Positions 1-64,000 of a DNA stretch of 64,000 nucleotides are shown here, in pieces. Position numbers and translations under genes: made by a program. Position 1 is the first letter of the stretch. Each line of letters starts with the position of its first letter. The stretch lies in NCBI GenBank assembly GCA_001662655.1, contig KV460206.1; one strand, given 5' to 3'. The notes below the pieces were generated by a model that did no database searches, was not told where the DNA came from, and was given only the letters and a program-made list of their open reading frames with translations. The DNA is from Pseudogymnoascus verrucosus. Taxonomy: Eukaryota.

Positions 1-818
1 CTGTGCTACTGTATTATTATGCACAAAGTCGCCTCCATTGAATATTGGGCGTGACATGGTTATTCACTGGGGACGTGAAGAGCAGCAACTCAAATGCAGG
101 TAGAGGCAACGAGTTGACGGTTGTAAGAGGAACAACAAGGATGATATTAAAAACCTGCGGTTAACAGAGTCGTAGCTTGTCCTTCCAAATCCAAAAGTAA
201 GCACTATTAGAAAATTCAGGTACTTAGCTAGCAACCAAGCTTCGGAGTTATGTCATGGCTATAAACCCTCGTTCTACTTAATCCGATATTAGAAAACAGG
301 TGACTAGATCATGTCAAGTGCAGAGGTTGAAGGCTAATGACCCAGACCAAATATCTCGGAGCTTTGTGATAAGGTGTGTCAATTGCATCCTCAAGGGCAT
401 GTGAGAATAAGCTAGCTGTAGGTATCGTAATCTGTAATCGAAGAGCTATGTCCGCCGCCTCTTACCCTACGGAATGGCTAGTATCCATTCGTGGAGATTG
501 TTTCTGTCCCAATTCCGGACCTTCAAACATCGGTGGACATAGATTGTGGGTTGACGAATAGCCGGCTTTCCGTGATGCCAAACTCCGGGCTTTGGTAGCT
601 CCGCGTATTCACTCTGTTTTACGCCTTAGATTCCACCTTAATCAACTACAAAGTATGCACAAACTCCACTTAAGCTTATTAATTATTCTTCCAGCTTTGC
701 TTATATCTGGCGACAGCTTTCTGTCCGGTTTACGAAGGCTTTCATTAAAACTGAGATATTACCGAACTTTGCATATCAACCTCAGAATCAACCAGACACC
801 CACAAGATATCTTGAACC

Positions 819-1206
819 ATGACTTCCACGACAGAATCAACGATATACAAACTTATTTTCTCTGTACCGGTCTCGCATTTTGCCGCTGTCAAAGCTGCTG
901 TCCACACTTCTGGTGCCGGCAATTTCCCAGGCTACACCGGCGTGAGCTTTCAGACTCAAGGCATGAGTGTTTTCTTGCCGAGTGGTGCGACAGAGCCAAA
1001 CGAAATGGCTGAAACGAAGGTAGAGGTCTTTTGTTCCGGAAGAGTTCAAGCGGTTGCAGCCGTGGGGGCAATGAAGAAGTAAGTGATATTTTGCTCAACG
1101 ACTGGAGTTTGGGGGGATGGTATGGAAAATGGTGACTAACGTTCTATGAAGGTCACATCCGTACAAGGCCGTCTCTTATGCTGTCTTCAAGGCGGAGAAT
1201 ATCTAG
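819..1206 (+). CDS. Small YqfO/Nif3-insert (PII-like fold) family protein, 2 exons (819-1078, 1152-1206)
   Basis: YKLIFSVP..VKAAV..GAG..PGY..VSF...ETKVEV. GTAAGT donor at 1079, GACTAAC branch, AAG acceptor at 1151. Exon 2 reads KSHPYKAVSYAVFKAENI*, matching the HPYE-type C-terminal motif. Confidence 0.75.
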
Positions 1207-1523
1207 GGACTTAGAGAAGGAAGCAGCGATACTTTGAAACCATATTCGCCTGTGGCTATGGCTTATGAGGAGGATACACTCATCTAAATTATGGACGCAC
1301 TTTTCTATACTTGAGAAAGAGAAAATTTGGTTTCGACTTCAGGAAACCAACTGAACTTCCTTTTTCATTTAATGCATCATAACATACCTTTCTCACATTG
1401 TCAAGTTTACGAAGGTCATGCAGACGGGTTTAAATAAGATAGATGAGACCTAATCTTAAAGTTTATTTCGACAGCCTACATACACACTGTCTTATAGTTC
1501 TTAATACATTCATTGAGTAATAT

Positions 1524-2451
1524 TTATTTTAAAAAGTCCCCTCCGGTCTCTTTCAGGAGTAGATTATACTCCGGCCAGAATTGTGCGTACATGACCTCCG
1601 AATTACTTGTAGTCTTGCTTGTATATTTTGCAGCTTCGTCGGACACGTACCTCTTCTGTATTCCACTTGCCGCAGCAGCATCCGTGACAAGTTGTGTGTG
1701 GCAGGCACGTTCCAGTGCAATGAAAAAGGCAGCCGCCTCGGCAACAGTACCTCCAGCAGTCAGGACGCCATGATTCTGTAAGATAATGTTCTTCTTGGTT
1801 GGGCCTAGGGCATCTGCAAGTCTCTTGCCTTCATCTGCAGCAAGGACTGGACCAGCGAATCCTTCATATATGGCAAGACTGTCGTAAAACATACAGGAGT
1901 CTAGATTGCTGGAATTAACGACAGAATACAGATTGGTTGTAGATTATCACACACCTTGATTCAGCATTTCTAGTGGCTTTCCGAAAGTCGACCATGCCCT
2001 ACCATAGGGGCTATGACAGTGGCATGCTGCATTTATATCAGGTCGAGCCTTGTGAATCTCCGAATGAATGACAAAGCCGGCTGTGTTGACTTTGTGTGAT
2101 GTCTCAGACAAGCAGTTCCCGTCCTCATCGACATGTATAAGATCAGAAACGTTAATCGCACCGAAGTGAACTGCGTATGGATTGATCCAAAACGTTTCTG
2201 GATCGGTAGGATCTAGAAAAGTAAGTAATGTGAAACAGGGGGAATGAAGCTTGCCTGCAGGATCAAATACCTCGAAGGCTGATATGACCACTTGCACCAT
2301 CTGCAAACCCCATCTTTGCGAATATCCGAAACGCCGCCGCCATATGCTCTTTCTCACGCCTCAAGAGCTCTTCAACGCTTGATACTTTTGAAATGTCATT
2401 GAGTCGCACCATCGTGCCATCGACAGTGGTCTTCTGTGTTTCTGAAGGCAT
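1524..2451 (-). CDS. Class II aldolase/adducin-domain protein, 3 exons (2451-2271, 2212-1955, 1900-1524)
   Basis: AAAFRIFAKMGFADGASGHIS, FWINPY, IHSEIHKARPDINAACHCHS (Zn-binding HxH), ILQNHG. Both GT-AG introns restore the frame. Confidence 0.92.
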
Positions 2452-3401
2452 TGTCGCTTCAGTTTCTTTGTTGAGTTGAATGTTTCAGTGTTTTGTAAAC
2501 TGTTTATTAACTTCCCTGAATCTCCTGCGCTGCTATGTGTCTCTTTTATGCTACTGATATGCAAGGCCAACTTTGGCCTCAGAACCAAAATGTCAGATGC
2601 CGCATATCCGCAGCAACATGTGTCCGACTTTCCCTCGTTCTCCTGTGCAATCGGAGCTTCCTCCCCATTGCGGACATCGTGCTGGACTCACTTCACGACC
2701 ACCAGCAAGTAATAGTCCGTCTAAGAGCTCGGCCCAGCGCCCTGTTGGCCTTTGTTACCCAATCGTTAATTGGAACATCCAGCTTGCCGTCTGACCAAGA
2801 GCGAGTTCATAAGGATGAACCACGGGCGGCTCTTGATAGCCGTAACCCCGACATAAGCACGGTTGATCATACCTGTCCATAGCATCTGATATTATTTTTA
2901 AGCCCACAATTACACCTCGAAATTCGTTAGATGAGATGGGTGACTGCAACTCCGAGCCACCAGATTCGGACTTTTCATCTGCTATCTGTAACTCCGAGAT
3001 ACCATATCCGGATTTCTTACCTATAGGCGGGCGTCTACAACTCCGGGTCTATGTTTGAGACCCACAGTACCTTGTTGGAGTCGTCCCTAACCCGAAAGCT
3101 GAAACGTGATGCTAAATTGCCAACTGTCTAGTTTCGATTAAACTGGACTCAAGATAGGACAACAAAATGTTATTCGCCTGTGGCGTGCCGACGTAGGCTA
3201 ACCCCCAGTTTGCGATACATCTAACTAAAAAGGAGTGTAAACTTCCTTTGGCCCTTACTCTCCTGGATATTGTCAGCACACACTGTCAACGCATACAAGA
3301 TGGAGCCTATTCCCGTCTAGCGCTTTATACGTCACAACCATTCCAGAATCAGAAAATCCAAGCAACAACAGCACACTTAAAATCAATTTTTCGTCTTCAT
3401 T

Positions 3402-3781
3402 ATGCATTTCCCTAACTTTGTTGTTATGGTTTCTGTTTTCTTTGCTGCAATGGCGTTCGCAGCCCCAGGTACAGAAGGAGTGGTTACTGAAGCAATTGAG
3501 GAGAGAGTAAGTGTTAAATAGATGCATCGCTTCAGATTTGTTGTTACTGACGAGTGTTTGGCGGAAAAGCGTAAGTAGCACATTTACCTGGCTGTGAACC
3601 GCTAATTAGATGGAATGGTTACTGAGAGGACTGTTTGGTGGAATAGAGTAAGTGGCACCTTTACCTGGCTCTCAGGAAGACTGAAGTAAAATGATTTCGT
3701 TTTGAAAGGTTAGATATTAACAAGAGGACTTATCCTAGTATGGGCTTCGCATTCCAACACCGCCCATCACAGCAAATATGA
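3402..3781 (+). CDS. Putative small secreted pre-pro-peptide; exon structure after codon 35 uncertain
   Basis: ATG 3402 gives MHFPNFVVMVSVFFAAMAFA-APGTEGVVTEAIEER (signal peptide, AxA-AP cleavage, pro-region), immediately followed by a GTAAGT donor at 3507. TATA-like TTTATA at ~3324. Confidence 0.5.
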
Positions 3782-3872
3782 GAAGCAAATAGCCACATTA
3801 CAACTTACTCACGCCCCCCAGTCTCCACGTAGTCCGTCACAGATCCTCCCGTCGTTGCTTCGTCCCTATTCT

Positions 3873-4828
3873 TCACAGCGTAATCCCCGCTCCCGGTTCC
3901 CTCATCATAAGCAGAATATCGACCTTCCCCTCAGCTCCAAACTCTGTAAAATCAAGACTAATTGTATCTCCCGTCTCCACCCAGCCAAGTCGTCGATATA
4001 GCTTCTCGCCCGCCTCCGATGCCTCAATATACGTCTTCTTTCCCTCTCTATCGGCGAGCCTTAGCACAGGCGCCAGTAGCGCCGCGCCGAGGCCGAGACG
4101 TTGGTACGTGGGAAGGACAGCAAGAATATTCATCACTGAACTGCCCGTTAGTTGCTATCCCGTTTATCCGGTAAGTGCCAGGCGCGGTCCTTGTTAAGGA
4201 AACCGAAGTAAGGGAATGAGAACGCACAATACATATCATCCTTCTTCAACCACTTGTCCCGCATCTCGAACAGCTGCGTCTTAAACGCCTCCTGTGCCTT
4301 ACTATTAGTCCCCTGAATCGGTTCTGGCTTTGGCGCTTTCTTGGCTTCCTCCGCTGCGGCCTCCTCTTCAGGCGTCAAGACATGCGGGAACCACCAATGG
4401 GAAATAGCTGCGATTTTGCTGATCACGCGTCAGATATAGTTTCCTCCCTCTCGTATCACGTCATCTTTAGCGTAGCAGAGCGAACCGATTAATGAAATTA
4501 AAACTGCCGAAAGGGGGACAGCAGAACAAGGGAATGTGAAAAAAAAGAGAGTGAGCGGAATAAAAAAAACGCACCCAGTCCCCTCATCAACAACCTTAAA
4601 ATGTCTGCGCCCACTTATAACCCCCTGCTTCTTCCAGAACACGATATTCTCTTCTCTCAGCGCAGCGCGGTCACCTGTCCCGCTCATGGTATTGAAGAGC
4701 AGATTACCAGTGAAGGCACTGTCGAAGACATCACAGAATTCGGGGATGTCACTCTCCCCGGCTTCAGAGATTGTGAATGTATAAGTCCCGACGCTCAGGA
4801 TTTGTGGTGGAAGGTCGGATGTCGCCAT
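3873..4828 (-). CDS. GNAT family N-acetyltransferase, 3 exons (4828-4575, 4418-4228, 4135-3873)
   Basis: Motif A LAVLPTYQRLGLGAALL and YIEASEAGEKLYRRLGW. Two GTGCGT..CAG introns join the three ORF pieces in frame. Confidence 0.9.
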
Positions 4829-5504
4829 GGTAGGTGGGGTGTCGCGGGCAGAGGAGTAAAAGCTACAGTTCACAGAGGTCTGAAATGCTCAAATAAATCA
4901 CCCAGCTCAAAGCTTAAACAGCAATAAAATAGCAATAAAAGCAATTTAAAAGGCAGAACCCTAAATATATATATGCCCTCTAGATCCGCCATCCGGTCCA
5001 GCCGCCTGGTCGCTAAGAGGATCTTGCCACCCGCACTAAAGTATGACTCCCGGCCGACGCGCCAAGGCCTTCCCCACCTTCCTTTTTGGCATCACTTCGC
5101 CCGTTGTCCCGATACGTTCGCAGCGATAAGCTTCAAAACTTTACCTTCAACACCTGAAGTTCACTTTTCAACCTCGCCTTTCTTCTCCTTCTCTTCTGAA
5201 TACCCGATCCGCTTCAGTAGTGTCTGCCCTCGAACCCTTCGCGATCCCTAGTGCCTAATTGGGCATATTCTTCGCATGCATCAGTTTCTCTTCAAATCTC
5301 GGTTACCATGTTTGATAGGCTAGCGGCTTTGGCATTTCGGGCCACCGCTTCTCAGAGCACACGTAAAAGACCCTTAGAGTCCTATTCTTTCCCCTATATC
5401 ATATGCCCTATACAAAGAACTGCCGATGAGCAAGTGAAGCAAGCTACCTAGAAAGAACTGCAAGAGACATCGGCAATTGGTCTGTGCCTAATCTCCCATC
5501 TCTC

Positions 5505-5990
5505 TGTAATAATTTTATAAATGTAGCATACAGCGCAGGTGCGTTAGCAATAAAACAAGCACACTATTAGAAGTATATTATAATAAAGTATAGTATAGTA
5601 TTTAAGTATAGTATTTAATAAAGTTTTTATATAAAGTGCTATTATGTTATAGTAATAAGTCTATTTATATACCCTTTATAGTAAGAAACCTACTATGTCT
5701 ATTAGTAGTACTATTTATAATGTTAAGTCTTATATACTATTAGAATACCTCCCCTATGTCTATGTGCTTAACTTTAGTAGTACTAGAGAGAGAACGTTAT
5801 TTAATTTAACTTAGTGTATTCTATTATTTAGATGTTGTCTACTTAAAGTAGCCTTATAACTATACTAGGGTATTACATGCTTCTTTAGAGAGGGTTTTCC
5901 ATCCTATAGTACTAGGTAAGTCCTTAAAAGTGAATGAAGAGTGTTATAGATAGTAGATTGCAAAATCTAGACATAGTAGGAGCGTGCCTT
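5505..5990. other. AT-rich, TpA-enriched tract resembling a RIP-mutated repeat or transposon relic
   Basis: Abrupt compositional shift (e.g. taataaagtatagtatagtatttaagtatagtatttaataaag), dense TA dinucleotides, no ORF. Confidence 0.6.
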
Positions 5991-6006
5991 TTATACCATT
6001 TTCAAG

Positions 6007-6068
6007 CTCGCCCTCGCTTACCCTTGCTCACCCTCGCTCACCCTCACCTTACTCACCTTCGCTAACCT
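6007..6068. repeat. Degenerate ~10-bp tandem repeat (CGCTCACCCT-like, ~6 units)
   Basis: ctcgccctcgcttacccttgctcaccctcgctcaccctcaccttactcaccttcgctaacct. Confidence 0.7.
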
Positions 6069-6273
6069 AGGTACTAGATTATCTATGGCCATCTAAAGTC
6101 GCGGTGCATCACGTTTATCGCGTCTTAATACAAGACCCACTCCGTGCGTGTCGACGTAGCCGCCATTAGGTAGTTAAGGGGGACAACCAGATTATCGTGA
6201 GGCATCAAAAACTTGAGGGCAGCAACGCTCACCTGCTAGTCCAAATGGCACCGTCCTAAGTATTAATCCACTT

Positions 6274-6339
6274 CAAGCTTGAGATCGGTGGATTAGTAGT
6301 TGGGTGGGTGACCACCAGCGAATACCTACTGTTGTAGGT
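6274..6339 (+). rRNA. 5S: 5S rRNA gene fragment (3' half only; truncated or interrupted copy)
   Basis: CAAGC..GGTGGATTAGTAGTTGGGTGGGTGACCACCAGCGAATAC..CTGTTGTAGGT matches the ascomycete 5S 3' half and is followed by a Pol III T-run. The expected 5' half (ACxTACGACCAT..CCCGTCCGCTC) is not present upstream. Confidence 0.85.
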
Positions 6340-6359
6340 TTTTGCCTTTTTGTCGTCCT

Positions 6360-6640
6360 CCCCCTCATAGCTAGTTATTCATCCCTATATTCTGTCGTAG
6401 GAGAGAGACGTTTAAAGGGGGTATGGTTTGTATTTTGCAGTTTGTATTTTGTAAAGGAACACCTAAGTCAGTGAATATCTAGCTGCACTCCTCTCATAGC
6501 TATGTTTGATTATCCCCCTACTCATAGCAATTGTCCGACTACCCATCTCTCATAGCAACAGTCCTCCTACCCTCCTCTCTTAGCACCTATTTAGCCATTA
6601 TCCTCTCACACAAGTTGTCCACTTACCCCCATCTCACGGC
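6360..6640. repeat. Degenerate repeats with a CTCTCATAGC core (~7 copies, mostly ~30 bp apart)
   Basis: ccctcatagcta, cctctcatagcta, ctactcatagcaa, atctctcatagcaa, cctctcttagca, cctctcacacaa, catctcacggca. Confidence 0.55.
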
Positions 6641-6682
6641 ATATACAACCAAAACGGACCGGGACTACCTCTCAGGGGGGGG

Positions 6683-8097
6683 TTAGCACTTCTCACCCAC
6701 CAAATATCCGATAGTGTCGTGGCTCACGACGTCCTTGGAGATGCCCTCCTTGACACATCCCAGCTTCGCCCCCGACCAGATATCCTCAACCTGATACGAG
6801 GTTCCGTCAAGCTGCGGCACCTCACTCCACTTGATCTCCCTCATCGCCGTCGCGGCCAGAGAATTAAATGCAAGTACCAACACCCCATTGCTGCCCACGC
6901 CACTCCAGTACTCCGCCGGGTTCGTAGCGTTGAACGTCCAGTCCACATTGACGCCCCATTTATATGGCATCGCAGGTTTTCCGTAGATGTCATCCTGATT
7001 GAAGGCAAGAAGATATTTATTCTTCAAGACCGCCACATTCGCCGCACTCAACTTGTCCAGCGCAGTCCCGATAACAAGCGGACTCTTCATCGCCGCCCAC
7101 AGTGCAAAGTGACTGCGATTCTCCTCATCCGTCAAGACGCCGTTGCCGACCTCGAGCATGTCAGGGTCGCTGTGGCTCCAGTGATCGTTGTAGTTCATCA
7201 GGAACGAGTTCATATTGAGCAGCTGCGTGATGCGCGACCATTGGGGCGTGATGTCGGCGCTCATGCGCCATGTTGGAGCAATTGATGAACCCCAGTTTTG
7301 CACACTTGCCCGACCCCACTCACACAGACTGTAGAGAATTGTTCGGTTCTGCGCTTTCAAAGCGTCGCCCATGATGCGGTAGCGCTGGGTGGTGTTGGAA
7401 GTGCTCCAGTCATAGCCCTCGGGGGCAGTACGGCTGGTAACGGGGCAGGTCCCGTTGGTTAGGAGGGGAGAACTTCCATCAGGGATACAGCTGGCATATG
7501 TGTCTGTCCAGTTAGATGGATAGAAACAGTTGTCATATTTGAGGTAGTCGATGCCCCATTCGGCAAAAGTGGCTGCATCCACTTCCTCGTAGCCGATGGA
7601 GGCAGGGTAGCCCTCGCATGTATTGGTGCCCGCCGAGGAGTAGATTCCTATTTTGAGACCGAGGGCATGGATCTTGTCTGCGATGCCACTGATACCATCA
7701 GGAAACTTGGTGAGGTCGGGACGAATCCGGTGAGTAGTTTCGTCGCGGCCGTCTTTGATCGACCAGCAATCGTCGACTATGAGGTGTTAGAACTTTCCTG
7801 AAGCAAGAATATGAGAATTACTGTTAATATATTCATAACCGGCGTCTTTTAGACCGAGATTAACAACCTCGTTCGCTGCAGTCATGACCTTCGTCGCATC
7901 GATATTACACCCAAAGGCGTTCCAGGAGTTCCATCCTAACGTTGGGAGTTTGCCCTGAACACTATTAGCACTCGCCCTCACGGTAAAAGTTACAAGCATT
8001 GTTGCATATTGTCCGAACTTATGGCTCGTTCAGCTTGCACAGTTGCTAGAGCAGTAGGCACGTCTGCCAAGAAACCCAGTGTTGCGGGTAAAAGCAT
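6683..8097 (-). CDS. GH27 alpha-galactosidase (exons 8097-8023, 7954-7822, 7776-6683); first donor is non-canonical
   Basis: [24 protein letters not shown] (nucleophile), [29 protein letters not shown]. Signal-like [18 protein letters not shown] from ATG 8097. Confidence 0.88.
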
Positions 8098-9338
8098 GAT
8101 GTTCTATATACTGCGTGTCTGGATTGCTACTGAGGTGAGTGCTGACTCCAACACGCGCCAACAGTAGCGTAGCCCATCTCTTACATAGAAAACTAGACCC
8201 ACCACGTCCACGTCGGCGCTCTTGACTGGAACGATGCAGTAGCTCGACCATTGTCATGCATTCAACCCCGGGCATCAAAAGAGGGAAAAACGGAGTATAA
8301 CACGAGATTTCACAGAAGATCAGCATATCAGCAAGGTTATCCAGCATTGAGTTGGAAGCTCCATTCTCCACTTAAACGCGCCGATCTCAAGATGCGCCTT
8401 GAGGGTACGTTGCATGCCACTCAAGGAGCTACCCCACATGCCACATGCCACTTCTTGTTCCGAAGCAGCGGGCGCGCATAAAACTGCGGAGATCTTGCTT
8501 AACATAGGAAGGTTGCAGCCACGGCATTTAGTGTTATCAGGAGCCGTGGGTGCCATGACAGAAGGAGAGCGCGTAGCTGGAAGCTAAAGCATGTGTGGGG
8601 TATTGAGGTGCCATATGACGCGTTGAGCACAGACTTGAGGTTACTTACGATGGGGTCTTGGATTAGGGACGTGGCAAGGCTTGTTTTGAGCACAACTTGA
8701 GCATCGAGATGCATGCTCGCGATCTACGTAGTCGCGGCTGCTCCAGTCGTGGAGAGCCAGCAATGAAGTCCTTGGTTTTCGGGTAGAGAGACGAGAGAGA
8801 GAGACGGGGTTTCGGTGCAGAAATTTATTGACGAGTCAAACTATAAACTTGTTATTGCTCTTATATATATTGCTGTATCTGCGAGGGTAAAGTGACCAGA
8901 TCAGGCTGTGTTTTGGTAAGGAATAGAGTTAGTCAAGACATACGTCGTCGTTCCTTCCTTGTTCGCGGGGTCCGGAGATCCATTTTAGGTTTAGTGCCAC
9001 ATTGAGGAGGGCGGCCGCTCTCATTTTGGAGAGAGACACATTAAGCAAAATCATGATATTCTTCATAGAAAGTGTTTAAATATTGAGAGAGTACGACATG
9101 AAAAAAGGGTATCTACATGTGAAGTGAAAATAAAAAACATATTGCGGCGAAGCCGTGTGTTTCATATCAGTCATAATCGTACTCAAATGTCCACCCATCT
9201 CCCCCAAACACAAACGCATTGGCGGTCATCCCCCAGATTACACAGACCAACCCGTCCCCTTTCTCCCTCGAGCGCCTCCCGCCTATCCATTACTCCTCAT
9301 TACCCCCCATTACTCCCATTACTCCCCATTATCCCCCC

Positions 9339-12300
9339 CTACTCTCCGTTACCCCTATAGTGCCCTACATCGCCGCCTGCATTGAAGTCGGTGTTCGGTA
9401 GGTACTGCACATGTTCCAGAATCTGCGACAAATCGGTATCGATATTGCTCAAATCCACATCCCGCGTCGTGAAGGTCATATCGCCCGCCCCCAGTCCCTC
9501 CATGCCCAGACCATAGTAGCCAGTTACGCCCCAGCCCTGGTAGGGCATTTCGGTGATGGCGCCAAAGGGCGCCCCATAATCGTACCGCACAGGGCCGTCG
9601 TACAGCCCATGCGCCAAGTGCTGCGAGGGCCCTGTAGAAGCCTGGCTGTTCATCGTGTCGTAGGGGTTGGGAGCCATGCTTCTTCCATAGGGATTAGGCG
9701 ACTGCTTTAGCTCAATGAGCATTGCAGCGTCTCTGTGACTATCGTCGATCATGTTATACTTTTGTGATGGTGGTGCCATGTTTTGCTGCATTGGTATATG
9801 CTGCTGCTGCTGTGGTGGAGAATAACCAATATTGTAGGGCGGATACGTAGCGGCTATATTAGTTGGTCTCGTGGATTCTGGGACGCTTGGGCGAATAGGA
9901 TCATAAAACTTATGATGGGTCTGTCCTGTTGCGGGCGGCGGAGCTGGTGATGCAATGTCGCCAGGTGCTTGCGGAAACATCAAAGTTACGTTCGAGTTGG
10001 GAGAGTTCGTCGTTCCTGTCAATGCCCACCAGATAGGCTGATTTGTCCCACCATCCACCGTTGGCGACGCAGACCTTTCGGTCTTTGGGGACATACTCGG
10101 AGCCACGGATTTCATACTAGGAGACGGTTGTGCAAACGGAGGCGGAAGAGTTCGTTTCCAATCCTGTACGGGACCTGGGCGAACTTTCGTGCTTTCCATT
10201 TCCTCTGACGTGAAGGCCTCTGGGTCTGCAATGCCTATGGCTTTCTGGTCAAGGGCAGTCAATATGTATTTTGTTCCCGCCCAGTATGTTTCCAGTTGCT
10301 GAAGGGCTTTATAACAGCATTGGTAATCCTGGCTGGGGTTAGACTGAGGCTTCGCTTTGGTCTGTTTCGTATTGTGGTGCGAAGGTTCGCATTTTATATT
10401 AACATTTACAGGTGCTTTGCTGGAAGCTTTCGTATCCCTATGTGGGGTTCCTTCTCTAGAAGCAGGAGATGACGCCTTTTGGATGTTCGTTTCCATGAGG
10501 AATGCAGAAGCGGCAAAGTACATGGGCTGACTCGTAAAGGGGTTACCGACGAAGCACTTTGACTCGTTCGTATTTGCGAATGCTAGTATGTCTGCTATTG
10601 TCTTCGCCGATGACATACTTAACTTGCGATTGTCATTGGGTAGTAGCTGGGCGATTGCGCTACTCCATAGCTGAGGGCAGTACACAACCATGATGAGTGT
10701 ATGGTACCAGAAGTGAAGTAGGATAAAGTTGGTTCCTTCGCCGGCCTTGTCATAATGTGAAAAATTTCCCAAATTGAACGCGAGTTTTTTGCCCAGTGAT
10801 TCTTGCCATGCCGTCACCTCCATTGATATGTCTTCGAGGCCTTGCAATCTCCCTTCTGTCATGTCCTCCGTTCCTTTGATGCCATTCAAAAGATCCGATA
10901 CTCTACCGTAGAGGTGTATAATCTGGATCAGAGCTGGCAGAGGTGCGGGCCAATCGCTCTTCGGCAGCATCGTGATGACAGGTAGCCCTAACTCAAAGTC
11001 TTCTCTCCGCATCGTCGCTGGTCTTCCTAGTCCAGATGAGATGAACCTGTCAAGTGTGAAAATGGCCCAAAGAGTGTCAATGCGTTCCTGCTCGGATGCC
11101 TTTTGCTCGATATCTGCGTCTGGGTGACCATCAGACTGGCGCTGGTTGAAGTCATTGTGGATTGGAGAATAATTAGGCAGTCGGCTGCCTTGGATGCGGA
11201 TCCCATCTAATTTTTCTAGTCCAAGGTCAGATGCCATACGTATTGCACATCCAGTGTACATCCACAAGGCGCTATCCTTGTTGTCGCCAAAAGCCTCGTA
11301 CGCGAGCAGTAGACACGCTTGCAAAGCTTCCACTGTGGGGCATAAGAAGGTGTCTGTGACGACGGCTTTAGCACGCTGCGCAAATGCTTGGCCATATTCT
11401 GACTTGAGGCGTTTTGGGCCAAAAGAGCCAACTAGCTGTGAGTCTTCCGAGAACCGTGCAGATAGAGAGCATATCGCATCAACGAGTATTGGCGCTAAGT
11501 GCTTATCATCCATCATTCGTAGCACCTTATCTTTGCGTAGAAATGGAAAGTTGCATCCGAGATGTACAAAAAAGATCTTGACGAGGTGCTTTATCAATGA
11601 TGGAACTGGCTCTGAATTGCTAATGTCATATAATGGCAGCCCAAGATCGTTCCGTGGCTCTCCAATAGACATTGAGGAGCGACGTGGATTTGGGAATTTT
11701 TGGTCTCCTCCAGGGCTATAAGAGTTTGATAGTGGCGAAGCTATTATGATTAGTATATACGAGGTTGGTAATGGGCAAGGTACTAACCAGACGACAGCGA
11801 CGTAGGACCTATTTTACGGCCAGGATGACCAACAGACACTACCATCTGTTTAAATCCCCGCACGATGGCCGTTGGGCCGAACCAACGGAAATATGGGACT
11901 CGGCGATTCAGGGTCTGGGAGCTTTGGCCATCGTCAGTGTATGCTGTATTGTCACCAGCGGCACCTGGTGACTGGCCGCCATAGCCAACTGATTCCTCGG
12001 AAATCCGATGTTCTTCGGAGAGGACTCTATGAAGCTTCGTATCAACTCGCCGGGCCGTGGGGGAAGGAAGCTTCGGCTTGATGTCTTCGTGTATGATGTC
12101 CTCTTCGTCGTCGTCGGCATCGTCGACAGCGAATTTTTTGCTATCCGGGTTCTTTCCTCCACCCGGGTTCAATGGAGCTTCATATCCCAAGCATGCGTGC
12201 CGGTTTTCTTTGCACGTCGAGCATTCTGGGCGCTTTCCGTCGCATCGTATCTTTCGCTTGCGACACGTCTGGCATCTACGTGTAACATATACATTAGCAC

Positions 12301-12511
12301 AGTTCCTTTCCAAAGCACGAAAGACGTCGAGGGTTGTACGATGTAAGAAGGCGAATGAAGAAGACCAAGTGAAGGCAACATACGCGGCATCGACCCTCCT
12401 CCTCTTCGCCGGTGGGCGACCCTCGTTGTTCACGAATCGAATCTGCTTCGGAGTTGGGAGCACCACGGTCGACATCTTACCGGCGCCTCTGCCAGCGGAC
12501 CACAAGCTCAT
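9339..12511 (-). CDS. Zn(II)2Cys6 transcription factor with fungal TF (MHR) domain, 3 exons
   Basis: After splicing, ACQTCRKRKIRCDGKRPECSTC..C. Middle region FFVHLGCNFPFL, WMYTGCAIRMASDLGL, TLWAIFTLDR. Introns GTATGT..TAG (~12383-12275) and GTTAGT..TAG (~11787-11742). Confidence 0.92.
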
Positions 12512-13703
12512 TCTTCATGAGGAGCCAGGGAGAGAGCTGGATAAACTTGCAGGGCTGAGCGTGAGCGGGGCAGAGTCGCATCTCATCTCCAGTTGCACGT
12601 TTCTATGGTCATGTTATGCTGACACGACAGATCCGGCGGCTGTCCGTGTCGAATCTGAGGGTGGTTGGAAGGTGGAAGGGAAGCCTGGAAAGGCTGGGAT
12701 AAGATCGCTTGTCGCAAGCAAGAGCAAGTGTAAAGTCAGCAGCAGTCTGGAGCTGTGTTGGCGCAGTGCATGGTAGATTTGGGGTAGATTGGGTAGATTG
12801 GTAGATTAGAAAGCCACAGTGTGGTAGCGTTACTTTGGTAGTGGGCGGGCGGACAGACGGGAGCGGAGCGGGGGGAACTAACACTGAGCTCCAAGTGGGG
12901 ATCAGTGGACACGACAAGTCCCCTCCCCCATAAGCGCTAGGGGACTACGGAGACGAGCTTAAATACATTGTCTCGAGAGCCACGTCTTCAAAACATTCCG
13001 TCCACTAAAACTTTCTCAACTTAGCGCCACGACTCCTACCACATCAACACAACAACAACAAGGTGAGGCTTCGGAAACTCAGAGAGGTCCGAAGGGAAGT
13101 ACTGTACAGTTCTATCTGTACCTTCATCGCCCCGGAGATCCCATCCATCTGTGCCTCCTCCAACCAAATTCACGGCCCTTTAAATAGTGCAGCGCATATC
13201 GTGCTATTCCCTCCAGGATCATTATATGAGGGATGCAGCCACGTCCCAGAATGGACTCTCTCCTAGTGGGCCAGACGACGTTTGTTTGCCATGGTCATGA
13301 TGTTTTAACTGCCGAACAAAACTGCCTGTGTTCCTTTGGATCTGATCACCGTGGCGTCCTTCGATGATTGACAGTGACTTTGACGGGTGACTAGCTAGTA
13401 CTCTAGCCGCTGCTTGACTGTGATAGTGGACAGTAGTGGATGATCACAGTTGGGGGAATTGTTTGTCTCAGATATCAAGCCACGAACCCTGCATCTCTGG
13501 CGGAGACTAAGGAGAGATGTGCGAGGGAGGGTAAGCTCGATGATTGAAAATAGCGCTCTTTCCTCAACTATGGGCCTATTAAATGAATTTGCACAACCGG
13601 GACCAACATCACACCCCTGTCCTTGGGAAGCCTCATCACTGTGTGCAGTCCAGTATTGCACAAGTACAGTACCGAATACCTCTCTTGTCGTGCCTTGATT
13701 CCT

Positions 13704-15305
13704 TCAGTTTTCATAGATATTCGCGTCAAACTCGCGGAACCTGTCTCGTCCTTCGGCGTCTTTGTTAACCCAGACGCTAACACTGGTACCCGGGCAAACA
13801 AAGTTGCCACAGCCGTCATCCTCAATGACCACTTCTCTGTCTGACCATCCAAGCACATCGGTCCAGACTTCGCCTGCATGCATTTCTCCAACATGCATCC
13901 GCTTCTCACCGGGCCCCGCATTGCTGAGGACCGTCGCGCAGCCGAACCGCCTATCCCATGTACCATATCGTACCCATCCTATGCATGTTGGGAAGTCGAA
14001 GTAGTCCTGTTGCAACCCGTAGGCATACAGCTTGCGGGCCAACGTGAGGGCCGATAGAGCCCCCCCGCAGGACGGCGGAAATGTTTGCTTGTCCCCGGCC
14101 GGGTCCATGCCGTAGAGATCGCCCCAGAAGACGCAAGGGTACCCGTCGTATCGAAGCAAGATGAGGGAGTACGCAAGGGGCTTAAAGAATGGCTCGATGG
14201 CGGCTTCTAAGGCTTGATAAGGTTGGGTGTCGTGATTCATCACAAGCGTCTACTCGAGTAAGTAGCTGTTTGTTTTGTCATAGTTCGTGATGATTGGAGT
14301 ACTTACCACAGCGTTGATTGGCTCTTTTTGCACCAATGATCCGTCGAACACTTTTCTCAAGTCGGCTTCTGGAGTCTTGCTCATCTCCGAGAAATTGTGT
14401 ACGAGGGGCGCATCAAACAGCGAGAATTTCGTCCCCATTCGCAGAAGATATTCACTCATATCATCCAAGCTGTCCTTCCAGAACTCCCCCACAAAAAACC
14501 AACCATCTCCTCTAACCTCGTCCATCTTTATAATAAACTCTCGTAGAAAGTCTTCACTGAAGTGCTTCACAGCGTCGAAGCGAATACCGGAGATATCGAC
14601 TTCCTTGCTCAACCACTTACCCCAGTTTATCACGTCTTCTCTCACTTCCGGGTGGTCGTAGTCGAGGTCAGCGAACATTAGGTAGTCATAGTTTCCCCTC
14701 TCATCATCGACGCTCTCCGCCCAATCCTTGGTGTCGTCGCCGAGAATCTTATAAATGGCCGTCTTCTTGGTCTTCGCGTCATAATCAATTCCGCTAAAGT
14801 GATACCAATGATACTTCTGGGCGCTGTACTTTTCGCCACGGCCAAGAAAATCAAACCCAACCCAAGCGTCGATTTCATAGGGCTCTGAGACTTTTTGGGT
14901 GCGGTCCTCGTTATCGACCTCCTCTGCACGGCACATCTCCTTATGATCGGCAGCTGCCTTATGGTTGAGCACCGCATCCCAATAAATGCCAGCGCCTACC
15001 TCCTTGGCCTTAGCCGTCAGGGATAGTAGCTCTTCTTTTGTGCCCCACTTTGTGCTTTTGCCTCCCTTCTGGTCGAATTCGCCTAGGTCATACAGGTCGT
15101 AGATGTCGTAGCCATTTCCACTCGGAGAGGACGCCTTGCATCCGGGAGGGATCCAGAAGTTGTCGATGCCAAAAGCCTTAAGCTGGGGCAACTGGGACTC
15201 GATGCGCTTCCAGTGCTTCTGGTCATCGGGGACGTACCACTCGAAGGCTTGCATCATGGTCATGTTCTCAGGTGTGGGCGCCTGTTCGCCATTGTCTCCT
15301 CCCAT
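13704..15305 (-). CDS. Intracellular GH13 alpha-amylase (GH13_5, bacterial liquefying type), exons 15305-14307 and 14249-13704
   Basis: MMQAFEWY, GYDIYDLYDLGEFDQKG, DAVLNH, GIRFDAVKH (catalytic D), VGEFW (E), VMNHD (D). No signal peptide. Probable 5'UTR intron ending just before the ATG. Confidence 0.93.
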
Positions 15306-16201
15306 CTGTATGGGTTGTTTGTTAGCTATTGTGAGGTGTAATTGCAGCTGTCTCTACTATACAAGAACAGCAGGGGAATTTGCATACCGTGAATATGTGA
15401 GGCTCAGAAACTGAGTGGTGGCGAGGTGACGGGTAGGTTAGATGCCAGGAATGATTTTCAAGGAGGACAGAAACAGAAATAGGAAAAAAACTGTAGATAA
15501 ATATAGCAAAAAACCCCTGGGAAGAACGTGATCTGTTCTGAATGCTTATAGGGCCTCTCCTGCCTTGATTTATCTCAAAATTACTATTCCCCTGGTGGAA
15601 GGGACTTCTAGACCGCAACCAAGTATGGCAAATGACGTATTGCTAGAAAAGCACTCGTAGGACACCAGGCACAGGATTAGATAAGGCAATTAATGCCCCT
15701 TATTTGTAGTCATAGAAGGTGCGTGAATAACTGCATGATATATTCCCATCCAAATGTCTACTATTCACAAATTCCGATCTTAAAAATGAGATATCTCTGT
15801 TCAGAGGCTCATAGGCATTTTTTGGAAATGCAGGTTCTGGACCCTTGGACTGGAATAACGCACGGACCTATCGAGAACCCTGTTTGATAACCAGAACGTG
15901 GTGACAGTCCAATGGGGTGCACGGACAATTTTGGTTGCTGTGCCATCCTGTCGGCATGTCAACAAATGTCCCCCATCCCCGGATGCAATCTTCGTTGACA
16001 TGGAGGCCACATTTATTGAATCTCTGATCACAATTTTTCCTCCCTTTGACACGAATACACGATTATATATGATTGCAATATCCTGAAATCTTTCTCGCGA
16101 ACTCCATATTGTATTTGCCATCTGCAAGTGGGGTTGCTACACCCTCAGAGACTCACATTCCAACGGTTGTTCCACCAGCAATTTTGCTGTAACCATCAGC
16201 A

Positions 16202-18865
16202 ATGGCAAAGCCTACACCTTCCGACGACGACTTTGGAATCCATGTCGACGGCTCCTGTCTCACCGATTCGACAGACCTGCACGCATCTCCAAAGAGGAAT
16301 GTCTCCGACCAAACAGTTATCCACCACGACGAAGTCCACGAGAAGACCGAACAGGACGAGCATACAGAAGCACTCATCCATGCCGCTGCACGAGCAATTA
16401 TTACGAGCATCGAGCAAGATGCATATGACAAACATGCTGGTTCTGTCATAAGCGACCTGAGCTACAGTGGCGTCGATGGATCGGATAACTGCTATACTGA
16501 AGGATCGAATTTAACATATGGAGAGGAGGCGGAGATGAGCTACGGAGAGGGAACCGAGATGAGCTATGAGGGCGACCAGGAAAATTCATACAATGAAGAC
16601 ATTCATGGCGACCCCTACGATGGCTCTGGTAGCTCACACCATGAAGACGACGTCTTCAGCCACGGCAGGAGAAGCTCCGGCGGGAGTCTCAATTCAAGTG
16701 ACGAACAAAACACAGATGAAGAGAGGCGGTACCAGCTTACAAAGTCCGACAACAAAGCCGCACAAGCGGAGAACAGATTCGTGCAGCATGATGAACAGGA
16801 GAAGGAGTTGGACAATGAAATGAACAACATACCTGAAACAATATCTCGAATTCCCAGCATGGCCTCAAACGCCTACTCTATGCTACCGGAGCCGCTATCT
16901 TTCTCCTCCGTAACTTCGCCTCACACGCCCAGCAAAGTCCTCAACCGCCCTCCTTTCAGGACCCCAAGCTCAGTACGGGCAATGCAAATGTCCAGCCCGA
17001 CACCCTCAGTCTTTTCCGGCTCACCGACGTCACGCAAGAGGGTGAATAGCTCGCGCATATCCACGCCAAACAGACTCCAGTCTTCGCTCACGAAGCACAG
17101 GACTCCCACCAAATTTAAAGCAAAGGAAGAGCATCCCTTAGTTCTCTTACACGTCACTGTCCTCCCATTACACTGGCAGCATGCCCAGATAATGGACACA
17201 GCGCCACCAGACGTGCTATCGAAAGACCTTCTAGCTGTGCGAGAGAGCTGGAAGCTGCTCCAAGACAAACTTGGCGATACCGTGTTTGAACGGGGCGTCC
17301 TACTTCCCCACCCTCAAGATTCATATGAGACTCTCGAAGAGAGACTCTGCGCTGCACTGGAGCTTCCCATGCGTCCCCGTGCCAAGATCCTCGCTTGCGG
17401 ACACTACGTCGGGCCCTCCACATCCTTCTCTGACAGCGAGCTGTCCTCGTCTGACTCTTCTGATTCCGAGGATCTGGACTCGGAAGTGTCCACCAAGTCT
17501 CTGTGGTGCGACATCTGCTGCCGCGATGTCCGTTTCGGGAAGTTCGATTCAATGCCAGGGAGGCAGAAGAAGAGCTTCAAGGTCAAGCTGTTTGCGTCGA
17601 ATGGGCTTATGGGAGCTGGTGCCTGGGCAGCGTGTTGGAGGGAAATGGAGAGGGTGGATGTGGAGATTACGCCGTGGGTTGAGGCCGCTGCCGCGAAGGA
17701 GATCAATGAGTTGACAGAAACGGTCATGGCGCATCAAGCCTCTGACGAGGGACATTTTGAAGAGGTTCACCACAGTATTATGGAGGAGCCGGTGCCTTCT
17801 GTTAAGATTGAAGCTCCAGAGGAGGAAAGCCATGCCGACTTTGCCGACATTGCGAGGAGTGAAAGGGACGCGATGCGATTGAGAGAAATATATGGTGAAC
17901 AACCATCTCAAGCACCAGAGCAAGGTCCCCACCCTCAACAACATGATCCTCACCCGCAGCACGATCCCCATCCTCAGCACGAAAGTCCTTCAAGCAGACG
18001 CCCAACTGCTCGACATCAGCAGGACGAATCCTTCGTCACTCTCCTTGTGGCTGCCGCCAAAGTGCTCGTGCAAGACAAGAAGAACGTCATGATTTTCCTT
18101 CTCAGTCTAGTCGTCCTGCTGCTTGCCGTTAGGCCTGGAGGAGCACCACCGGTAAACAGCTTTCAGATGCAGGAGCTGGCAATGCAGAGGTTTGAGCAGG
18201 AGGCGGCGGCTCGCATGGCTGCTAATGTTGTGCAGCCGGTCGTGCAGATGGTTGCAAAGGTGGAACAACAGGAAATACACGCCCTAGAGCAGGCTCCGGT
18301 GCAAGTCGTGGCTCGGGCTGAAGTTGTGGAGGAGAAGAGGCAGGTTCCTGTTCAGGTTCCCGTTCAGGTCCCCGTTCAGGTCCCTGTGCAGGAGGCGGCA
18401 TACATTGAGGTTGAAGAAGCGGAGCCTGAGGTCCCTGCCCCAGCAGCTGTTCCAGAACAACAAGCTGTCGACGCGGTGCCGGAAATCGAGGAAGAAGCGG
18501 TCGTTGAAGTGGCAGAACCGGTACAGGAGGAGCCTTTGGCCTCTTCAATTGCTGAAGAAACTGAAGAATCCGGCCCTACCCCTCAGGTAGAGGCAACTGA
18601 GGAAGCTTCTACTTCTACAGAAGCTTTGGAGGACGCAGTGGACTCTGAGCCTGCTATCGAAGCTGAGGCTGTCGAGGCAGTTGAAGAAGCCGAGCCTTCC
18701 TCAGCTGCCTCAGTGGAAGCTGTGGAGTCCATCGAGCCTGTCGTCGAGGTCGAAGCAGTTGAGACTGAGCCAGCTGAGGTCGAACCAGCCGAGTCGGAAC
18801 CTGTACTATCAGAAACTGAGACTGTCCAGCCCGTTGCCGAAGCTGTCGAGGAGCCTCAAGAATGA
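16202..18865 (+). CDS. Uncharacterised 887-aa protein: low-complexity N-terminus, central globular domain, one TM helix, acidic E/A/P/V-rich tail
   Basis: Single long ORF. Central HPLVLLHVTVLP..ERGVLLPHP..CGHY..WCDIC..GAWAACWREMERVD. TM segment VMIFLLSLVVLLLAV. Confidence 0.8.
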   Translation: MAKPTPSDDDFGIHVDGSCLTDSTDLHASPKRNVSDQTVIHHDEVHEKTEQDEHTEALIHAAARAIITSIEQDAYDKHAGSVISDLSYSGVDGSDNCYTEGSNLTYGEEAEMSYGEGTEMSYEGDQENSYNEDIHGDPYDGSGSSHHEDDVFSHGRRSSGGSLNSSDEQNTDEERRYQLTKSDNKAAQAENRFVQHDEQEKELDNEMNNIPETISRIPSMASNAYSMLPEPLSFSSVTSPHTPSKVLNRPPFRTPSSVRAMQMSSPTPSVFSGSPTSRKRVNSSRISTPNRLQSSLTKHRTPTKFKAKEEHPLVLLHVTVLPLHWQHAQIMDTAPPDVLSKDLLAVRESWKLLQDKLGDTVFERGVLLPHPQDSYETLEERLCAALELPMRPRAKILACGHYVGPSTSFSDSELSSSDSSDSEDLDSEVSTKSLWCDICCRDVRFGKFDSMPGRQKKSFKVKLFASNGLMGAGAWAACWREMERVDVEITPWVEAAAAKEINELTETVMAHQASDEGHFEEVHHSIMEEPVPSVKIEAPEEESHADFADIARSERDAMRLREIYGEQPSQAPEQGPHPQQHDPHPQHDPHPQHESPSSRRPTARHQQDESFVTLLVAAAKVLVQDKKNVMIFLLSLVVLLLAVRPGGAPPVNSFQMQELAMQRFEQEAAARMAANVVQPVVQMVAKVEQQEIHALEQAPVQVVARAEVVEEKRQVPVQVPVQVPVQVPVQEAAYIEVEEAEPEVPAPAAVPEQQAVDAVPEIEEEAVVEVAEPVQEEPLASSIAEETEESGPTPQVEATEEASTSTEALEDAVDSEPAIEAEAVEAVEEAEPSSAASVEAVESIEPVVEVEAVETEPAEVEPAESEPVLSETETVQPVAEAVEEPQE

Positions 18866-19217
18866 GTGCTAGGAGACGAAATGGGGATTAAAGTTTATTA
18901 TTTGTGTTGAAACTGGGTATCATTTGATAGTGAGCGAGCTAGCGAGCGGGCGATTTGAAGGATTGGATTTGGCTTTTATGTTTACGATGTTAAGAAGGCA
19001 GCGAGTTTGGGTACTAGGTTGTTGTCTCGTTCCCGCAAAGGTCGGGGGTGAAAGTCAGTATAAGGAGGGAGGAGTGGATGGGATGAAGATATATGTGAAG
19101 GGGATTGGACTTGAGATGCCTGTTAGGGCTTTAGTAGAATAGTCATATTCGAATCTATACTCTAACATGAGACCATACTGTGCCACTTATTTGATTGACA
19201 TGTCTTTAATTTTCAGC

Positions 19218-19850
19218 TCTATATATGGCAGGAACGTTTATCAAGCAACGGCTCAGTCGCAGCTTCCTTAGGAATTTGAAGCCTTAAATATGGAATGAAC
19301 GATTATCAAGCAGATCCAGACGCAGCTTCCCAGCACTCTCAAGTCTTATATATGGCAAGAACGATTACCAAGCAAAGACTCAGCCGTAGCTTCCTTGAAA
19401 CTTTCAGACTTTATATGATGTTATATATAGCAAGAACGACTACCAAGCAAACTCAGTCGCGGCTTCCTTGAGACTTTTAGGCCTTATATAGGGAAAGAAC
19501 GATTACCAAATAGACTCAATCGCAGCTTCCTCAGGACTTTAAAGCTTCATATATGGAAGGAACGATTACCAAGCAAACCCAGTCGCAGCTTCCCTAAAAA
19601 TTATATCTTTATATATGGAAGGAACGATTGTCAAGCAGACTCAATCGCAGCTTCCTCAGAACTTCCGAGTCTTATATACGGAAGGAATGATTATCAAGCA
19701 AACTCAGTCGCAGCTTCCCCAGGTCTTATATTTTAATATACGGAAGGAACCATTACCAAGCAAAACCTCAATCGCAGCTTCCTTAGAACGTTGAAGCCTA
19801 CTATAGGGAAGGAACGACTATTAAGCAAGACCACAGTCGCACCTTGCTTG
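19218..19850. repeat. Minisatellite, 10 units of ~62 bp
   Basis: Core ATATATGGAAGGAACGATTACCAAGCAAACTCAGTCGCAGCTTCC recurs at ~19220, 19287, 19348, 19423, 19486, 19549, 19611, 19674, 19735 and 19801, with more variable linkers. Confidence 0.92.
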
Positions 19851-20252
19851 GAGAATGGGCTTCAATTCGTTAAATTCGCAAACCGATCGCTTCAGGTCAC
19901 ATGATGCTAATGATACACAGTGTGAAGTCCATGGTATATGTATTGACTTGTATATTGTGATTGTCATGTAGTTCTGGGTTCAGTCGGACTTCCTACTCTA
20001 TGGCCAACCGGCTTTCTGCCTCCAGATAGTCTAGCAGTAGCCAAAGCCTTGAAATTTCAACCACAGAAACCATTCAGCCAGTAGCCTAGGTTCCAAATGC
20101 CCTTCCTCTAGCCCCGTTGTTGGTGACTGGGCCTCATCACCAAGGCAGATCGCGTCGTCCTTGGATCGACTCTGTACGTTCTGAACGTACACACAACAGC
20201 AGCGGTACCACTGTCGATAGAATTGCGTTTGTAACATCTCCTCGTACGCCAT

Positions 20253-20954
20253 TCACCTCACACCACGAGCCCTGCCTCTCGTACTCGCAACACCTCCCCT
20301 CCCAATACCCGACCCCCTTTGCGACGCCGTCCTCCCAAGCCCGGACGCCGGCCTCTGACCCCCCACCGACGACCCCGTCACACTCCCTCTCAACCCCCTC
20401 CCCCTCCCCCTCGTAACTCTCCCCCTCGTCGTCCCCCCCGCCAACCTAACCCTCTCCTCCTCCTCCGCCTTCGCCCTGGCCTCCTCCCTCCGTCTCGCCT
20501 CCTCCGCCGCCCTCCTCTCCGCCGCCTGCGCCCTCATCACAACCTCATTCTCCGCATCCACCAGATCCTGACTCGCGCCCTTCCAATTCGGATCCAGCAG
20601 CAGCCGTTGATTATGTTCCGTCTGTCCCAGCATGCGCGTCCATGTATTCAGCAGCGTCGACGCAGATGTCACGGTCGTGGACACGGTGCCCATGCTCCCC
20701 CGCGCACTCTCGAGCGACGCGATCACACCCTCGATCGCGGCATTTGTGTCTTGTAACGAGGCGAGCTCGCGCTGCAAGGTCGCTGTGCGTGCGGCTTCGG
20801 CGTCGTAGCGGGATTCGCGGGGGGCTTCTGTTGTAGCTGCTGCCGCGGCGGCGGGTTTGGAGTAGGAGGAGGCGCGGGGGGAGCGTGAGGGCGACGCGAA
20901 GAGGTCTTCCTCTGTGTCGGAGATGTCGAGCTTCTCGGGGGCGGGAGGTGCCAT
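20253..20954 (-). CDS. DUO1: DASH/Dam1 kinetochore complex subunit Duo1
   Basis: LQRELASLQDTNAAIEGVIASL..LLNTWTRMLGQTEHNQRLLLDPNWKGASQDL, followed by a coiled-coil and an R/G-rich tail. Confidence 0.88.
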   Translation of the reverse strand: MAPPAPEKLDISDTEEDLFASPSRSPRASSYSKPAAAAAATTEAPRESRYDAEAARTATLQRELASLQDTNAAIEGVIASLESARGSMGTVSTTVTSASTLLNTWTRMLGQTEHNQRLLLDPNWKGASQDLVDAENEVVMRAQAAERRAAEEARRREEARAKAEEEERVRLAGGTTRGRVTRGRGRGLRGSVTGSSVGGQRPASGLGRTASQRGSGIGRGGVASTRGRARGVR

Positions 20955-21016
20955 TGTGTTTTTTCGTCGATTGATGTGGGTTGGAGGGGTAATGATGGTA
21001 CTTGTATACAACTTTG

Positions 21017-21053
21017 ACGCGTGTATTTATGGAATCTGATCTGTTTGACGCGT
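21017..21053. promoter_or_regulatory. Two MCB-like elements (TTTGACGCGT x2) upstream of DUO1
   Basis: ACGCGT at 21017-21022 and 21048-21053 with an identical TTTG flank, 60-100 bp from the DUO1 ATG. Confidence 0.45.
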
Positions 21054-21681
21054 CGTGGGGATTGGGGAACTGGACCCGTCTTCAGCCCTGTTGACCGTTG
21101 TGTACCGCTGTGGTGGAGAGGGGGGGCGTACTTTAGGTGTACGCACGGGCCTTGTTCAGCCTCCTCTATTTGGTCGCTTAGTGGGGAATTTCAATGTCCC
21201 AGCCTCCTCATTGTGTGTAGTTGGGACAACCACATCCCCAAACCCCCATCCCCCCCATTTATACACAACATCACCACATAACTTTTGCGCAAATCCACCA
21301 TAATACATAAACAATGCTAAGGACTCTTTATTGTTCGACTATTATTGGAAGTTATTGAATCTATTCTTCTGATATCCTATTGCGCCAGCTCAATTATTGG
21401 GTTCTGCGTAATTAGCGACACACTACTACCAACCAAAACAACACACGACCAAAGCTCAATTCTCTGTAACTCTGTTTGAGGCTTCAACTTTGCGACCACA
21501 ACAAACCCCCAACCACAACTCCTACAACTAAGAAATCAATTGCAACCCTCTTATATATACAGCTGCTTTGTTTCTGCTGGACAGATTGGCTATTTACTCA
21601 GTCTCCGTGCTGGCCACAGAATTGCCAGAAGGCGAACGCGAACAAACCTACAAACCACAAACGAAGCCTTTGTTTGTCAAC

Positions 21682-23012
21682 ATGGCAGGCGCGGCGGCTA
21701 CAACTCCTCCTCCCACTTCGCGGGTTAGGATTCCTCCAACACCGCGACTCGGATTAGAAGACGACTACCAACCTTACGCGCGAAGGAAGTCAACTCGCGT
21801 CGCATCGCAACGTGAGAGCTCGGCACAGACACCGCCTCCAGCTTCCAACCACAACCTTCGTTCCGCAAACTCCTCTCCTCAGTCATCATCTAAGCGCACC
21901 GCTTCTGGGTCTTCCAACATTACACCTCCCTCCACCATTTCACGCAAGCGAGCAAACAAACCCACACTTCTGGGCGAAGACCAAGTTTCCTCCCAAACAA
22001 CAAGAGGTGCCAGTTCTCCCCAGGGCTTCTACTCCTCCATCGGCACAAGGAACGGGATGCTTCCAACTCCAGCAAAGACGCCGCAGAAGCGCGCAGAAAC
22101 CAAAACCTCAACGATCACATCGATCGCCAGAAACCTCTTCCCAGTCCGCCACGAAACTGTTGAGCAAGCGATGCCATCTCCCAAGAGGCGCGGCAAGAAG
22201 TACAAAGGGTTTTCCCTTGACGGATATGGCGAAGATGAGGATGAATCGATTGCCATCTTTACGGATTCCAAGGAACGCCTTCCAGAGGTTGACGAGAGCC
22301 TGGGCAACCCTTTCTATGGACCGGAAGTGGTCAGAGCTGATGACCTATCGAAACGTGGAAGCAAGCGCAGAAGAAACCCACCACGCGAGTCCAACGGCGC
22401 TGAGGAAGAGGCTCAAGACGAAGAGCGCAAAGATGGCCTCGTATATGTATTGTGAGTAGATCGATCTAAAATTCACTGAAGTCCCACTAACACACCTTTA
22501 GCCGTGGCAAGAAAATCTTCCGCAGATTCAGCGACCTGGATGAGACAGGATCGCGTCCTTCTGCTGCCGATGAAGTTGAGGATGAGATTGATGTTACCGT
22601 TCCCTCCAGACTTCGTGGTCCTCTTACTCGATCTTCCATGAAGCCTCGTCTTCTGTTCCCCACCCAAAAGCAACTCGATGAGAGGAACAGCCAGTACAGC
22701 GAAGCTGATGAGGAAGCCGACACCGACATCGAGGAGGACAACGAAGTCACTACTCCATCCCTTCACACAGAGAAGGTCGCAACTCCACGTGCTCCAAGAT
22801 TTGCACCTGTCTCGCCGCCAAGCACCGTGGCTCGAACGACTCGCTCCAAGAAGTTGTCCTCAGACGATGACATGGCCGGGGCAAGCTTTTCCAGCTTGGG
22901 ATCTGCATCTCCATTTGAGAGCTGGCAGCGCACCAAACCCAAGGGCCAAAAGAGGGGCAGTGACGCCGTGTCCGCTTTCGACACCGGAAATCACAAGCGT
23001 GTCCGTGGCTAA
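21682..23012 (+). CDS. Conserved-looking hypothetical S/T-P-rich protein, 2 exons (21682-22451, 22502-23012)
   Basis: GTGAGT..CTAAC..TAG intron gives GLVYVFRGKKIFRRF. Other motifs MLPTPAKTP, NPFY, KPRLLF. Confidence 0.8.
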
Positions 23013-24090
23013 ATCTTTCTTTGCAAGGCCTGGATCTATCTGCATGCAATAAGGCAGCTTTTTTTGTATCCAGGTTCAAGCCTTGGCCGCATTTCCGAGC
23101 CGGCTCTTCTTTTATCGCGCAGTCATCACTGGCGCTTGGACATGATGTCCTTTTTTTCCTGTTTGTATAACGACGATGCATTGACCGCGACTCTCTTTTT
23201 CAACTAATACCAACCTGATACATCACGGCACGACACTCATGGCTTTACACACAATGGCGCAACGAAATCTTTTCTGGTCTGGGATGCATTAGGCAGGGCA
23301 CATGGGGTGGGAATACATGGGGGTGAGAATATGAAGTAGGACGAGTCAATAGGGGTTCAATGTAGCATGGACTGGGGGGAAAGAAGCCAGATGATGGTTA
23401 CTGGTTGATGGATAATGTAGACTAGAATGACTGCGCCAATAAAAGAGCGAATTCATATATGAGTGGTCCTTGAATATCCCTTAGTGATGATACCCGCCAC
23501 TAAAATTACCCTCCTGATATTGTCGTACGTGTGTTTCTTACTACTAAGATCGAGGTTGGAACATACAAAAGATTCGAAATCGACCTCAAATTCACATTCA
23601 TCTCGTACGGTCATGATATTCCAGCATAGTTCACGCAGGATATGAACCGGGTCGTCACATGCTGTGATATGTCAGTCTGGTCGGCATCCTTGGTCTGGGT
23701 ACTGCTGGGCTGCTTGGTGCTTGGCTACCGCAACAACTGCCCAATGTCAGCGCTGCGATGTCAGTAATCCAAGCCCTATTCCAATGAGGAAAAGCAAGAT
23801 ATTTTGCCCTTACCGGAAGCTATGGCTTGGTTTCTTTCCCAGCGGCTTTTGAGACGCCAGTTGAATGATGGCATCTCCCACGTGATTGTTGGCGCCAAGC
23901 AGTTTTGAGAAAAAGGTTCCGACAAGGGTCTTTCGCTAGTCTATACCCGCCACTGGTCCCTGGATGCCGTGATAGAGCGACTCAGGAACTCAACCATCCG
24001 TACAAAATTTGCAACACAAAATATACTCGAAAGCTTCTCTATTTTGCCGGACCAAATAGCTTATCCTCAAGGAACCCAGAATCCGCAAAT

Positions 24091-26608
24091 ATGCATATCC
24101 TAGTAGGTTTCCCCCCCTTCCAATTCTTCTCATCCATTACCGAGTGAGGGGTCGCTGATAACCCCGCCAGGTAGTCAACGACGACGGACCCCCCAGCAAC
24201 CAAAGCTCCCCCTACGTCCACTCCCTCGTCAACAACCTCGTCGAAGCCGGCCATGTCGTCTCCGTCATCCTCCCCCGCGAACAGCGCAGCTGGATCGGCA
24301 AAGCGCACATCATCGGCCAGACCGTGAAGCCGACGTATTTCCGCCCCGGCACCCTCCACGAAGACGACGGCGTGACTTCGAAGCGCCCCTCGCCCGCAGG
24401 CGACGACTGGGTCCTCGTCGATGGCACACCCGCGAGTTGCGTCCAGATCGGTCTGTACTACTTCTTCCAGGAGCGCGGGCCAGTGGACCTCGTTCTCAGC
24501 GGGCCGAACTACGGACGTAATACTACAGCGTGCTTTGCGTTGAGCTCGGGGACGCTGGGAGGAGCGCTTGAGGCGGCGGTTTGTAAGCGGAAGGCGATTG
24601 CGCTGAGTTATGCGTTCCTGACAAGGGAGCACGACCCGAAGATTATTGCGGGTGCGTCGAGGTTGAGCGTTAAGATCGTGGAGCACCTCGTGGCAAACTG
24701 GGATGCGAATACCGATGTGTATACGGTGAATGTGCCGCTTGTGCCGGATGTGGAGAACAAGAAGATCTTCTGGACGGAGATGCTGCAGAATTACTGGGGG
24801 CCGGGTAGCTGCTTTGAGGCTGTTGAAGATACCGAGGATGCGGGTGAGGAGGAGCACAGGATTAGGGAAGGAGAGGCCGAGCAGAAGGATGGTGATGCGA
24901 AGGCGCCGATACCGCATCAGCATAGGAACTTCAAATGGTCACCGAGGTTTACGGACGTCTACAAGAGTGTGGAGGATGCGCCACCTGGAAATGACGGGTG
25001 GGTAGTCAAGGAGGGATTCACGAGGTAAGTCTTAACCCATTCCCCGACCTTTGAATTCTATATCTGACAAAATCACAGCGTGACACCACTGAAAGCAAAC
25101 TTCATGCACGCGACGGGCAAGCAACAAGGCGAGATTACGTTGTGAGTACGATGGCATTACTTAGCGGGCTGAAATGGGAAAAGGCATAGAGCATTAGACC
25201 TCGTGTTAGACCAATATAAGCAGATTTTGATTCCCTTTGCAATTGCTTTCTCCCTCGCGCGCTTTACATTGACTTCTGTTTTTCTCCGCTCAGAACATCC
25301 GAAAATCCAGACCCAGTCTCACTACCACAGAGCATGCAAGATCTCTCCCTCGCCGCCCCTGCAGCGGGCATCAAGCATTTCAACGCCCTCATCGACTACG
25401 GCGACACCTACGTGCAACCCCTCATTCTTGCGGCTCTCTCGAAACTCCTACCAAAAGACTCATACACCCTCATTACGCCAGACTCCATCCCTACCAACTC
25501 CACGTCTCCCACCCTCCACATCCAGCAATACGAAGAACTCCCCTTCGACACCCTCCTCTCCCAACCCACCACCACCCTCGCAAACGCCTACATCATCCGC
25601 AAAGCCCTAATCCGGAAACACTACCTCTCCGCCACCGCGCACGCCTGGGGCACCAAGAACCCCTCCACCGCGCTCGCAAAACACATCACCCCCACCGTGC
25701 ACTTCGAAGTCGACTACGCCGAGTTCCTCGACGACGCGCTCGTCGAATGCTTCGAACTCCACGAGATGTTCGCGCGTAACGCCGACAAAAAAGAGAGCGA
25801 GCGGGAATGGTGGATCCTCAAACCCGGCATGTCCGATCGCGGCCAAGGAATCCGCCTCTTCGACTCAGAAGAGACCCTCCAAGGCATCTTCGACGAGTGG
25901 GAAGCTGAGCGTCCCGACTCCGATGACGAGGAGGAGGATGATGAGGACGCGAATATGCATGATGGGGGGGATTACATCATGACCTCCCAACTCCGCCACT
26001 TCATCACGCAGCCGTACATTCACCCCCCTCTCCTCCTCCAAGACAACCCCCATAAATTCCATATCCGCACTTACGTCCTCGCCGTTGGCGCACTGACAGT
26101 CTACGTCTACCGCCCCATGCTCGCTCTCTTCGCCGGAACCCCCTATACCGCCCCCGCCGCCCAGCCCGACCTGCGTGCACACCTGACCAACACCTGTCTC
26201 CAAGACGGATCGCGCGACGGGTCCGTAGCCGCGTTCTGGGAGCTTGGTGCTAGTCAGCCCGGGTTGCCTGTTACATGGCAGGAAGATGTCTTCGCGCAGA
26301 TCTGCGAGGTGACGGGGGAGTTGTTTGAGGGGGCTGCGAGGACGATGGGGACGCATTTTCAGGCGCTGCCGAATGCGTTTGAGGTCTTTGGAGTGGATTT
26401 TGTGGTTGATAAGAAGGGGGAAGTGTGGTTGTTGGAGGTTAATGCGTTTCCGGATTTTGGGCAGACGGGGGAGGCGCATGCGGATGTGGTGGAGGGGTTG
26501 TGGGAGGGGGTGGTGGATGTGGCGGTTAAGCCGTTTTTTGGGGGGGTGCCGAAGGGGGGGGAGGGGGGAATGGTGGAGGTTAGGAAGATTGATTTGGGAA
26601 GGCGGTAG
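24091..26608 (+). CDS. PBY1: SurE nucleotidase + tubulin-tyrosine-ligase-like ATP-grasp fusion (Pby1-like); exons 24091-24102, 24171-25024, 25079-25141, 25294-26608
   Basis: MHILVVNDDG, GTPASC, SGPNYGRN, SSGTLGGA (SurE). WILKPGMSDRGQGI, KFHIRTYV, HLTNTC, FGVDF, LLEVNAFPDF (TTL). Intron 25142-25293 joins the two domains in frame. Confidence 0.88.
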
Positions 26609-27089
26609 GGGGGGTTGGATCTGTTGAGGCGTTGTGGTATGTTTTTGGATATATTTAAAGCTGGATAGGGCGTAATAATTGGATTTAAGGTGTTGATATC
26701 TATTACGAGCTTTACCCCTTTGAACTATATTTATAACAGTCTATTTACATCCTTAGCCACAGATTTAAAGGTATGCTGTGAAGGATTTAAGAAAAGCTCA
26801 GAAGGATAGAAGGGCCGACTATAAGTTGAGTCATAACAATATCGAAGGAGTGTTGGCAGGCAGTTTAACAGATTCTGCCCCTTTAATGTCAATGTTTCGT
26901 GTAGCTTTAAGTGAACTCACTGAATATCAGAAAGCACAGGCAGCAGCGGCATGGTGAAACACGATTCAATTGACGATATCATGATAAAGATTGGCAACTG
27001 TGTCGACAGGACATCTCTGAAGATGTTGGAAGAACGGCCACTTGCAATCCTTCTAGGGCAGTTAGCAATATCGAGCCAACATCGAGCCA

Positions 27090-28270
27090 CCATCTCGCAG
27101 CTTCTCGTTGACGCAGCTTGTTGCCGCCGAAGCTTCTTGTTGCCATGAACTTCTTGTCACCGCAGTTTTGTGCCACCTCTCACAACGACCAACCCTCGTT
27201 TACGCACCCACAGCCAGCAATACCAGGCTTTCCAGACACAAATATAGCAAGACAGATAGCACAGTCTGTTTCTGAAGACCCCGTTTATTTATAGTCGCCC
27301 CCTCCTACACCCCTGATTCCTTGTCATGACCCCTCCCCTCCCGGCCGCCCCCAAACCCCGTCGGCTGAACCAAAGATATTCCGGGAAATATTTTGAGGGA
27401 AAATGTGAACTGTGCCTTTACCGCCGTCTCCATGTCATTAATGTTGGGATATCTCGGAGGGGTCTAGTTGACAAGATCTATAGCCAGTTGATGTAGATCC
27501 CACGACGTCAAAGGAAGAGTTGTGCCTCCCATAAGATCTGAAAGGAACCGACTAAGGCGAGGATATTCCGTGGTGGGCTGTGCTGTGTCATATCGAGGCG
27601 CTTTTCTGTATCGACGACGAAACACTGATACCTTCGGGCTAGTTGTGCAGGAGGTAGAAAAGAAGCAAATACGCCGGGTTCATTTACTCGTTGAAGCTAT
27701 TAGATATGAGGCGATCGTACAACCCAGAAACTTATAACTACAGGCGAAGCCATCTGTAATTCCTGTCTCCCGCCGCTTCTTGCCGACGCAGCTTCTCATC
27801 GCCATCAACTTCTTGTCACCGCAACTTCTCGCCGCCACAGTTTTGTCCCACCTCTCACAGCCACCCAACCATCATTTACCTGCCAACACGCCAGCAACAC
27901 CCAGGTCCCCCAGAAGCGGTGGCCAGAGCGATCCCATCCCAAGGACAATTCCCATGTCTGGATGGGAAATTCTCGGTCTGGCCCTGAGAAATCAAATGAG
28001 CGTTAACTTATATAGTAGCCCCTTCCCACACCCCTAGCCACTCTTGGTAAGAACCCCTCCCGAAACCGCGTCTTCTAATCAAAGATATCTCGAGAGATAC
28101 TTGGCATCGAAGTCTAGACAGTTCGGACAGGCTTCGGTGATCGAGTTGTAGGACGTGGGAGGTGAGAGCAAGGAGGGAGCTCTCATCCAGAGGTGATGTT
28201 TCGGATTGTGTGTATAGTCTGGACATACCTCCACGACATAAGATCTATAGCTAGTTAATGTAAGTTGACA
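27090..28270. repeat. Degenerate direct duplication (~27090-27500 vs ~27765-28270) with internal ~15-bp repeats
   Basis: Shared blocks in both copies: AACTTCTTGTCACCGCA, CAGTTTTGT.CCACCTCTCACA, TATAGT.GCCCC.TCC.ACACCCCT, CAAAGATAT, AAGATCTATAGC.AGTT.ATGTA. Confidence 0.75.
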
Positions 28271-28663
28271 GCAAGACAGGATCATATCTTCACATATAAC
28301 ACCCTCAAGAAGTAATTGGTCACCGAGTCTGCCATTGTCGGAGTCACATCAACCCCACGACATCCACATCTCACTCTCCCATCCTTGAACACATCATAAA
28401 AAACAAAACTCAAATAAAATTCTCTCCCCAATGCCAGCTCACCACAGCACTCTATGTGTAAATATGCCTTTCCTCCAATCTCAAACCGCCACCATCGGTC
28501 TAATCAAGCCCTATTCATCGACTGCTTACTCGCCCCCGAAGAAATCCAGCAAAAATTCCGTATATACAACGTTTCTCTCTCCATCAACCATCCCTCCCCA
28601 TCATGTTTTCTTCTCCACCCAATCGTGCAGGGTTTTCGGGCTCAATTCGATAGCTCGCAAGCT

Positions 28664-29085
28664 CTACTCCTTCGACTCAGGCTCCTTCAAGATCCCCTCA
28701 ACCTCCAACCGTCTCCTCGCCTCCTCAAGCGCCCAAGTCTGTATCCTATTCTCCGATTAGCCCTCTGTCCTCTCCTCCCCAACAATCCACCGTGTAAAAG
28801 AAAAAGGGGTACTCACGACGTATCAGGCTTAAAAGCATACCCCACCGTCAACGCCACCAACCCCCCCCCAAACCCCCAAAACATCACCCCCTCCCACCCC
28901 TCCTTCTCATACTTCTCCCCCGGCTTAACGCCCCACAGCCATCCCGTAGGCGGATCATAGTGGCTCTCTCCCTCTGCGGCGGCGCGAGTGCGAGTCGTCG
29001 CTGACAGAGCGCGTGTGTTGCCGGTGACGGCCGTGCGGAGAGGCTTCAGCGTGCAGCGGTGCGCGCTGCGGAGAAGCGGTTGCAT
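28664..29085 (-). CDS. NDUFB11: Mitochondrial complex I ESSS subunit (NDUFB11), 2 exons
   Basis: Basic presequence, YDPPTGWLWGVKPGEKYEKEGWE, TM helix, AFKPDTS|IQTWALEEARRRLE after a GTGAGT..TAG intron. Confidence 0.92.
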
Positions 29086-30260
29086 TGTCACTGTGTGTGT
29101 GTGTGGACGAGGAGGTCGTCCGCGTGTGTGTGTGTGTAGGTGTAGTGTGGTGATGGCAGTGGTGGTTGCCAATTGGTGGTTGTGGAAGCTGGTGGTGGTG
29201 AAGCTGTGAGGTGCGGGTGAGGAGAGATGTTCGTTTGGGTGTGGTAAGAGGGCCCACTTTAGCGCGCGGTTGGGAGGGCGCTAGTGACACGATTTGTCCC
29301 GCGTGATGGTTGACTGGTTTCTTGGTGCTGGTGTCGGGTTGAATATATTCGGGTTGGTTTTACTGGATCGAAGGGGGTGAGGGGATTATTATAATATCTG
29401 GAGGTGGCAGTGGGAAGAGGGTGAGGAGGGGGGGGTTTGTGGTGAGGTGTTTGTTTGTTCGGAAGGAAAAGGGCATGACATCGCCAAGACACGAAATTCC
29501 CCGAGATCCTGATGGTGTAATGCGGAGGGAAACAAAACATGCATGAAGTCACGTCGCACTGCAGTTATTGACTGTACAGCTTCTGAATGGTGGATATGGA
29601 TAACTTGAATATATTATTAGGGAAAATGCTTGTGGTGACCCACTAGTTGCATCAATGCATATAGAGAGCTCTCAGACGACGAAACAATGGTTGAAACATT
29701 ACGAGTACTTGCACGGCCTTAGAGGAGTTATAGAGGCTGTGCTGTAGTATCCTATCAAAGTCCTAGATTCCAGTGTAAACGTATAATTGCCAACATATCT
29801 CTCACTGCCACGCCGAGGTCCTACGGAACACTTAAATACCATGCGAGTCACATCATCAAGACCAAAATAATACGTGCTAATGAGAATCTTTCCCATTGCT
29901 TGCCTTTACTAGACTAAATCCCCCCTCCAATTCACCCATCTAACCCTTCCTTCAAAACACTTTTTATAGTTCCTCCCTCCTCTCACATATACACGAGACC
30001 TCCCTCTCCGTATACTCATACAGTACATACAAAACAGCACAAGCACATCAGGGCCGACCACACGCCTTCAGCGCGCGCGTCCCGTAACACCATTACCCTC
30101 TCTCTCCCATTCCTTTCTCCTCCTCGCCCCTCACTCAGGAGGGCACATATGCAGGATCCCCCTCCCTCTCAAAATACAAAAAAACGCCGTGATACCCACG
30201 TCTTCTGCCACTCCAAACAAAGTATGAAAAAACAAGTGGTGATGTGAAAATGAAATCGAT

Positions 30261-30388
30261 AGGCTGAGAAGAGCCATGTTTCTTGGTGAGAGAGGCTGAG
30301 AAGAGCCATGTCCCTTGACGAGAGAGGCTGAGAAGAGCCATGTCCCTTGATGAGATAGGCTGAGAAAAGCCATGTCTCTTGATGACGG
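30261..30388. repeat. 32-bp tandem repeat x4 in the PMC1 3' flank
   Basis: AGGCTGAGAAGAGCCATGTCCCTTGAYGAGAG-like units at 30261, 30293, 30325 and 30357. Confidence 0.9.
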
Positions 30389-30554
30389 AAAAAAAAGAAA
30401 TAGTAGCGCCCCAGTGGCGCGGAGGTATGTGTGTATGTTGGTATGCAAGGTATATCGGCCATTCAAGCCACCTCCCAACGCCAATCGCTCAATGATAGTA
30501 GTAATCGTACAACCGCCGTAGTCTTGAAGTCCTCAACTCCCCGAAAGAGGATCA

Positions 30555-33500
30555 TCAAGGCTTCGTATCTTTATCCCCCTTATCCTCCTTCGACTCCTCC
30601 GACCCCTCCGACGCCGGTCTCGGATGCGGCACATCCTCCCTCTGACTAGGCGGCAGCTCTGCCTCCGTATCTAATGGCTCCTCTACAATCACATTATCGC
30701 TCGGCCTCGTCCCCGGGTGCAGCTCCACCCCGGGCGTATTCTCGAGGTCGACGCGTCCCCTTCCCCAGCCCTGCTCGTCATGCGGACGCTCGATAGGCGA
30801 CCACCCAGCCACGCTACCGGCGATGATACCAGCCATAACAGCCGTAGCGCCCAACGCGGAGTTCGAGCGCGAGCGGCCCGCGCGACCACGCTTGCGGGAT
30901 TCAGCGGTGGTGGGGGGGTGCTCTGAGCCCTCTTCCGCAGAGCCATCTTGTGGGATTCCAGCGGTTGAGTTTGAGCGTGAGCGGGAACCAGAGCGAGAGC
31001 GGGAGATGAAGTTATCCTTTGCCTGCCCGACCTTAAAGCGGAGGTTATTGATTCGGCCTCCCTTCATTTTCTTGAGGAAGCTGAGTTCCTCCTTGACGTC
31101 GGCGAGGGGTTGGGGGAGGGGCATTTGCTCTTCTTCGTCTTCGATGGTTAGTTCGGGGGTCTCGGATGAGCGGAGGATGTAGGTGGGTACGAATTTGCGG
31201 ACGAGCTCGTCTGGGATGCAGCGGATGGCCGCGCCGATGGGGATGGAGAGGAAGCCAAAGGCGATGGAGTAGCCCCAGCCGCGGGCGTCGAGGCGTTCGA
31301 CAGAGAAGGCTTTGCCGCCGACGAAGATGATGAGGACTTGGAGGGAGACCATGATGATGTTGATGCCGATGAAGAAGTAGTTGTTTAGGACGCCCTCGAA
31401 GATGTTGAACTTGTTGTCGAGGCGACGGTTGCTGTGGTTTGTTAGTTTTTTGTATCTGGATTGGGGGTTGTAGGATAACTTACTTCCATTGGTTGAAAAT
31501 CTGCATCCAAACGAAGGTATTGAAGACGAGTGTGCCAACCAATTGGGTCTCCGCAGGAGGCGCGGACGGGTCAAGGGGATCCGGAGGTGTGTTGTAAGAA
31601 AAGATGGTTGCCGCTCCAAAGTAGAGCATGAAGGTAATAACGAGTTGGTAAATAGCCTCTCCGATAATCATCTTCCACATGCGAAGAGAGATGAGCGGCG
31701 CGGACTTTGGGTCAGGCTTGCGGTCGAGGATACTGCGGGTTGGTGGATCGGTGGCAAGTGCAAGAGCAGCCATGGTGTCCATGATGAGGTTGACCCACAG
31801 CAGCTGGACAGCTGTCAGGGCAGACTTCTCGGTTGCACTGGATACGGCAGTGACGAATGTCACCACGACGGCTGTGATGTTGACAGTGATTTGGAATTGC
31901 AAGAACTTCTTGACTGCATCGTTGACAGCACGTCCCCACATCATTGCCTTCACAATAGATGCGAAGTTGTCGTCCATGAGAATGATAGCCGAAGCTTCCT
32001 TGGCGACTTCAGTTCCAGCAATACCCATAGAGAAACCAACATCAGCGCCCTTCAGAGCCGGGGCGTCGTTGGTACCATCACCAGTAACAGCGACAGTCTC
32101 GCCCATAGCCTTCAGTCTCTTGACGAGGATACGCTTGTCTTCTGGGCTGGAACGAGCAAGAACCTGGAGCGAGGGAATAATCTGATCCATTTGCTTCTTG
32201 GTAAGCTTCCTGAATGTTGGTCCTTCCATGACGATGCCGCCAGGGGTGAAAATTCCGCAATCAACAGCAATGGCTTTGGCCGTGGTCAAGTTGTCACCGG
32301 TAACCATGCGAACAACGACGCCGGCCTTTTGGCAGACTTCGACAGCCTCACGGACACCTTCACGGAGAGGATCCTGAATACCGACAATAGACAGAAGAGT
32401 CATGTCCTTGAAGATATCCTCGAACACGACCTCGTCGTTATCACCCTCGGCGCGGCGGGCATCCTTCGGTGGCCATTGCTCAAAGTCTCTGTAGATGAGA
32501 CCAATAGTGCGTAGAGATCGTTCGGCGTAGCTGGTAATGAGATTGCTAAGTGTCTTCCGGTTCTCAGTAGTCATCTCCGCATCCTCAACACCCTGAGTGG
32601 GGTCGCGGATAACGCGCGAGCACTTATCAAGCAGAATTTCAGAAGCACCCTTGACGAGCAGACGGGCTTTTCCATGTCCAGTAGAGATCACGACACCCAT
32701 GCACTTGCGGCCAGAATCGAAGGGGACAAACTGGTGAGTAGTGGCGTTTGATCGTTCCTCACTGACGGGGCCGAGACCGAGTTGCTCCTTGGCGAATATC
32801 AGTAGAGCAGTCTCCGTCTTGGATCCAATGAATGTCTGCTCGCCGTCTACCAAGCCTTCGAATGCAGTTGAGTTGATAGCAATAGATTCACGGAGTAAGC
32901 CCTGGACGTCGCTGCTAAGAGTGGCCGCAACTTCCTTTGCCGAAATGTTGTCTAGGACCACAGGTGGGGGTCTCTCTCTGCTCGAATTGTCGTCGTCGTC
33001 GTTGGGCTCGGTGGTACCACCGAATCGAGAGCTAGTTCCAATAGTGCCGGCTACGACCTGCATTTTATTCTGTGTAAGAGTACCAGTTTTGTCGGAGCAA
33101 ATAGCAGTAGCGTTACCCATGACTTCGCAAGCCTTCAAGTGACGAACCAAGTTATTATCCTTCAACATTCTAGTCGTAGCAAATGCAAGAGCGAGTGTTA
33201 CAGCCAAAGGCAGACCTTCAGGGACAGCAACGACGATAATGGTGACGGTGACGATGAAAATGCTCAAGAACTGTTGGCCCTTTTCGGAAGCGGTTCCCTC
33301 GTTGTGAGGGAGTTGAGCCAGGAATTTAATGAACAAGACGACAAAGAGCAAGAGACCAGCAGCTCCACCGAGTTTCGCAATGTACTCGGCAAGAACGTTG
33401 AGCTTGGACTGAAGAGGTGTGACTTCTGGATCTTCTCTGAGAGACATCATAATCTTGCCGTAACTGGAGTTAACGCCGGTAGAGGTAACCATGAATCTTC

Positions 33501-35020
33501 CAACACCCTCGGTGACGTGGGCTCCGGAAAGAATGAATGGATCGAGCTTCTTGGTGTCTTGGCCGCTCTTGATAGCTTCGTAGACTTCGTTTGCCGGTCT
33601 CTTCTTGATGATATCAGATTCACCCGTAGCAGAACTCTCGTCGCATTTAACGTTGTGACCCTCGATGAAAATTCCATCAACGGGCACCATGTCTCCTGGC
33701 TCGAGTAGCACGACATCTCCAACGAGGATATCGAAGACAGAGATTTCCCTAGATTTTCCAGATCGAATAACCTTAACATCGCGATCTTGCTTCTTCTTGT
33801 TCAACTTGACGAATTGGCGTTCCTTCTGGTAATCGTTGACGGATCCTACCACAACGACGATAACAATGGCGACGATAATAGCTACACCCTCAAGCCACTC
33901 AATACGTGGCTCGTCAGTGTCGTGCTTCTGTCCAAACGACTGGTACAGACCAACCGCTAGGGAAACAAGTGCGGCAATAGATAGCAAGATGAGGACCTTG
34001 TCGTTGTAAGTAATCCACATGATTTCGAAAATAGATTTGCCCTTCTTCTCTGGCAAGCGATTATCCTGGAACACCCTCTTGCGGTCCGAGAATAATTCGT
34101 GGCCTTTCTTCGCGTGGTGCGATCCGCTCGTTCCCGTCCTCGAGGCCTTCTTGAGTCCATCAAGTGCCGGGGTTTGAACATTGTCCACAGTCACCGTTCC
34201 CTCCAGGAATGTCTCCTCGACACTTAATCCACTGTCGCGGTTTGTCCGTAGTCCCTTCTCAAGCCCATCGAGTCCTCCCAGGGCATGGAATGCAGCTAAG
34301 CTCTTTGGGTTTATAAGTTTGTTCAATTGACCTGGCGTGTAGGCGAACTTATTATCCTCGCGCTTGAAATCCTCCTCCGTTCCCGGGTCGGGGGTCAAGG
34401 CATCCGTATCCTTGGTGATGTGGTCGTTGTTCATGTGCTCCCTATCCCTATCACTGGAGCTACCTCCATTCTGAACGTATGTCTCGCCTCCATAAGAGGC
34501 CTCATCCGAATCTATGGAACCCTGACGCTCTCGGCCCGGCACCGAAAGGAAGGCGCCCGGCTTGTCGTTACTCTTCGAAGTAGGTGATGAAACATTGTGC
34601 GGCGACGTAGGCCTCTCGCTGCCCTCAAAGGAAGGATGGCTCCTGAATTCCGGTGTCGAGCCTTGACTCCTATTGCTGGTTGAGCTAATTCGCGGGGCCG
34701 ACGCGTTTCCAGCGTCGACGTTGCTCGTGCTCGATGCCTCGGACCCTGATCGTGAGACCATCTGAGGTCGAAGAGCCATTGGCTGCTGCGAGGCTTCGTC
34801 GTCCGCGGCAGGAGGAGTACTGACGGCGGATGTATCGATTGTAATCGTGGGGCTGTAAGGTTGAGCACACCGAGTTAGCGAGTGGAAATCGAGAGGCTGC
34901 GAATCTTGGAACAGACCGAACAGACGGCAAAGGGGGTATGTATAGATAGAGTTTAACTTACGCGCGCTGGCGGCGAGGTTGATCGCCCGCGGTCGGGGGT
35001 GGCTCATCAGGAGTCGTCAT
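30555..35020 (-). CDS. PMC1: P2B-type Ca2+-transporting ATPase (vacuolar Pmc1/PMCA type); exons 35020-34962, 34852-31484, 31431-30555
   Basis: DESSATGES, VPEGLPLAV, CSDKTGTLT (phosphorylation site), KGASE, MVTGDN, TGDGTNDAPAL, QLLWVNLIMD. Both introns are GTAAGT..CAG. Confidence 0.96.
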
Positions 35021-37849
35021 GTTTGTCGCAGGTGGCTCGATATAACAAGGCCTCAAGCGCCTTGGGGTTGCGAGAGGAAGCTGAGCTCAGAGGAGGCTGA
35101 GTTAGGCAGCCTGTCTCGCGGTACTGGCATATGATCTAGAATCCAACGAGGTGGTCGGAAAGGTAGGTATTTAGTCTATTGCCATGAATGAAATGCCCAT
35201 CGTTGGAAGGCAAAAAGATTGTTTAGATCGGAGTCTGGGTCTGGGGGAGTGGAAATACGCCAAGAAACGTCCAAGAAGCACTTAATAGTGTTAGATGAGT
35301 TGGGATCCGCTTAACGAGGCTGTGCATATTTCTGGGCCTGCACTATTTGAGTTATGCCCAAGGCCGCAAGTGGGGAACTGGGAACTGCCAAAGGGAAAAA
35401 TGCCCGGAGTTGTCAAGTTCAGGGATAGGCTTATTGGTATGCTAATGTTATGGAGATAGGCGCCATTGTTAGTTGTTCTATGGTTCTACAGTTCTAGTGG
35501 CTGTTGGTTGTTGGTTCTTGTGGTTTTAATGGTTGTTATACGGTTGGTTTGGTTCTGCGGTTATAATTCACATCGCTGTGATTTTGGGTGTCGCAACCTC
35601 GACGTCAATAAATCCAATAAATCCAACAAATCAATAGGCGACACGCTCTAAACAAGGAAAATCAGATCATGTCCAACCAAGTGAACCACGATGCAAGATA
35701 ACTTTACATACAACATACAGCACATAACACAAAAATACAGGGCGGGCGAGCGAGCATTCTTGCTAATGGTTAGTACATGTACCGTACATACCAGCCCGAT
35801 GACGATATCCCGACATCCCGCAAGCAATCAGATCAGAGGAGAAAAGACGGGGCCGAGACAAAGGCGGTGACAAAAGACAGCGACAAAAGACAAACCACAA
35901 GGAAATCTCATATCACAAATACAAAATACAGTATAATATCTCCTATCATTTTATTTCCTCATTGGCCCAACCAGCCGCTCTGGGCACTCCCCTTCGAACC
36001 TCTCAATGAGACCCCTCGACCGCCCCGGATGCGCTACGACTCTTGTTTCCGGACGATCTATGAAACAAGCACATACCAACCCGCCCCCATGATTCGTTCA
36101 TCACCCAGCGCCTCCCATCCCGCCCTCTCTGGCCATCAAAGCGACCTCCTCAATAAAGCGTCCGATTCAGGTTAAATTTCAAAGTCGGCGGCTCGCTGGC
36201 GGCTGGGCAAAACATGGTGTGGAACACAGTCGACAACTGGTAGATTGCTGCGCCTCCCTCGATAAGCGTACAGGAACCTCGGCGGGAATTGTTGGTGGGT
36301 GAGACGAGGATGCGCGCGCGATGCTCTGGGCTGGGTCTGATCGGGAACGGAGGTTTGGGGTAAGTTACTCTCCGTCTGTCTGCCGAGATGGAGATGGAGA
36401 TGCAAGGTACATTCTTCTGTGCTCCCCTGGGACGAAGGTTGCGATACTATACTCTGCTATGTACTCCCCTATGTCCGCAGCCAGTTGCAGTTGACAGACA
36501 CTTACCTGCCATTTCCAGCCAGCCGCCAGACAGCCTTCATAATCTCACTCCCGCCGCTCTCACAACTTGGCGAATCACATGATATTATGATATTATGAAT
36601 GCTGATATAATATGCTCACCCCTCACATTTCAGGGTGCAACGAAAGGGCACATAGGACAGGGTGCGCCATGCGATCAAAGCCCTCTCATTTCTCGTACCA
36701 CAATGGGAAACTAGCATCGCATCGCAATTTAGTCCAAGCCCTTGGCAAACAACCTTCCATCCACCTGCCGCAATATCTCGCCTCGCAGTAGTATACTTCC
36801 GAGGATAATGGTGGTAGATTCCTCACGTGACCCTGCTTTAAACAAAGCGAAAGGGCGATAAGAACCACCAGCAATTTACACATGTTACGCCACCACCGCC
36901 ACACCACACCCACTGCGCCACACCCACTGCGCCACACCCCCACCACCGCCACAACATCGGCCCTTCCACACCCCGACGCTGACGCAGGAAAAGGGGCATT
37001 GCTATCGCCATCCCTCTTGGCCTGCTACTTTAAACCACCTTTGCTTTCACAGATTCCATATCAAGAAAGTAAAAGAAAATCCCGCCAAGGCCGAGCCCGA
37101 TAGATCAACAGTTCGCCCAGGCCACCCAGCCCCGCGGCGAACGATGTTCCCGTGTGTCTTCCCGTTCATGGATTGCTGGAATGGGCGAGCTGCGTTGCTT
37201 AGAGAGACTTCCGTAAGTTGGAGTGCCGATGCTGACCGCGAGGGATGCGAAGGAGCGGGCGTCATCTGGATGGCGATGTGGGTGAGATAAGCTGCACGTG
37301 CGGGAGTATGAGCTCGTAAAATTACATCTGATTACACTTCCCGTATCATATCGTATCGTATTGTAACCCCATCCCCCCCCCCCCCCGGCCTCCCATCCGC
37401 AGTACGCAGACGGACGCGGACGCGCGCCTCTCCGTTGCGGGGAGCCCCGCCCGCTGGGTCTTGTGCGCAGCGAGTACGCTGAGCTGGAGATAAGATTTAC
37501 GGACGGCACAGTATGTAGAGACGGCACAGTTTTGTAAAAAAGAGGAGAGGATGCGTAGACAGGAAGACGTGGCGTGTGAGACATAACCGCACGTGCTACG
37601 CAACCTACTTCAGTGCGACAGCTGCGCCTCGTGGTGTCAGCGTGGAGGGCGGATCGTGAGGTTGTTGCGGGTGGCGGGGGGTCTGCCTTGGGGGTTGAGG
37701 GGAGGGGAGGGGAAGGGGTTTGGGGTAATCAGGCCGAGAGGTGATGATGCGATGGTGCGACTTGGGGTTGAAGGATGAGGGCTGTGAGGGTTCGGGGTTA
37801 GGGTTGTTGGGAAGGGGCTTGTGGGAGAGATGATTATATCTTTTCGCTC

Positions 37850-38165
37850 GAGCACTGGTAAGACGGGAGGAATTTTATAGGATTGAAATCGAAAAAAGGC
37901 CCTGTGCCGAAAATAACTAATTCTTCGCACGACCCTGGCAATAAGATGAGAGGAATCTATGGTGAGAGAAATGACAAAGCCCTGTGCTGGAAATAACTAA
38001 TCCTTCGCACGACCCTGGCAATAAGATGAGAGGAATTTATAGTGAGGGCAATAAAAAAGCCCTGTGCTGTAAATAACTACATCTTGTCTGATGAGCTCTA
38101 GTAAGACAGGAGGAATTTCACAGAATCAAAGCACAAAGCAAATTCTCCGTGCCGAAAAAACAACT
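37850..38165. repeat. ~80-bp tandem repeat, ~4 degenerate units, downstream of SIR2
   Basis: GCCCTGTGC..AAATAACTAAT.CTTCGCACGACCCTGGCAATAAGATGAGAGGAAT recurs at ~37900, 37980 and 38060, with diverged terminal units. Confidence 0.85.
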
Positions 38166-38473
38166 GTTAACTGTCCTATCTAATGCTACGCTAAGATGAA
38201 CAACTCCCCGTCTCTTGAAATGTATGCGCCAGCTCAGTATGCAAGCTCATAGTCCCTCAAGTTGAGCCCTTCTCCCCAACGCCAAAGCCAAAGCCGAAGC
38301 CATAGCGACGAACGACGAACAACAACAGCTACCCGCTCAAAGCCCTCCAATGCTCAGTTGCTCAGATTTCCCACATCCCCAGCGCCAACGCGCCATATAT
38401 AACCCCCTCCCACGAACGCCACGCTCAAGCATTCATTCCACGTGATATTCCGTAAGCCATAAGCCATAACTCC

Positions 38474-40108
38474 CTACTCCAACTCCTTCTCCAGCTCCAG
38501 CTCCAGCTCCAGCTCCAACACCTTCTCCTTCTTCACATCCCCCTTCTTCACCTCCACCATCTTCCAACGACTCTCAAACTCCTCCACGAGCTGCACATCA
38601 ACCACCTGCCCCTTCGGAATCATCTCATGCTCCAACTCCCATCCCGCGCGCCGACACAACTCCGCGATCACCACATCGCAGTCCCCCAACATGTCAACAT
38701 CGAAATTAACATGTTTCACCGGCTCGCGCGATATGTAGATCTGCGGGATATGCGCTGGGAGGAAAGGAACCACCTCCGACACAGGCGCGACTTTGAGACT
38801 CGTCCCGATCACGATCACCAGGTCCACTATGTCCTTATCATGCTGCGTCAGGCGATCATGAAACGTATCCGGGAGCGCTTCCCCGAAGAACGTGATGTCT
38901 GGCTTCATCACACCGGCCTCGGGGAGGTCGTATTCATCGTCCCCTCCCTCCTCGGAGCTACTATCCTCATACTCCGCCTTCTTGCGCTTCTTCGGCTCAC
39001 TGCCATTAGCAGAGCGTTTCCGCTTCATAGCAGCTGGTGCCGCAGCCGCGCGGAGATACTGCACGCAGCGCTTGCAGCGCGGGATCAGGCCAGCGCGGAT
39101 GTCGGGGAAGATCGCTTCACCCGCGACTTGGGCGCCGCATTTCGTACAAGACGCAGTGGCGAAGGAGCCGTGGCATTGGATTAGCTTCTCTGGCTTTACG
39201 CCCGCTACGCCCTCGATGTTGTCGATGTTTTGGGAGTAGTTTGTGAGCAACTTTCCTTTGTCCTGGAGGAGCTTGATGAAGGCGTGGGTCGGGGTGAAGC
39301 GAGATGTGGTGGGGAGGATGTCCCGCGCGACGCTGTAGAAGATGGAGGGGTCTTCTTTGAAGAGGGCGATGTCGAAGACTTCTTGTGGGTCGGAGAGGCC
39401 GAGGTGTTCCAGCTTGGCGTAGAGCCCGACGTCTTTGGAGCGGAAGTCGGGGATCCCGAGGGAGGTGCTTATTCCGGCTCCTGTGAGGACGATGATGTTG
39501 TTGCATTTGTTGAGGAGCTTGACCACGTCGTCGATTGTATTGTAACTCGGTAGCTTTGATCGCTTGGACAGTTCGCGGCTCAGGGCCATCGAAAGAAGAC
39601 TGTAGTACGCCATGTCGGGCGCGCCCTCGAGGAATGCGGGGGGCTTGATGCCAAACGCCGTTATGAGTTTCTTTGCCGTGACTTTCCCTGCCTCGACAGT
39701 AGTCCCGCAGAAGATTGTAGGGCCGCTGTCGCGCAGAAGGCGGCGGTACTCGCGCGCTTCCTCGAGCGTGCAGACATCGTCTCCTATGGGGTGATGTTAG
39801 TAACCCCTAGCTTTCTTTGTAAGATCGATCTTGCATAACATACCACCCTGAAGCTCTCCATCTCCAATCTCCTCCAAGGCATCCTCAAACAGCGACTCAG
39901 TCTCCCAAACCTCCCCCGAAGTGACGCTTCCACTCTCGTAATCGTTATCGTCGTCCTCGTCCTCATCCGCCTCAAGCGCCTCAGTCGCGGGCTCGGGGCT
40001 CACTTCGCGCTCCCCCACCAGCGCTTCATCGTCGGAGACAAGGTCGACCACAGCCTTGAACGAGGTCTCGATGGTGGTCTGGCCAGCGGCGAGCTGACTT
40101 AGGTCCAT
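38474..40108 (-). CDS. SIR2: NAD-dependent histone deacetylase Sir2/Hst1, 2 exons
   Basis: [30 protein letters not shown], CxxC..Cxx[27 protein letters not shown] intron at ~39843-39784. Confidence 0.95.
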
Positions 40109-40381
40109 CGCGACTTGTCTTTGTAGTCGACTACCTCGGTCCCTCGAGGCGCATGTGGATGGCGTCTCCGTCTCGGAGTTTAAATATAAGCTAAGATTAA
40201 CGGTCTTATCGCTTATCGGCGCATCGGCCAAGGGCCGGCCGGTGGGGTAGGGTGAATTTGATGTGAGGCTCCGCTGACAGGGTCCTGGACTGAACGTCAA
40301 AATTCGAATTAGTTTGACTTCGGTCAATTAGAATCCGGAAATCTGAATTGAGCAAGATGCACTGTCAAGTGCGATTGCGCA

Positions 40382-43300
40382 ATGGAAGGATCTCAACAGC
40401 CGGGGGGCGCAGATCCACCCCAAGGGACCACCACCTCGAAACCTACAATTGAGCGGAGGAGATCGAGGGCCCTCTCTGTTCTCAAGAGCAGTAAACCTAA
40501 AGTCAACGATGAAGGACAAAGCAGCGGAGCTGGGGGTGTCTCCAAAGGCATATTACATCGCAGACCAACCCTCGGGCCACGAAAGAAAGAAAAACATATC
40601 AAGATAGAGGAGGGCCCGCAACGGCCAAACCCTCTCGTCAATGCCTCGAGTATATACATGGGCTCGTATGGCCCGAGTCCAAGCGCCTCGCGCCCTATTT
40701 CGATGCGCTCGATGCGGTCCCCGGGGTCTCCACGGTCACCGAGACCCTCTGCGATGGGGACACCGAGACACTCCGCGATGGCGACGCCGAGGCACAGTTT
40801 GAGTGCTGTGGGAATGAATACAGTGCACTTGGAGGAATTGGATCATCTACTACGGGACCTCAATGTGCATTTGGAAACATATGGGATTCAAGAGACGCGT
40901 GATGGCTTTTTTGATGCCCCCTTCTTCAAGCCGCCGAAGACGGATAAGGAGGAGCTGATGCGATCGGCGAGGAATACACTCCCAGCGTCTTTCAGGAAGA
41001 AGCATCCGCTGTCAGTGTCTCACTTCTTGCCGAAGCAATGGCATGAACTGAAGAGCGTGGTGCGACGTCTGATGACTACAAGAGCTGGCATCAAGCTTAC
41101 GAAATCGTTTCTTGGATTTTTTATACCATATATCCTGTGTCTGATTCCGGTTGTTGGTAACTGGGTGGGCAGATACCGGTATATCATGGTTTTATCTGCG
41201 CTATTTAACCATCCGGGAAGGACAATCGGGGCTCAGATTGATGGCGCATTTCTGACTATCATGGGAACATGTACTGGCCTTGGCTGGGGAGCCTTGGCCC
41301 TGTATGTCTCTGACTCTACGAGTGTAGCGGAAGGTGGATATGGAGGCGTGCTCGCCGCTTTCTTGATAATATTCATGGGCGTCATGGCATCGCTAAGATC
41401 CTATTTAATAAGGATATATCAGTTTGTCGTACCCGCTGGAATCGCTGCTATGTTCTGTTGTTTGGCCGAGACCGGGCGAAATGTAACCTGGGAGAAACTT
41501 CTAGCTTATGGTATACCATGGGCCTTGGGGCAGGGTATCAGTCTCATTGTGTGCTTGGTTATAGCTCCAGATGGTGGCTCTCGCCAGATTGCTCTGGCGG
41601 TCCATGACGCGTTTCGAGTCATGCAAGATGGGCTGACACTCCCACGGACGGAGAATCAGAGTATCCATCGCCAGCTGTCGTGGACATTTGTCAACCTTTC
41701 TCAAGCTTATCGAGACCTCGCCCTCGACATCTCATATACGAGATTTGCTCCTGGGGATATTGCGGAGGTCAGAAACGCCATGCAGGCAGTGGTTCGATCA
41801 TTGTTGTCGCTGAAGACAGAGACGGAACTTTTCAATGGTGCGGAATCCAATAGCCAGCAAGCAAATGATTCTAGTGACGGCGATGTGGTTGTGGACATTG
41901 AAGAGCCACGCTCACGGCAAGCAAGTACAGGCACTATAGAAGAGCAAGCGGTGAACCTCGTTACCAAGACGCTTGCTGGCCCTACCGAACAGTTACTTGC
42001 GGATATGAGGGATGGACTTGACTGTTGCAATGCAGTTCTTTTGGGGATGTCAGGGTATAGGAAGTATATCGGTCCTCCTCCGGAAGTTTCATCAGATGTC
42101 CTTGGGAGTCTGGTAAATCTCCGAAAAGCCAAAATCAATTTCGACAAGCTCCATAAGGAGCTCATTAACGATGAGGCCTTCCCAGCTACCTTTTCCAATT
42201 ACCCCGACGTCGTGGAGTTATTCCTATTTGTGAACCCTGTCAGGCAGACAGCAGATAGCTTGGAATCTCTGTTGGTCCTGGTGATGAAGATGCAACAAAG
42301 TCAGAAGAAATGGCGGTTTTACTTACCTCATTATCCCTTTCACAAGAGTCTCCAGAGAACCAATGCGCAGGTACGACATGACCGTGGAGGTATGACTACC
42401 GGTCTATTCTTCCGCAGCCAGAGGGAACTTAATGCTCTGATGATCGGCGCTCAGAAGAGCACATTCCAGCCGCTTCCTCGTAACAAAGCCGAAGAGAGCG
42501 CTGCGACATCAAGCCAGGAGTCCGATGATGGCGATGAGGATGTCATTATGAATAACGAAACGTCGTCGCCGAAGAAAACTTTTCGATACAAGCTATGGAA
42601 AGTGCTTCACAGGGCGCAGGGGTTCGAGATGCGCTATGCCCTTAAAGTTGCAATTGTCGTCTCCATGCTCTCCGTTCCGGCATGGCTGGAACAGAGTAGG
42701 GAGTGGTACAACGACTACCAAAGCTGGTGGGCGGTCATAGTTGTCTGGATAATGGTTCACCCTCGAACAGGAGGGAATATCCAGGATTTGTTCACACGCA
42801 GCTTCTGCGCAATACTCGGTGCGATATGGGGCGGCGTGGCACACGCAGCACGCGATGGAAACCCTGTCGTTGTGGCTGTTTTCGCTGCTATTTATATGAT
42901 TCCAATGGTATACCGCTACACGCAGAGTTCTCACACTCGGTCTGGGCTAGTCGGCTGTCTCAGTTTCATCATTGTCTCTCTCGACCTACAAGCTCAGGAT
43001 AACCGCCAGTCGAACATCAACATCGCCTGGACTTTAGGCGTCGCCTTTGTGGTAGGCGTCATATCCGCGATTCTAGTCAGCTGGCTTCTATGGCCCTTTG
43101 TTGCCCGCCACGAGCTGCGCAAATCTCTATCGGGGATGATATACTACTCCGCCCTCATCTACCGCGGTGTCGTCGCGCAGTACATTTACTACGAAGAAGG
43201 TGACGAGCCAACCCAAGAAGACATCACCCGCTCCGAGATGCTAGAAGGTCGTCTCCGCGAAGCCTTTGTCCGCATGCGCCATCTCCTGGCATTAACTAGA

Positions 43301-43894
43301 CACGAGATCCGATTACGAGAACCATTTAATCCTTTGCCCTATTCGGCACTGATTGAGAGCTGCGAGGCGTTCTTCGAGAATCTGGTTGAAGTGCGCCAGT
43401 TTAGTCTTTACTTCCATCCGAATTATATGAGTCAGAATGAGGCGGTTTCGAGTGAGCTACTCCCGTATCGACGTGATGCGGTGGCTAGTATCCTCATGAC
43501 TCTGTATATCCTCGCTGGAGCCCTGCGGGGGAAGAGGAGAGTTCCGCGGTATTTGCCTAGTGCGATGGTGGCGAGGAAGAGGTTGTTGGATCGGATGGAG
43601 GAGCTGGAAATGGAACAGCAGGAGGAGGAGAGAAGTAAAGACTACAACGATGAGCATGCTGAAGCGCCGCTAGGGAAGAAGAATAATCAAACCCAAGGGA
43701 AGCAGAATGCCGAGGAGAGTGGTATGCGGTTTGCACAGGTTTACCAGTTTGCCTACAGTAAAGGTCTGACGCAGTGTGTGGAGCACCTTGAGCAGTTGCA
43801 GAAGTATACGAAGGCGATATGTGGAGAGGTTGGATTTGACCCGGACGATTTTGCAGAGGTGGAACATAAGATTGAGGACGAGTGGAATAGGTGA
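40382..43894 (+). CDS. Multi-pass FUSC/ArAE-family membrane protein (Bre4-like)
   Basis: 1170-aa intronless ORF with two hydrophobic helix bundles. Motifs NHPGRTIGAQID, RYALKV, WPFVARHELRK, EIRLREPF. Confidence 0.8.
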   Translation: MEGSQQPGGADPPQGTTTSKPTIERRRSRALSVLKSSKPKVNDEGQSSGAGGVSKGILHRRPTLGPRKKEKHIKIEEGPQRPNPLVNASSIYMGSYGPSPSASRPISMRSMRSPGSPRSPRPSAMGTPRHSAMATPRHSLSAVGMNTVHLEELDHLLRDLNVHLETYGIQETRDGFFDAPFFKPPKTDKEELMRSARNTLPASFRKKHPLSVSHFLPKQWHELKSVVRRLMTTRAGIKLTKSFLGFFIPYILCLIPVVGNWVGRYRYIMVLSALFNHPGRTIGAQIDGAFLTIMGTCTGLGWGALALYVSDSTSVAEGGYGGVLAAFLIIFMGVMASLRSYLIRIYQFVVPAGIAAMFCCLAETGRNVTWEKLLAYGIPWALGQGISLIVCLVIAPDGGSRQIALAVHDAFRVMQDGLTLPRTENQSIHRQLSWTFVNLSQAYRDLALDISYTRFAPGDIAEVRNAMQAVVRSLLSLKTETELFNGAESNSQQANDSSDGDVVVDIEEPRSRQASTGTIEEQAVNLVTKTLAGPTEQLLADMRDGLDCCNAVLLGMSGYRKYIGPPPEVSSDVLGSLVNLRKAKINFDKLHKELINDEAFPATFSNYPDVVELFLFVNPVRQTADSLESLLVLVMKMQQSQKKWRFYLPHYPFHKSLQRTNAQVRHDRGGMTTGLFFRSQRELNALMIGAQKSTFQPLPRNKAEESAATSSQESDDGDEDVIMNNETSSPKKTFRYKLWKVLHRAQGFEMRYALKVAIVVSMLSVPAWLEQSREWYNDYQSWWAVIVVWIMVHPRTGGNIQDLFTRSFCAILGAIWGGVAHAARDGNPVVVAVFAAIYMIPMVYRYTQSSHTRSGLVGCLSFIIVSLDLQAQDNRQSNINIAWTLGVAFVVGVISAILVSWLLWPFVARHELRKSLSGMIYYSALIYRGVVAQYIYYEEGDEPTQEDITRSEMLEGRLREAFVRMRHLLALTRHEIRLREPFNPLPYSALIESCEAFFENLVEVRQFSLYFHPNYMSQNEAVSSELLPYRRDAVASILMTLYILAGALRGKRRVPRYLPSAMVARKRLLDRMEELEMEQQEEERSKDYNDEHAEAPLGKKNNQTQGKQNAEESGMRFAQVYQFAYSKGLTQCVEHLEQLQKYTKAICGEVGFDPDDFAEVEHKIEDEWNR

Positions 43895-44335
43895 ATATTG
43901 TGCATATACAAGATATGTTTGAAGCTGTATTTGAACAGTAATTTTGTGTAATACTAGCGATTTTACAGTTGAAGATCTTCAAATGGATATTATATTCTGC
44001 CAAGGCTCGACCCAACTTGTATGAGCAAGGGCTCGTTATCTCGAATATCTATGCTCAGATTGTGTAAGCAACGAATGGAGGCGCCGATTTGAGGACCAGG
44101 GGGTCACTGTCGCCGTCGCGATTCGGTCTATCTTCTGACCGTCTACAGCTTCATTATATCTTGGCATGTGGTTTGAAATCAACGGCGATTTGAAATCATC
44201 TTGGCAGGTTATGATACACGCATATATATACTATTGGTTCTTGGGCTTCTTTTGAGCAGTCAGACTAGATCTATCATTCAAACCACCCACATCAGCCAAC
44301 AACATTTTTCTCACAACACACCCCTAACAATCACA

Positions 44336-45082
44336 ATGTCTTTCTCCGGCAAAAACGTCCTCATCATCGGCGGCACCCACGGCATCGGCCTCTCCACAGC
44401 CCAACTCCTCATCCGCGACAGCGCAACCGTAATCCTCACCGGCCGCAACACCACCAAAGCTGCAGACCTCCTCGGCACCACCGCCCACGGCCTCCCTCTC
44501 GACCTCCAAAACCTCTCCGAGATCACCTCCCTCCCTAGCAAGATACAGGCGCACCTAGGTTCAGACGCCAAGATCGACTTACTCTTCCTCAACGCCGGGT
44601 TCGCTGCCCTGGAGCCCCTGGCGACGGTCACGGAAGAATCTTTCGACCGCACGTTCAACACGAACGTTAAAGGCACTTTCTTCGCTGCCCAGACGCTCGC
44701 ACCGCTAGTCCGTGACGGAGGGGCTATCGTCTTCACAACATCCATAGCGAACAAACTCGGCATCCCAGGCATGGGCGCCTACGCAGCGAGCAAAGCAGCC
44801 GTTCAATCACTCGTCCAGACCTTCGCAGCAGAGCTAGCTAGTCGGAAAGTCCGCGTTAACGCAGTCAGTCCCGGGTACGTGAAGACTCCCACGATGGGGG
44901 TGGTAGGGGCGTCGGGGACGGAGCTGGAGGAGTTCGAGGAGCATGGGAAGAAGACTACGCCGTTGGGGAGGGTGGGGGAGGCGGAGGAGGTGGCGCGGAC
45001 GGTGAGGTTTTTGGGGTTTGAGGGGACGTTTGTGACGGGGGTGGAGGTGGTGGTTGATGGGGGGTTGGGGTTTTTGAGATAG
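44336..45082 (+). CDS. Classical short-chain dehydrogenase/reductase
   Basis: IIGGTHGIG, LNAG, YAASK catalytic motif, RVNAVSPG, VDGG. Intronless. Confidence 0.93.
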   Translation: MSFSGKNVLIIGGTHGIGLSTAQLLIRDSATVILTGRNTTKAADLLGTTAHGLPLDLQNLSEITSLPSKIQAHLGSDAKIDLLFLNAGFAALEPLATVTEESFDRTFNTNVKGTFFAAQTLAPLVRDGGAIVFTTSIANKLGIPGMGAYAASKAAVQSLVQTFAAELASRKVRVNAVSPGYVKTPTMGVVGASGTELEEFEEHGKKTTPLGRVGEAEEVARTVRFLGFEGTFVTGVEVVVDGGLGFLR

Positions 45083-45256
45083 TTTTGGGACTTCGGTGGT
45101 GGTTTTTGAGTGGATACAACAGAGTTTTGATTTAGTATCTGATTCCTTAAGCTGACTAGGATAATGGGAGTCACCATGATTACCTCAACACAAACCGAGT
45201 CCTGGTCCTGTTGGCGAGCATGGTGTACACCTTCTACTGTATTGTAATAGTAGCCT

Positions 45257-45715
45257 TTACCCTCGGCGGGAATCCTTCGACAGAGAAGGCTCAGAGAACG
45301 GCGGGAATTGGTATGGATACCTAAAACCTTCGTCGGATATCATGTTCTCCTTGAGTCGCTTCCTAGCCTCCTCAGACAAAACTTTTTTTTTGGGGAGCGG
45401 GATAGATGCTGTGTCGTAGTTCGTTCTTATAAAGAGCCCCGGTACAGTATCTTCAGTTGGTTTCTCCCAGTTTGTCGCATTTTCCAAAGCTATCTGGCGG
45501 AATCGAGCTCTTCGGGCGGCCTCTGTGCGTGGATCTTTATCTTTCGCTGCCTTTGCGGTATCCCTGCTTTCTGATGCGGTCTCGGTGGGAGGTATCGCCT
45601 GTTTCGAGGTTATGTTTGTGGCAACCGTTTCGGAGACGGCGTGAGACTCGTCCCTTGTGGATTCAGCGACTTGCTTCATTTTCTCCTCGGGAGACTGAGT
45701 GGCGTGGGTATCCAT
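45257..45715 (-). CDS. Hypothetical 152-aa hydrophilic protein
   Basis: ATG-initiated ORF with plausible charged composition and no recognisable domain. Confidence 0.45.
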   Translation of the reverse strand: MDTHATQSPEEKMKQVAESTRDESHAVSETVATNITSKQAIPPTETASESRDTAKAAKDKDPRTEAARRARFRQIALENATNWEKPTEDTVPGLFIRTNYDTASIPLPKKKVLSEEARKRLKENMISDEGFRYPYQFPPFSEPSLSKDSRRG

Positions 45716-46893
45716 CTCTCTAGTCTAGTGCCTTCAATTATGGTGTAAAACTGTTCAAATAACTTTATCAGTTATCAGGAAAGGGTATCTTTGTACAAAT
45801 AATATCTTTAGGGGTGCGGAGGGTACAGGGTGATGGGAAGCTGCTTTATGATCTGATATTTCGAAATGGGCCGACTTAAGTCACATCATGCCATCTGAGA
45901 TATGAGGTTCTCTGTATCGGTAGCATTATGTTGATATAATATTTTTGTATATAATTTCAAGTAAATATCATAAATAATTACTACCCTAAATAATTAAATG
46001 CATTGAATTTCCAAAATCAACATGAGAAACGAAGGGAAATATTATTGTTCCAAATCAACTATACCAGTTGCTATTGTTGCTAAACCAGAAATATATCCAC
46101 TCCATTGTATGCTTTGTAAAGCGGTGGCTTGTAATGCTGCAAGTGATAATATTTCTTGGTCGCTCCTGTAAGCTGGAGGAATGCAACGCCGACTTTGACT
46201 CACACCCACGACTTTGTAAGCTAGAATCAAGCAACTTGCTTAGGCCAAGAGCGCCTAACTGAGGGCTTCATGTGGGTACAGGGTGGGCGGGCCTACTTAT
46301 CAATCTTGAGGTTTAGTATGGTTTTCCAAGTGATAAATCTGAAGGCCCGGCCTCACTTATTCTCAGTTATGAAATAGGCTTCTTTTATTTCGTCAACCAT
46401 ATATCTATCAAATTATTTTTGCTAATATTATTACCGTGACATGTATAATTGTGTTTGGTAATATAGGCCCATTAACATGCCTATCGACTGTGTCTGCGAA
46501 AATAATGCATTGCGAAACGTAGAAATGCGCAACCAACACGCCCAAATAGGAGCTTGTGAGTGTACCATAAACGCTAGTTTAGTTACCGACCTCGTTCCAA
46601 ACGGTTAAACTAATGCCGCTGTGTAAATCGCGGTGTTCGTTGCAGGTGATGTACTAACGGCTAATAGTTTAAGCGTTGGCACCTTGACCTCTTTACCTGG
46701 TTTGGCGGGTAGTTCAACATTTCCGAGCATGTCGATCTAACAAGCTTATTAATTCTCAAGGCTGAACGAAATGATGTACAAGTGCCGACAGTGATTTTTT
46801 ATGCATCAATAGCAACCATTCTAAAAAACATTACAACGACAATTAAATTATTTGAGAAAAGAAAACAAATTTCTTATCATTAGTACATACAAC

Positions 46894-47781
46894 ATGTTCG
46901 AGGGATTCACAGAATTCGATATAGAGGTCCAATCCTCCCCTAATGTCACCATTCACGGGGTGCAAGGAGGTTCGGGACCAGCACTGCTCCTCGTCCACGG
47001 ATTTCCCCAAACCCATCTCATCTGGCACCTTGTCGTGCCGCACCTGGTTTCGCAATTCACCATCGTAGCTGTGGACATCCGGGGGTATGGCGCATCCACC
47101 AAGCTTCCCCAGAGCGAGGGACATACACACTATGCAAAGAGCACCATGGCACGCGACCTCAAAGTTGTGATGGAGAAGCTGGGCCATGACAAGTATTACA
47201 TCTGTGCCCACGATCGAGGGGCCCGCGTCGCCCACAAGCTGTGTGTGGACTTTCCAGCGCTTGTGATAAAGGCTATCTTCCTCGACATCAGCCCCACCCT
47301 GCTGATGTATTCAAAGACGGACTTCGAGTTTGCCAAGTCTTACTTTCACTGGTTCTTTCTGATCCAAAAGTACCCACTGCCGGAGACTCTGATTTCGCAG
47401 AATCCGAAGATGTTCGCGGAATTGTTTATGGGTGGAAGACACGCGGGACTTGGGGCGTTTACACCGCAGTGTTTCGCCCAGTATTTGTCGGTTCTCGAGC
47501 AGCCTGAGGCTGTTCATGCGATGTGCGAAGACTATAGGGCGGCTGCGACGATAGACTTGGAGGAGGCGAGACAAGATATTAAGGCAAATCGCTTTATACA
47601 AAATCCTCTAAGGGTCTTGTGGGGGAAAAATGGGACCATTGAGAAGTGTTTCAATGCTGTTGCGGACTGGAGTGAGGTTTCTACGGCGAGTGTAGACGGG
47701 GGAAATATTGACTGTGGTCATTATATAGCAGAAGAGGCGCCAGACATACTCGTAAAGAATATCAAGGAGTTCTTTGTCTAG
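46894..47781 (+). CDS. Alpha/beta hydrolase, haloacetate/fluoroacetate dehalogenase-like
   Basis: HGFPQ, DIRGYG, HDRGARV, LDI, YFHW, CEDYRA, CGHY. Intronless. Confidence 0.88.
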   Translation: MFEGFTEFDIEVQSSPNVTIHGVQGGSGPALLLVHGFPQTHLIWHLVVPHLVSQFTIVAVDIRGYGASTKLPQSEGHTHYAKSTMARDLKVVMEKLGHDKYYICAHDRGARVAHKLCVDFPALVIKAIFLDISPTLLMYSKTDFEFAKSYFHWFFLIQKYPLPETLISQNPKMFAELFMGGRHAGLGAFTPQCFAQYLSVLEQPEAVHAMCEDYRAAATIDLEEARQDIKANRFIQNPLRVLWGKNGTIEKCFNAVADWSEVSTASVDGGNIDCGHYIAEEAPDILVKNIKEFFV

Positions 47782-48707
47782 GGAACTTGGAGCACGGCAG
47801 GAGCGCCGACTACCAGGTGGTCGGCCGCACTTTCCGAAATACATGGTACAGGTATATACATACGGTTTCTACTCAATTCTCAATTCAACAGAACAGACTT
47901 TAACCCATTTCTTCCATCCGCCAGCTCAAAAGAGGCCTGTGTCGTTGAGTTTTAAGCGATCAACTGAGTAAATCGCCTGTACCATGAAGCTGTCTATCTT
48001 CGAGACGAACCGACCTATTTGAGACACCGTACCAGGGGTCTCCGGATCTGACGTGCCAGCGCCACAATTCCGCACCAGCATTCTCCACAAAGCCCACCTG
48101 TCATGCGGGCGGGACCCTTGTCCCTGGACTAATAATAACACTAGGCACCCTTCAAATCGAAGACAATTCGCTATATCAGCATAGAGTACGACCGGACAAC
48201 ACAGGCGAGAACCCAGTATAGAGTAAATTACCATACCTTCTACACGAGAAAGATCCATAGGCTATCCGGCGAGTTAAGACTCACTTCGTGTTGGTTTTCA
48301 GTAACTAAACCTAACCAGATACGACGACGTAAATGTTGCGATCTCGTATTGCGGCGCGTTTAGCCGAAATTGGATTATTGAACACTACTTCGTAATACGA
48401 TGGGACGCCCAGAGTCAGCCCTTCAGCCCACCCTTCAAATACGAGGGGTCCCCCCATGGATGTGCAACATCCCCCGCAAACGGCTGTCGCACATTTCGCT
48501 ATCGTTTTGTTTTTTTTGTTCTTGTCACTCGTTTATGATATGCAATATCGCGTTTATGGAGGCATAGGAGAAGCTTTAAGGGGTTTCAAAGTTGCTGCGG
48601 GTAGATAGACAGCGATCGACAGCCCGATAAGAGCTCCTCGTCCTAGTGGAGCACGATAGGCCGCGATCGACAACCAGATACCCAGGCTGTCTCACTTGAT
48701 AGAGGGA

Positions 48708-50604
48708 ATGTTAGACGCAGGGAAGAGCACGGAGAGGTTGCATAGTGGCAACTTGAGCTCCGGCGAGGATGGAGGAGTTGTGCAAAAAAAGAAGGGGGGG
48801 ATCCGGCCGATTTGTGAGTCGCTTGCTGCCTTTGGCGCGAATGCAAAAAGTCTAACATGATGCAGGGTATTGGATCGCAGGTGTCTTCGTGATACTGGCA
48901 ATTGCTGGGGCGGTCGTGGGAGCTCTTGTCGCGAAAGATGTGATTCACGTGGGATCTGGAAAATCAGCAGCTGCTGTCGGCGACACAGTTGGCGACACAA
49001 CGGAGACTGCTGGTTCGCCGAGCGAGACTTCTTCTCCTCCAGTCGAGAGCTCCGATGGCTCCGACTCGTCAGTCGACACTCCCTCCTCTTCCTCCACTTC
49101 TGGTACCGGCACTCCGACTTCATCTACAACCTCGGAGAAGTCGACAAGCAAACCAACAGCAACAGCCGCCTGCACAACTTCTGACGAGATTCCTTCAAAG
49201 GAGAAAGGCACATGGATGGACACAACGTCGTGGCTGGATATGACTGGCTTCAACTGCACATTTACGGATGCGACTGTGGGTGGCCTTCCCATCGTCGGCT
49301 TGAAATCGACGTGGGACGACTCCAAGCAAGCCAACGCAAACGTACCTGCATTGAACAAGCCATGGGGATCCTACGCCAGCAAACCTTTCCGCGGTGTTAG
49401 CTTGGGCGGGTGGCTCTCTCTCGAGCCCTTCATTACCCCCTCACTGTTTCCCGACACAAGTCTCGTCGACGAGTACAGCTTGTGCAAGAAGCTTGGCCCA
49501 AAGGAAGCTGCCAAGACATTGGAAAAACACTACTCCACCTTCATCACTGAAGACGACTTCAAGGCTATCGCCGCCGCGGGTCTGGATCACGTACGCATCC
49601 CATTCTCGTACTGGGCAGTAAAGACCTACGACGACGACCCATACGTGCAGGGTATCTCATGGCGCTACCTCCTCCGCGGCATCGAGTGGGCGCGTGCACA
49701 CGGCCTACGCGTGAAACTCGACCTACACGGTGCGCCTGGCAGCCAGAACGGGTGGAACCACAGCGGGAGGCAAGGGACGTTGGACTGGCTCGAGGGCCCG
49801 CACGGCGCTCTTAACGCCCAGCGGACGCTGGACATCCACGTGCAACTAGCCAAGTTCTTCTCCCAGGACCGCTACAAGAATATCATTGCCTTCTATGGCC
49901 TCATCAACGAACCTGCTCTTGCCCTCTCGCAGTCTGATCTCATCCTCTGGACGGAGAAGGCGTTCAAGGTCGTCAAGGACAACGGCTTCAGCGGCACCCA
50001 GGTCTTCAGCGAGTCGATGCGCGGCCTCGAGCCCTGGCAGGGCACCCTAACAGGATACGGCGATAAGCTCGCCATCGACGTCCACCAATACACCATCTTC
50101 GATAACGCCCTCACCGGCCTCAAGCACACCGAGCGCGTCAACTTCGCCTGCAAAGCCTGGACCCAAGCCTCAATCTCTGGCATGAACCCCGCCAGTGGCT
50201 TCGGACCCACCATGGTAGGCGAGTGGTCCCAGGCCGACACAGACTGCACCAAGTACCTCAACGGCGTCGGCAACGGCGCCCGCTGGACCGGAACCTTCTC
50301 CGGCACCACCACGCCCTACTGCCCCACTGGGGACAGCAAGTGCAGCTGCGATCTCGCGAACGCGGATGCGTCCTCCTACAGCAAGGAGTACAAGCTCTTC
50401 CTGCTGACGTGGGCGCAAGCCCAGATGTCCGCCTTTGAGAAGACGTGGGGATGGTTCTACTGGACCTGGAAGACGGAGAGCGCGCCGCAGTGGAGTTATC
50501 AGGCAGGGTTGGCGGGAGGGTTCATGCCGCCGCTGGCGTATCAGCGGAGTTGGGATTGTTCGAAGACGGTGCCTGATTTTGGGAGCCTGCCGGAATTTTA
50601 CTAG
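48708..50604 (+). CDS. Membrane-anchored GH5 glucan 1,3-beta-glucosidase (ExgD-like), 2 exons; 5' end uncertain
   Basis: GTGAGT..CTAAC..CAG intron leads into TM WYWIAGVFVILAIAGAVVG and an S/T linker. Motifs GGWLSLEPFITP, VRIP, DLHGAPGSQNG, INEP (acid/base), GEWS (nucleophile), WTWK. Confidence 0.9.
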
Positions 50605-50945
50605 AGCGAGCGAGCGGTGTCATATGAAGCGATATATTAGCGTATATATGAGAGGGATTTAGGTTGGGGGTTTATAAGGGGGGATTTAATACTTTACTTA
50701 ATGTCTAAAATTTGTAACTTTGTAAATGTCAGTTTGGCAACCCGCAACACTCGTTCTCTATATGAAATAGGCTTCTTTCATTTTTCATACTCGACACGCC
50801 ATAGTGAGGCTCATCACAAATTCTACATTAAAGCAATACTCATGATACTCATGACCCAAAACCCTTCAGATTGCACTTCGTCGTAAGTTACTAACGGGGC
50901 TTTCTGCCCTGGTCATTTGCGCAACCCCTACCCCCACAGCTGATT

Positions 50946-51816
50946 TCACTTCATCTCCCTCTCATATTTAAGATTCCGAGAAGCTATACCCGCAGCCAGA
51001 AGAGCGAAGGTGAAGATAAATTCCGGCAGGAGATCAAGAACTACCTTTTCTGCAATTGTCCCACCAGTCCTTAGATTAAATGACGCTGTTTTTATAAAAG
51101 CGCCTAATGTTGTGTAGAGAATCCGGACAACCATCGCCAACATGGCAACAACAACACCTCTAATGAGCTTTGCGATCTGTTAGCCAGAACCAAACCAACT
51201 ATGTGGTCTAATGGATACGTACTTGTTTCTCTCCACGTAAATCTCGAGGATAAAGAAACGAGACAGCCACAATAACAGCGATACCGAGCCACACAGCAAG
51301 GAGGAGTATGCCTCCCGCACGAACCATGTCTAATCTCGTCTTCATATCACTCGTGGTAGAAGCGATCTTCTCAAACTTGGTATACCCTAGAGCTATCATA
51401 GCGATTGCTGCTACACAGCCAAAATGAACCACAACGTGAGGGAGAAATCCGAATATGATTCGTCTGTGCGATTTGATAGAGGTGTATCTAGGTCAGCTGT
51501 TAGTTTATATAAGCTCAAGTGCTCTAGAGCAAGTTGTTCCATACGATTCATGTGCTATTCCACCGATAGAAATGATCAGAGGAGCAATGGCTACCGAGGC
51601 AATAATCAGCCCGGCCTCGCTGAGTGTCTTGTTTGTAGATTCATCGCTGACGATAATGGCGGCACCGACAATTCGTATGATGCAAAAGACACAGAGGAAA
51701 CCCCAGCCTAAGAGGCCATGCTGTCCGTGCTTGAAGAGGCAGTAGAGCGCGGGGAAAATGGCGATTATAAAGAAGGCCAATTGCGCAATAGCAATTTTTC
51801 CTGCTGTGTTGAACAT
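50946..51816 (-). CDS. Multi-pass fungal membrane protein (DUF7702/RTA1-like), 3 exons
   Basis: KHGQHGLLGWGFLCVFCIIRIVG, VRILY, LPEF. Two GT-AG introns keep the frame. Confidence 0.8.
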
Positions 51817-52143
51817 GGTGTGCGTGTGCGTAAAGATAGAAATATGTATAGAGAAAGGAGGCAATTGAATGGATGGTGCAGATGGAAGGGAGTTTGAGGG
51901 GGATATCTACCAGATGAGAACTTATAACAAAAATAAAAATAAAGCAGAATGCTTACGACTGCCTAAAAGCCACAGCGGATAACTAACCTTCAGCTGCATC
52001 TTCTAAAAATGTAGAAAATCTCCAAATGCGTGGCTGTGAGTGTATGTCAGGTTGGGAATGACCGAGAAGGGAAACCACAAGAGTGAAGATCTGCAACTAG
52101 GGTCGTAGGCAAAGGATTCGCTAATGCCGTGCCGATCTGACGC

Positions 52144-52166
52144 CAATACGCAATACGCAATGCGGA

Positions 52167-52199
<33 letters not shown>
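52144..52199. repeat. 7-bp tandem repeat x8 (CAATACG/GAATACG/GGATACG) in the divergent promoter
   Basis: caatacgcaatacgcaatgcggaatacggaatacgggatacgggatacgggatacg. Confidence 0.85.
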
Positions 52200-52310
52200 C
52201 TAACCAACGTATTATCCGTCGGACGTATTCCCTCATCATCATCGCATTTCTTATTATCAAACATTAAACAGGCACTCTGCGGTAGAAATACTCTCCCTAT
52301 TGTGCTAATA

Positions 52311-53717
52311 ATGCCACGACAAACCCGGAGAACACACACGAAATCTCGAGGAGGGTGTTCGGAGTGTAAGCGAAGGAAAATAAAGGTAGGCGGCACTCCG
52401 CTAATGACTTACCTGCTTTGCTTTGGGGCCCTTGCTAAACATGGCATAACAGTGTGACGAAGAGAAGCCCGCCTGTTCAGGCTGCACAAAACGCTGTATA
52501 CCATGCGAATTTGCTATAGCGAGGTCGCCAAGTGCTGGCAGGCGGCCAGGGTATTCTGGAACATCGCCTATGAGCCCGTCTGTATTATCATCCTGTGACG
52601 TGTCTACCCCTGGTTGCAATGGCAGTTCTGAGAAACTTGCATCACCTGGTCTACCTTCAAATGAAGCACCGAGCCCGTCGGCCACTACAAAGACTGTTGG
52701 GAATTTTGATATGGACGATATGGAGTTGGTATGCACACGCTTTTGTTATGCTGATAAAGAGAGTCTTCTATTTCTCCTAGTATTCCTATTAACACAAACG
52801 CTAATAACCAAACTCCATAGTATCACCAATTTATTACAGAAACAGCTGCAACAATGGGTGGTCCATGGGTGAAAGTAGTTCCTCGGTTGTCTATTTCCTG
52901 CGACTATCTGATGCACGGCATGTTATCCACAGCGGCATTACATCTTGCATACCTAAATCCAGGGCAACGAGGCAGGTACGAGTACTTGTCTACTCAACAC
53001 CGGACACTAGCACTCGGCCCGTTCCAACAGGACTTATTAAATATCACCCCAGAGAACTGTAACCAAGTGTTCGCCTTTTCCGGGTTTATGATAATAGCCC
53101 AGTTCGCACCATCTCGCTCTCCCGAGGCTCTCTTCCCATCTCCAACTTCTTCCTTATACAAAGGACCCGCAAATTGGATAGTTTGTCTCCGTGGATGTAG
53201 CTCTATCGTGACACAAGCAAGGCGATACATGATATCCGGACCACTTGAGGGTCTCATTTCGCAAGGCATGCAGGCATCAGCTCTCGCCAGAGAAGTTACC
53301 GTGTTCCCAGAAAATGAAGATTTTCGGAGCCTACAGCGCGTATCCGGGGAAGTTTTGAAATTACAGTGCATCAAGGAAACAACAACCGTGGATGAAATGG
53401 AATCGTACACAGAAGCAATTTCTTGGCTACAGGGATTACTTGCAGCATCTTTAGCTACTACCGATTCGCTCATCTCTCGAATATTCTCTTCTATTTGGCC
53501 AACGCAAGTATCAGACACGTTTATTCGAACGCTAGGCGAGGGAAGACCACCAGCGCTTATTATCACTGCGCACTATTGCCTTCTATTGCAACGCTGTTAC
53601 TCGTGCTGGTATATGGAGCATCGTGCTTACGACTTGTTCAAGGCTATCCAACAGGACTTGCCTGCGGAATGGGGCCCCTACGTGGAGCGGATGGTACAGG
53701 TGATTCAAAATAAGTGA
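52311..53717 (+). CDS. Zn(II)2Cys6 transcription factor, Upc2/Ecm22-like, 3 exons (52311-52385, 52453-52728, 52821-53717)
   Basis: RRTHTKSRGGCSECKRRKIK|CDEEKPACSGCTKRCIPC. DDMEL|YHQF, YLMHGMLSTAALHLA, LRGC, ALIITAHY. Confidence 0.88.
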
Positions 53718-54312
53718 TTAGAAAACTTCAATAATTAAGTAGAGCTGGAACTCTGAATAGTTAGATATTAGCGTCCGGGGGGTTGGCACTGTTGACGCTT
53801 ATATGGTATGGTAACAAGTTGATAATATGAGACACACGACACACATCCACAAAAGTCCTACGATAGTCAGCACGCGCGCTCTAAAATTATATCCACTGCT
53901 TTATTTTATCTATGCACTATAACGTCATAATAGTCACCCGAAAACAACTGGCCACAACGCTGAAACAACAGGGTAATGATAAGCTCTCTCTTGTTCTGAG
54001 CGGGGCTGAACTCATCACGTATCCCGTATCTCGTATCGCGCATTGCCTCCGTTACGCGTGCATCACGGATCCTACCAGGCGCAGCTTATCCCGTTGTCAC
54101 ATTAATGAGCTGTGCAAAAACAATTCTTTGTGGGTATTCAAAGTGAGAGGATTAGATTTAATATATATATGTCTATATCCTTCGAAATATATCTCAGCAT
54201 CAACACGTCAACCTCACCCACACAAACGCCAACCTGCCCATCTCTCATCCGCAGACTCTCAGATTAAACCCCCTTCCTCGCACACCTAAATCGCACCTAC
54301 CTATCATTTACT

Positions 54313-54699
54313 ATGGGATTGATCAAGACTGCAATTCTGACCGGCGGTGGCATATATGCCATCAAAAAAGTCACCAAATCCGCCGAGAACCGTCATAACA
54401 CACAGCAACCCCAACCCGACTACTCTCGTCAGAATCCAAATTATCCTCAAGGATACGAGGGGTTTCAAGGCTCGCCACAAAATGGTTCTTCTCAACAAGG
54501 TCCCTACTACGGTGGCAACCAACAGCAATACCCAGGGGGATCCTCCTGCAACCACGAGCAACATGATCAGAGTTTCGCTCGTGGCTATAGTGGCCAAATC
54601 ACCCCGCCGGCTTATACCCAGCAGCCACAAGGTTACAATGGGGGACCAGTAGGCAATTCCGGTGGTAGCGATCGGAATTACAAGTCTGAAAAGAGATAG
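54313..54699 (+). CDS. Small protein: N-terminal hydrophobic/basic helix plus Q/G/Y/N/P-rich low-complexity tail
   Basis: MGLIKTAILTGGGIYAIKKVTK followed by QQGPYYGGNQQQYPGG..PPAY. TATA box at ~54162 and a CT-rich leader. Confidence 0.7.
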   Translation: MGLIKTAILTGGGIYAIKKVTKSAENRHNTQQPQPDYSRQNPNYPQGYEGFQGSPQNGSSQQGPYYGGNQQQYPGGSSCNHEQHDQSFARGYSGQITPPAYTQQPQGYNGGPVGNSGGSDRNYKSEKR

Positions 54700-55139
54700 A
54701 TAAGCGCATAGATTATTCTAGAAATGAGGGATGGGCTGTCTACTGTTTCTGTAGCTAGGTTACTATGGTTTGTTCTCTACAGTCTCGGGGGTTATGTTAT
54801 TGTTGCAATATTAGGTCCGGGGGTATCTTATATGATTAGAGATATCAAAACATTATACTTGATTTAGCAGAACAGATGTGTAGGAACTTGATGTAATAGA
54901 CTATATAATTTGGTTTGGCCTTAAATAGAGATAAAGGCTAAGACTATATATAGGTAAGTTAGCTATTCTTACTTTAGCTAACCTAACTATAGATTTATGA
55001 CAGGGGTTATGACAGGGGTAGTCTTATAATTAGATTCGCGTACCTTCTTCAAGATTATCTAGACCGACTCTCCCTCCCAAGATATTAGATAGACTATCTC
55101 CTACTGCACCTTAACAATATATTATCACAGGGCCCTTAG

Positions 55140-57050
55140 ATGGCTGCACTCTACCGCGCTCTCGGCCTTGGTCGACGGGAGATCCGCCTATTAAAGCTAC
55201 TCAAATCGGATTCCTTCGACTCCCCCATCCGCGGTAGGCTCGTGCACACCACGCTCGATGACCACGAGCCTTACGAGACCATATCGTACGTCTGGGGCGT
55301 CCCTAAATTTACACAGACCATCGAGCTGGAATCGCAGCCGTTTGGGGTCACGCCGCACCTGGAGAACGGGCTTCGGCATTTGCGCCTCGCCTCTAAGGAT
55401 AGGACGATCTGGGTCGACGCCGTGTGTATCAACCAGAGCGACGATGTGGAGCGCGGCGAGCAGGTCATGTTGATGAAGCAGATCTACGAGTCTTGTACGG
55501 GAAATCTGGTTTGGCTCCATCCTATGGTTCCCACGCCCTCCAATGTATCTGAGGGCGAGAATCAAGGTGAGGAGGTAGATGAAGAGAAGAGACAGCAGCA
55601 GATGGCTAAAACGCTCGCGACCATGGAGGAGGGCTTGGATTTGTTTAGTAGTATTTACACGCGTGACATCAAGTCTCTCGAGCCGATGCGTCACAAGAGG
55701 GGAGAGGTTAGTTTTTGGGAAACCACGAGCGACAAGCCAGGCGACGACGTGTGGCTCCTAGAGTACGAGCAAATGGACTCCCTGCAGACGCTTTTTACCT
55801 ACTCCTTGCTATGGTCGCGCATATGGGTGATGCAGGAACTCGCATGCGCGCCGCGGATCACCCTCGTCATCGGGAAGCGGACGCTGGATTGGGATATGCT
55901 CGACTCGTTTCTCGGAGACGCGGAGTACTCCGATGCGTTTCATATGGAATGGGGACACGGCACTGTGGGACCCATGGCTGGTCAGACATTCAGCAAGGTC
56001 AAGACTATTCAGAACCAGCGCACCATGACGCAGGCGGGGCAACGGTCAAGCTTAATGGATGTCCTGGCGCGCTTCAAGGGTTCCAGGTCCACAGACCCAC
56101 GGGACAAGATCTATGGCCTCCTCGGCCTCACCTCGCAAAGCCGCGAGATGAAGGTCGATTACCGCAAGTCGGTCGCGGAGGTTTTCACTGAAGCAACCAC
56201 CAACGAGATCAATGGGAGCGAGAACCTAGACATCATCACCCAGAACCCATTTCAAGGGAACGACTCTACCGAGCGACTGGCCGGCCTCCCGTCCTGGGTC
56301 CCTGATTTTTCGTGCAACATGTACGACGACTACTCCAATCAGTACTCTAGCATCCTTTTTGCGCAGCGGGGGATCTACAGTGCTGGGAGTGCAGAATGCA
56401 AAGTCCCCTGCGACGACGTCCTACCCGGTCGTGTGTTACGCCTCCACGGAACGGTCATCGGTCGCGTGGGACCCATATTATTTAATGACTGGGAACAATC
56501 GTACGACGTGAAGCCTGGATGGCAACTCCAGAATCTCTACGCGTATAAGAAGCTCTATCTCAGCCCCGACGTCTTAGACTCGTCGGCGACGTACGTAAAT
56601 GGGGAGCCCGAATTACAGGCGTTCTGGAGGACTTTGGCAGGTGACTGCGTCGCGTACCCTATAGAGCGACTAGACCAGACACAAATCGCCGAGGACGGCA
56701 AGGCGATTCGAGAGCTTATGCGGCAGCCGTTGACGGAGGAGTCGCGGTGGTATACGTTCTATAAAGATCTGGCCTCGGGGCGGATGATGGATAAGATGTT
56801 TATGCGGTGGATGTTCACGAAGGCGGATAATGGGCTCTTTTTGATGGTGAAGGAGGGAGCGAAGGAAGGGGATGTTATTGTGGTTGTGGATGGTGGAAAA
56901 GTTCCGCTATTGCTACGTAAAGTGGAGGATGGTGAGGGAGGCGGGTATACTGTTGTCAACGCTGCTTATGTGCATGGTTTCATGGATGGGGAGGCAAGGA
57001 CCTGGGTGGAGGAGGGGAAACTGACTGAGCAGGATTTCCTAGTCGTGTGA
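55140..57050 (+). CDS. HET-domain (HET-6-like) heterokaryon incompatibility protein
   Basis: EIRLL, YETISYVWG, IWVDAVCINQ, QVMLMKQIY, WSRIWVMQEL, STDPRDKIYGLLG, LPSWVPDF, AYVHGFMDGE. Confidence 0.92.
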   Translation: MAALYRALGLGRREIRLLKLLKSDSFDSPIRGRLVHTTLDDHEPYETISYVWGVPKFTQTIELESQPFGVTPHLENGLRHLRLASKDRTIWVDAVCINQSDDVERGEQVMLMKQIYESCTGNLVWLHPMVPTPSNVSEGENQGEEVDEEKRQQQMAKTLATMEEGLDLFSSIYTRDIKSLEPMRHKRGEVSFWETTSDKPGDDVWLLEYEQMDSLQTLFTYSLLWSRIWVMQELACAPRITLVIGKRTLDWDMLDSFLGDAEYSDAFHMEWGHGTVGPMAGQTFSKVKTIQNQRTMTQAGQRSSLMDVLARFKGSRSTDPRDKIYGLLGLTSQSREMKVDYRKSVAEVFTEATTNEINGSENLDIITQNPFQGNDSTERLAGLPSWVPDFSCNMYDDYSNQYSSILFAQRGIYSAGSAECKVPCDDVLPGRVLRLHGTVIGRVGPILFNDWEQSYDVKPGWQLQNLYAYKKLYLSPDVLDSSATYVNGEPELQAFWRTLAGDCVAYPIERLDQTQIAEDGKAIRELMRQPLTEESRWYTFYKDLASGRMMDKMFMRWMFTKADNGLFLMVKEGAKEGDVIVVVDGGKVPLLLRKVEDGEGGGYTVVNAAYVHGFMDGEARTWVEEGKLTEQDFLVV

Positions 57051-57572
57051 AATGATTGCAATGGTGAATAAAGATATTATAAGTCGAACCTCTAGATTTT
57101 TTATGAGAAACAAACACATTTTTAGCAGCTGTAAGAGCCGTCGTCGTCATATGTCGCAGTACTCATATACACACTCATAATAGCCGTAATGCTAACTAAA
57201 ATTGTCATAACCCACATGAGAACGATCAATTGTACGTCTTCCAGTCTCAGCTATGATAAAACGTGCTCATGCCAATTTGCGGAAGAATTTCTTGTAGGGT
57301 GTATGATACCGTAGACCTAAGAGGACCCGGCCCAGATTGACACGCACTTTAGCTGTCGATCGGTGGTCTAAACAGCTCAGTCCTAGTATGTAGGCTCGGT
57401 AAGTATGGCTATCTCGAGATTTTCAAATCGATTGATAACCATTCTTAAGCCATCACCGTTTGTCTAAAACTTGCTATGGTATCATCTGCTAAAGGAGCTG
57501 GGAGCGAGACTTTAGGTGGATCTACTAGGAACGAACCTCGGTAACACAATTGATATGGCTGACACCGAGACT

Positions 57573-58853
57573 TCAAGTGACGTTTAATTCCTGCTGGCTA
57601 TCGTTGTTGTTGATCTGGACCCGATACGTTCTCTCAACTCTAATATCCTCCGCGAGCGACATGTCTTCCCAGTTCTTGTTCCCGTCGTAATTCTCCGTGA
57701 GGTTAGCCTTGGAAACGGTGGTTTCACTTGCGACGTTTCGCCTGAAGCCGTCGAGCTGGAATGCATCCTTTGATGGGACCCCAGAGTCCCCAGTGTGTCG
57801 CAGATACGAGTTTCGCGAGTCCTTTGAGGTATATCCTAGCTGGCGGCGAAGGAGGCTAATCAAAGGCCTCAGAGTTGGCGTGGAGCCGCAAACGATGACG
57901 AGGAAGAACTCTGCCGTAACCCATGCGAATATATCGTAAGTAGCCCAGGTGAAATCTGTACGGTTGCCAAGCTCGGAGAGGTACGAGGTTTTAATGCCAG
58001 AGCATATTGAAGTGCTATAATATAGATTAGCGGCCGTCGCCGTGCAGGATTGCAATTGAGTTTGTGCATACAGGATGTTTAGGGCAAACACAATTGTTAA
58101 CGTCATCTTCTCTTGGAAGCCCATCTGAAGAGTCCAAAAAATAGTTGCAGGAATCAAGGATAAGCTAGCGTCGACGAAAGTGTTGTATGCTATAATCATA
58201 TTAGCTTTGGGGACCTCTGCCTTTGCATGATAAAACTCGACGCACCTCCAGTGAAGATGCCAAAGCTAGCCATGACGGTAGGCTTTATGCAAGTACCCTC
58301 AACCCTAGAATCCCATAAAGCAGCCGCTGGGCGACATTGCGCAAAGGTAAGAATCGAGCATGAAACGCTGACACAAAGGACCAAAACAATGCAGAACGTC
58401 CACAGATAGATCTTCTGCCATGCCCGTTGTGTGTCCCTTATGATTGTGAGAATCAAGGCGGAAACAGAAACTTTGCCTGCCCCGATGCCGATGATACCGA
58501 AGACTTGCGATGTCCAGTTCAGCAACTGGACCTGCGCAACGATGTCTGGCCCGAGGGCTCCCACATCGGCCATATGTCTCTCCCCGCCTTTCAGACAAAG
58601 AAGTGTAAGAGAGATGGTCCACCCGAAGAAACAAATCTGCCTAGGTTAGCAATTGAGACTCCATGGTGAGGGGAGGACGGACCATCGAGATGAACATGAA
58701 GAGATCATCATAGCCGATGATAGATTTTTGTGCGCGGAAGATAAACCTCATAACAACCGTAATACTGGCCAAAATTGTCATAACCCACATGAGGACCATC
58801 AATTGTACGCCACGATCTGGCACAGATGCGGTCGAAGCTGCCATTTCAGCCAT
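57573..58853 (-). CDS. PTH11-like (rhodopsin-domain) integral membrane protein without CFEM, 4 exons
   Basis: VVMRF..IGYDD, GKVSVSAL, FAQCRP..LWD....C, DASLSLIP, EFFLVIVCGSTPTLRPL. Three GT-AG introns in frame. Confidence 0.88.
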
Positions 58854-59482
58854 TTATTGTGGCATAGAGTCGAGGCAGAAGAAGCTAACAATGGAACTGA
58901 ATAGTTGCTCATGTCGCTAGCAACTGACAGTAGCACAGGTGTGACCTTTAAACTCTTATGGGCCGCCCAACTGTTACTATCCACCCCCCCTGTATGATTG
59001 TAATGACCCGCAAAGGTATTGCCAGAGCTTGGCAGGATCACTCACTAAACCTGAACGCTATGCCGCCTAACTTGGGTGCGCTGAAGCAGTAAAAACAGTG
59101 GATCATTATAATCATATAGGGGGGGGGGGATAGTATTCCGCAGCGGGATTTCCGTAAGGATCCGCGAAACTAGATCTGGTGGATTCGGGATTCGATTTTA
59201 ATCTCGGTTCGGCCCATCCCTGACATTTCACAACAGAACTGGGGTCTGCGATCAGGGTGGGATTAGGTCTTCCCCTGGCCGGAACACGGAAACGCGTGTC
59301 CGCCTGATATAGTGGGTATAGGTGCGATGCCCCCCTCCCCAAAAAGGCGTATTTAGATGCGGGTTGGCCTCAAGTTATCTCCTAGACTTCTGCAAATCAT
59401 CTTCACTCGTACTCATTACGGAGGAAAGATCTACGACTAAATATTGCCAAAAAACGCGCTATCGAGGCTTGGGCGAATCAAA

Positions 59483-60902
59483 ATGGATCCCATTGCAAAC
59501 CCAGATCTCCTCATCCAGCAGCTAAAGGCGCTGATTGCGAACCCGGAAGTTTTTTCCACTCAAGGGACGGAGATCATTCAATTGAGCCGCCAAGCTGCTG
59601 TTGCGTTGGAGGGCCCCTTTGAGACATTCCAACGACTAGCATACTCAGTTTGTTTCACTGTCCTAGGATCTTGCATTGACTTATCCATTATAGGCCCTTC
59701 CCCTCGTGTCAGCTCGCGTCGCACAGGAACACAACATATTCCAAACCCTAGTCGAGAACAAGGATGAGCCAACCAGCGTCGCCGTCCTGGCAGAGAAGAC
59801 CAACATCAACCCTGTCGTTCTAGATATCCTCCTCGACTATCTGTCAACCCAGTTCATGGTAGAAGAGGTCTCGCCACAGCACTACAAGGCCACCAAGCTC
59901 TCTAACATCCTAGTTGCACCCCTTTTCATAGACGGTGTCCTTCACTTGTATCCACGCCCTCCAAACTCCAAAGTTTACGTTTCTGTCTAACCCCTTGCCC
60001 TAGCCACGATAATTGCCTCCCTGCTTTCAATGCTCTAAACTATTCTCTCGCCCACCCAACTGATCCACGGACCCCATTCGAGATCGGCCATGATAGCCCC
60101 GTCGATTTCTACACCTATCTCGAGTCCCACCCGATCCAGGGTGCCGCGTTCCATAGGTTTATGGAGGCCCAGTTCGCATCTCTCCCCACATGGCTCGATG
60201 TCCTCCCGTTCGACTCTGAGTATGCCGCTTCAACTACCCCCGAGACCCCAACCTTCGTTGATGTAGGCGGCGGAAATGGCCAGCAATGCGTGGCGCTCCA
60301 GAAGAAGTATCCAGCCCTCCAGGGTCGCATCATCCTCCAGGACCGGCCGGCCATCCTCGAAAAAGCAATCACCCCTGATAGCGTCGAGAGAATGCCTTAT
60401 GACTATCTGGTTGAGCAACCAGTTAAAGGTGTGTCTTAATTCCCCTTCTACGTTCTTTCCAGGTCGCCAGACTTTTCTCCTGTCTATGTCTTCTTATCCA
60501 CATAATCCCTTAGTCTCTTCTATCCCTCGTCCCCCCTTTCCCCTTCCCACTCCCCACCCATCTAACCCATCCCTAGGCGCCCGCGCCTACTACTTCCGCC
60601 AAATCTTCCACAACAACAACGACGAGACCTGCCACCTCATCCTCGCCGCCCACCTCCCAGCCCTCTCTCCCTCCTCTGTCATCCTCATCGACGACAAGGT
60701 TCTCCCCGACGCGAAACCCGCAACGGGGAGCGTAGAGTACACGGCCGGCCTGAGCCTCGCTATGAAGGCCATGTTCAACGCGCTTGAGCGCCGTGAGGGC
60801 CAGTGGCGGACGCTACTGGCAGATGCGGGGCTTGAGATTAGGGAGATTAGACGATACACTGATTTTGGGGACTCGATTATTGTGGCGGGGAGGAAGGCAT
60901 AG
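59483..60902 (+). CDS. SAM-dependent O-methyltransferase (Methyltransf_2), 4 exons (59483-59647, 59694-59947, 60004-60428, 60577-60902)
   Basis: FVDVGGGNG, ILQDRP, QPVKGARAYYFRQIFH, ERREGQWRTLL. Confidence 0.92.
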
Positions 60903-60999
60903 AGGGGGTGTGTAGTGCTGCATTGGGAGGTTAGATTTGGGATACCAAACAGGCATTTCAAGTGGGTGATTTGCGTGCTTTCCGTTTTCCCGACGTATC

Positions 61000-61140
61000 G
61001 TAACAACCGTCATGCTAGCCAAAATTGTCATAACCCACATGAGAACTATCTATCAATTGTACGCCACGATCTGGCACAGATCCGCTGAAGCCACCACAGA
61101 AGAAGATGAGAATAGAACTGACCAGTTACCCATGTCACCG
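61000..61140 (-). pseudogene. Decayed copy of the 5' end of the PTH11-like gene
   Basis: Near-identical to 58749-58830 (GCCAAAATTGTCATAACCCACATGAG..ATCAATTGTACGCCACGATCTGGCACAGAT) with a 4-bp TATC duplication that shifts the frame. Confidence 0.75.
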
Positions 61141-61193
61141 ACAACTAGAGCATTATAGTTGTTTTTGGTATCCATGATAAGAAAAAAAAAATC

Positions 61194-61315
61194 TGAACAG
61201 AGGGGGATTCGAACCCCCGAATCTTTCGATACGTGAATGCACTAGGCGTTGATAATCGACCAGAAGAATTGTAAGTTCTTGAGTCACGCGCCTTAGACCG
61301 CTCGGCCATCTGTCC
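61194..61315 (-). tRNA. tRNA-Leu: tRNA-Leu(CAA) with a ~40-nt intron
   Basis: GGACAGA/TCTGTTC acceptor stem, TGGCCGAGCGGTCTAAGGC D-arm, CGTGA-CTCAAG-intron-TTCACG anticodon arm, long variable arm, GGTTCGAATCC T-loop, downstream T10 terminator. Confidence 0.95.
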
Positions 61316-61782
61316 GATTTTATTCCAGCAATAGACTCCACCAGCACAGATGTAGTCCTTAAACGCTTTTTCCTCAGTGGGATTTTTTGTAAGGGTTGGC
61401 GAAACTGGATCAAGTGGATCCAATTGTAATCTCGGTTCGGCCCATTCCTGACATCGCAAGGGAACTGGGAACGGCGATTGGCGTGGGATTGGGCTTTCTT
61501 TTAGACGTTGGAGACCGATTTTTTGGTTGATATGGGTGGGTAAAGAATATAAGCCCGGGAAATAGTTAGTGCTGTCATATTTTTTGAGTTTGCTCTGCGG
61601 CTCTAAGCCGCCCACACGACTTATGTACACGTATTTGAACCCTTTATACAAGTTATATATAAATACAAAACTTCCTATTCCAGTCCCAAGAAAAAAAATG
61701 AATGGAGCCAGAACAGAAAAGCAAATGCCGTTCTCTGAGGCCAGCCCCGATGGCTACTATGCGCCCGTAATATTTGAGCCAT

Positions 61783-62847
61783 TTAGCAAACATCCAGCGT
61801 GGCGCTGCCCGTGATGTCAAGCACAATGTTGGTACCACAAGGAGACTCGCGGACAGTGGTGCCATCGACTTTAAGATGGAGCTCAATATCATCGGTAAGC
61901 GCGAACTCGTCGCGGGCCGAGAGACGGACCTCTCCGCCTCCATTGACGGTGCCACCGCGGATGGTGACGCCGTAGCAGTTCTCAATAAGAATAGCATTGT
62001 TTCCGGTGTTAGAAATATCGACAGTACCAATCTCGGCGCCACCAGACTCCGAGACACAGAAGAAGCCACGGCCACCTCCCTTGGCGATGACCTTGTCGAC
62101 GAAGATGTTGGTCTCATATCCGCCGTTCAGTTTGCCGTTCTGGTTCGCGAAGCGGAGGGCAGCGTAGCCGGTACCGGCGCCGGCATTATCGGCGTCAACG
62201 AGGCCAACATGCGAATTGGTCGTCATCTGGAGCAGCAGACCGCACTCGCCGACGTTACGGGCGATGACCTCGTTTATGGTAAGACCATCGATGTTCCAGG
62301 TCTCGACGGCGTGGCTGGTAGCGCCAGTCACCTTGATGGAGTCCATCTTCACGTTTTTGTTTGCAGCCTCGTCACGGTCGAAGCGGATTCCAATACCACC
62401 GGTGAGGTTCATGACGATCTTGCCGAGCGACAGGTCGGTGGTACCGTAGAAGTGCATGGCGAAGTAGGGGGCGCCGGTCAGGCTCAGGTAAGGGATAGAG
62501 GCACCCTTTGTGTTCAGCGACTCGATGCCACCCCTCCCAGCCTTGTAGCCCAGATTAATAGTGCCACAGCCCTCGAAGATCTTGCCGCTGCCGATGGAGA
62601 TGATGTTGGTGCCAATGGAACCCGACGCCATCACGGCAACGCGCTCGCCGCTGGCAATGGCGCCGAGCGCAGCATTGATTGCGGCGAAGTAGTCTGAGCC
62701 GCTGTATACGCTGGAACCACCTTTGGTGGCCACATAGGCACCCGAAGAGCCTGTGACCTTGGCCTCAGGTGTACCAGCACCACAGTCGGCGGCATTGGTC
62801 AAGGAGATGAGGGCGAGTGCTGCTGCGAGGATGGATAGTCGGGCCAT
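61783..62847 (-). CDS. Secreted parallel beta-helix (pectin-lyase-like fold) protein
   Basis: Signal peptide MARLSILAAALALISLTNA. G/N/I/V-rich beta-helix periodicity (HAVETWNIDGLTI, GYAALRFAN, GGRGFFCVSESGG). Intronless. Confidence 0.75.
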   Translation of the reverse strand: MARLSILAAALALISLTNAADCGAGTPEAKVTGSSGAYVATKGGSSVYSGSDYFAAINAALGAIASGERVAVMASGSIGTNIISIGSGKIFEGCGTINLGYKAGRGGIESLNTKGASIPYLSLTGAPYFAMHFYGTTDLSLGKIVMNLTGGIGIRFDRDEAANKNVKMDSIKVTGATSHAVETWNIDGLTINEVIARNVGECGLLLQMTTNSHVGLVDADNAGAGTGYAALRFANQNGKLNGGYETNIFVDKVIAKGGGRGFFCVSESGGAEIGTVDISNTGNNAILIENCYGVTIRGGTVNGGGEVRLSARDEFALTDDIELHLKVDGTTVRESPCGTNIVLDITGSATLDVC

Positions 62848-64000
62848 GGTTGCAAATGAAGAGTCTAGCTTGGTTACCGTCTTGCTTCTCTTTGTGCTCC
62901 TCCAAAGGCTATGGCGGACGCCATCTCTTTATACACATAGTTTATGTTTTTCTCGCTCTTGTATGAACCGAAGTGCTTGTTGCAAAGTAATTACGGGATA
63001 ACAGACCCCGTATACGCTCTCGTATGTTTGACTTGTCCCCGCATTCTCCTCAATCTATGCCTGACTGCCAATTCTGCCAAGAGTATGATCTTGCCGCTGT
63101 GTAGATGCAGTGGCCGATCGTCTGCTCTTAAGTGGCGCGATATTGTGAGAACAACTACTCTTGTAATGAACGTGGCTCGGGTGAAAGCATGCACAAGACA
63201 TATATATTAAAGAAACTCTATATTCGCCAAATGCTGGTGAAGTTCACCGGGGGTGTCTGCCACGATGCAGCGAGGAACTATGAAACATTGGTCTCTTCCA
63301 AGGAAATAGTTAAGGGACGGAAACATGGAGGCATCATAGTGCATAAAAGAGTGATATATTAAACGGGGAAACTGTGGAAAATCGATTATCCACGTATGGG
63401 TGAAAGTATTTGAAAGATCGCCATCAGACAGCATGACAAAGTAAACGAAATAGGCAAGCGTGTTGTGGGGTAAATAGACTTAACTTGGCGGAACTCCCGC
63501 GGGCTGTCACGAAACGCCACCGGCATACAGATTGTGGAGAGCCAGTATTTGGCTTCAGGTCATTTAGAACAATTCTAGGTAGCATGGTAAATTCGGGTAA
63601 CGAATTATATTTTAATTCTTCTTGCACGGCTGCAATTATCCATTGAAAGAGACTTAAATAGTTCCTTAAAGCCGGAGTCGGAGCGAACATTTCATGATTC
63701 GCATGAATATCACTTCTAAAGCGGTCGATCCACACCGCCTTTAACTGCCGGCAGTATATACAGCGACACTCTAACATGGTACCGCCTCGACTCTATGTAT
63801 GAAACGAGGGTTTATGAAGCTTGGAGCTGTGCTCGAGTCTGTATAGCTTCTAAAATGTCACTTGAGATATAAAAAATAACTACAATATGGCAAGAATTCG
63901 TGTAGCAGACGTGTGCCGTGCCATATTTGCTCTAACAGACTCATCACATGATTGCAGGACTAATCAATGAATCATGCAGCATCCTTGTTTACAACCTTAA

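What the first reader, a model, noticed from the sequence alone, without database searches (positions are those of the whole stretch)
1..6343. Half 5S rRNA gene as a candidate boundary of a 5S-targeting giant mobile element (Starship-like)
Seen: a well-preserved 5S 3' half with its T terminator (6274-6343) starts abruptly at ..TTAATCCACTT|CAAGC, and I found no 5' half anywhere in the window. Directly upstream are a short 10-bp repeat array and an AT-rich RIP-like tract, then small accessory-type genes (GNAT, secreted peptide, class II aldolase, YqfO-like). Established: some fungal Starship elements, mobilised by DUF3435 tyrosine recombinases, insert into dispersed 5S rDNA and split it. Inference: 1-6273 may be the end of such an element and its cargo. 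No captain gene is visible in this window.
Basis: partly seen in the sequence, partly recalled or inferred. Interest (0 to 1): 0.75.

Follow-up and report, generated by a model that had tools for sequence, protein, structure and literature searches.

The report
Probable Starship end at split 5S gene
A ribosomal 5S RNA gene in this fungal genome is cut off exactly where a known family of giant fungal transposons (Starships) inserts, so the DNA to its left is probably the far end of such an element, though its other end lies outside the window and cannot be checked.

Summary
Window 6268/6275-6340 (+) is the 3' part of a 5S rRNA gene with its T-run (Rfam RF00001, model 48-120, 31.5 bits, E 3.6e-5). 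No 5' half is found anywhere in the 64 kb.

The host is a Leotiomycete near Pseudogymnoascus.

- The break falls on the AAGC motif that is the direct repeat of the 5S-targeting Osiris Starships of Aspergillus (Enterprise family; DR ttaagccac, aagcc or aagccacacg).
- The orientation fits. The captain would lie on the 5S 5' side, upstream of base 1.
- The 17 nt just before AAGC (6258-6274) match the curated Osiris terminal inverted repeat in fixed register at 10/17. This rises to 14/17 if RIP-type transitions are allowed. The background rates are 0.0024 and 0.00027.
- A strongly RIP-like relic lies at 5450-5980.

Not shown: the captain, the 5' half, an empty site and the element's size. The upstream genes look native to the genus.

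Verdict: probably (about 0.6) the captain-distal junction of an old Osiris-like Starship. That would be a new member of a known kind, of moderate interest.

The parts
6268..6340 (+). 3' part of a 5S rRNA gene (Rfam model positions 48-120). The AAGC at 6275-6278 corresponds to the Osiris-type Starship direct-repeat core.
   Evidence: 31.5 bits, E 3.6e-5, cut at the 5' side; direct repeats.
6340..6352 (+). T-runs (TTTT at 6340-6343, TTTTT at 6348-6352): the Pol III terminator of the former 5S gene.
   Evidence: Read directly. The terminator role is inferred from general knowledge of Pol III genes.
6258..6274 (+). Candidate terminal inverted repeat (3'-end reading) of the putative element: AAGTATTAATCCACTTC, directly followed by AAGC.
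   Evidence: 10/17 identical to the reverse complement of the curated Osiris h3 TIR in fixed register (313 of 127,968 window 17-mers do as well). 14/17 if C>T and G>A are allowed (34 of 127,968). TIR source. The A. nidulans 3' end 'aggtattgaccgcgttc|aagcca' gives 11/17 by eye.
5981..6257 (.). Unique subterminal stretch of the putative element, including a 10-bp tandem array at 6006-6045.
   Evidence: period 10, 4.0 copies. No other copy in the window. Mild RIP-like indices, 1.44 and 0.86.
5450..5980 (.). AT-rich RIP-like relic, probably the remains of a once-repeated sequence.
   Evidence: GC 0.294, TpA/ApT 1.63, (CpA+TpG)/(ApC+GpT) 0.57. The core 5540-5960 gives 0.266, 1.80 and 0.40. Composition.
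3873..4828 (-). GNAT acetyltransferase gene (three exons by eye); putative cargo.
   Evidence: Acetyltransf_10, E 8e-8, on 3873-4154. (85% to V500_01569 of Pseudogymnoascus sp. VKM F-4518). ORFs. Exon limits are inferred.
3402..3521 (+). 39-aa ORF with a signal-peptide-like start; unverified.
   Evidence: only. No family match in the region.
1524..2451 (-). Class II aldolase/adducin-type gene (three exons by eye); putative cargo, rare within the genus.
   Evidence: PF00596, E 3.4e-22 and 2.4e-11; 1 of 112 hits carries a Pseudogymnoascus name (V499_01096, 85%, a one-member cluster); the next hit is Fusarium at 70%.
819..1206 (+). Small protein like the insert domain of NIF3/YqfO. The intron at 1079-1151 is inferred from a GTAAGT donor, a CTAAC branch site and an AG acceptor.
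   Evidence: 2gx8, E 5.2e-5; Atlas 0.91, automatic name only; sequence read.
6683..8029 (-). GH27 alpha-galactosidase gene: the chromosomal flank to the right of the junction. It is not part of the element.
   Evidence: Melibiase_2, E 1e-46. (82% to V502_08532 of Pseudogymnoascus sp. VKM F-4520).

Best explanation
Window 1-6274 is the captain-distal (3') end of a Starship-type giant transposon of the Osiris / Enterprise-family kind. It sits inside a dispersed 5S rRNA gene of a Pseudogymnoascus-like Leotiomycete.

Mechanism (inferred from the known family):
- A DUF3435 tyrosine recombinase is encoded at the element's other end, upstream of window base 1.
- It recombines the element's terminal sites with a core around AAGC in the middle of the 5S gene.
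- This leaves [5S 5' half + repeat][captain ... cargo ... terminal repeat][AAGC + 5S 3' part]. Only the last junction is inside the window.
- The split 5S copy is dead; other dispersed copies supply 5S rRNA.

The insertion is probably old and the element may no longer be mobile or whole. A RIP relic lies 300 bp inside the end, and 4 of the 7 mismatches of the terminal repeat are C>T or G>A.

Shown: the truncated 5S, its break position, the terminal similarity and the RIP signature. Inferred: everything about the captain, the left junction, the size and the cargo status of the upstream genes.
For: 1. Break site. The 5S match begins at model position 48-55. AAGC at 6275-6278 aligns to the conserved UAAGc of the model.
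   - Curated Osiris elements are listed in Table 1 of PMC12153272 (passage read) as Enterprise family with target '5S rDNA'. Their DRs are ttaagccac, aagcc, aagccacacg and aagccaca(c/t)g (15 of 17 Table S3 rows; 2 rows have '?').
   - Table S7 of PMC11162782 shows the same repeat in A. aculeatus, A. flavus, A. oryzae, A. jensenii and A. niger elements, up to 'ggccgtacttaagccacac'.
2. Orientation. In aspfum3_s01169 (+ strand), the upstream repeat at 639099-639106 is followed by a DUF3435 captain at 639407-642061, and the downstream repeat is the last 8 bp. The repeat reads in 5S sense, so the 5S 3' part belongs at the captain-distal end, as in the window. The paper states that DRs are strand-specific in nearly all cases.
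3. Terminus. 6258-6274 matches the Osiris TIR read at a 3' end at 10/17 in fixed register (background 0.0024). With RIP-type transitions allowed it is 14/17 (background 0.00027).
4. RIP relic at 5450-5980.
5. Plausibility in this genus. 9 of 9 Pseudogymnoascus rows seen (of 21) in Table S8 have 11-33 Starship recombinase genes and 0 annotated elements. P. destructans has a fam06 recombinase (psedes1_9006). fam06 navis002 is the family of aspfum3_s01169 and aspnid3_s01917.
6. The aldolase is rare in the genus: 1 of 112 hits.
Against: - No captain, no 5S 5' half and no second repeat are in view, and no empty site could be sought.
- Only 6.3 kb is visible, with ordinary gene density and intact genes.
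- The three upstream genes have their best named relatives in Pseudogymnoascus at 85%, like the flank's 82%. Nothing marks them as foreign.
- The flank gene GH27 is itself not universal in the genus.
- The TIR similarity is modest. It was noticed after four other motif comparisons had failed (p 0.12-0.64). Its last 3-6 bases may simply be 5S sequence. Without the last four positions the match is 7/13 (background 0.022).
- At least 5 different 5S target sites are known. By my own rough estimate, a random break would fall within 3 nt of one of them about 30% of the time.
Confidence: 0.6

Rival explanations
1. An ordinary, old 5'-truncated 5S pseudogene with no Starship involved. The 5' half was lost through a deletion, a rearrangement or the insertion of a small conventional transposon. 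The remains of that transposon would be the RIP-like tract at 5450-5980. The genes at 1-5400 are resident chromosomal genes.
For: - A RIP relic sits 300 bp from the break.
- The upstream genes look native to the genus and are intact.
- No Starship gene is in the window.
- The subterminal motifs of Table S7 are not matched.
Against: - The break coincides with a documented Starship repeat core, in the right orientation.
- The terminal 17 nt resemble the Osiris TIR.
- No 5S 5' half is found on the far side of the RIP tract, where a small insertion would have left it.
Confidence: 0.3
2. The 5S fragment belongs to a mobile element or a duplicated segment rather than to the target. In this reading the element carries a partial 5S, as attachment sites of tRNA-targeting bacterial elements carry part of the tRNA. 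Alternatively the boundary marks a segmental rearrangement.
For: Some Aspergillus elements carry up to 19 bp of 5S-identical sequence as their repeat, so element-borne 5S sequence exists.
Against: - About 66-73 nt of 5S plus its terminator is far longer than any recorded repeat (6-16 bp in the NAR paper's text; the longest Table S7 row I saw is 19 bp).
- To the right lie housekeeping-type genes: Duo1, SurE, TTL, a P-type ATPase and Sir2.
- No second copy of the region exists in the window.
Confidence: 0.05
3. An assembly artefact: a chimeric join placed inside a 5S repeat.
For: Dispersed 5S copies are repeats at which short-read assemblies can misjoin. No data here speak to coverage.
Against: The sequence left of the break is unique and has no 5S similarity. 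A misjoin between two 5S copies would give a whole gene, not a half.
Confidence: 0.03

Closest known systems
Osiris Starships of Aspergillus fumigatus and their relatives (Enterprise family; fam06 navis002 in the starfish survey), e.g. aspfum3_s01169 on Af293 chromosome 3 and aspnid3_s01917 of A. nidulans
   Same: - Insertion point in the 5S gene at the AAGC(C) core.
- The repeat reads in 5S sense, with the 5S 3' part at the captain-distal end.
- The terminal 17 nt are 10/17 (A. fumigatus TIR) or 11/17 (A. nidulans 3' end, compared by eye) identical in the same register.
   Different: - The host is a Leotiomycete, not a Eurotiomycete.
- The repeat would read AAGCT.. rather than AAGCC.., which follows the host's own 5S sequence.
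- The terminal repeat is much diverged.
- The captain, size and left end are unseen.
- The subterminal motif reported by starfish about 40 bp inside the end is not recognisable.
Voyager (Macrophomina phaseolina) and Starship-2_Aten / Starship-1_Anig
   Same: Giant DUF3435-mobilised elements that insert inside dispersed 5S genes and split them (passages of PMC9156397; Table S1 of PMC11162782).
   Different: Voyager inserts 20 bp from the 5S start with the repeat GCCCTGTATTCT. Anig_Starship1 uses the extreme 3' end. The break here is at about position 50-55, a different target site.
tRNA-gene-targeting integrative elements and prophages of bacteria
   Same: A tyrosine recombinase uses a conserved small-RNA gene as a stable landing site. 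A partial RNA gene marks one junction. This rests on general knowledge; the analogy is also drawn in PMC9156397.
   Different: Those elements usually restore the tRNA gene from an element-borne copy. Here no restored 5S is seen at this junction, and the published view is that the 5S copy is disrupted.
Dispersed 5S rRNA pseudogenes of filamentous ascomycetes
   Same: A partial 5S copy at a dispersed locus.
   Different: The break position, orientation and adjoining terminal sequence match a specific transposon family. I could not read the classic survey (Rooney and Ward 2005 is not held), so I cannot say how common such 5'-truncated copies are.

Membership tests
Starship (giant cargo-mobilising transposon of Pezizomycotina) | A DUF3435 tyrosine-recombinase 'captain' gene at the element's 5' end | not testable with these tools
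   The predicted position is upstream of window base 1. Inside the window, 0 of 70 chosen ORFs and 0 of 15 small ORFs match DUF3435 or any recombinase family. That is what the geometry predicts, so it neither supports nor refutes membership.
Starship (giant cargo-mobilising transposon of Pezizomycotina) | Short direct repeats at both ends that reflect the target site | tested here: inconclusive
   One junction is seen. 5S sequence resumes at AAGC (6275), the recorded repeat core. The second copy, at the left end, is outside the window.
Starship (giant cargo-mobilising transposon of Pezizomycotina) | Presence/absence polymorphism: an empty, intact target site in a related genome | not testable with these tools
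Starship (giant cargo-mobilising transposon of Pezizomycotina) | Large size (tens to hundreds of kb) with many cargo genes | not testable with these tools
   Only 6.3 kb lies inside the window. It holds 3-4 small genes.
Osiris-type / Enterprise-family 5S-targeting Starships (fam06 navis002) | Insertion in 5S rDNA at the (TT)AAGCC core, with the repeat in 5S sense relative to the captain | tested here: met
   The break is at model position about 48-55, with AAGC at 6275-6278. The 5S target is stated in Table 1 of PMC12153272.
Osiris-type / Enterprise-family 5S-targeting Starships (fam06 navis002) | Terminal inverted repeat GAACGCGGTCAATACCC, read as its reverse complement at the 3' end directly before the repeat | tested here: inconclusive
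   10/17 identical in fixed register (background 0.0024). 14/17 with C>T and G>A allowed (0.00027). 7/13 without the last four positions (0.022). The comparison was post hoc, after four failed motif comparisons.
Functional 5S rRNA gene (Rfam RF00001) | Full-length match reaching the gathering score, with helix I formed by both ends | tested here: not met
   26.1 bits untruncated and 31.5 bits as a 5'-cut match, against a gathering score of 38. No 5' half is present.

The most novel reading that the evidence does not exclude
An Osiris-like, 5S-targeting Starship lineage is shared between Eurotiomycetes (Aspergillus) and a Pseudogymnoascus-like Leotiomycete. It has the same insertion point in the 5S gene and a recognisably related terminal repeat. 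That would mean either that this target specificity and its terminal sites are very old, or that the lineage crossed between fungal classes. It would also give the first delimitable Starship boundary in a genus where the starfish survey found 11-33 recombinase genes per genome but no element.
Probability: 0.4. Interest if true: 0.5.

Novelty: new member of a known kind. Interest (0 to 1): 0.38.

Why it matters
Split 5S genes are cheap, sequence-only markers of Starship boundaries. If this one is real it has three uses:
- It extends the Osiris-type insertion site beyond Aspergillus, to a cold-adapted Leotiomycete lineage in which Starship recombinases are numerous but no element has been delimited.
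- It shows that the terminal repeat next to the AAGC core can still be recognised across fungal classes.
- It gives a concrete anchor (GH27 flank, 5S 3' part, terminal 17-mer) for finding the captain and cargo on the full contig and for genotyping related strains.

It would not change the current understanding of how Starships work.

Tried and rejected
1. A hidden 5S 5' half. The whole window at E<=10, 5000-7500 and 6120-6279 with end-truncation allowed gave nothing. By eye, 6240-6257 seemed to hold short 5S-5'-half-like motifs. That impression rested on recall and the model does not support it, so I dropped it.
2. Subterminal 'TIR|down' motifs of Table S7 (AAAGCAGCG type, about 40 bp inside the end). 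The local alignment to 6195-6250 was no better than to random window segments (p 0.29, 0.34, 0.12, 0.64). Rejected.
3. A second or inverted copy of the terminal 17-mer or of the Osiris TIR in the window. There was none at <=3 mismatches.
4. Recurrence of 5980-6343 within the window. None was found by the repeat finder or by self-BLAST.
5. Synteny by locus tags. The best named hits of the three genes come from three different strains (V502_08532, V499_01096, V500_01569), so adjacency could not be judged. The listing of cluster members, which might have listed same-strain members, is switched off.
6. A foreign origin for the upstream genes. This is not supported: their identities to the genus are the same as for the flank.
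7. A more similar TIR variant in other genera in Table S7. Only the A. nidulans row was found.
8. Literature.
   - 'Starship' with 'Pseudogymnoascus' gave 1 paper, a DNA-repair review seen as a listing only.
   - Rooney and Ward 2005 is not held.
   - Tables S11-S13 of PMC11162782 (insertion-site metadata and manual curation) are beyond the stored part of the file.
   - bioRxiv supplements are closed.
   - These unseen files may hold 5S coordinates of the repeats that would sharpen or weaken point 1 of the evidence.


Full report
WHAT IS THERE

Read directly, the + strand runs ..GTATTAATCCACTT CAAGCTTGAGATCGGTGGATTAGTAGTTGGGTGGGTGACCACCAGCGAATACCTACTGTTGTAGGT, followed by TTTT (6340-6343) and a second T-run (6348-6352). 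Rfam's 5S model does not reach its gathering score on the whole window. At a relaxed threshold it finds this locus and nothing else of 5S: 1 of 8 matches at E<=10 over both strands of the window, and 26.1 bits in untruncated mode. When the stretch searched starts at 6268, so that a 5'-cut alignment is allowed, the match is model positions 48-120 of 120, at 31.5 bits and E 3.6e-5. A scan of 6120-6279 alone, which would allow a 3'-cut 5' half abutting the break, returns nothing at E<=10. The break can be placed only to about 6268-6275, because ACTT at 6270-6273 may still be 5S sequence.

SURROUNDINGS

To the right lie ordinary chromosomal genes:
- a GH27 alpha-galactosidase (6683-8029, minus strand)
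- a Zn2Cys6 regulator
- an alpha-amylase
- Duo1, SurE, a tubulin-tyrosine-ligase-like gene, a P-type ATPase, Sir2 and others

To the left, going away from the break:
- a unique 290-bp stretch with a 10-bp array (6006-6045)
- an AT-rich block whose dinucleotide indices are strongly RIP-like: 5540-5960 has GC 0.266, TpA/ApT 1.80 and (CpA+TpG)/(ApC+GpT) 0.40, against 0.70-0.86 and 1.18-1.27 elsewhere
- a GNAT gene
- a 39-aa ORF with a signal-like start (unverified)
- a class II aldolase gene
- a small gene resembling the insert domain of NIF3/YqfO (PDB 2gx8, E 5.2e-5; no Pfam match)

None of the 70 ORFs I chose from the 194 of >=90 aa, and none of 15 further small ORFs in 1-5451, matches DUF3435 or another recombinase family.

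HOST

The best named relatives of three genes are all in one genus:
- GH27: Pseudogymnoascus sp. VKM F-4520, 82%
- aldolase: sp. VKM F-103, 85%
- GNAT: sp. VKM F-4518, 85%

The window therefore comes from a Leotiomycete close to, but not identical with, the sequenced Pseudogymnoascus strains. The aldolase is rare in the genus. Only 1 of 112 hits carries that genus name, in a one-member cluster, and the next hit is a Fusarium protein at 70%. The GNAT and GH27 clusters have 8 and 10 members.

COMPARISON WITH KNOWN 5S-TARGETING STARSHIPS

I read passages of four texts and searched the supplementary tables of two of them. What they state:
- 23% of curated Starship insertion sites lie in 5S rDNA.
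- There are at least five separate target sites, all internal.
- Most Aspergillus Enterprise-family elements target 5S.
- Voyager inserts 20 bp from the 5S start, which is not the site seen here.

The Osiris naves of A. fumigatus are listed as Enterprise family with target '5S rDNA' (Table 1). Their curated direct repeats are ttaagccac, aagcc, aagccacacg and aagccaca(c/t)g. The curated terminal inverted repeat is gaacgcggtcaataccc or close variants (Table S3: 17 rows seen, 2 with '?' for the repeat).

The starfish survey lists the same repeat for elements of A. aculeatus, A. flavus, A. oryzae, A. jensenii, A. niger and others, up to 19 bp (ggccgtacttaagccacac). In the Rfam alignment, the conserved UAAGc of the 5S model is matched by CAAGC at 6274-6278. 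The window's 5S therefore resumes exactly at the Osiris repeat core.

ORIENTATION

Element aspfum3_s01169 (Af293 chromosome 3, + strand) is laid out as follows:
- upstream repeat at 639099-639106
- DUF3435 captain at 639407-642061
- cargo that includes a non-reducing PKS
- downstream repeat as the last 8 bp, at 688498-688505

The repeat reads in 5S sense in element orientation. The captain end therefore abuts the 5S 5' half and the far end abuts the 5S 3' part. In the window the 5S 3' part lies to the right on the + strand. The window would then hold the captain-distal end, with the captain expected upstream of base 1. The absence of a captain in the window is thus expected and uninformative.

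TERMINUS

Read at a 3' end, the Osiris TIR is GGGTATTGACCGCGTTC followed by AAGCC. The A. nidulans element aspnid3_s01917 shows exactly this arrangement (aggtattgaccgcgttc|aagcca). It belongs to the same family and navis as the Af293 element (fam06 navis002). The window reads AAGTATTAATCCACTTC followed by AAGCT.

With no freedom of register the results are:
- 10 of 17 positions agree. 313 of 127,968 17-mers of the window (0.0024) do as well.
- 4 of the 7 mismatches are G>A or C>T. Allowing those gives 14/17 (34 of 127,968; 0.00027).
- Leaving out the last four positions, which might be 5S sequence, gives 7/13 (0.022) and 11/13 (0.00078).

This is suggestive rather than conclusive. I saw it only after comparing four other published subterminal motifs, which showed nothing (p 0.12-0.64). 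No second or inverted copy of the terminal 17-mer or of the Osiris TIR exists in the window. No part of 5980-6343 recurs in the window.

PLAUSIBILITY IN THIS GENUS

In the starfish tables, the 9 Pseudogymnoascus rows I saw (of 21) have 11-33 Starship recombinase genes and 0 delimited elements. P. destructans has one recombinase gene assigned to fam06 (psedes1_9006). A search for 'Starship' together with 'Pseudogymnoascus' found one paper, a DNA-repair review (listing only). Within the held library, therefore, no Starship element of this genus is described.

WEIGHING

For a Starship junction:
- the site
- the orientation
- the terminal similarity
- a RIP relic of a once-repeated sequence just inside the end
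- a rare aldolase gene
- the right recombinase family present in the genus

Against:
- Every defining feature beyond one junction is out of reach.
- The upstream genes look native and intact.
- With five or more known 5S sites, a random break would fall within 3 nt of one of them roughly 30% of the time (my estimate).
- The TIR match is modest and post hoc.

I put the Starship-junction reading at about 0.6. This includes the case of an old, RIP-damaged or partly deleted element. An unrelated truncation (small transposon, deletion or rearrangement) is at about 0.3, and the remainder goes to element-borne 5S or a misassembly.

MECHANISM (inferred from the family, not shown here)

The captain recombinase pairs the element's ends and exchanges strands at a core around AAGC. 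That core lies in the region of the 5S internal control element called box A; the position is recalled from general knowledge of 5S genes and was not tested. The 5S copy is split and silenced, while other dispersed copies supply 5S rRNA. The RIP-type changes in the terminal repeat suggest that this copy may no longer be a good substrate.

NOVELTY

5S-splitting Starships are established. This would be a new member of that kind in a new host lineage, so interest is moderate. The most novel admissible reading is that the Osiris-type site and terminal repeat are shared across fungal classes, whether by antiquity or by transfer.

WHAT STAYED UNCHECKED
- The contig beyond the window, and any fungal genome DNA.
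- The metagenome and viral collections (closed).
- Cluster membership (switched off).
- Tables S11-S13 of PMC11162782 (beyond the stored part of the file).
- bioRxiv supplements (closed).
- Rooney and Ward 2005 (not held).

Noticed in passing
window 61194-61315 (-): A tRNA gene with a 43-nt insertion at the anticodon loop (an intron) and a long variable arm. Rfam scores it at 44.8 bits; ARAGORN in bacterial mode missed it.
   Followed up: no
window 57167-57236, 58741-58838, 60998-61091; also 59188-59271 and 61416-61496: Short dispersed repeats (80-87% identity) spaced about 2.25 kb apart, around the fungal-rhodopsin-domain gene and the tRNA gene. They suggest an old local duplication or a small repeat family.
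   Followed up: partly
window 19208-19850: A tandem array with a 63/125-127-nt period, 72-78% identity between copies, in an intergenic region upstream of the Duo1 gene.
   Followed up: no
window 6366-6640, array 6521-6585: Directly downstream of the 5S terminator is a stretch of repeated CTCATAGC-type motifs, including a 28-nt tandem repeat (2.3 copies, 81% matches). It may be native 5S-flanking sequence or a microsatellite-like spacer.
   Followed up: no
window 16193-18865 (+): An 890-aa open frame with no Pfam match at E<=0.001.
   Followed up: no
window 55140-57050 (+): A HET (heterokaryon incompatibility) domain gene (PF06985, E 7e-26), next to AT-rich spots at 54751-55050.
   Followed up: no
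window 6303-6308, inside the 5S fragment: The retained 5S part contains GTAGTT, which is listed as the direct repeat of another Aspergillus Starship (Afla_Starship2, Table S1 of PMC11162782). A second potential landing motif therefore survives in the orphan half. That table does not mark the element as 5S-targeting.
   Followed up: no
window 4430-4888 (-), GNAT first exon: Two unnamed proteins from JGI-sourced contigs (P0233 at 89%, P0234 at 94%) match this exon, apparently reading on into the intron. Very close relatives of this fungus therefore occur in environmental data. I did not fetch them or pursue them.
   Followed up: no
window 30258-30385: A 32-nt tandem repeat of 4 copies, 88-91% identity, just beyond the 3' end of the P-type ATPase gene.
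   Followed up: no
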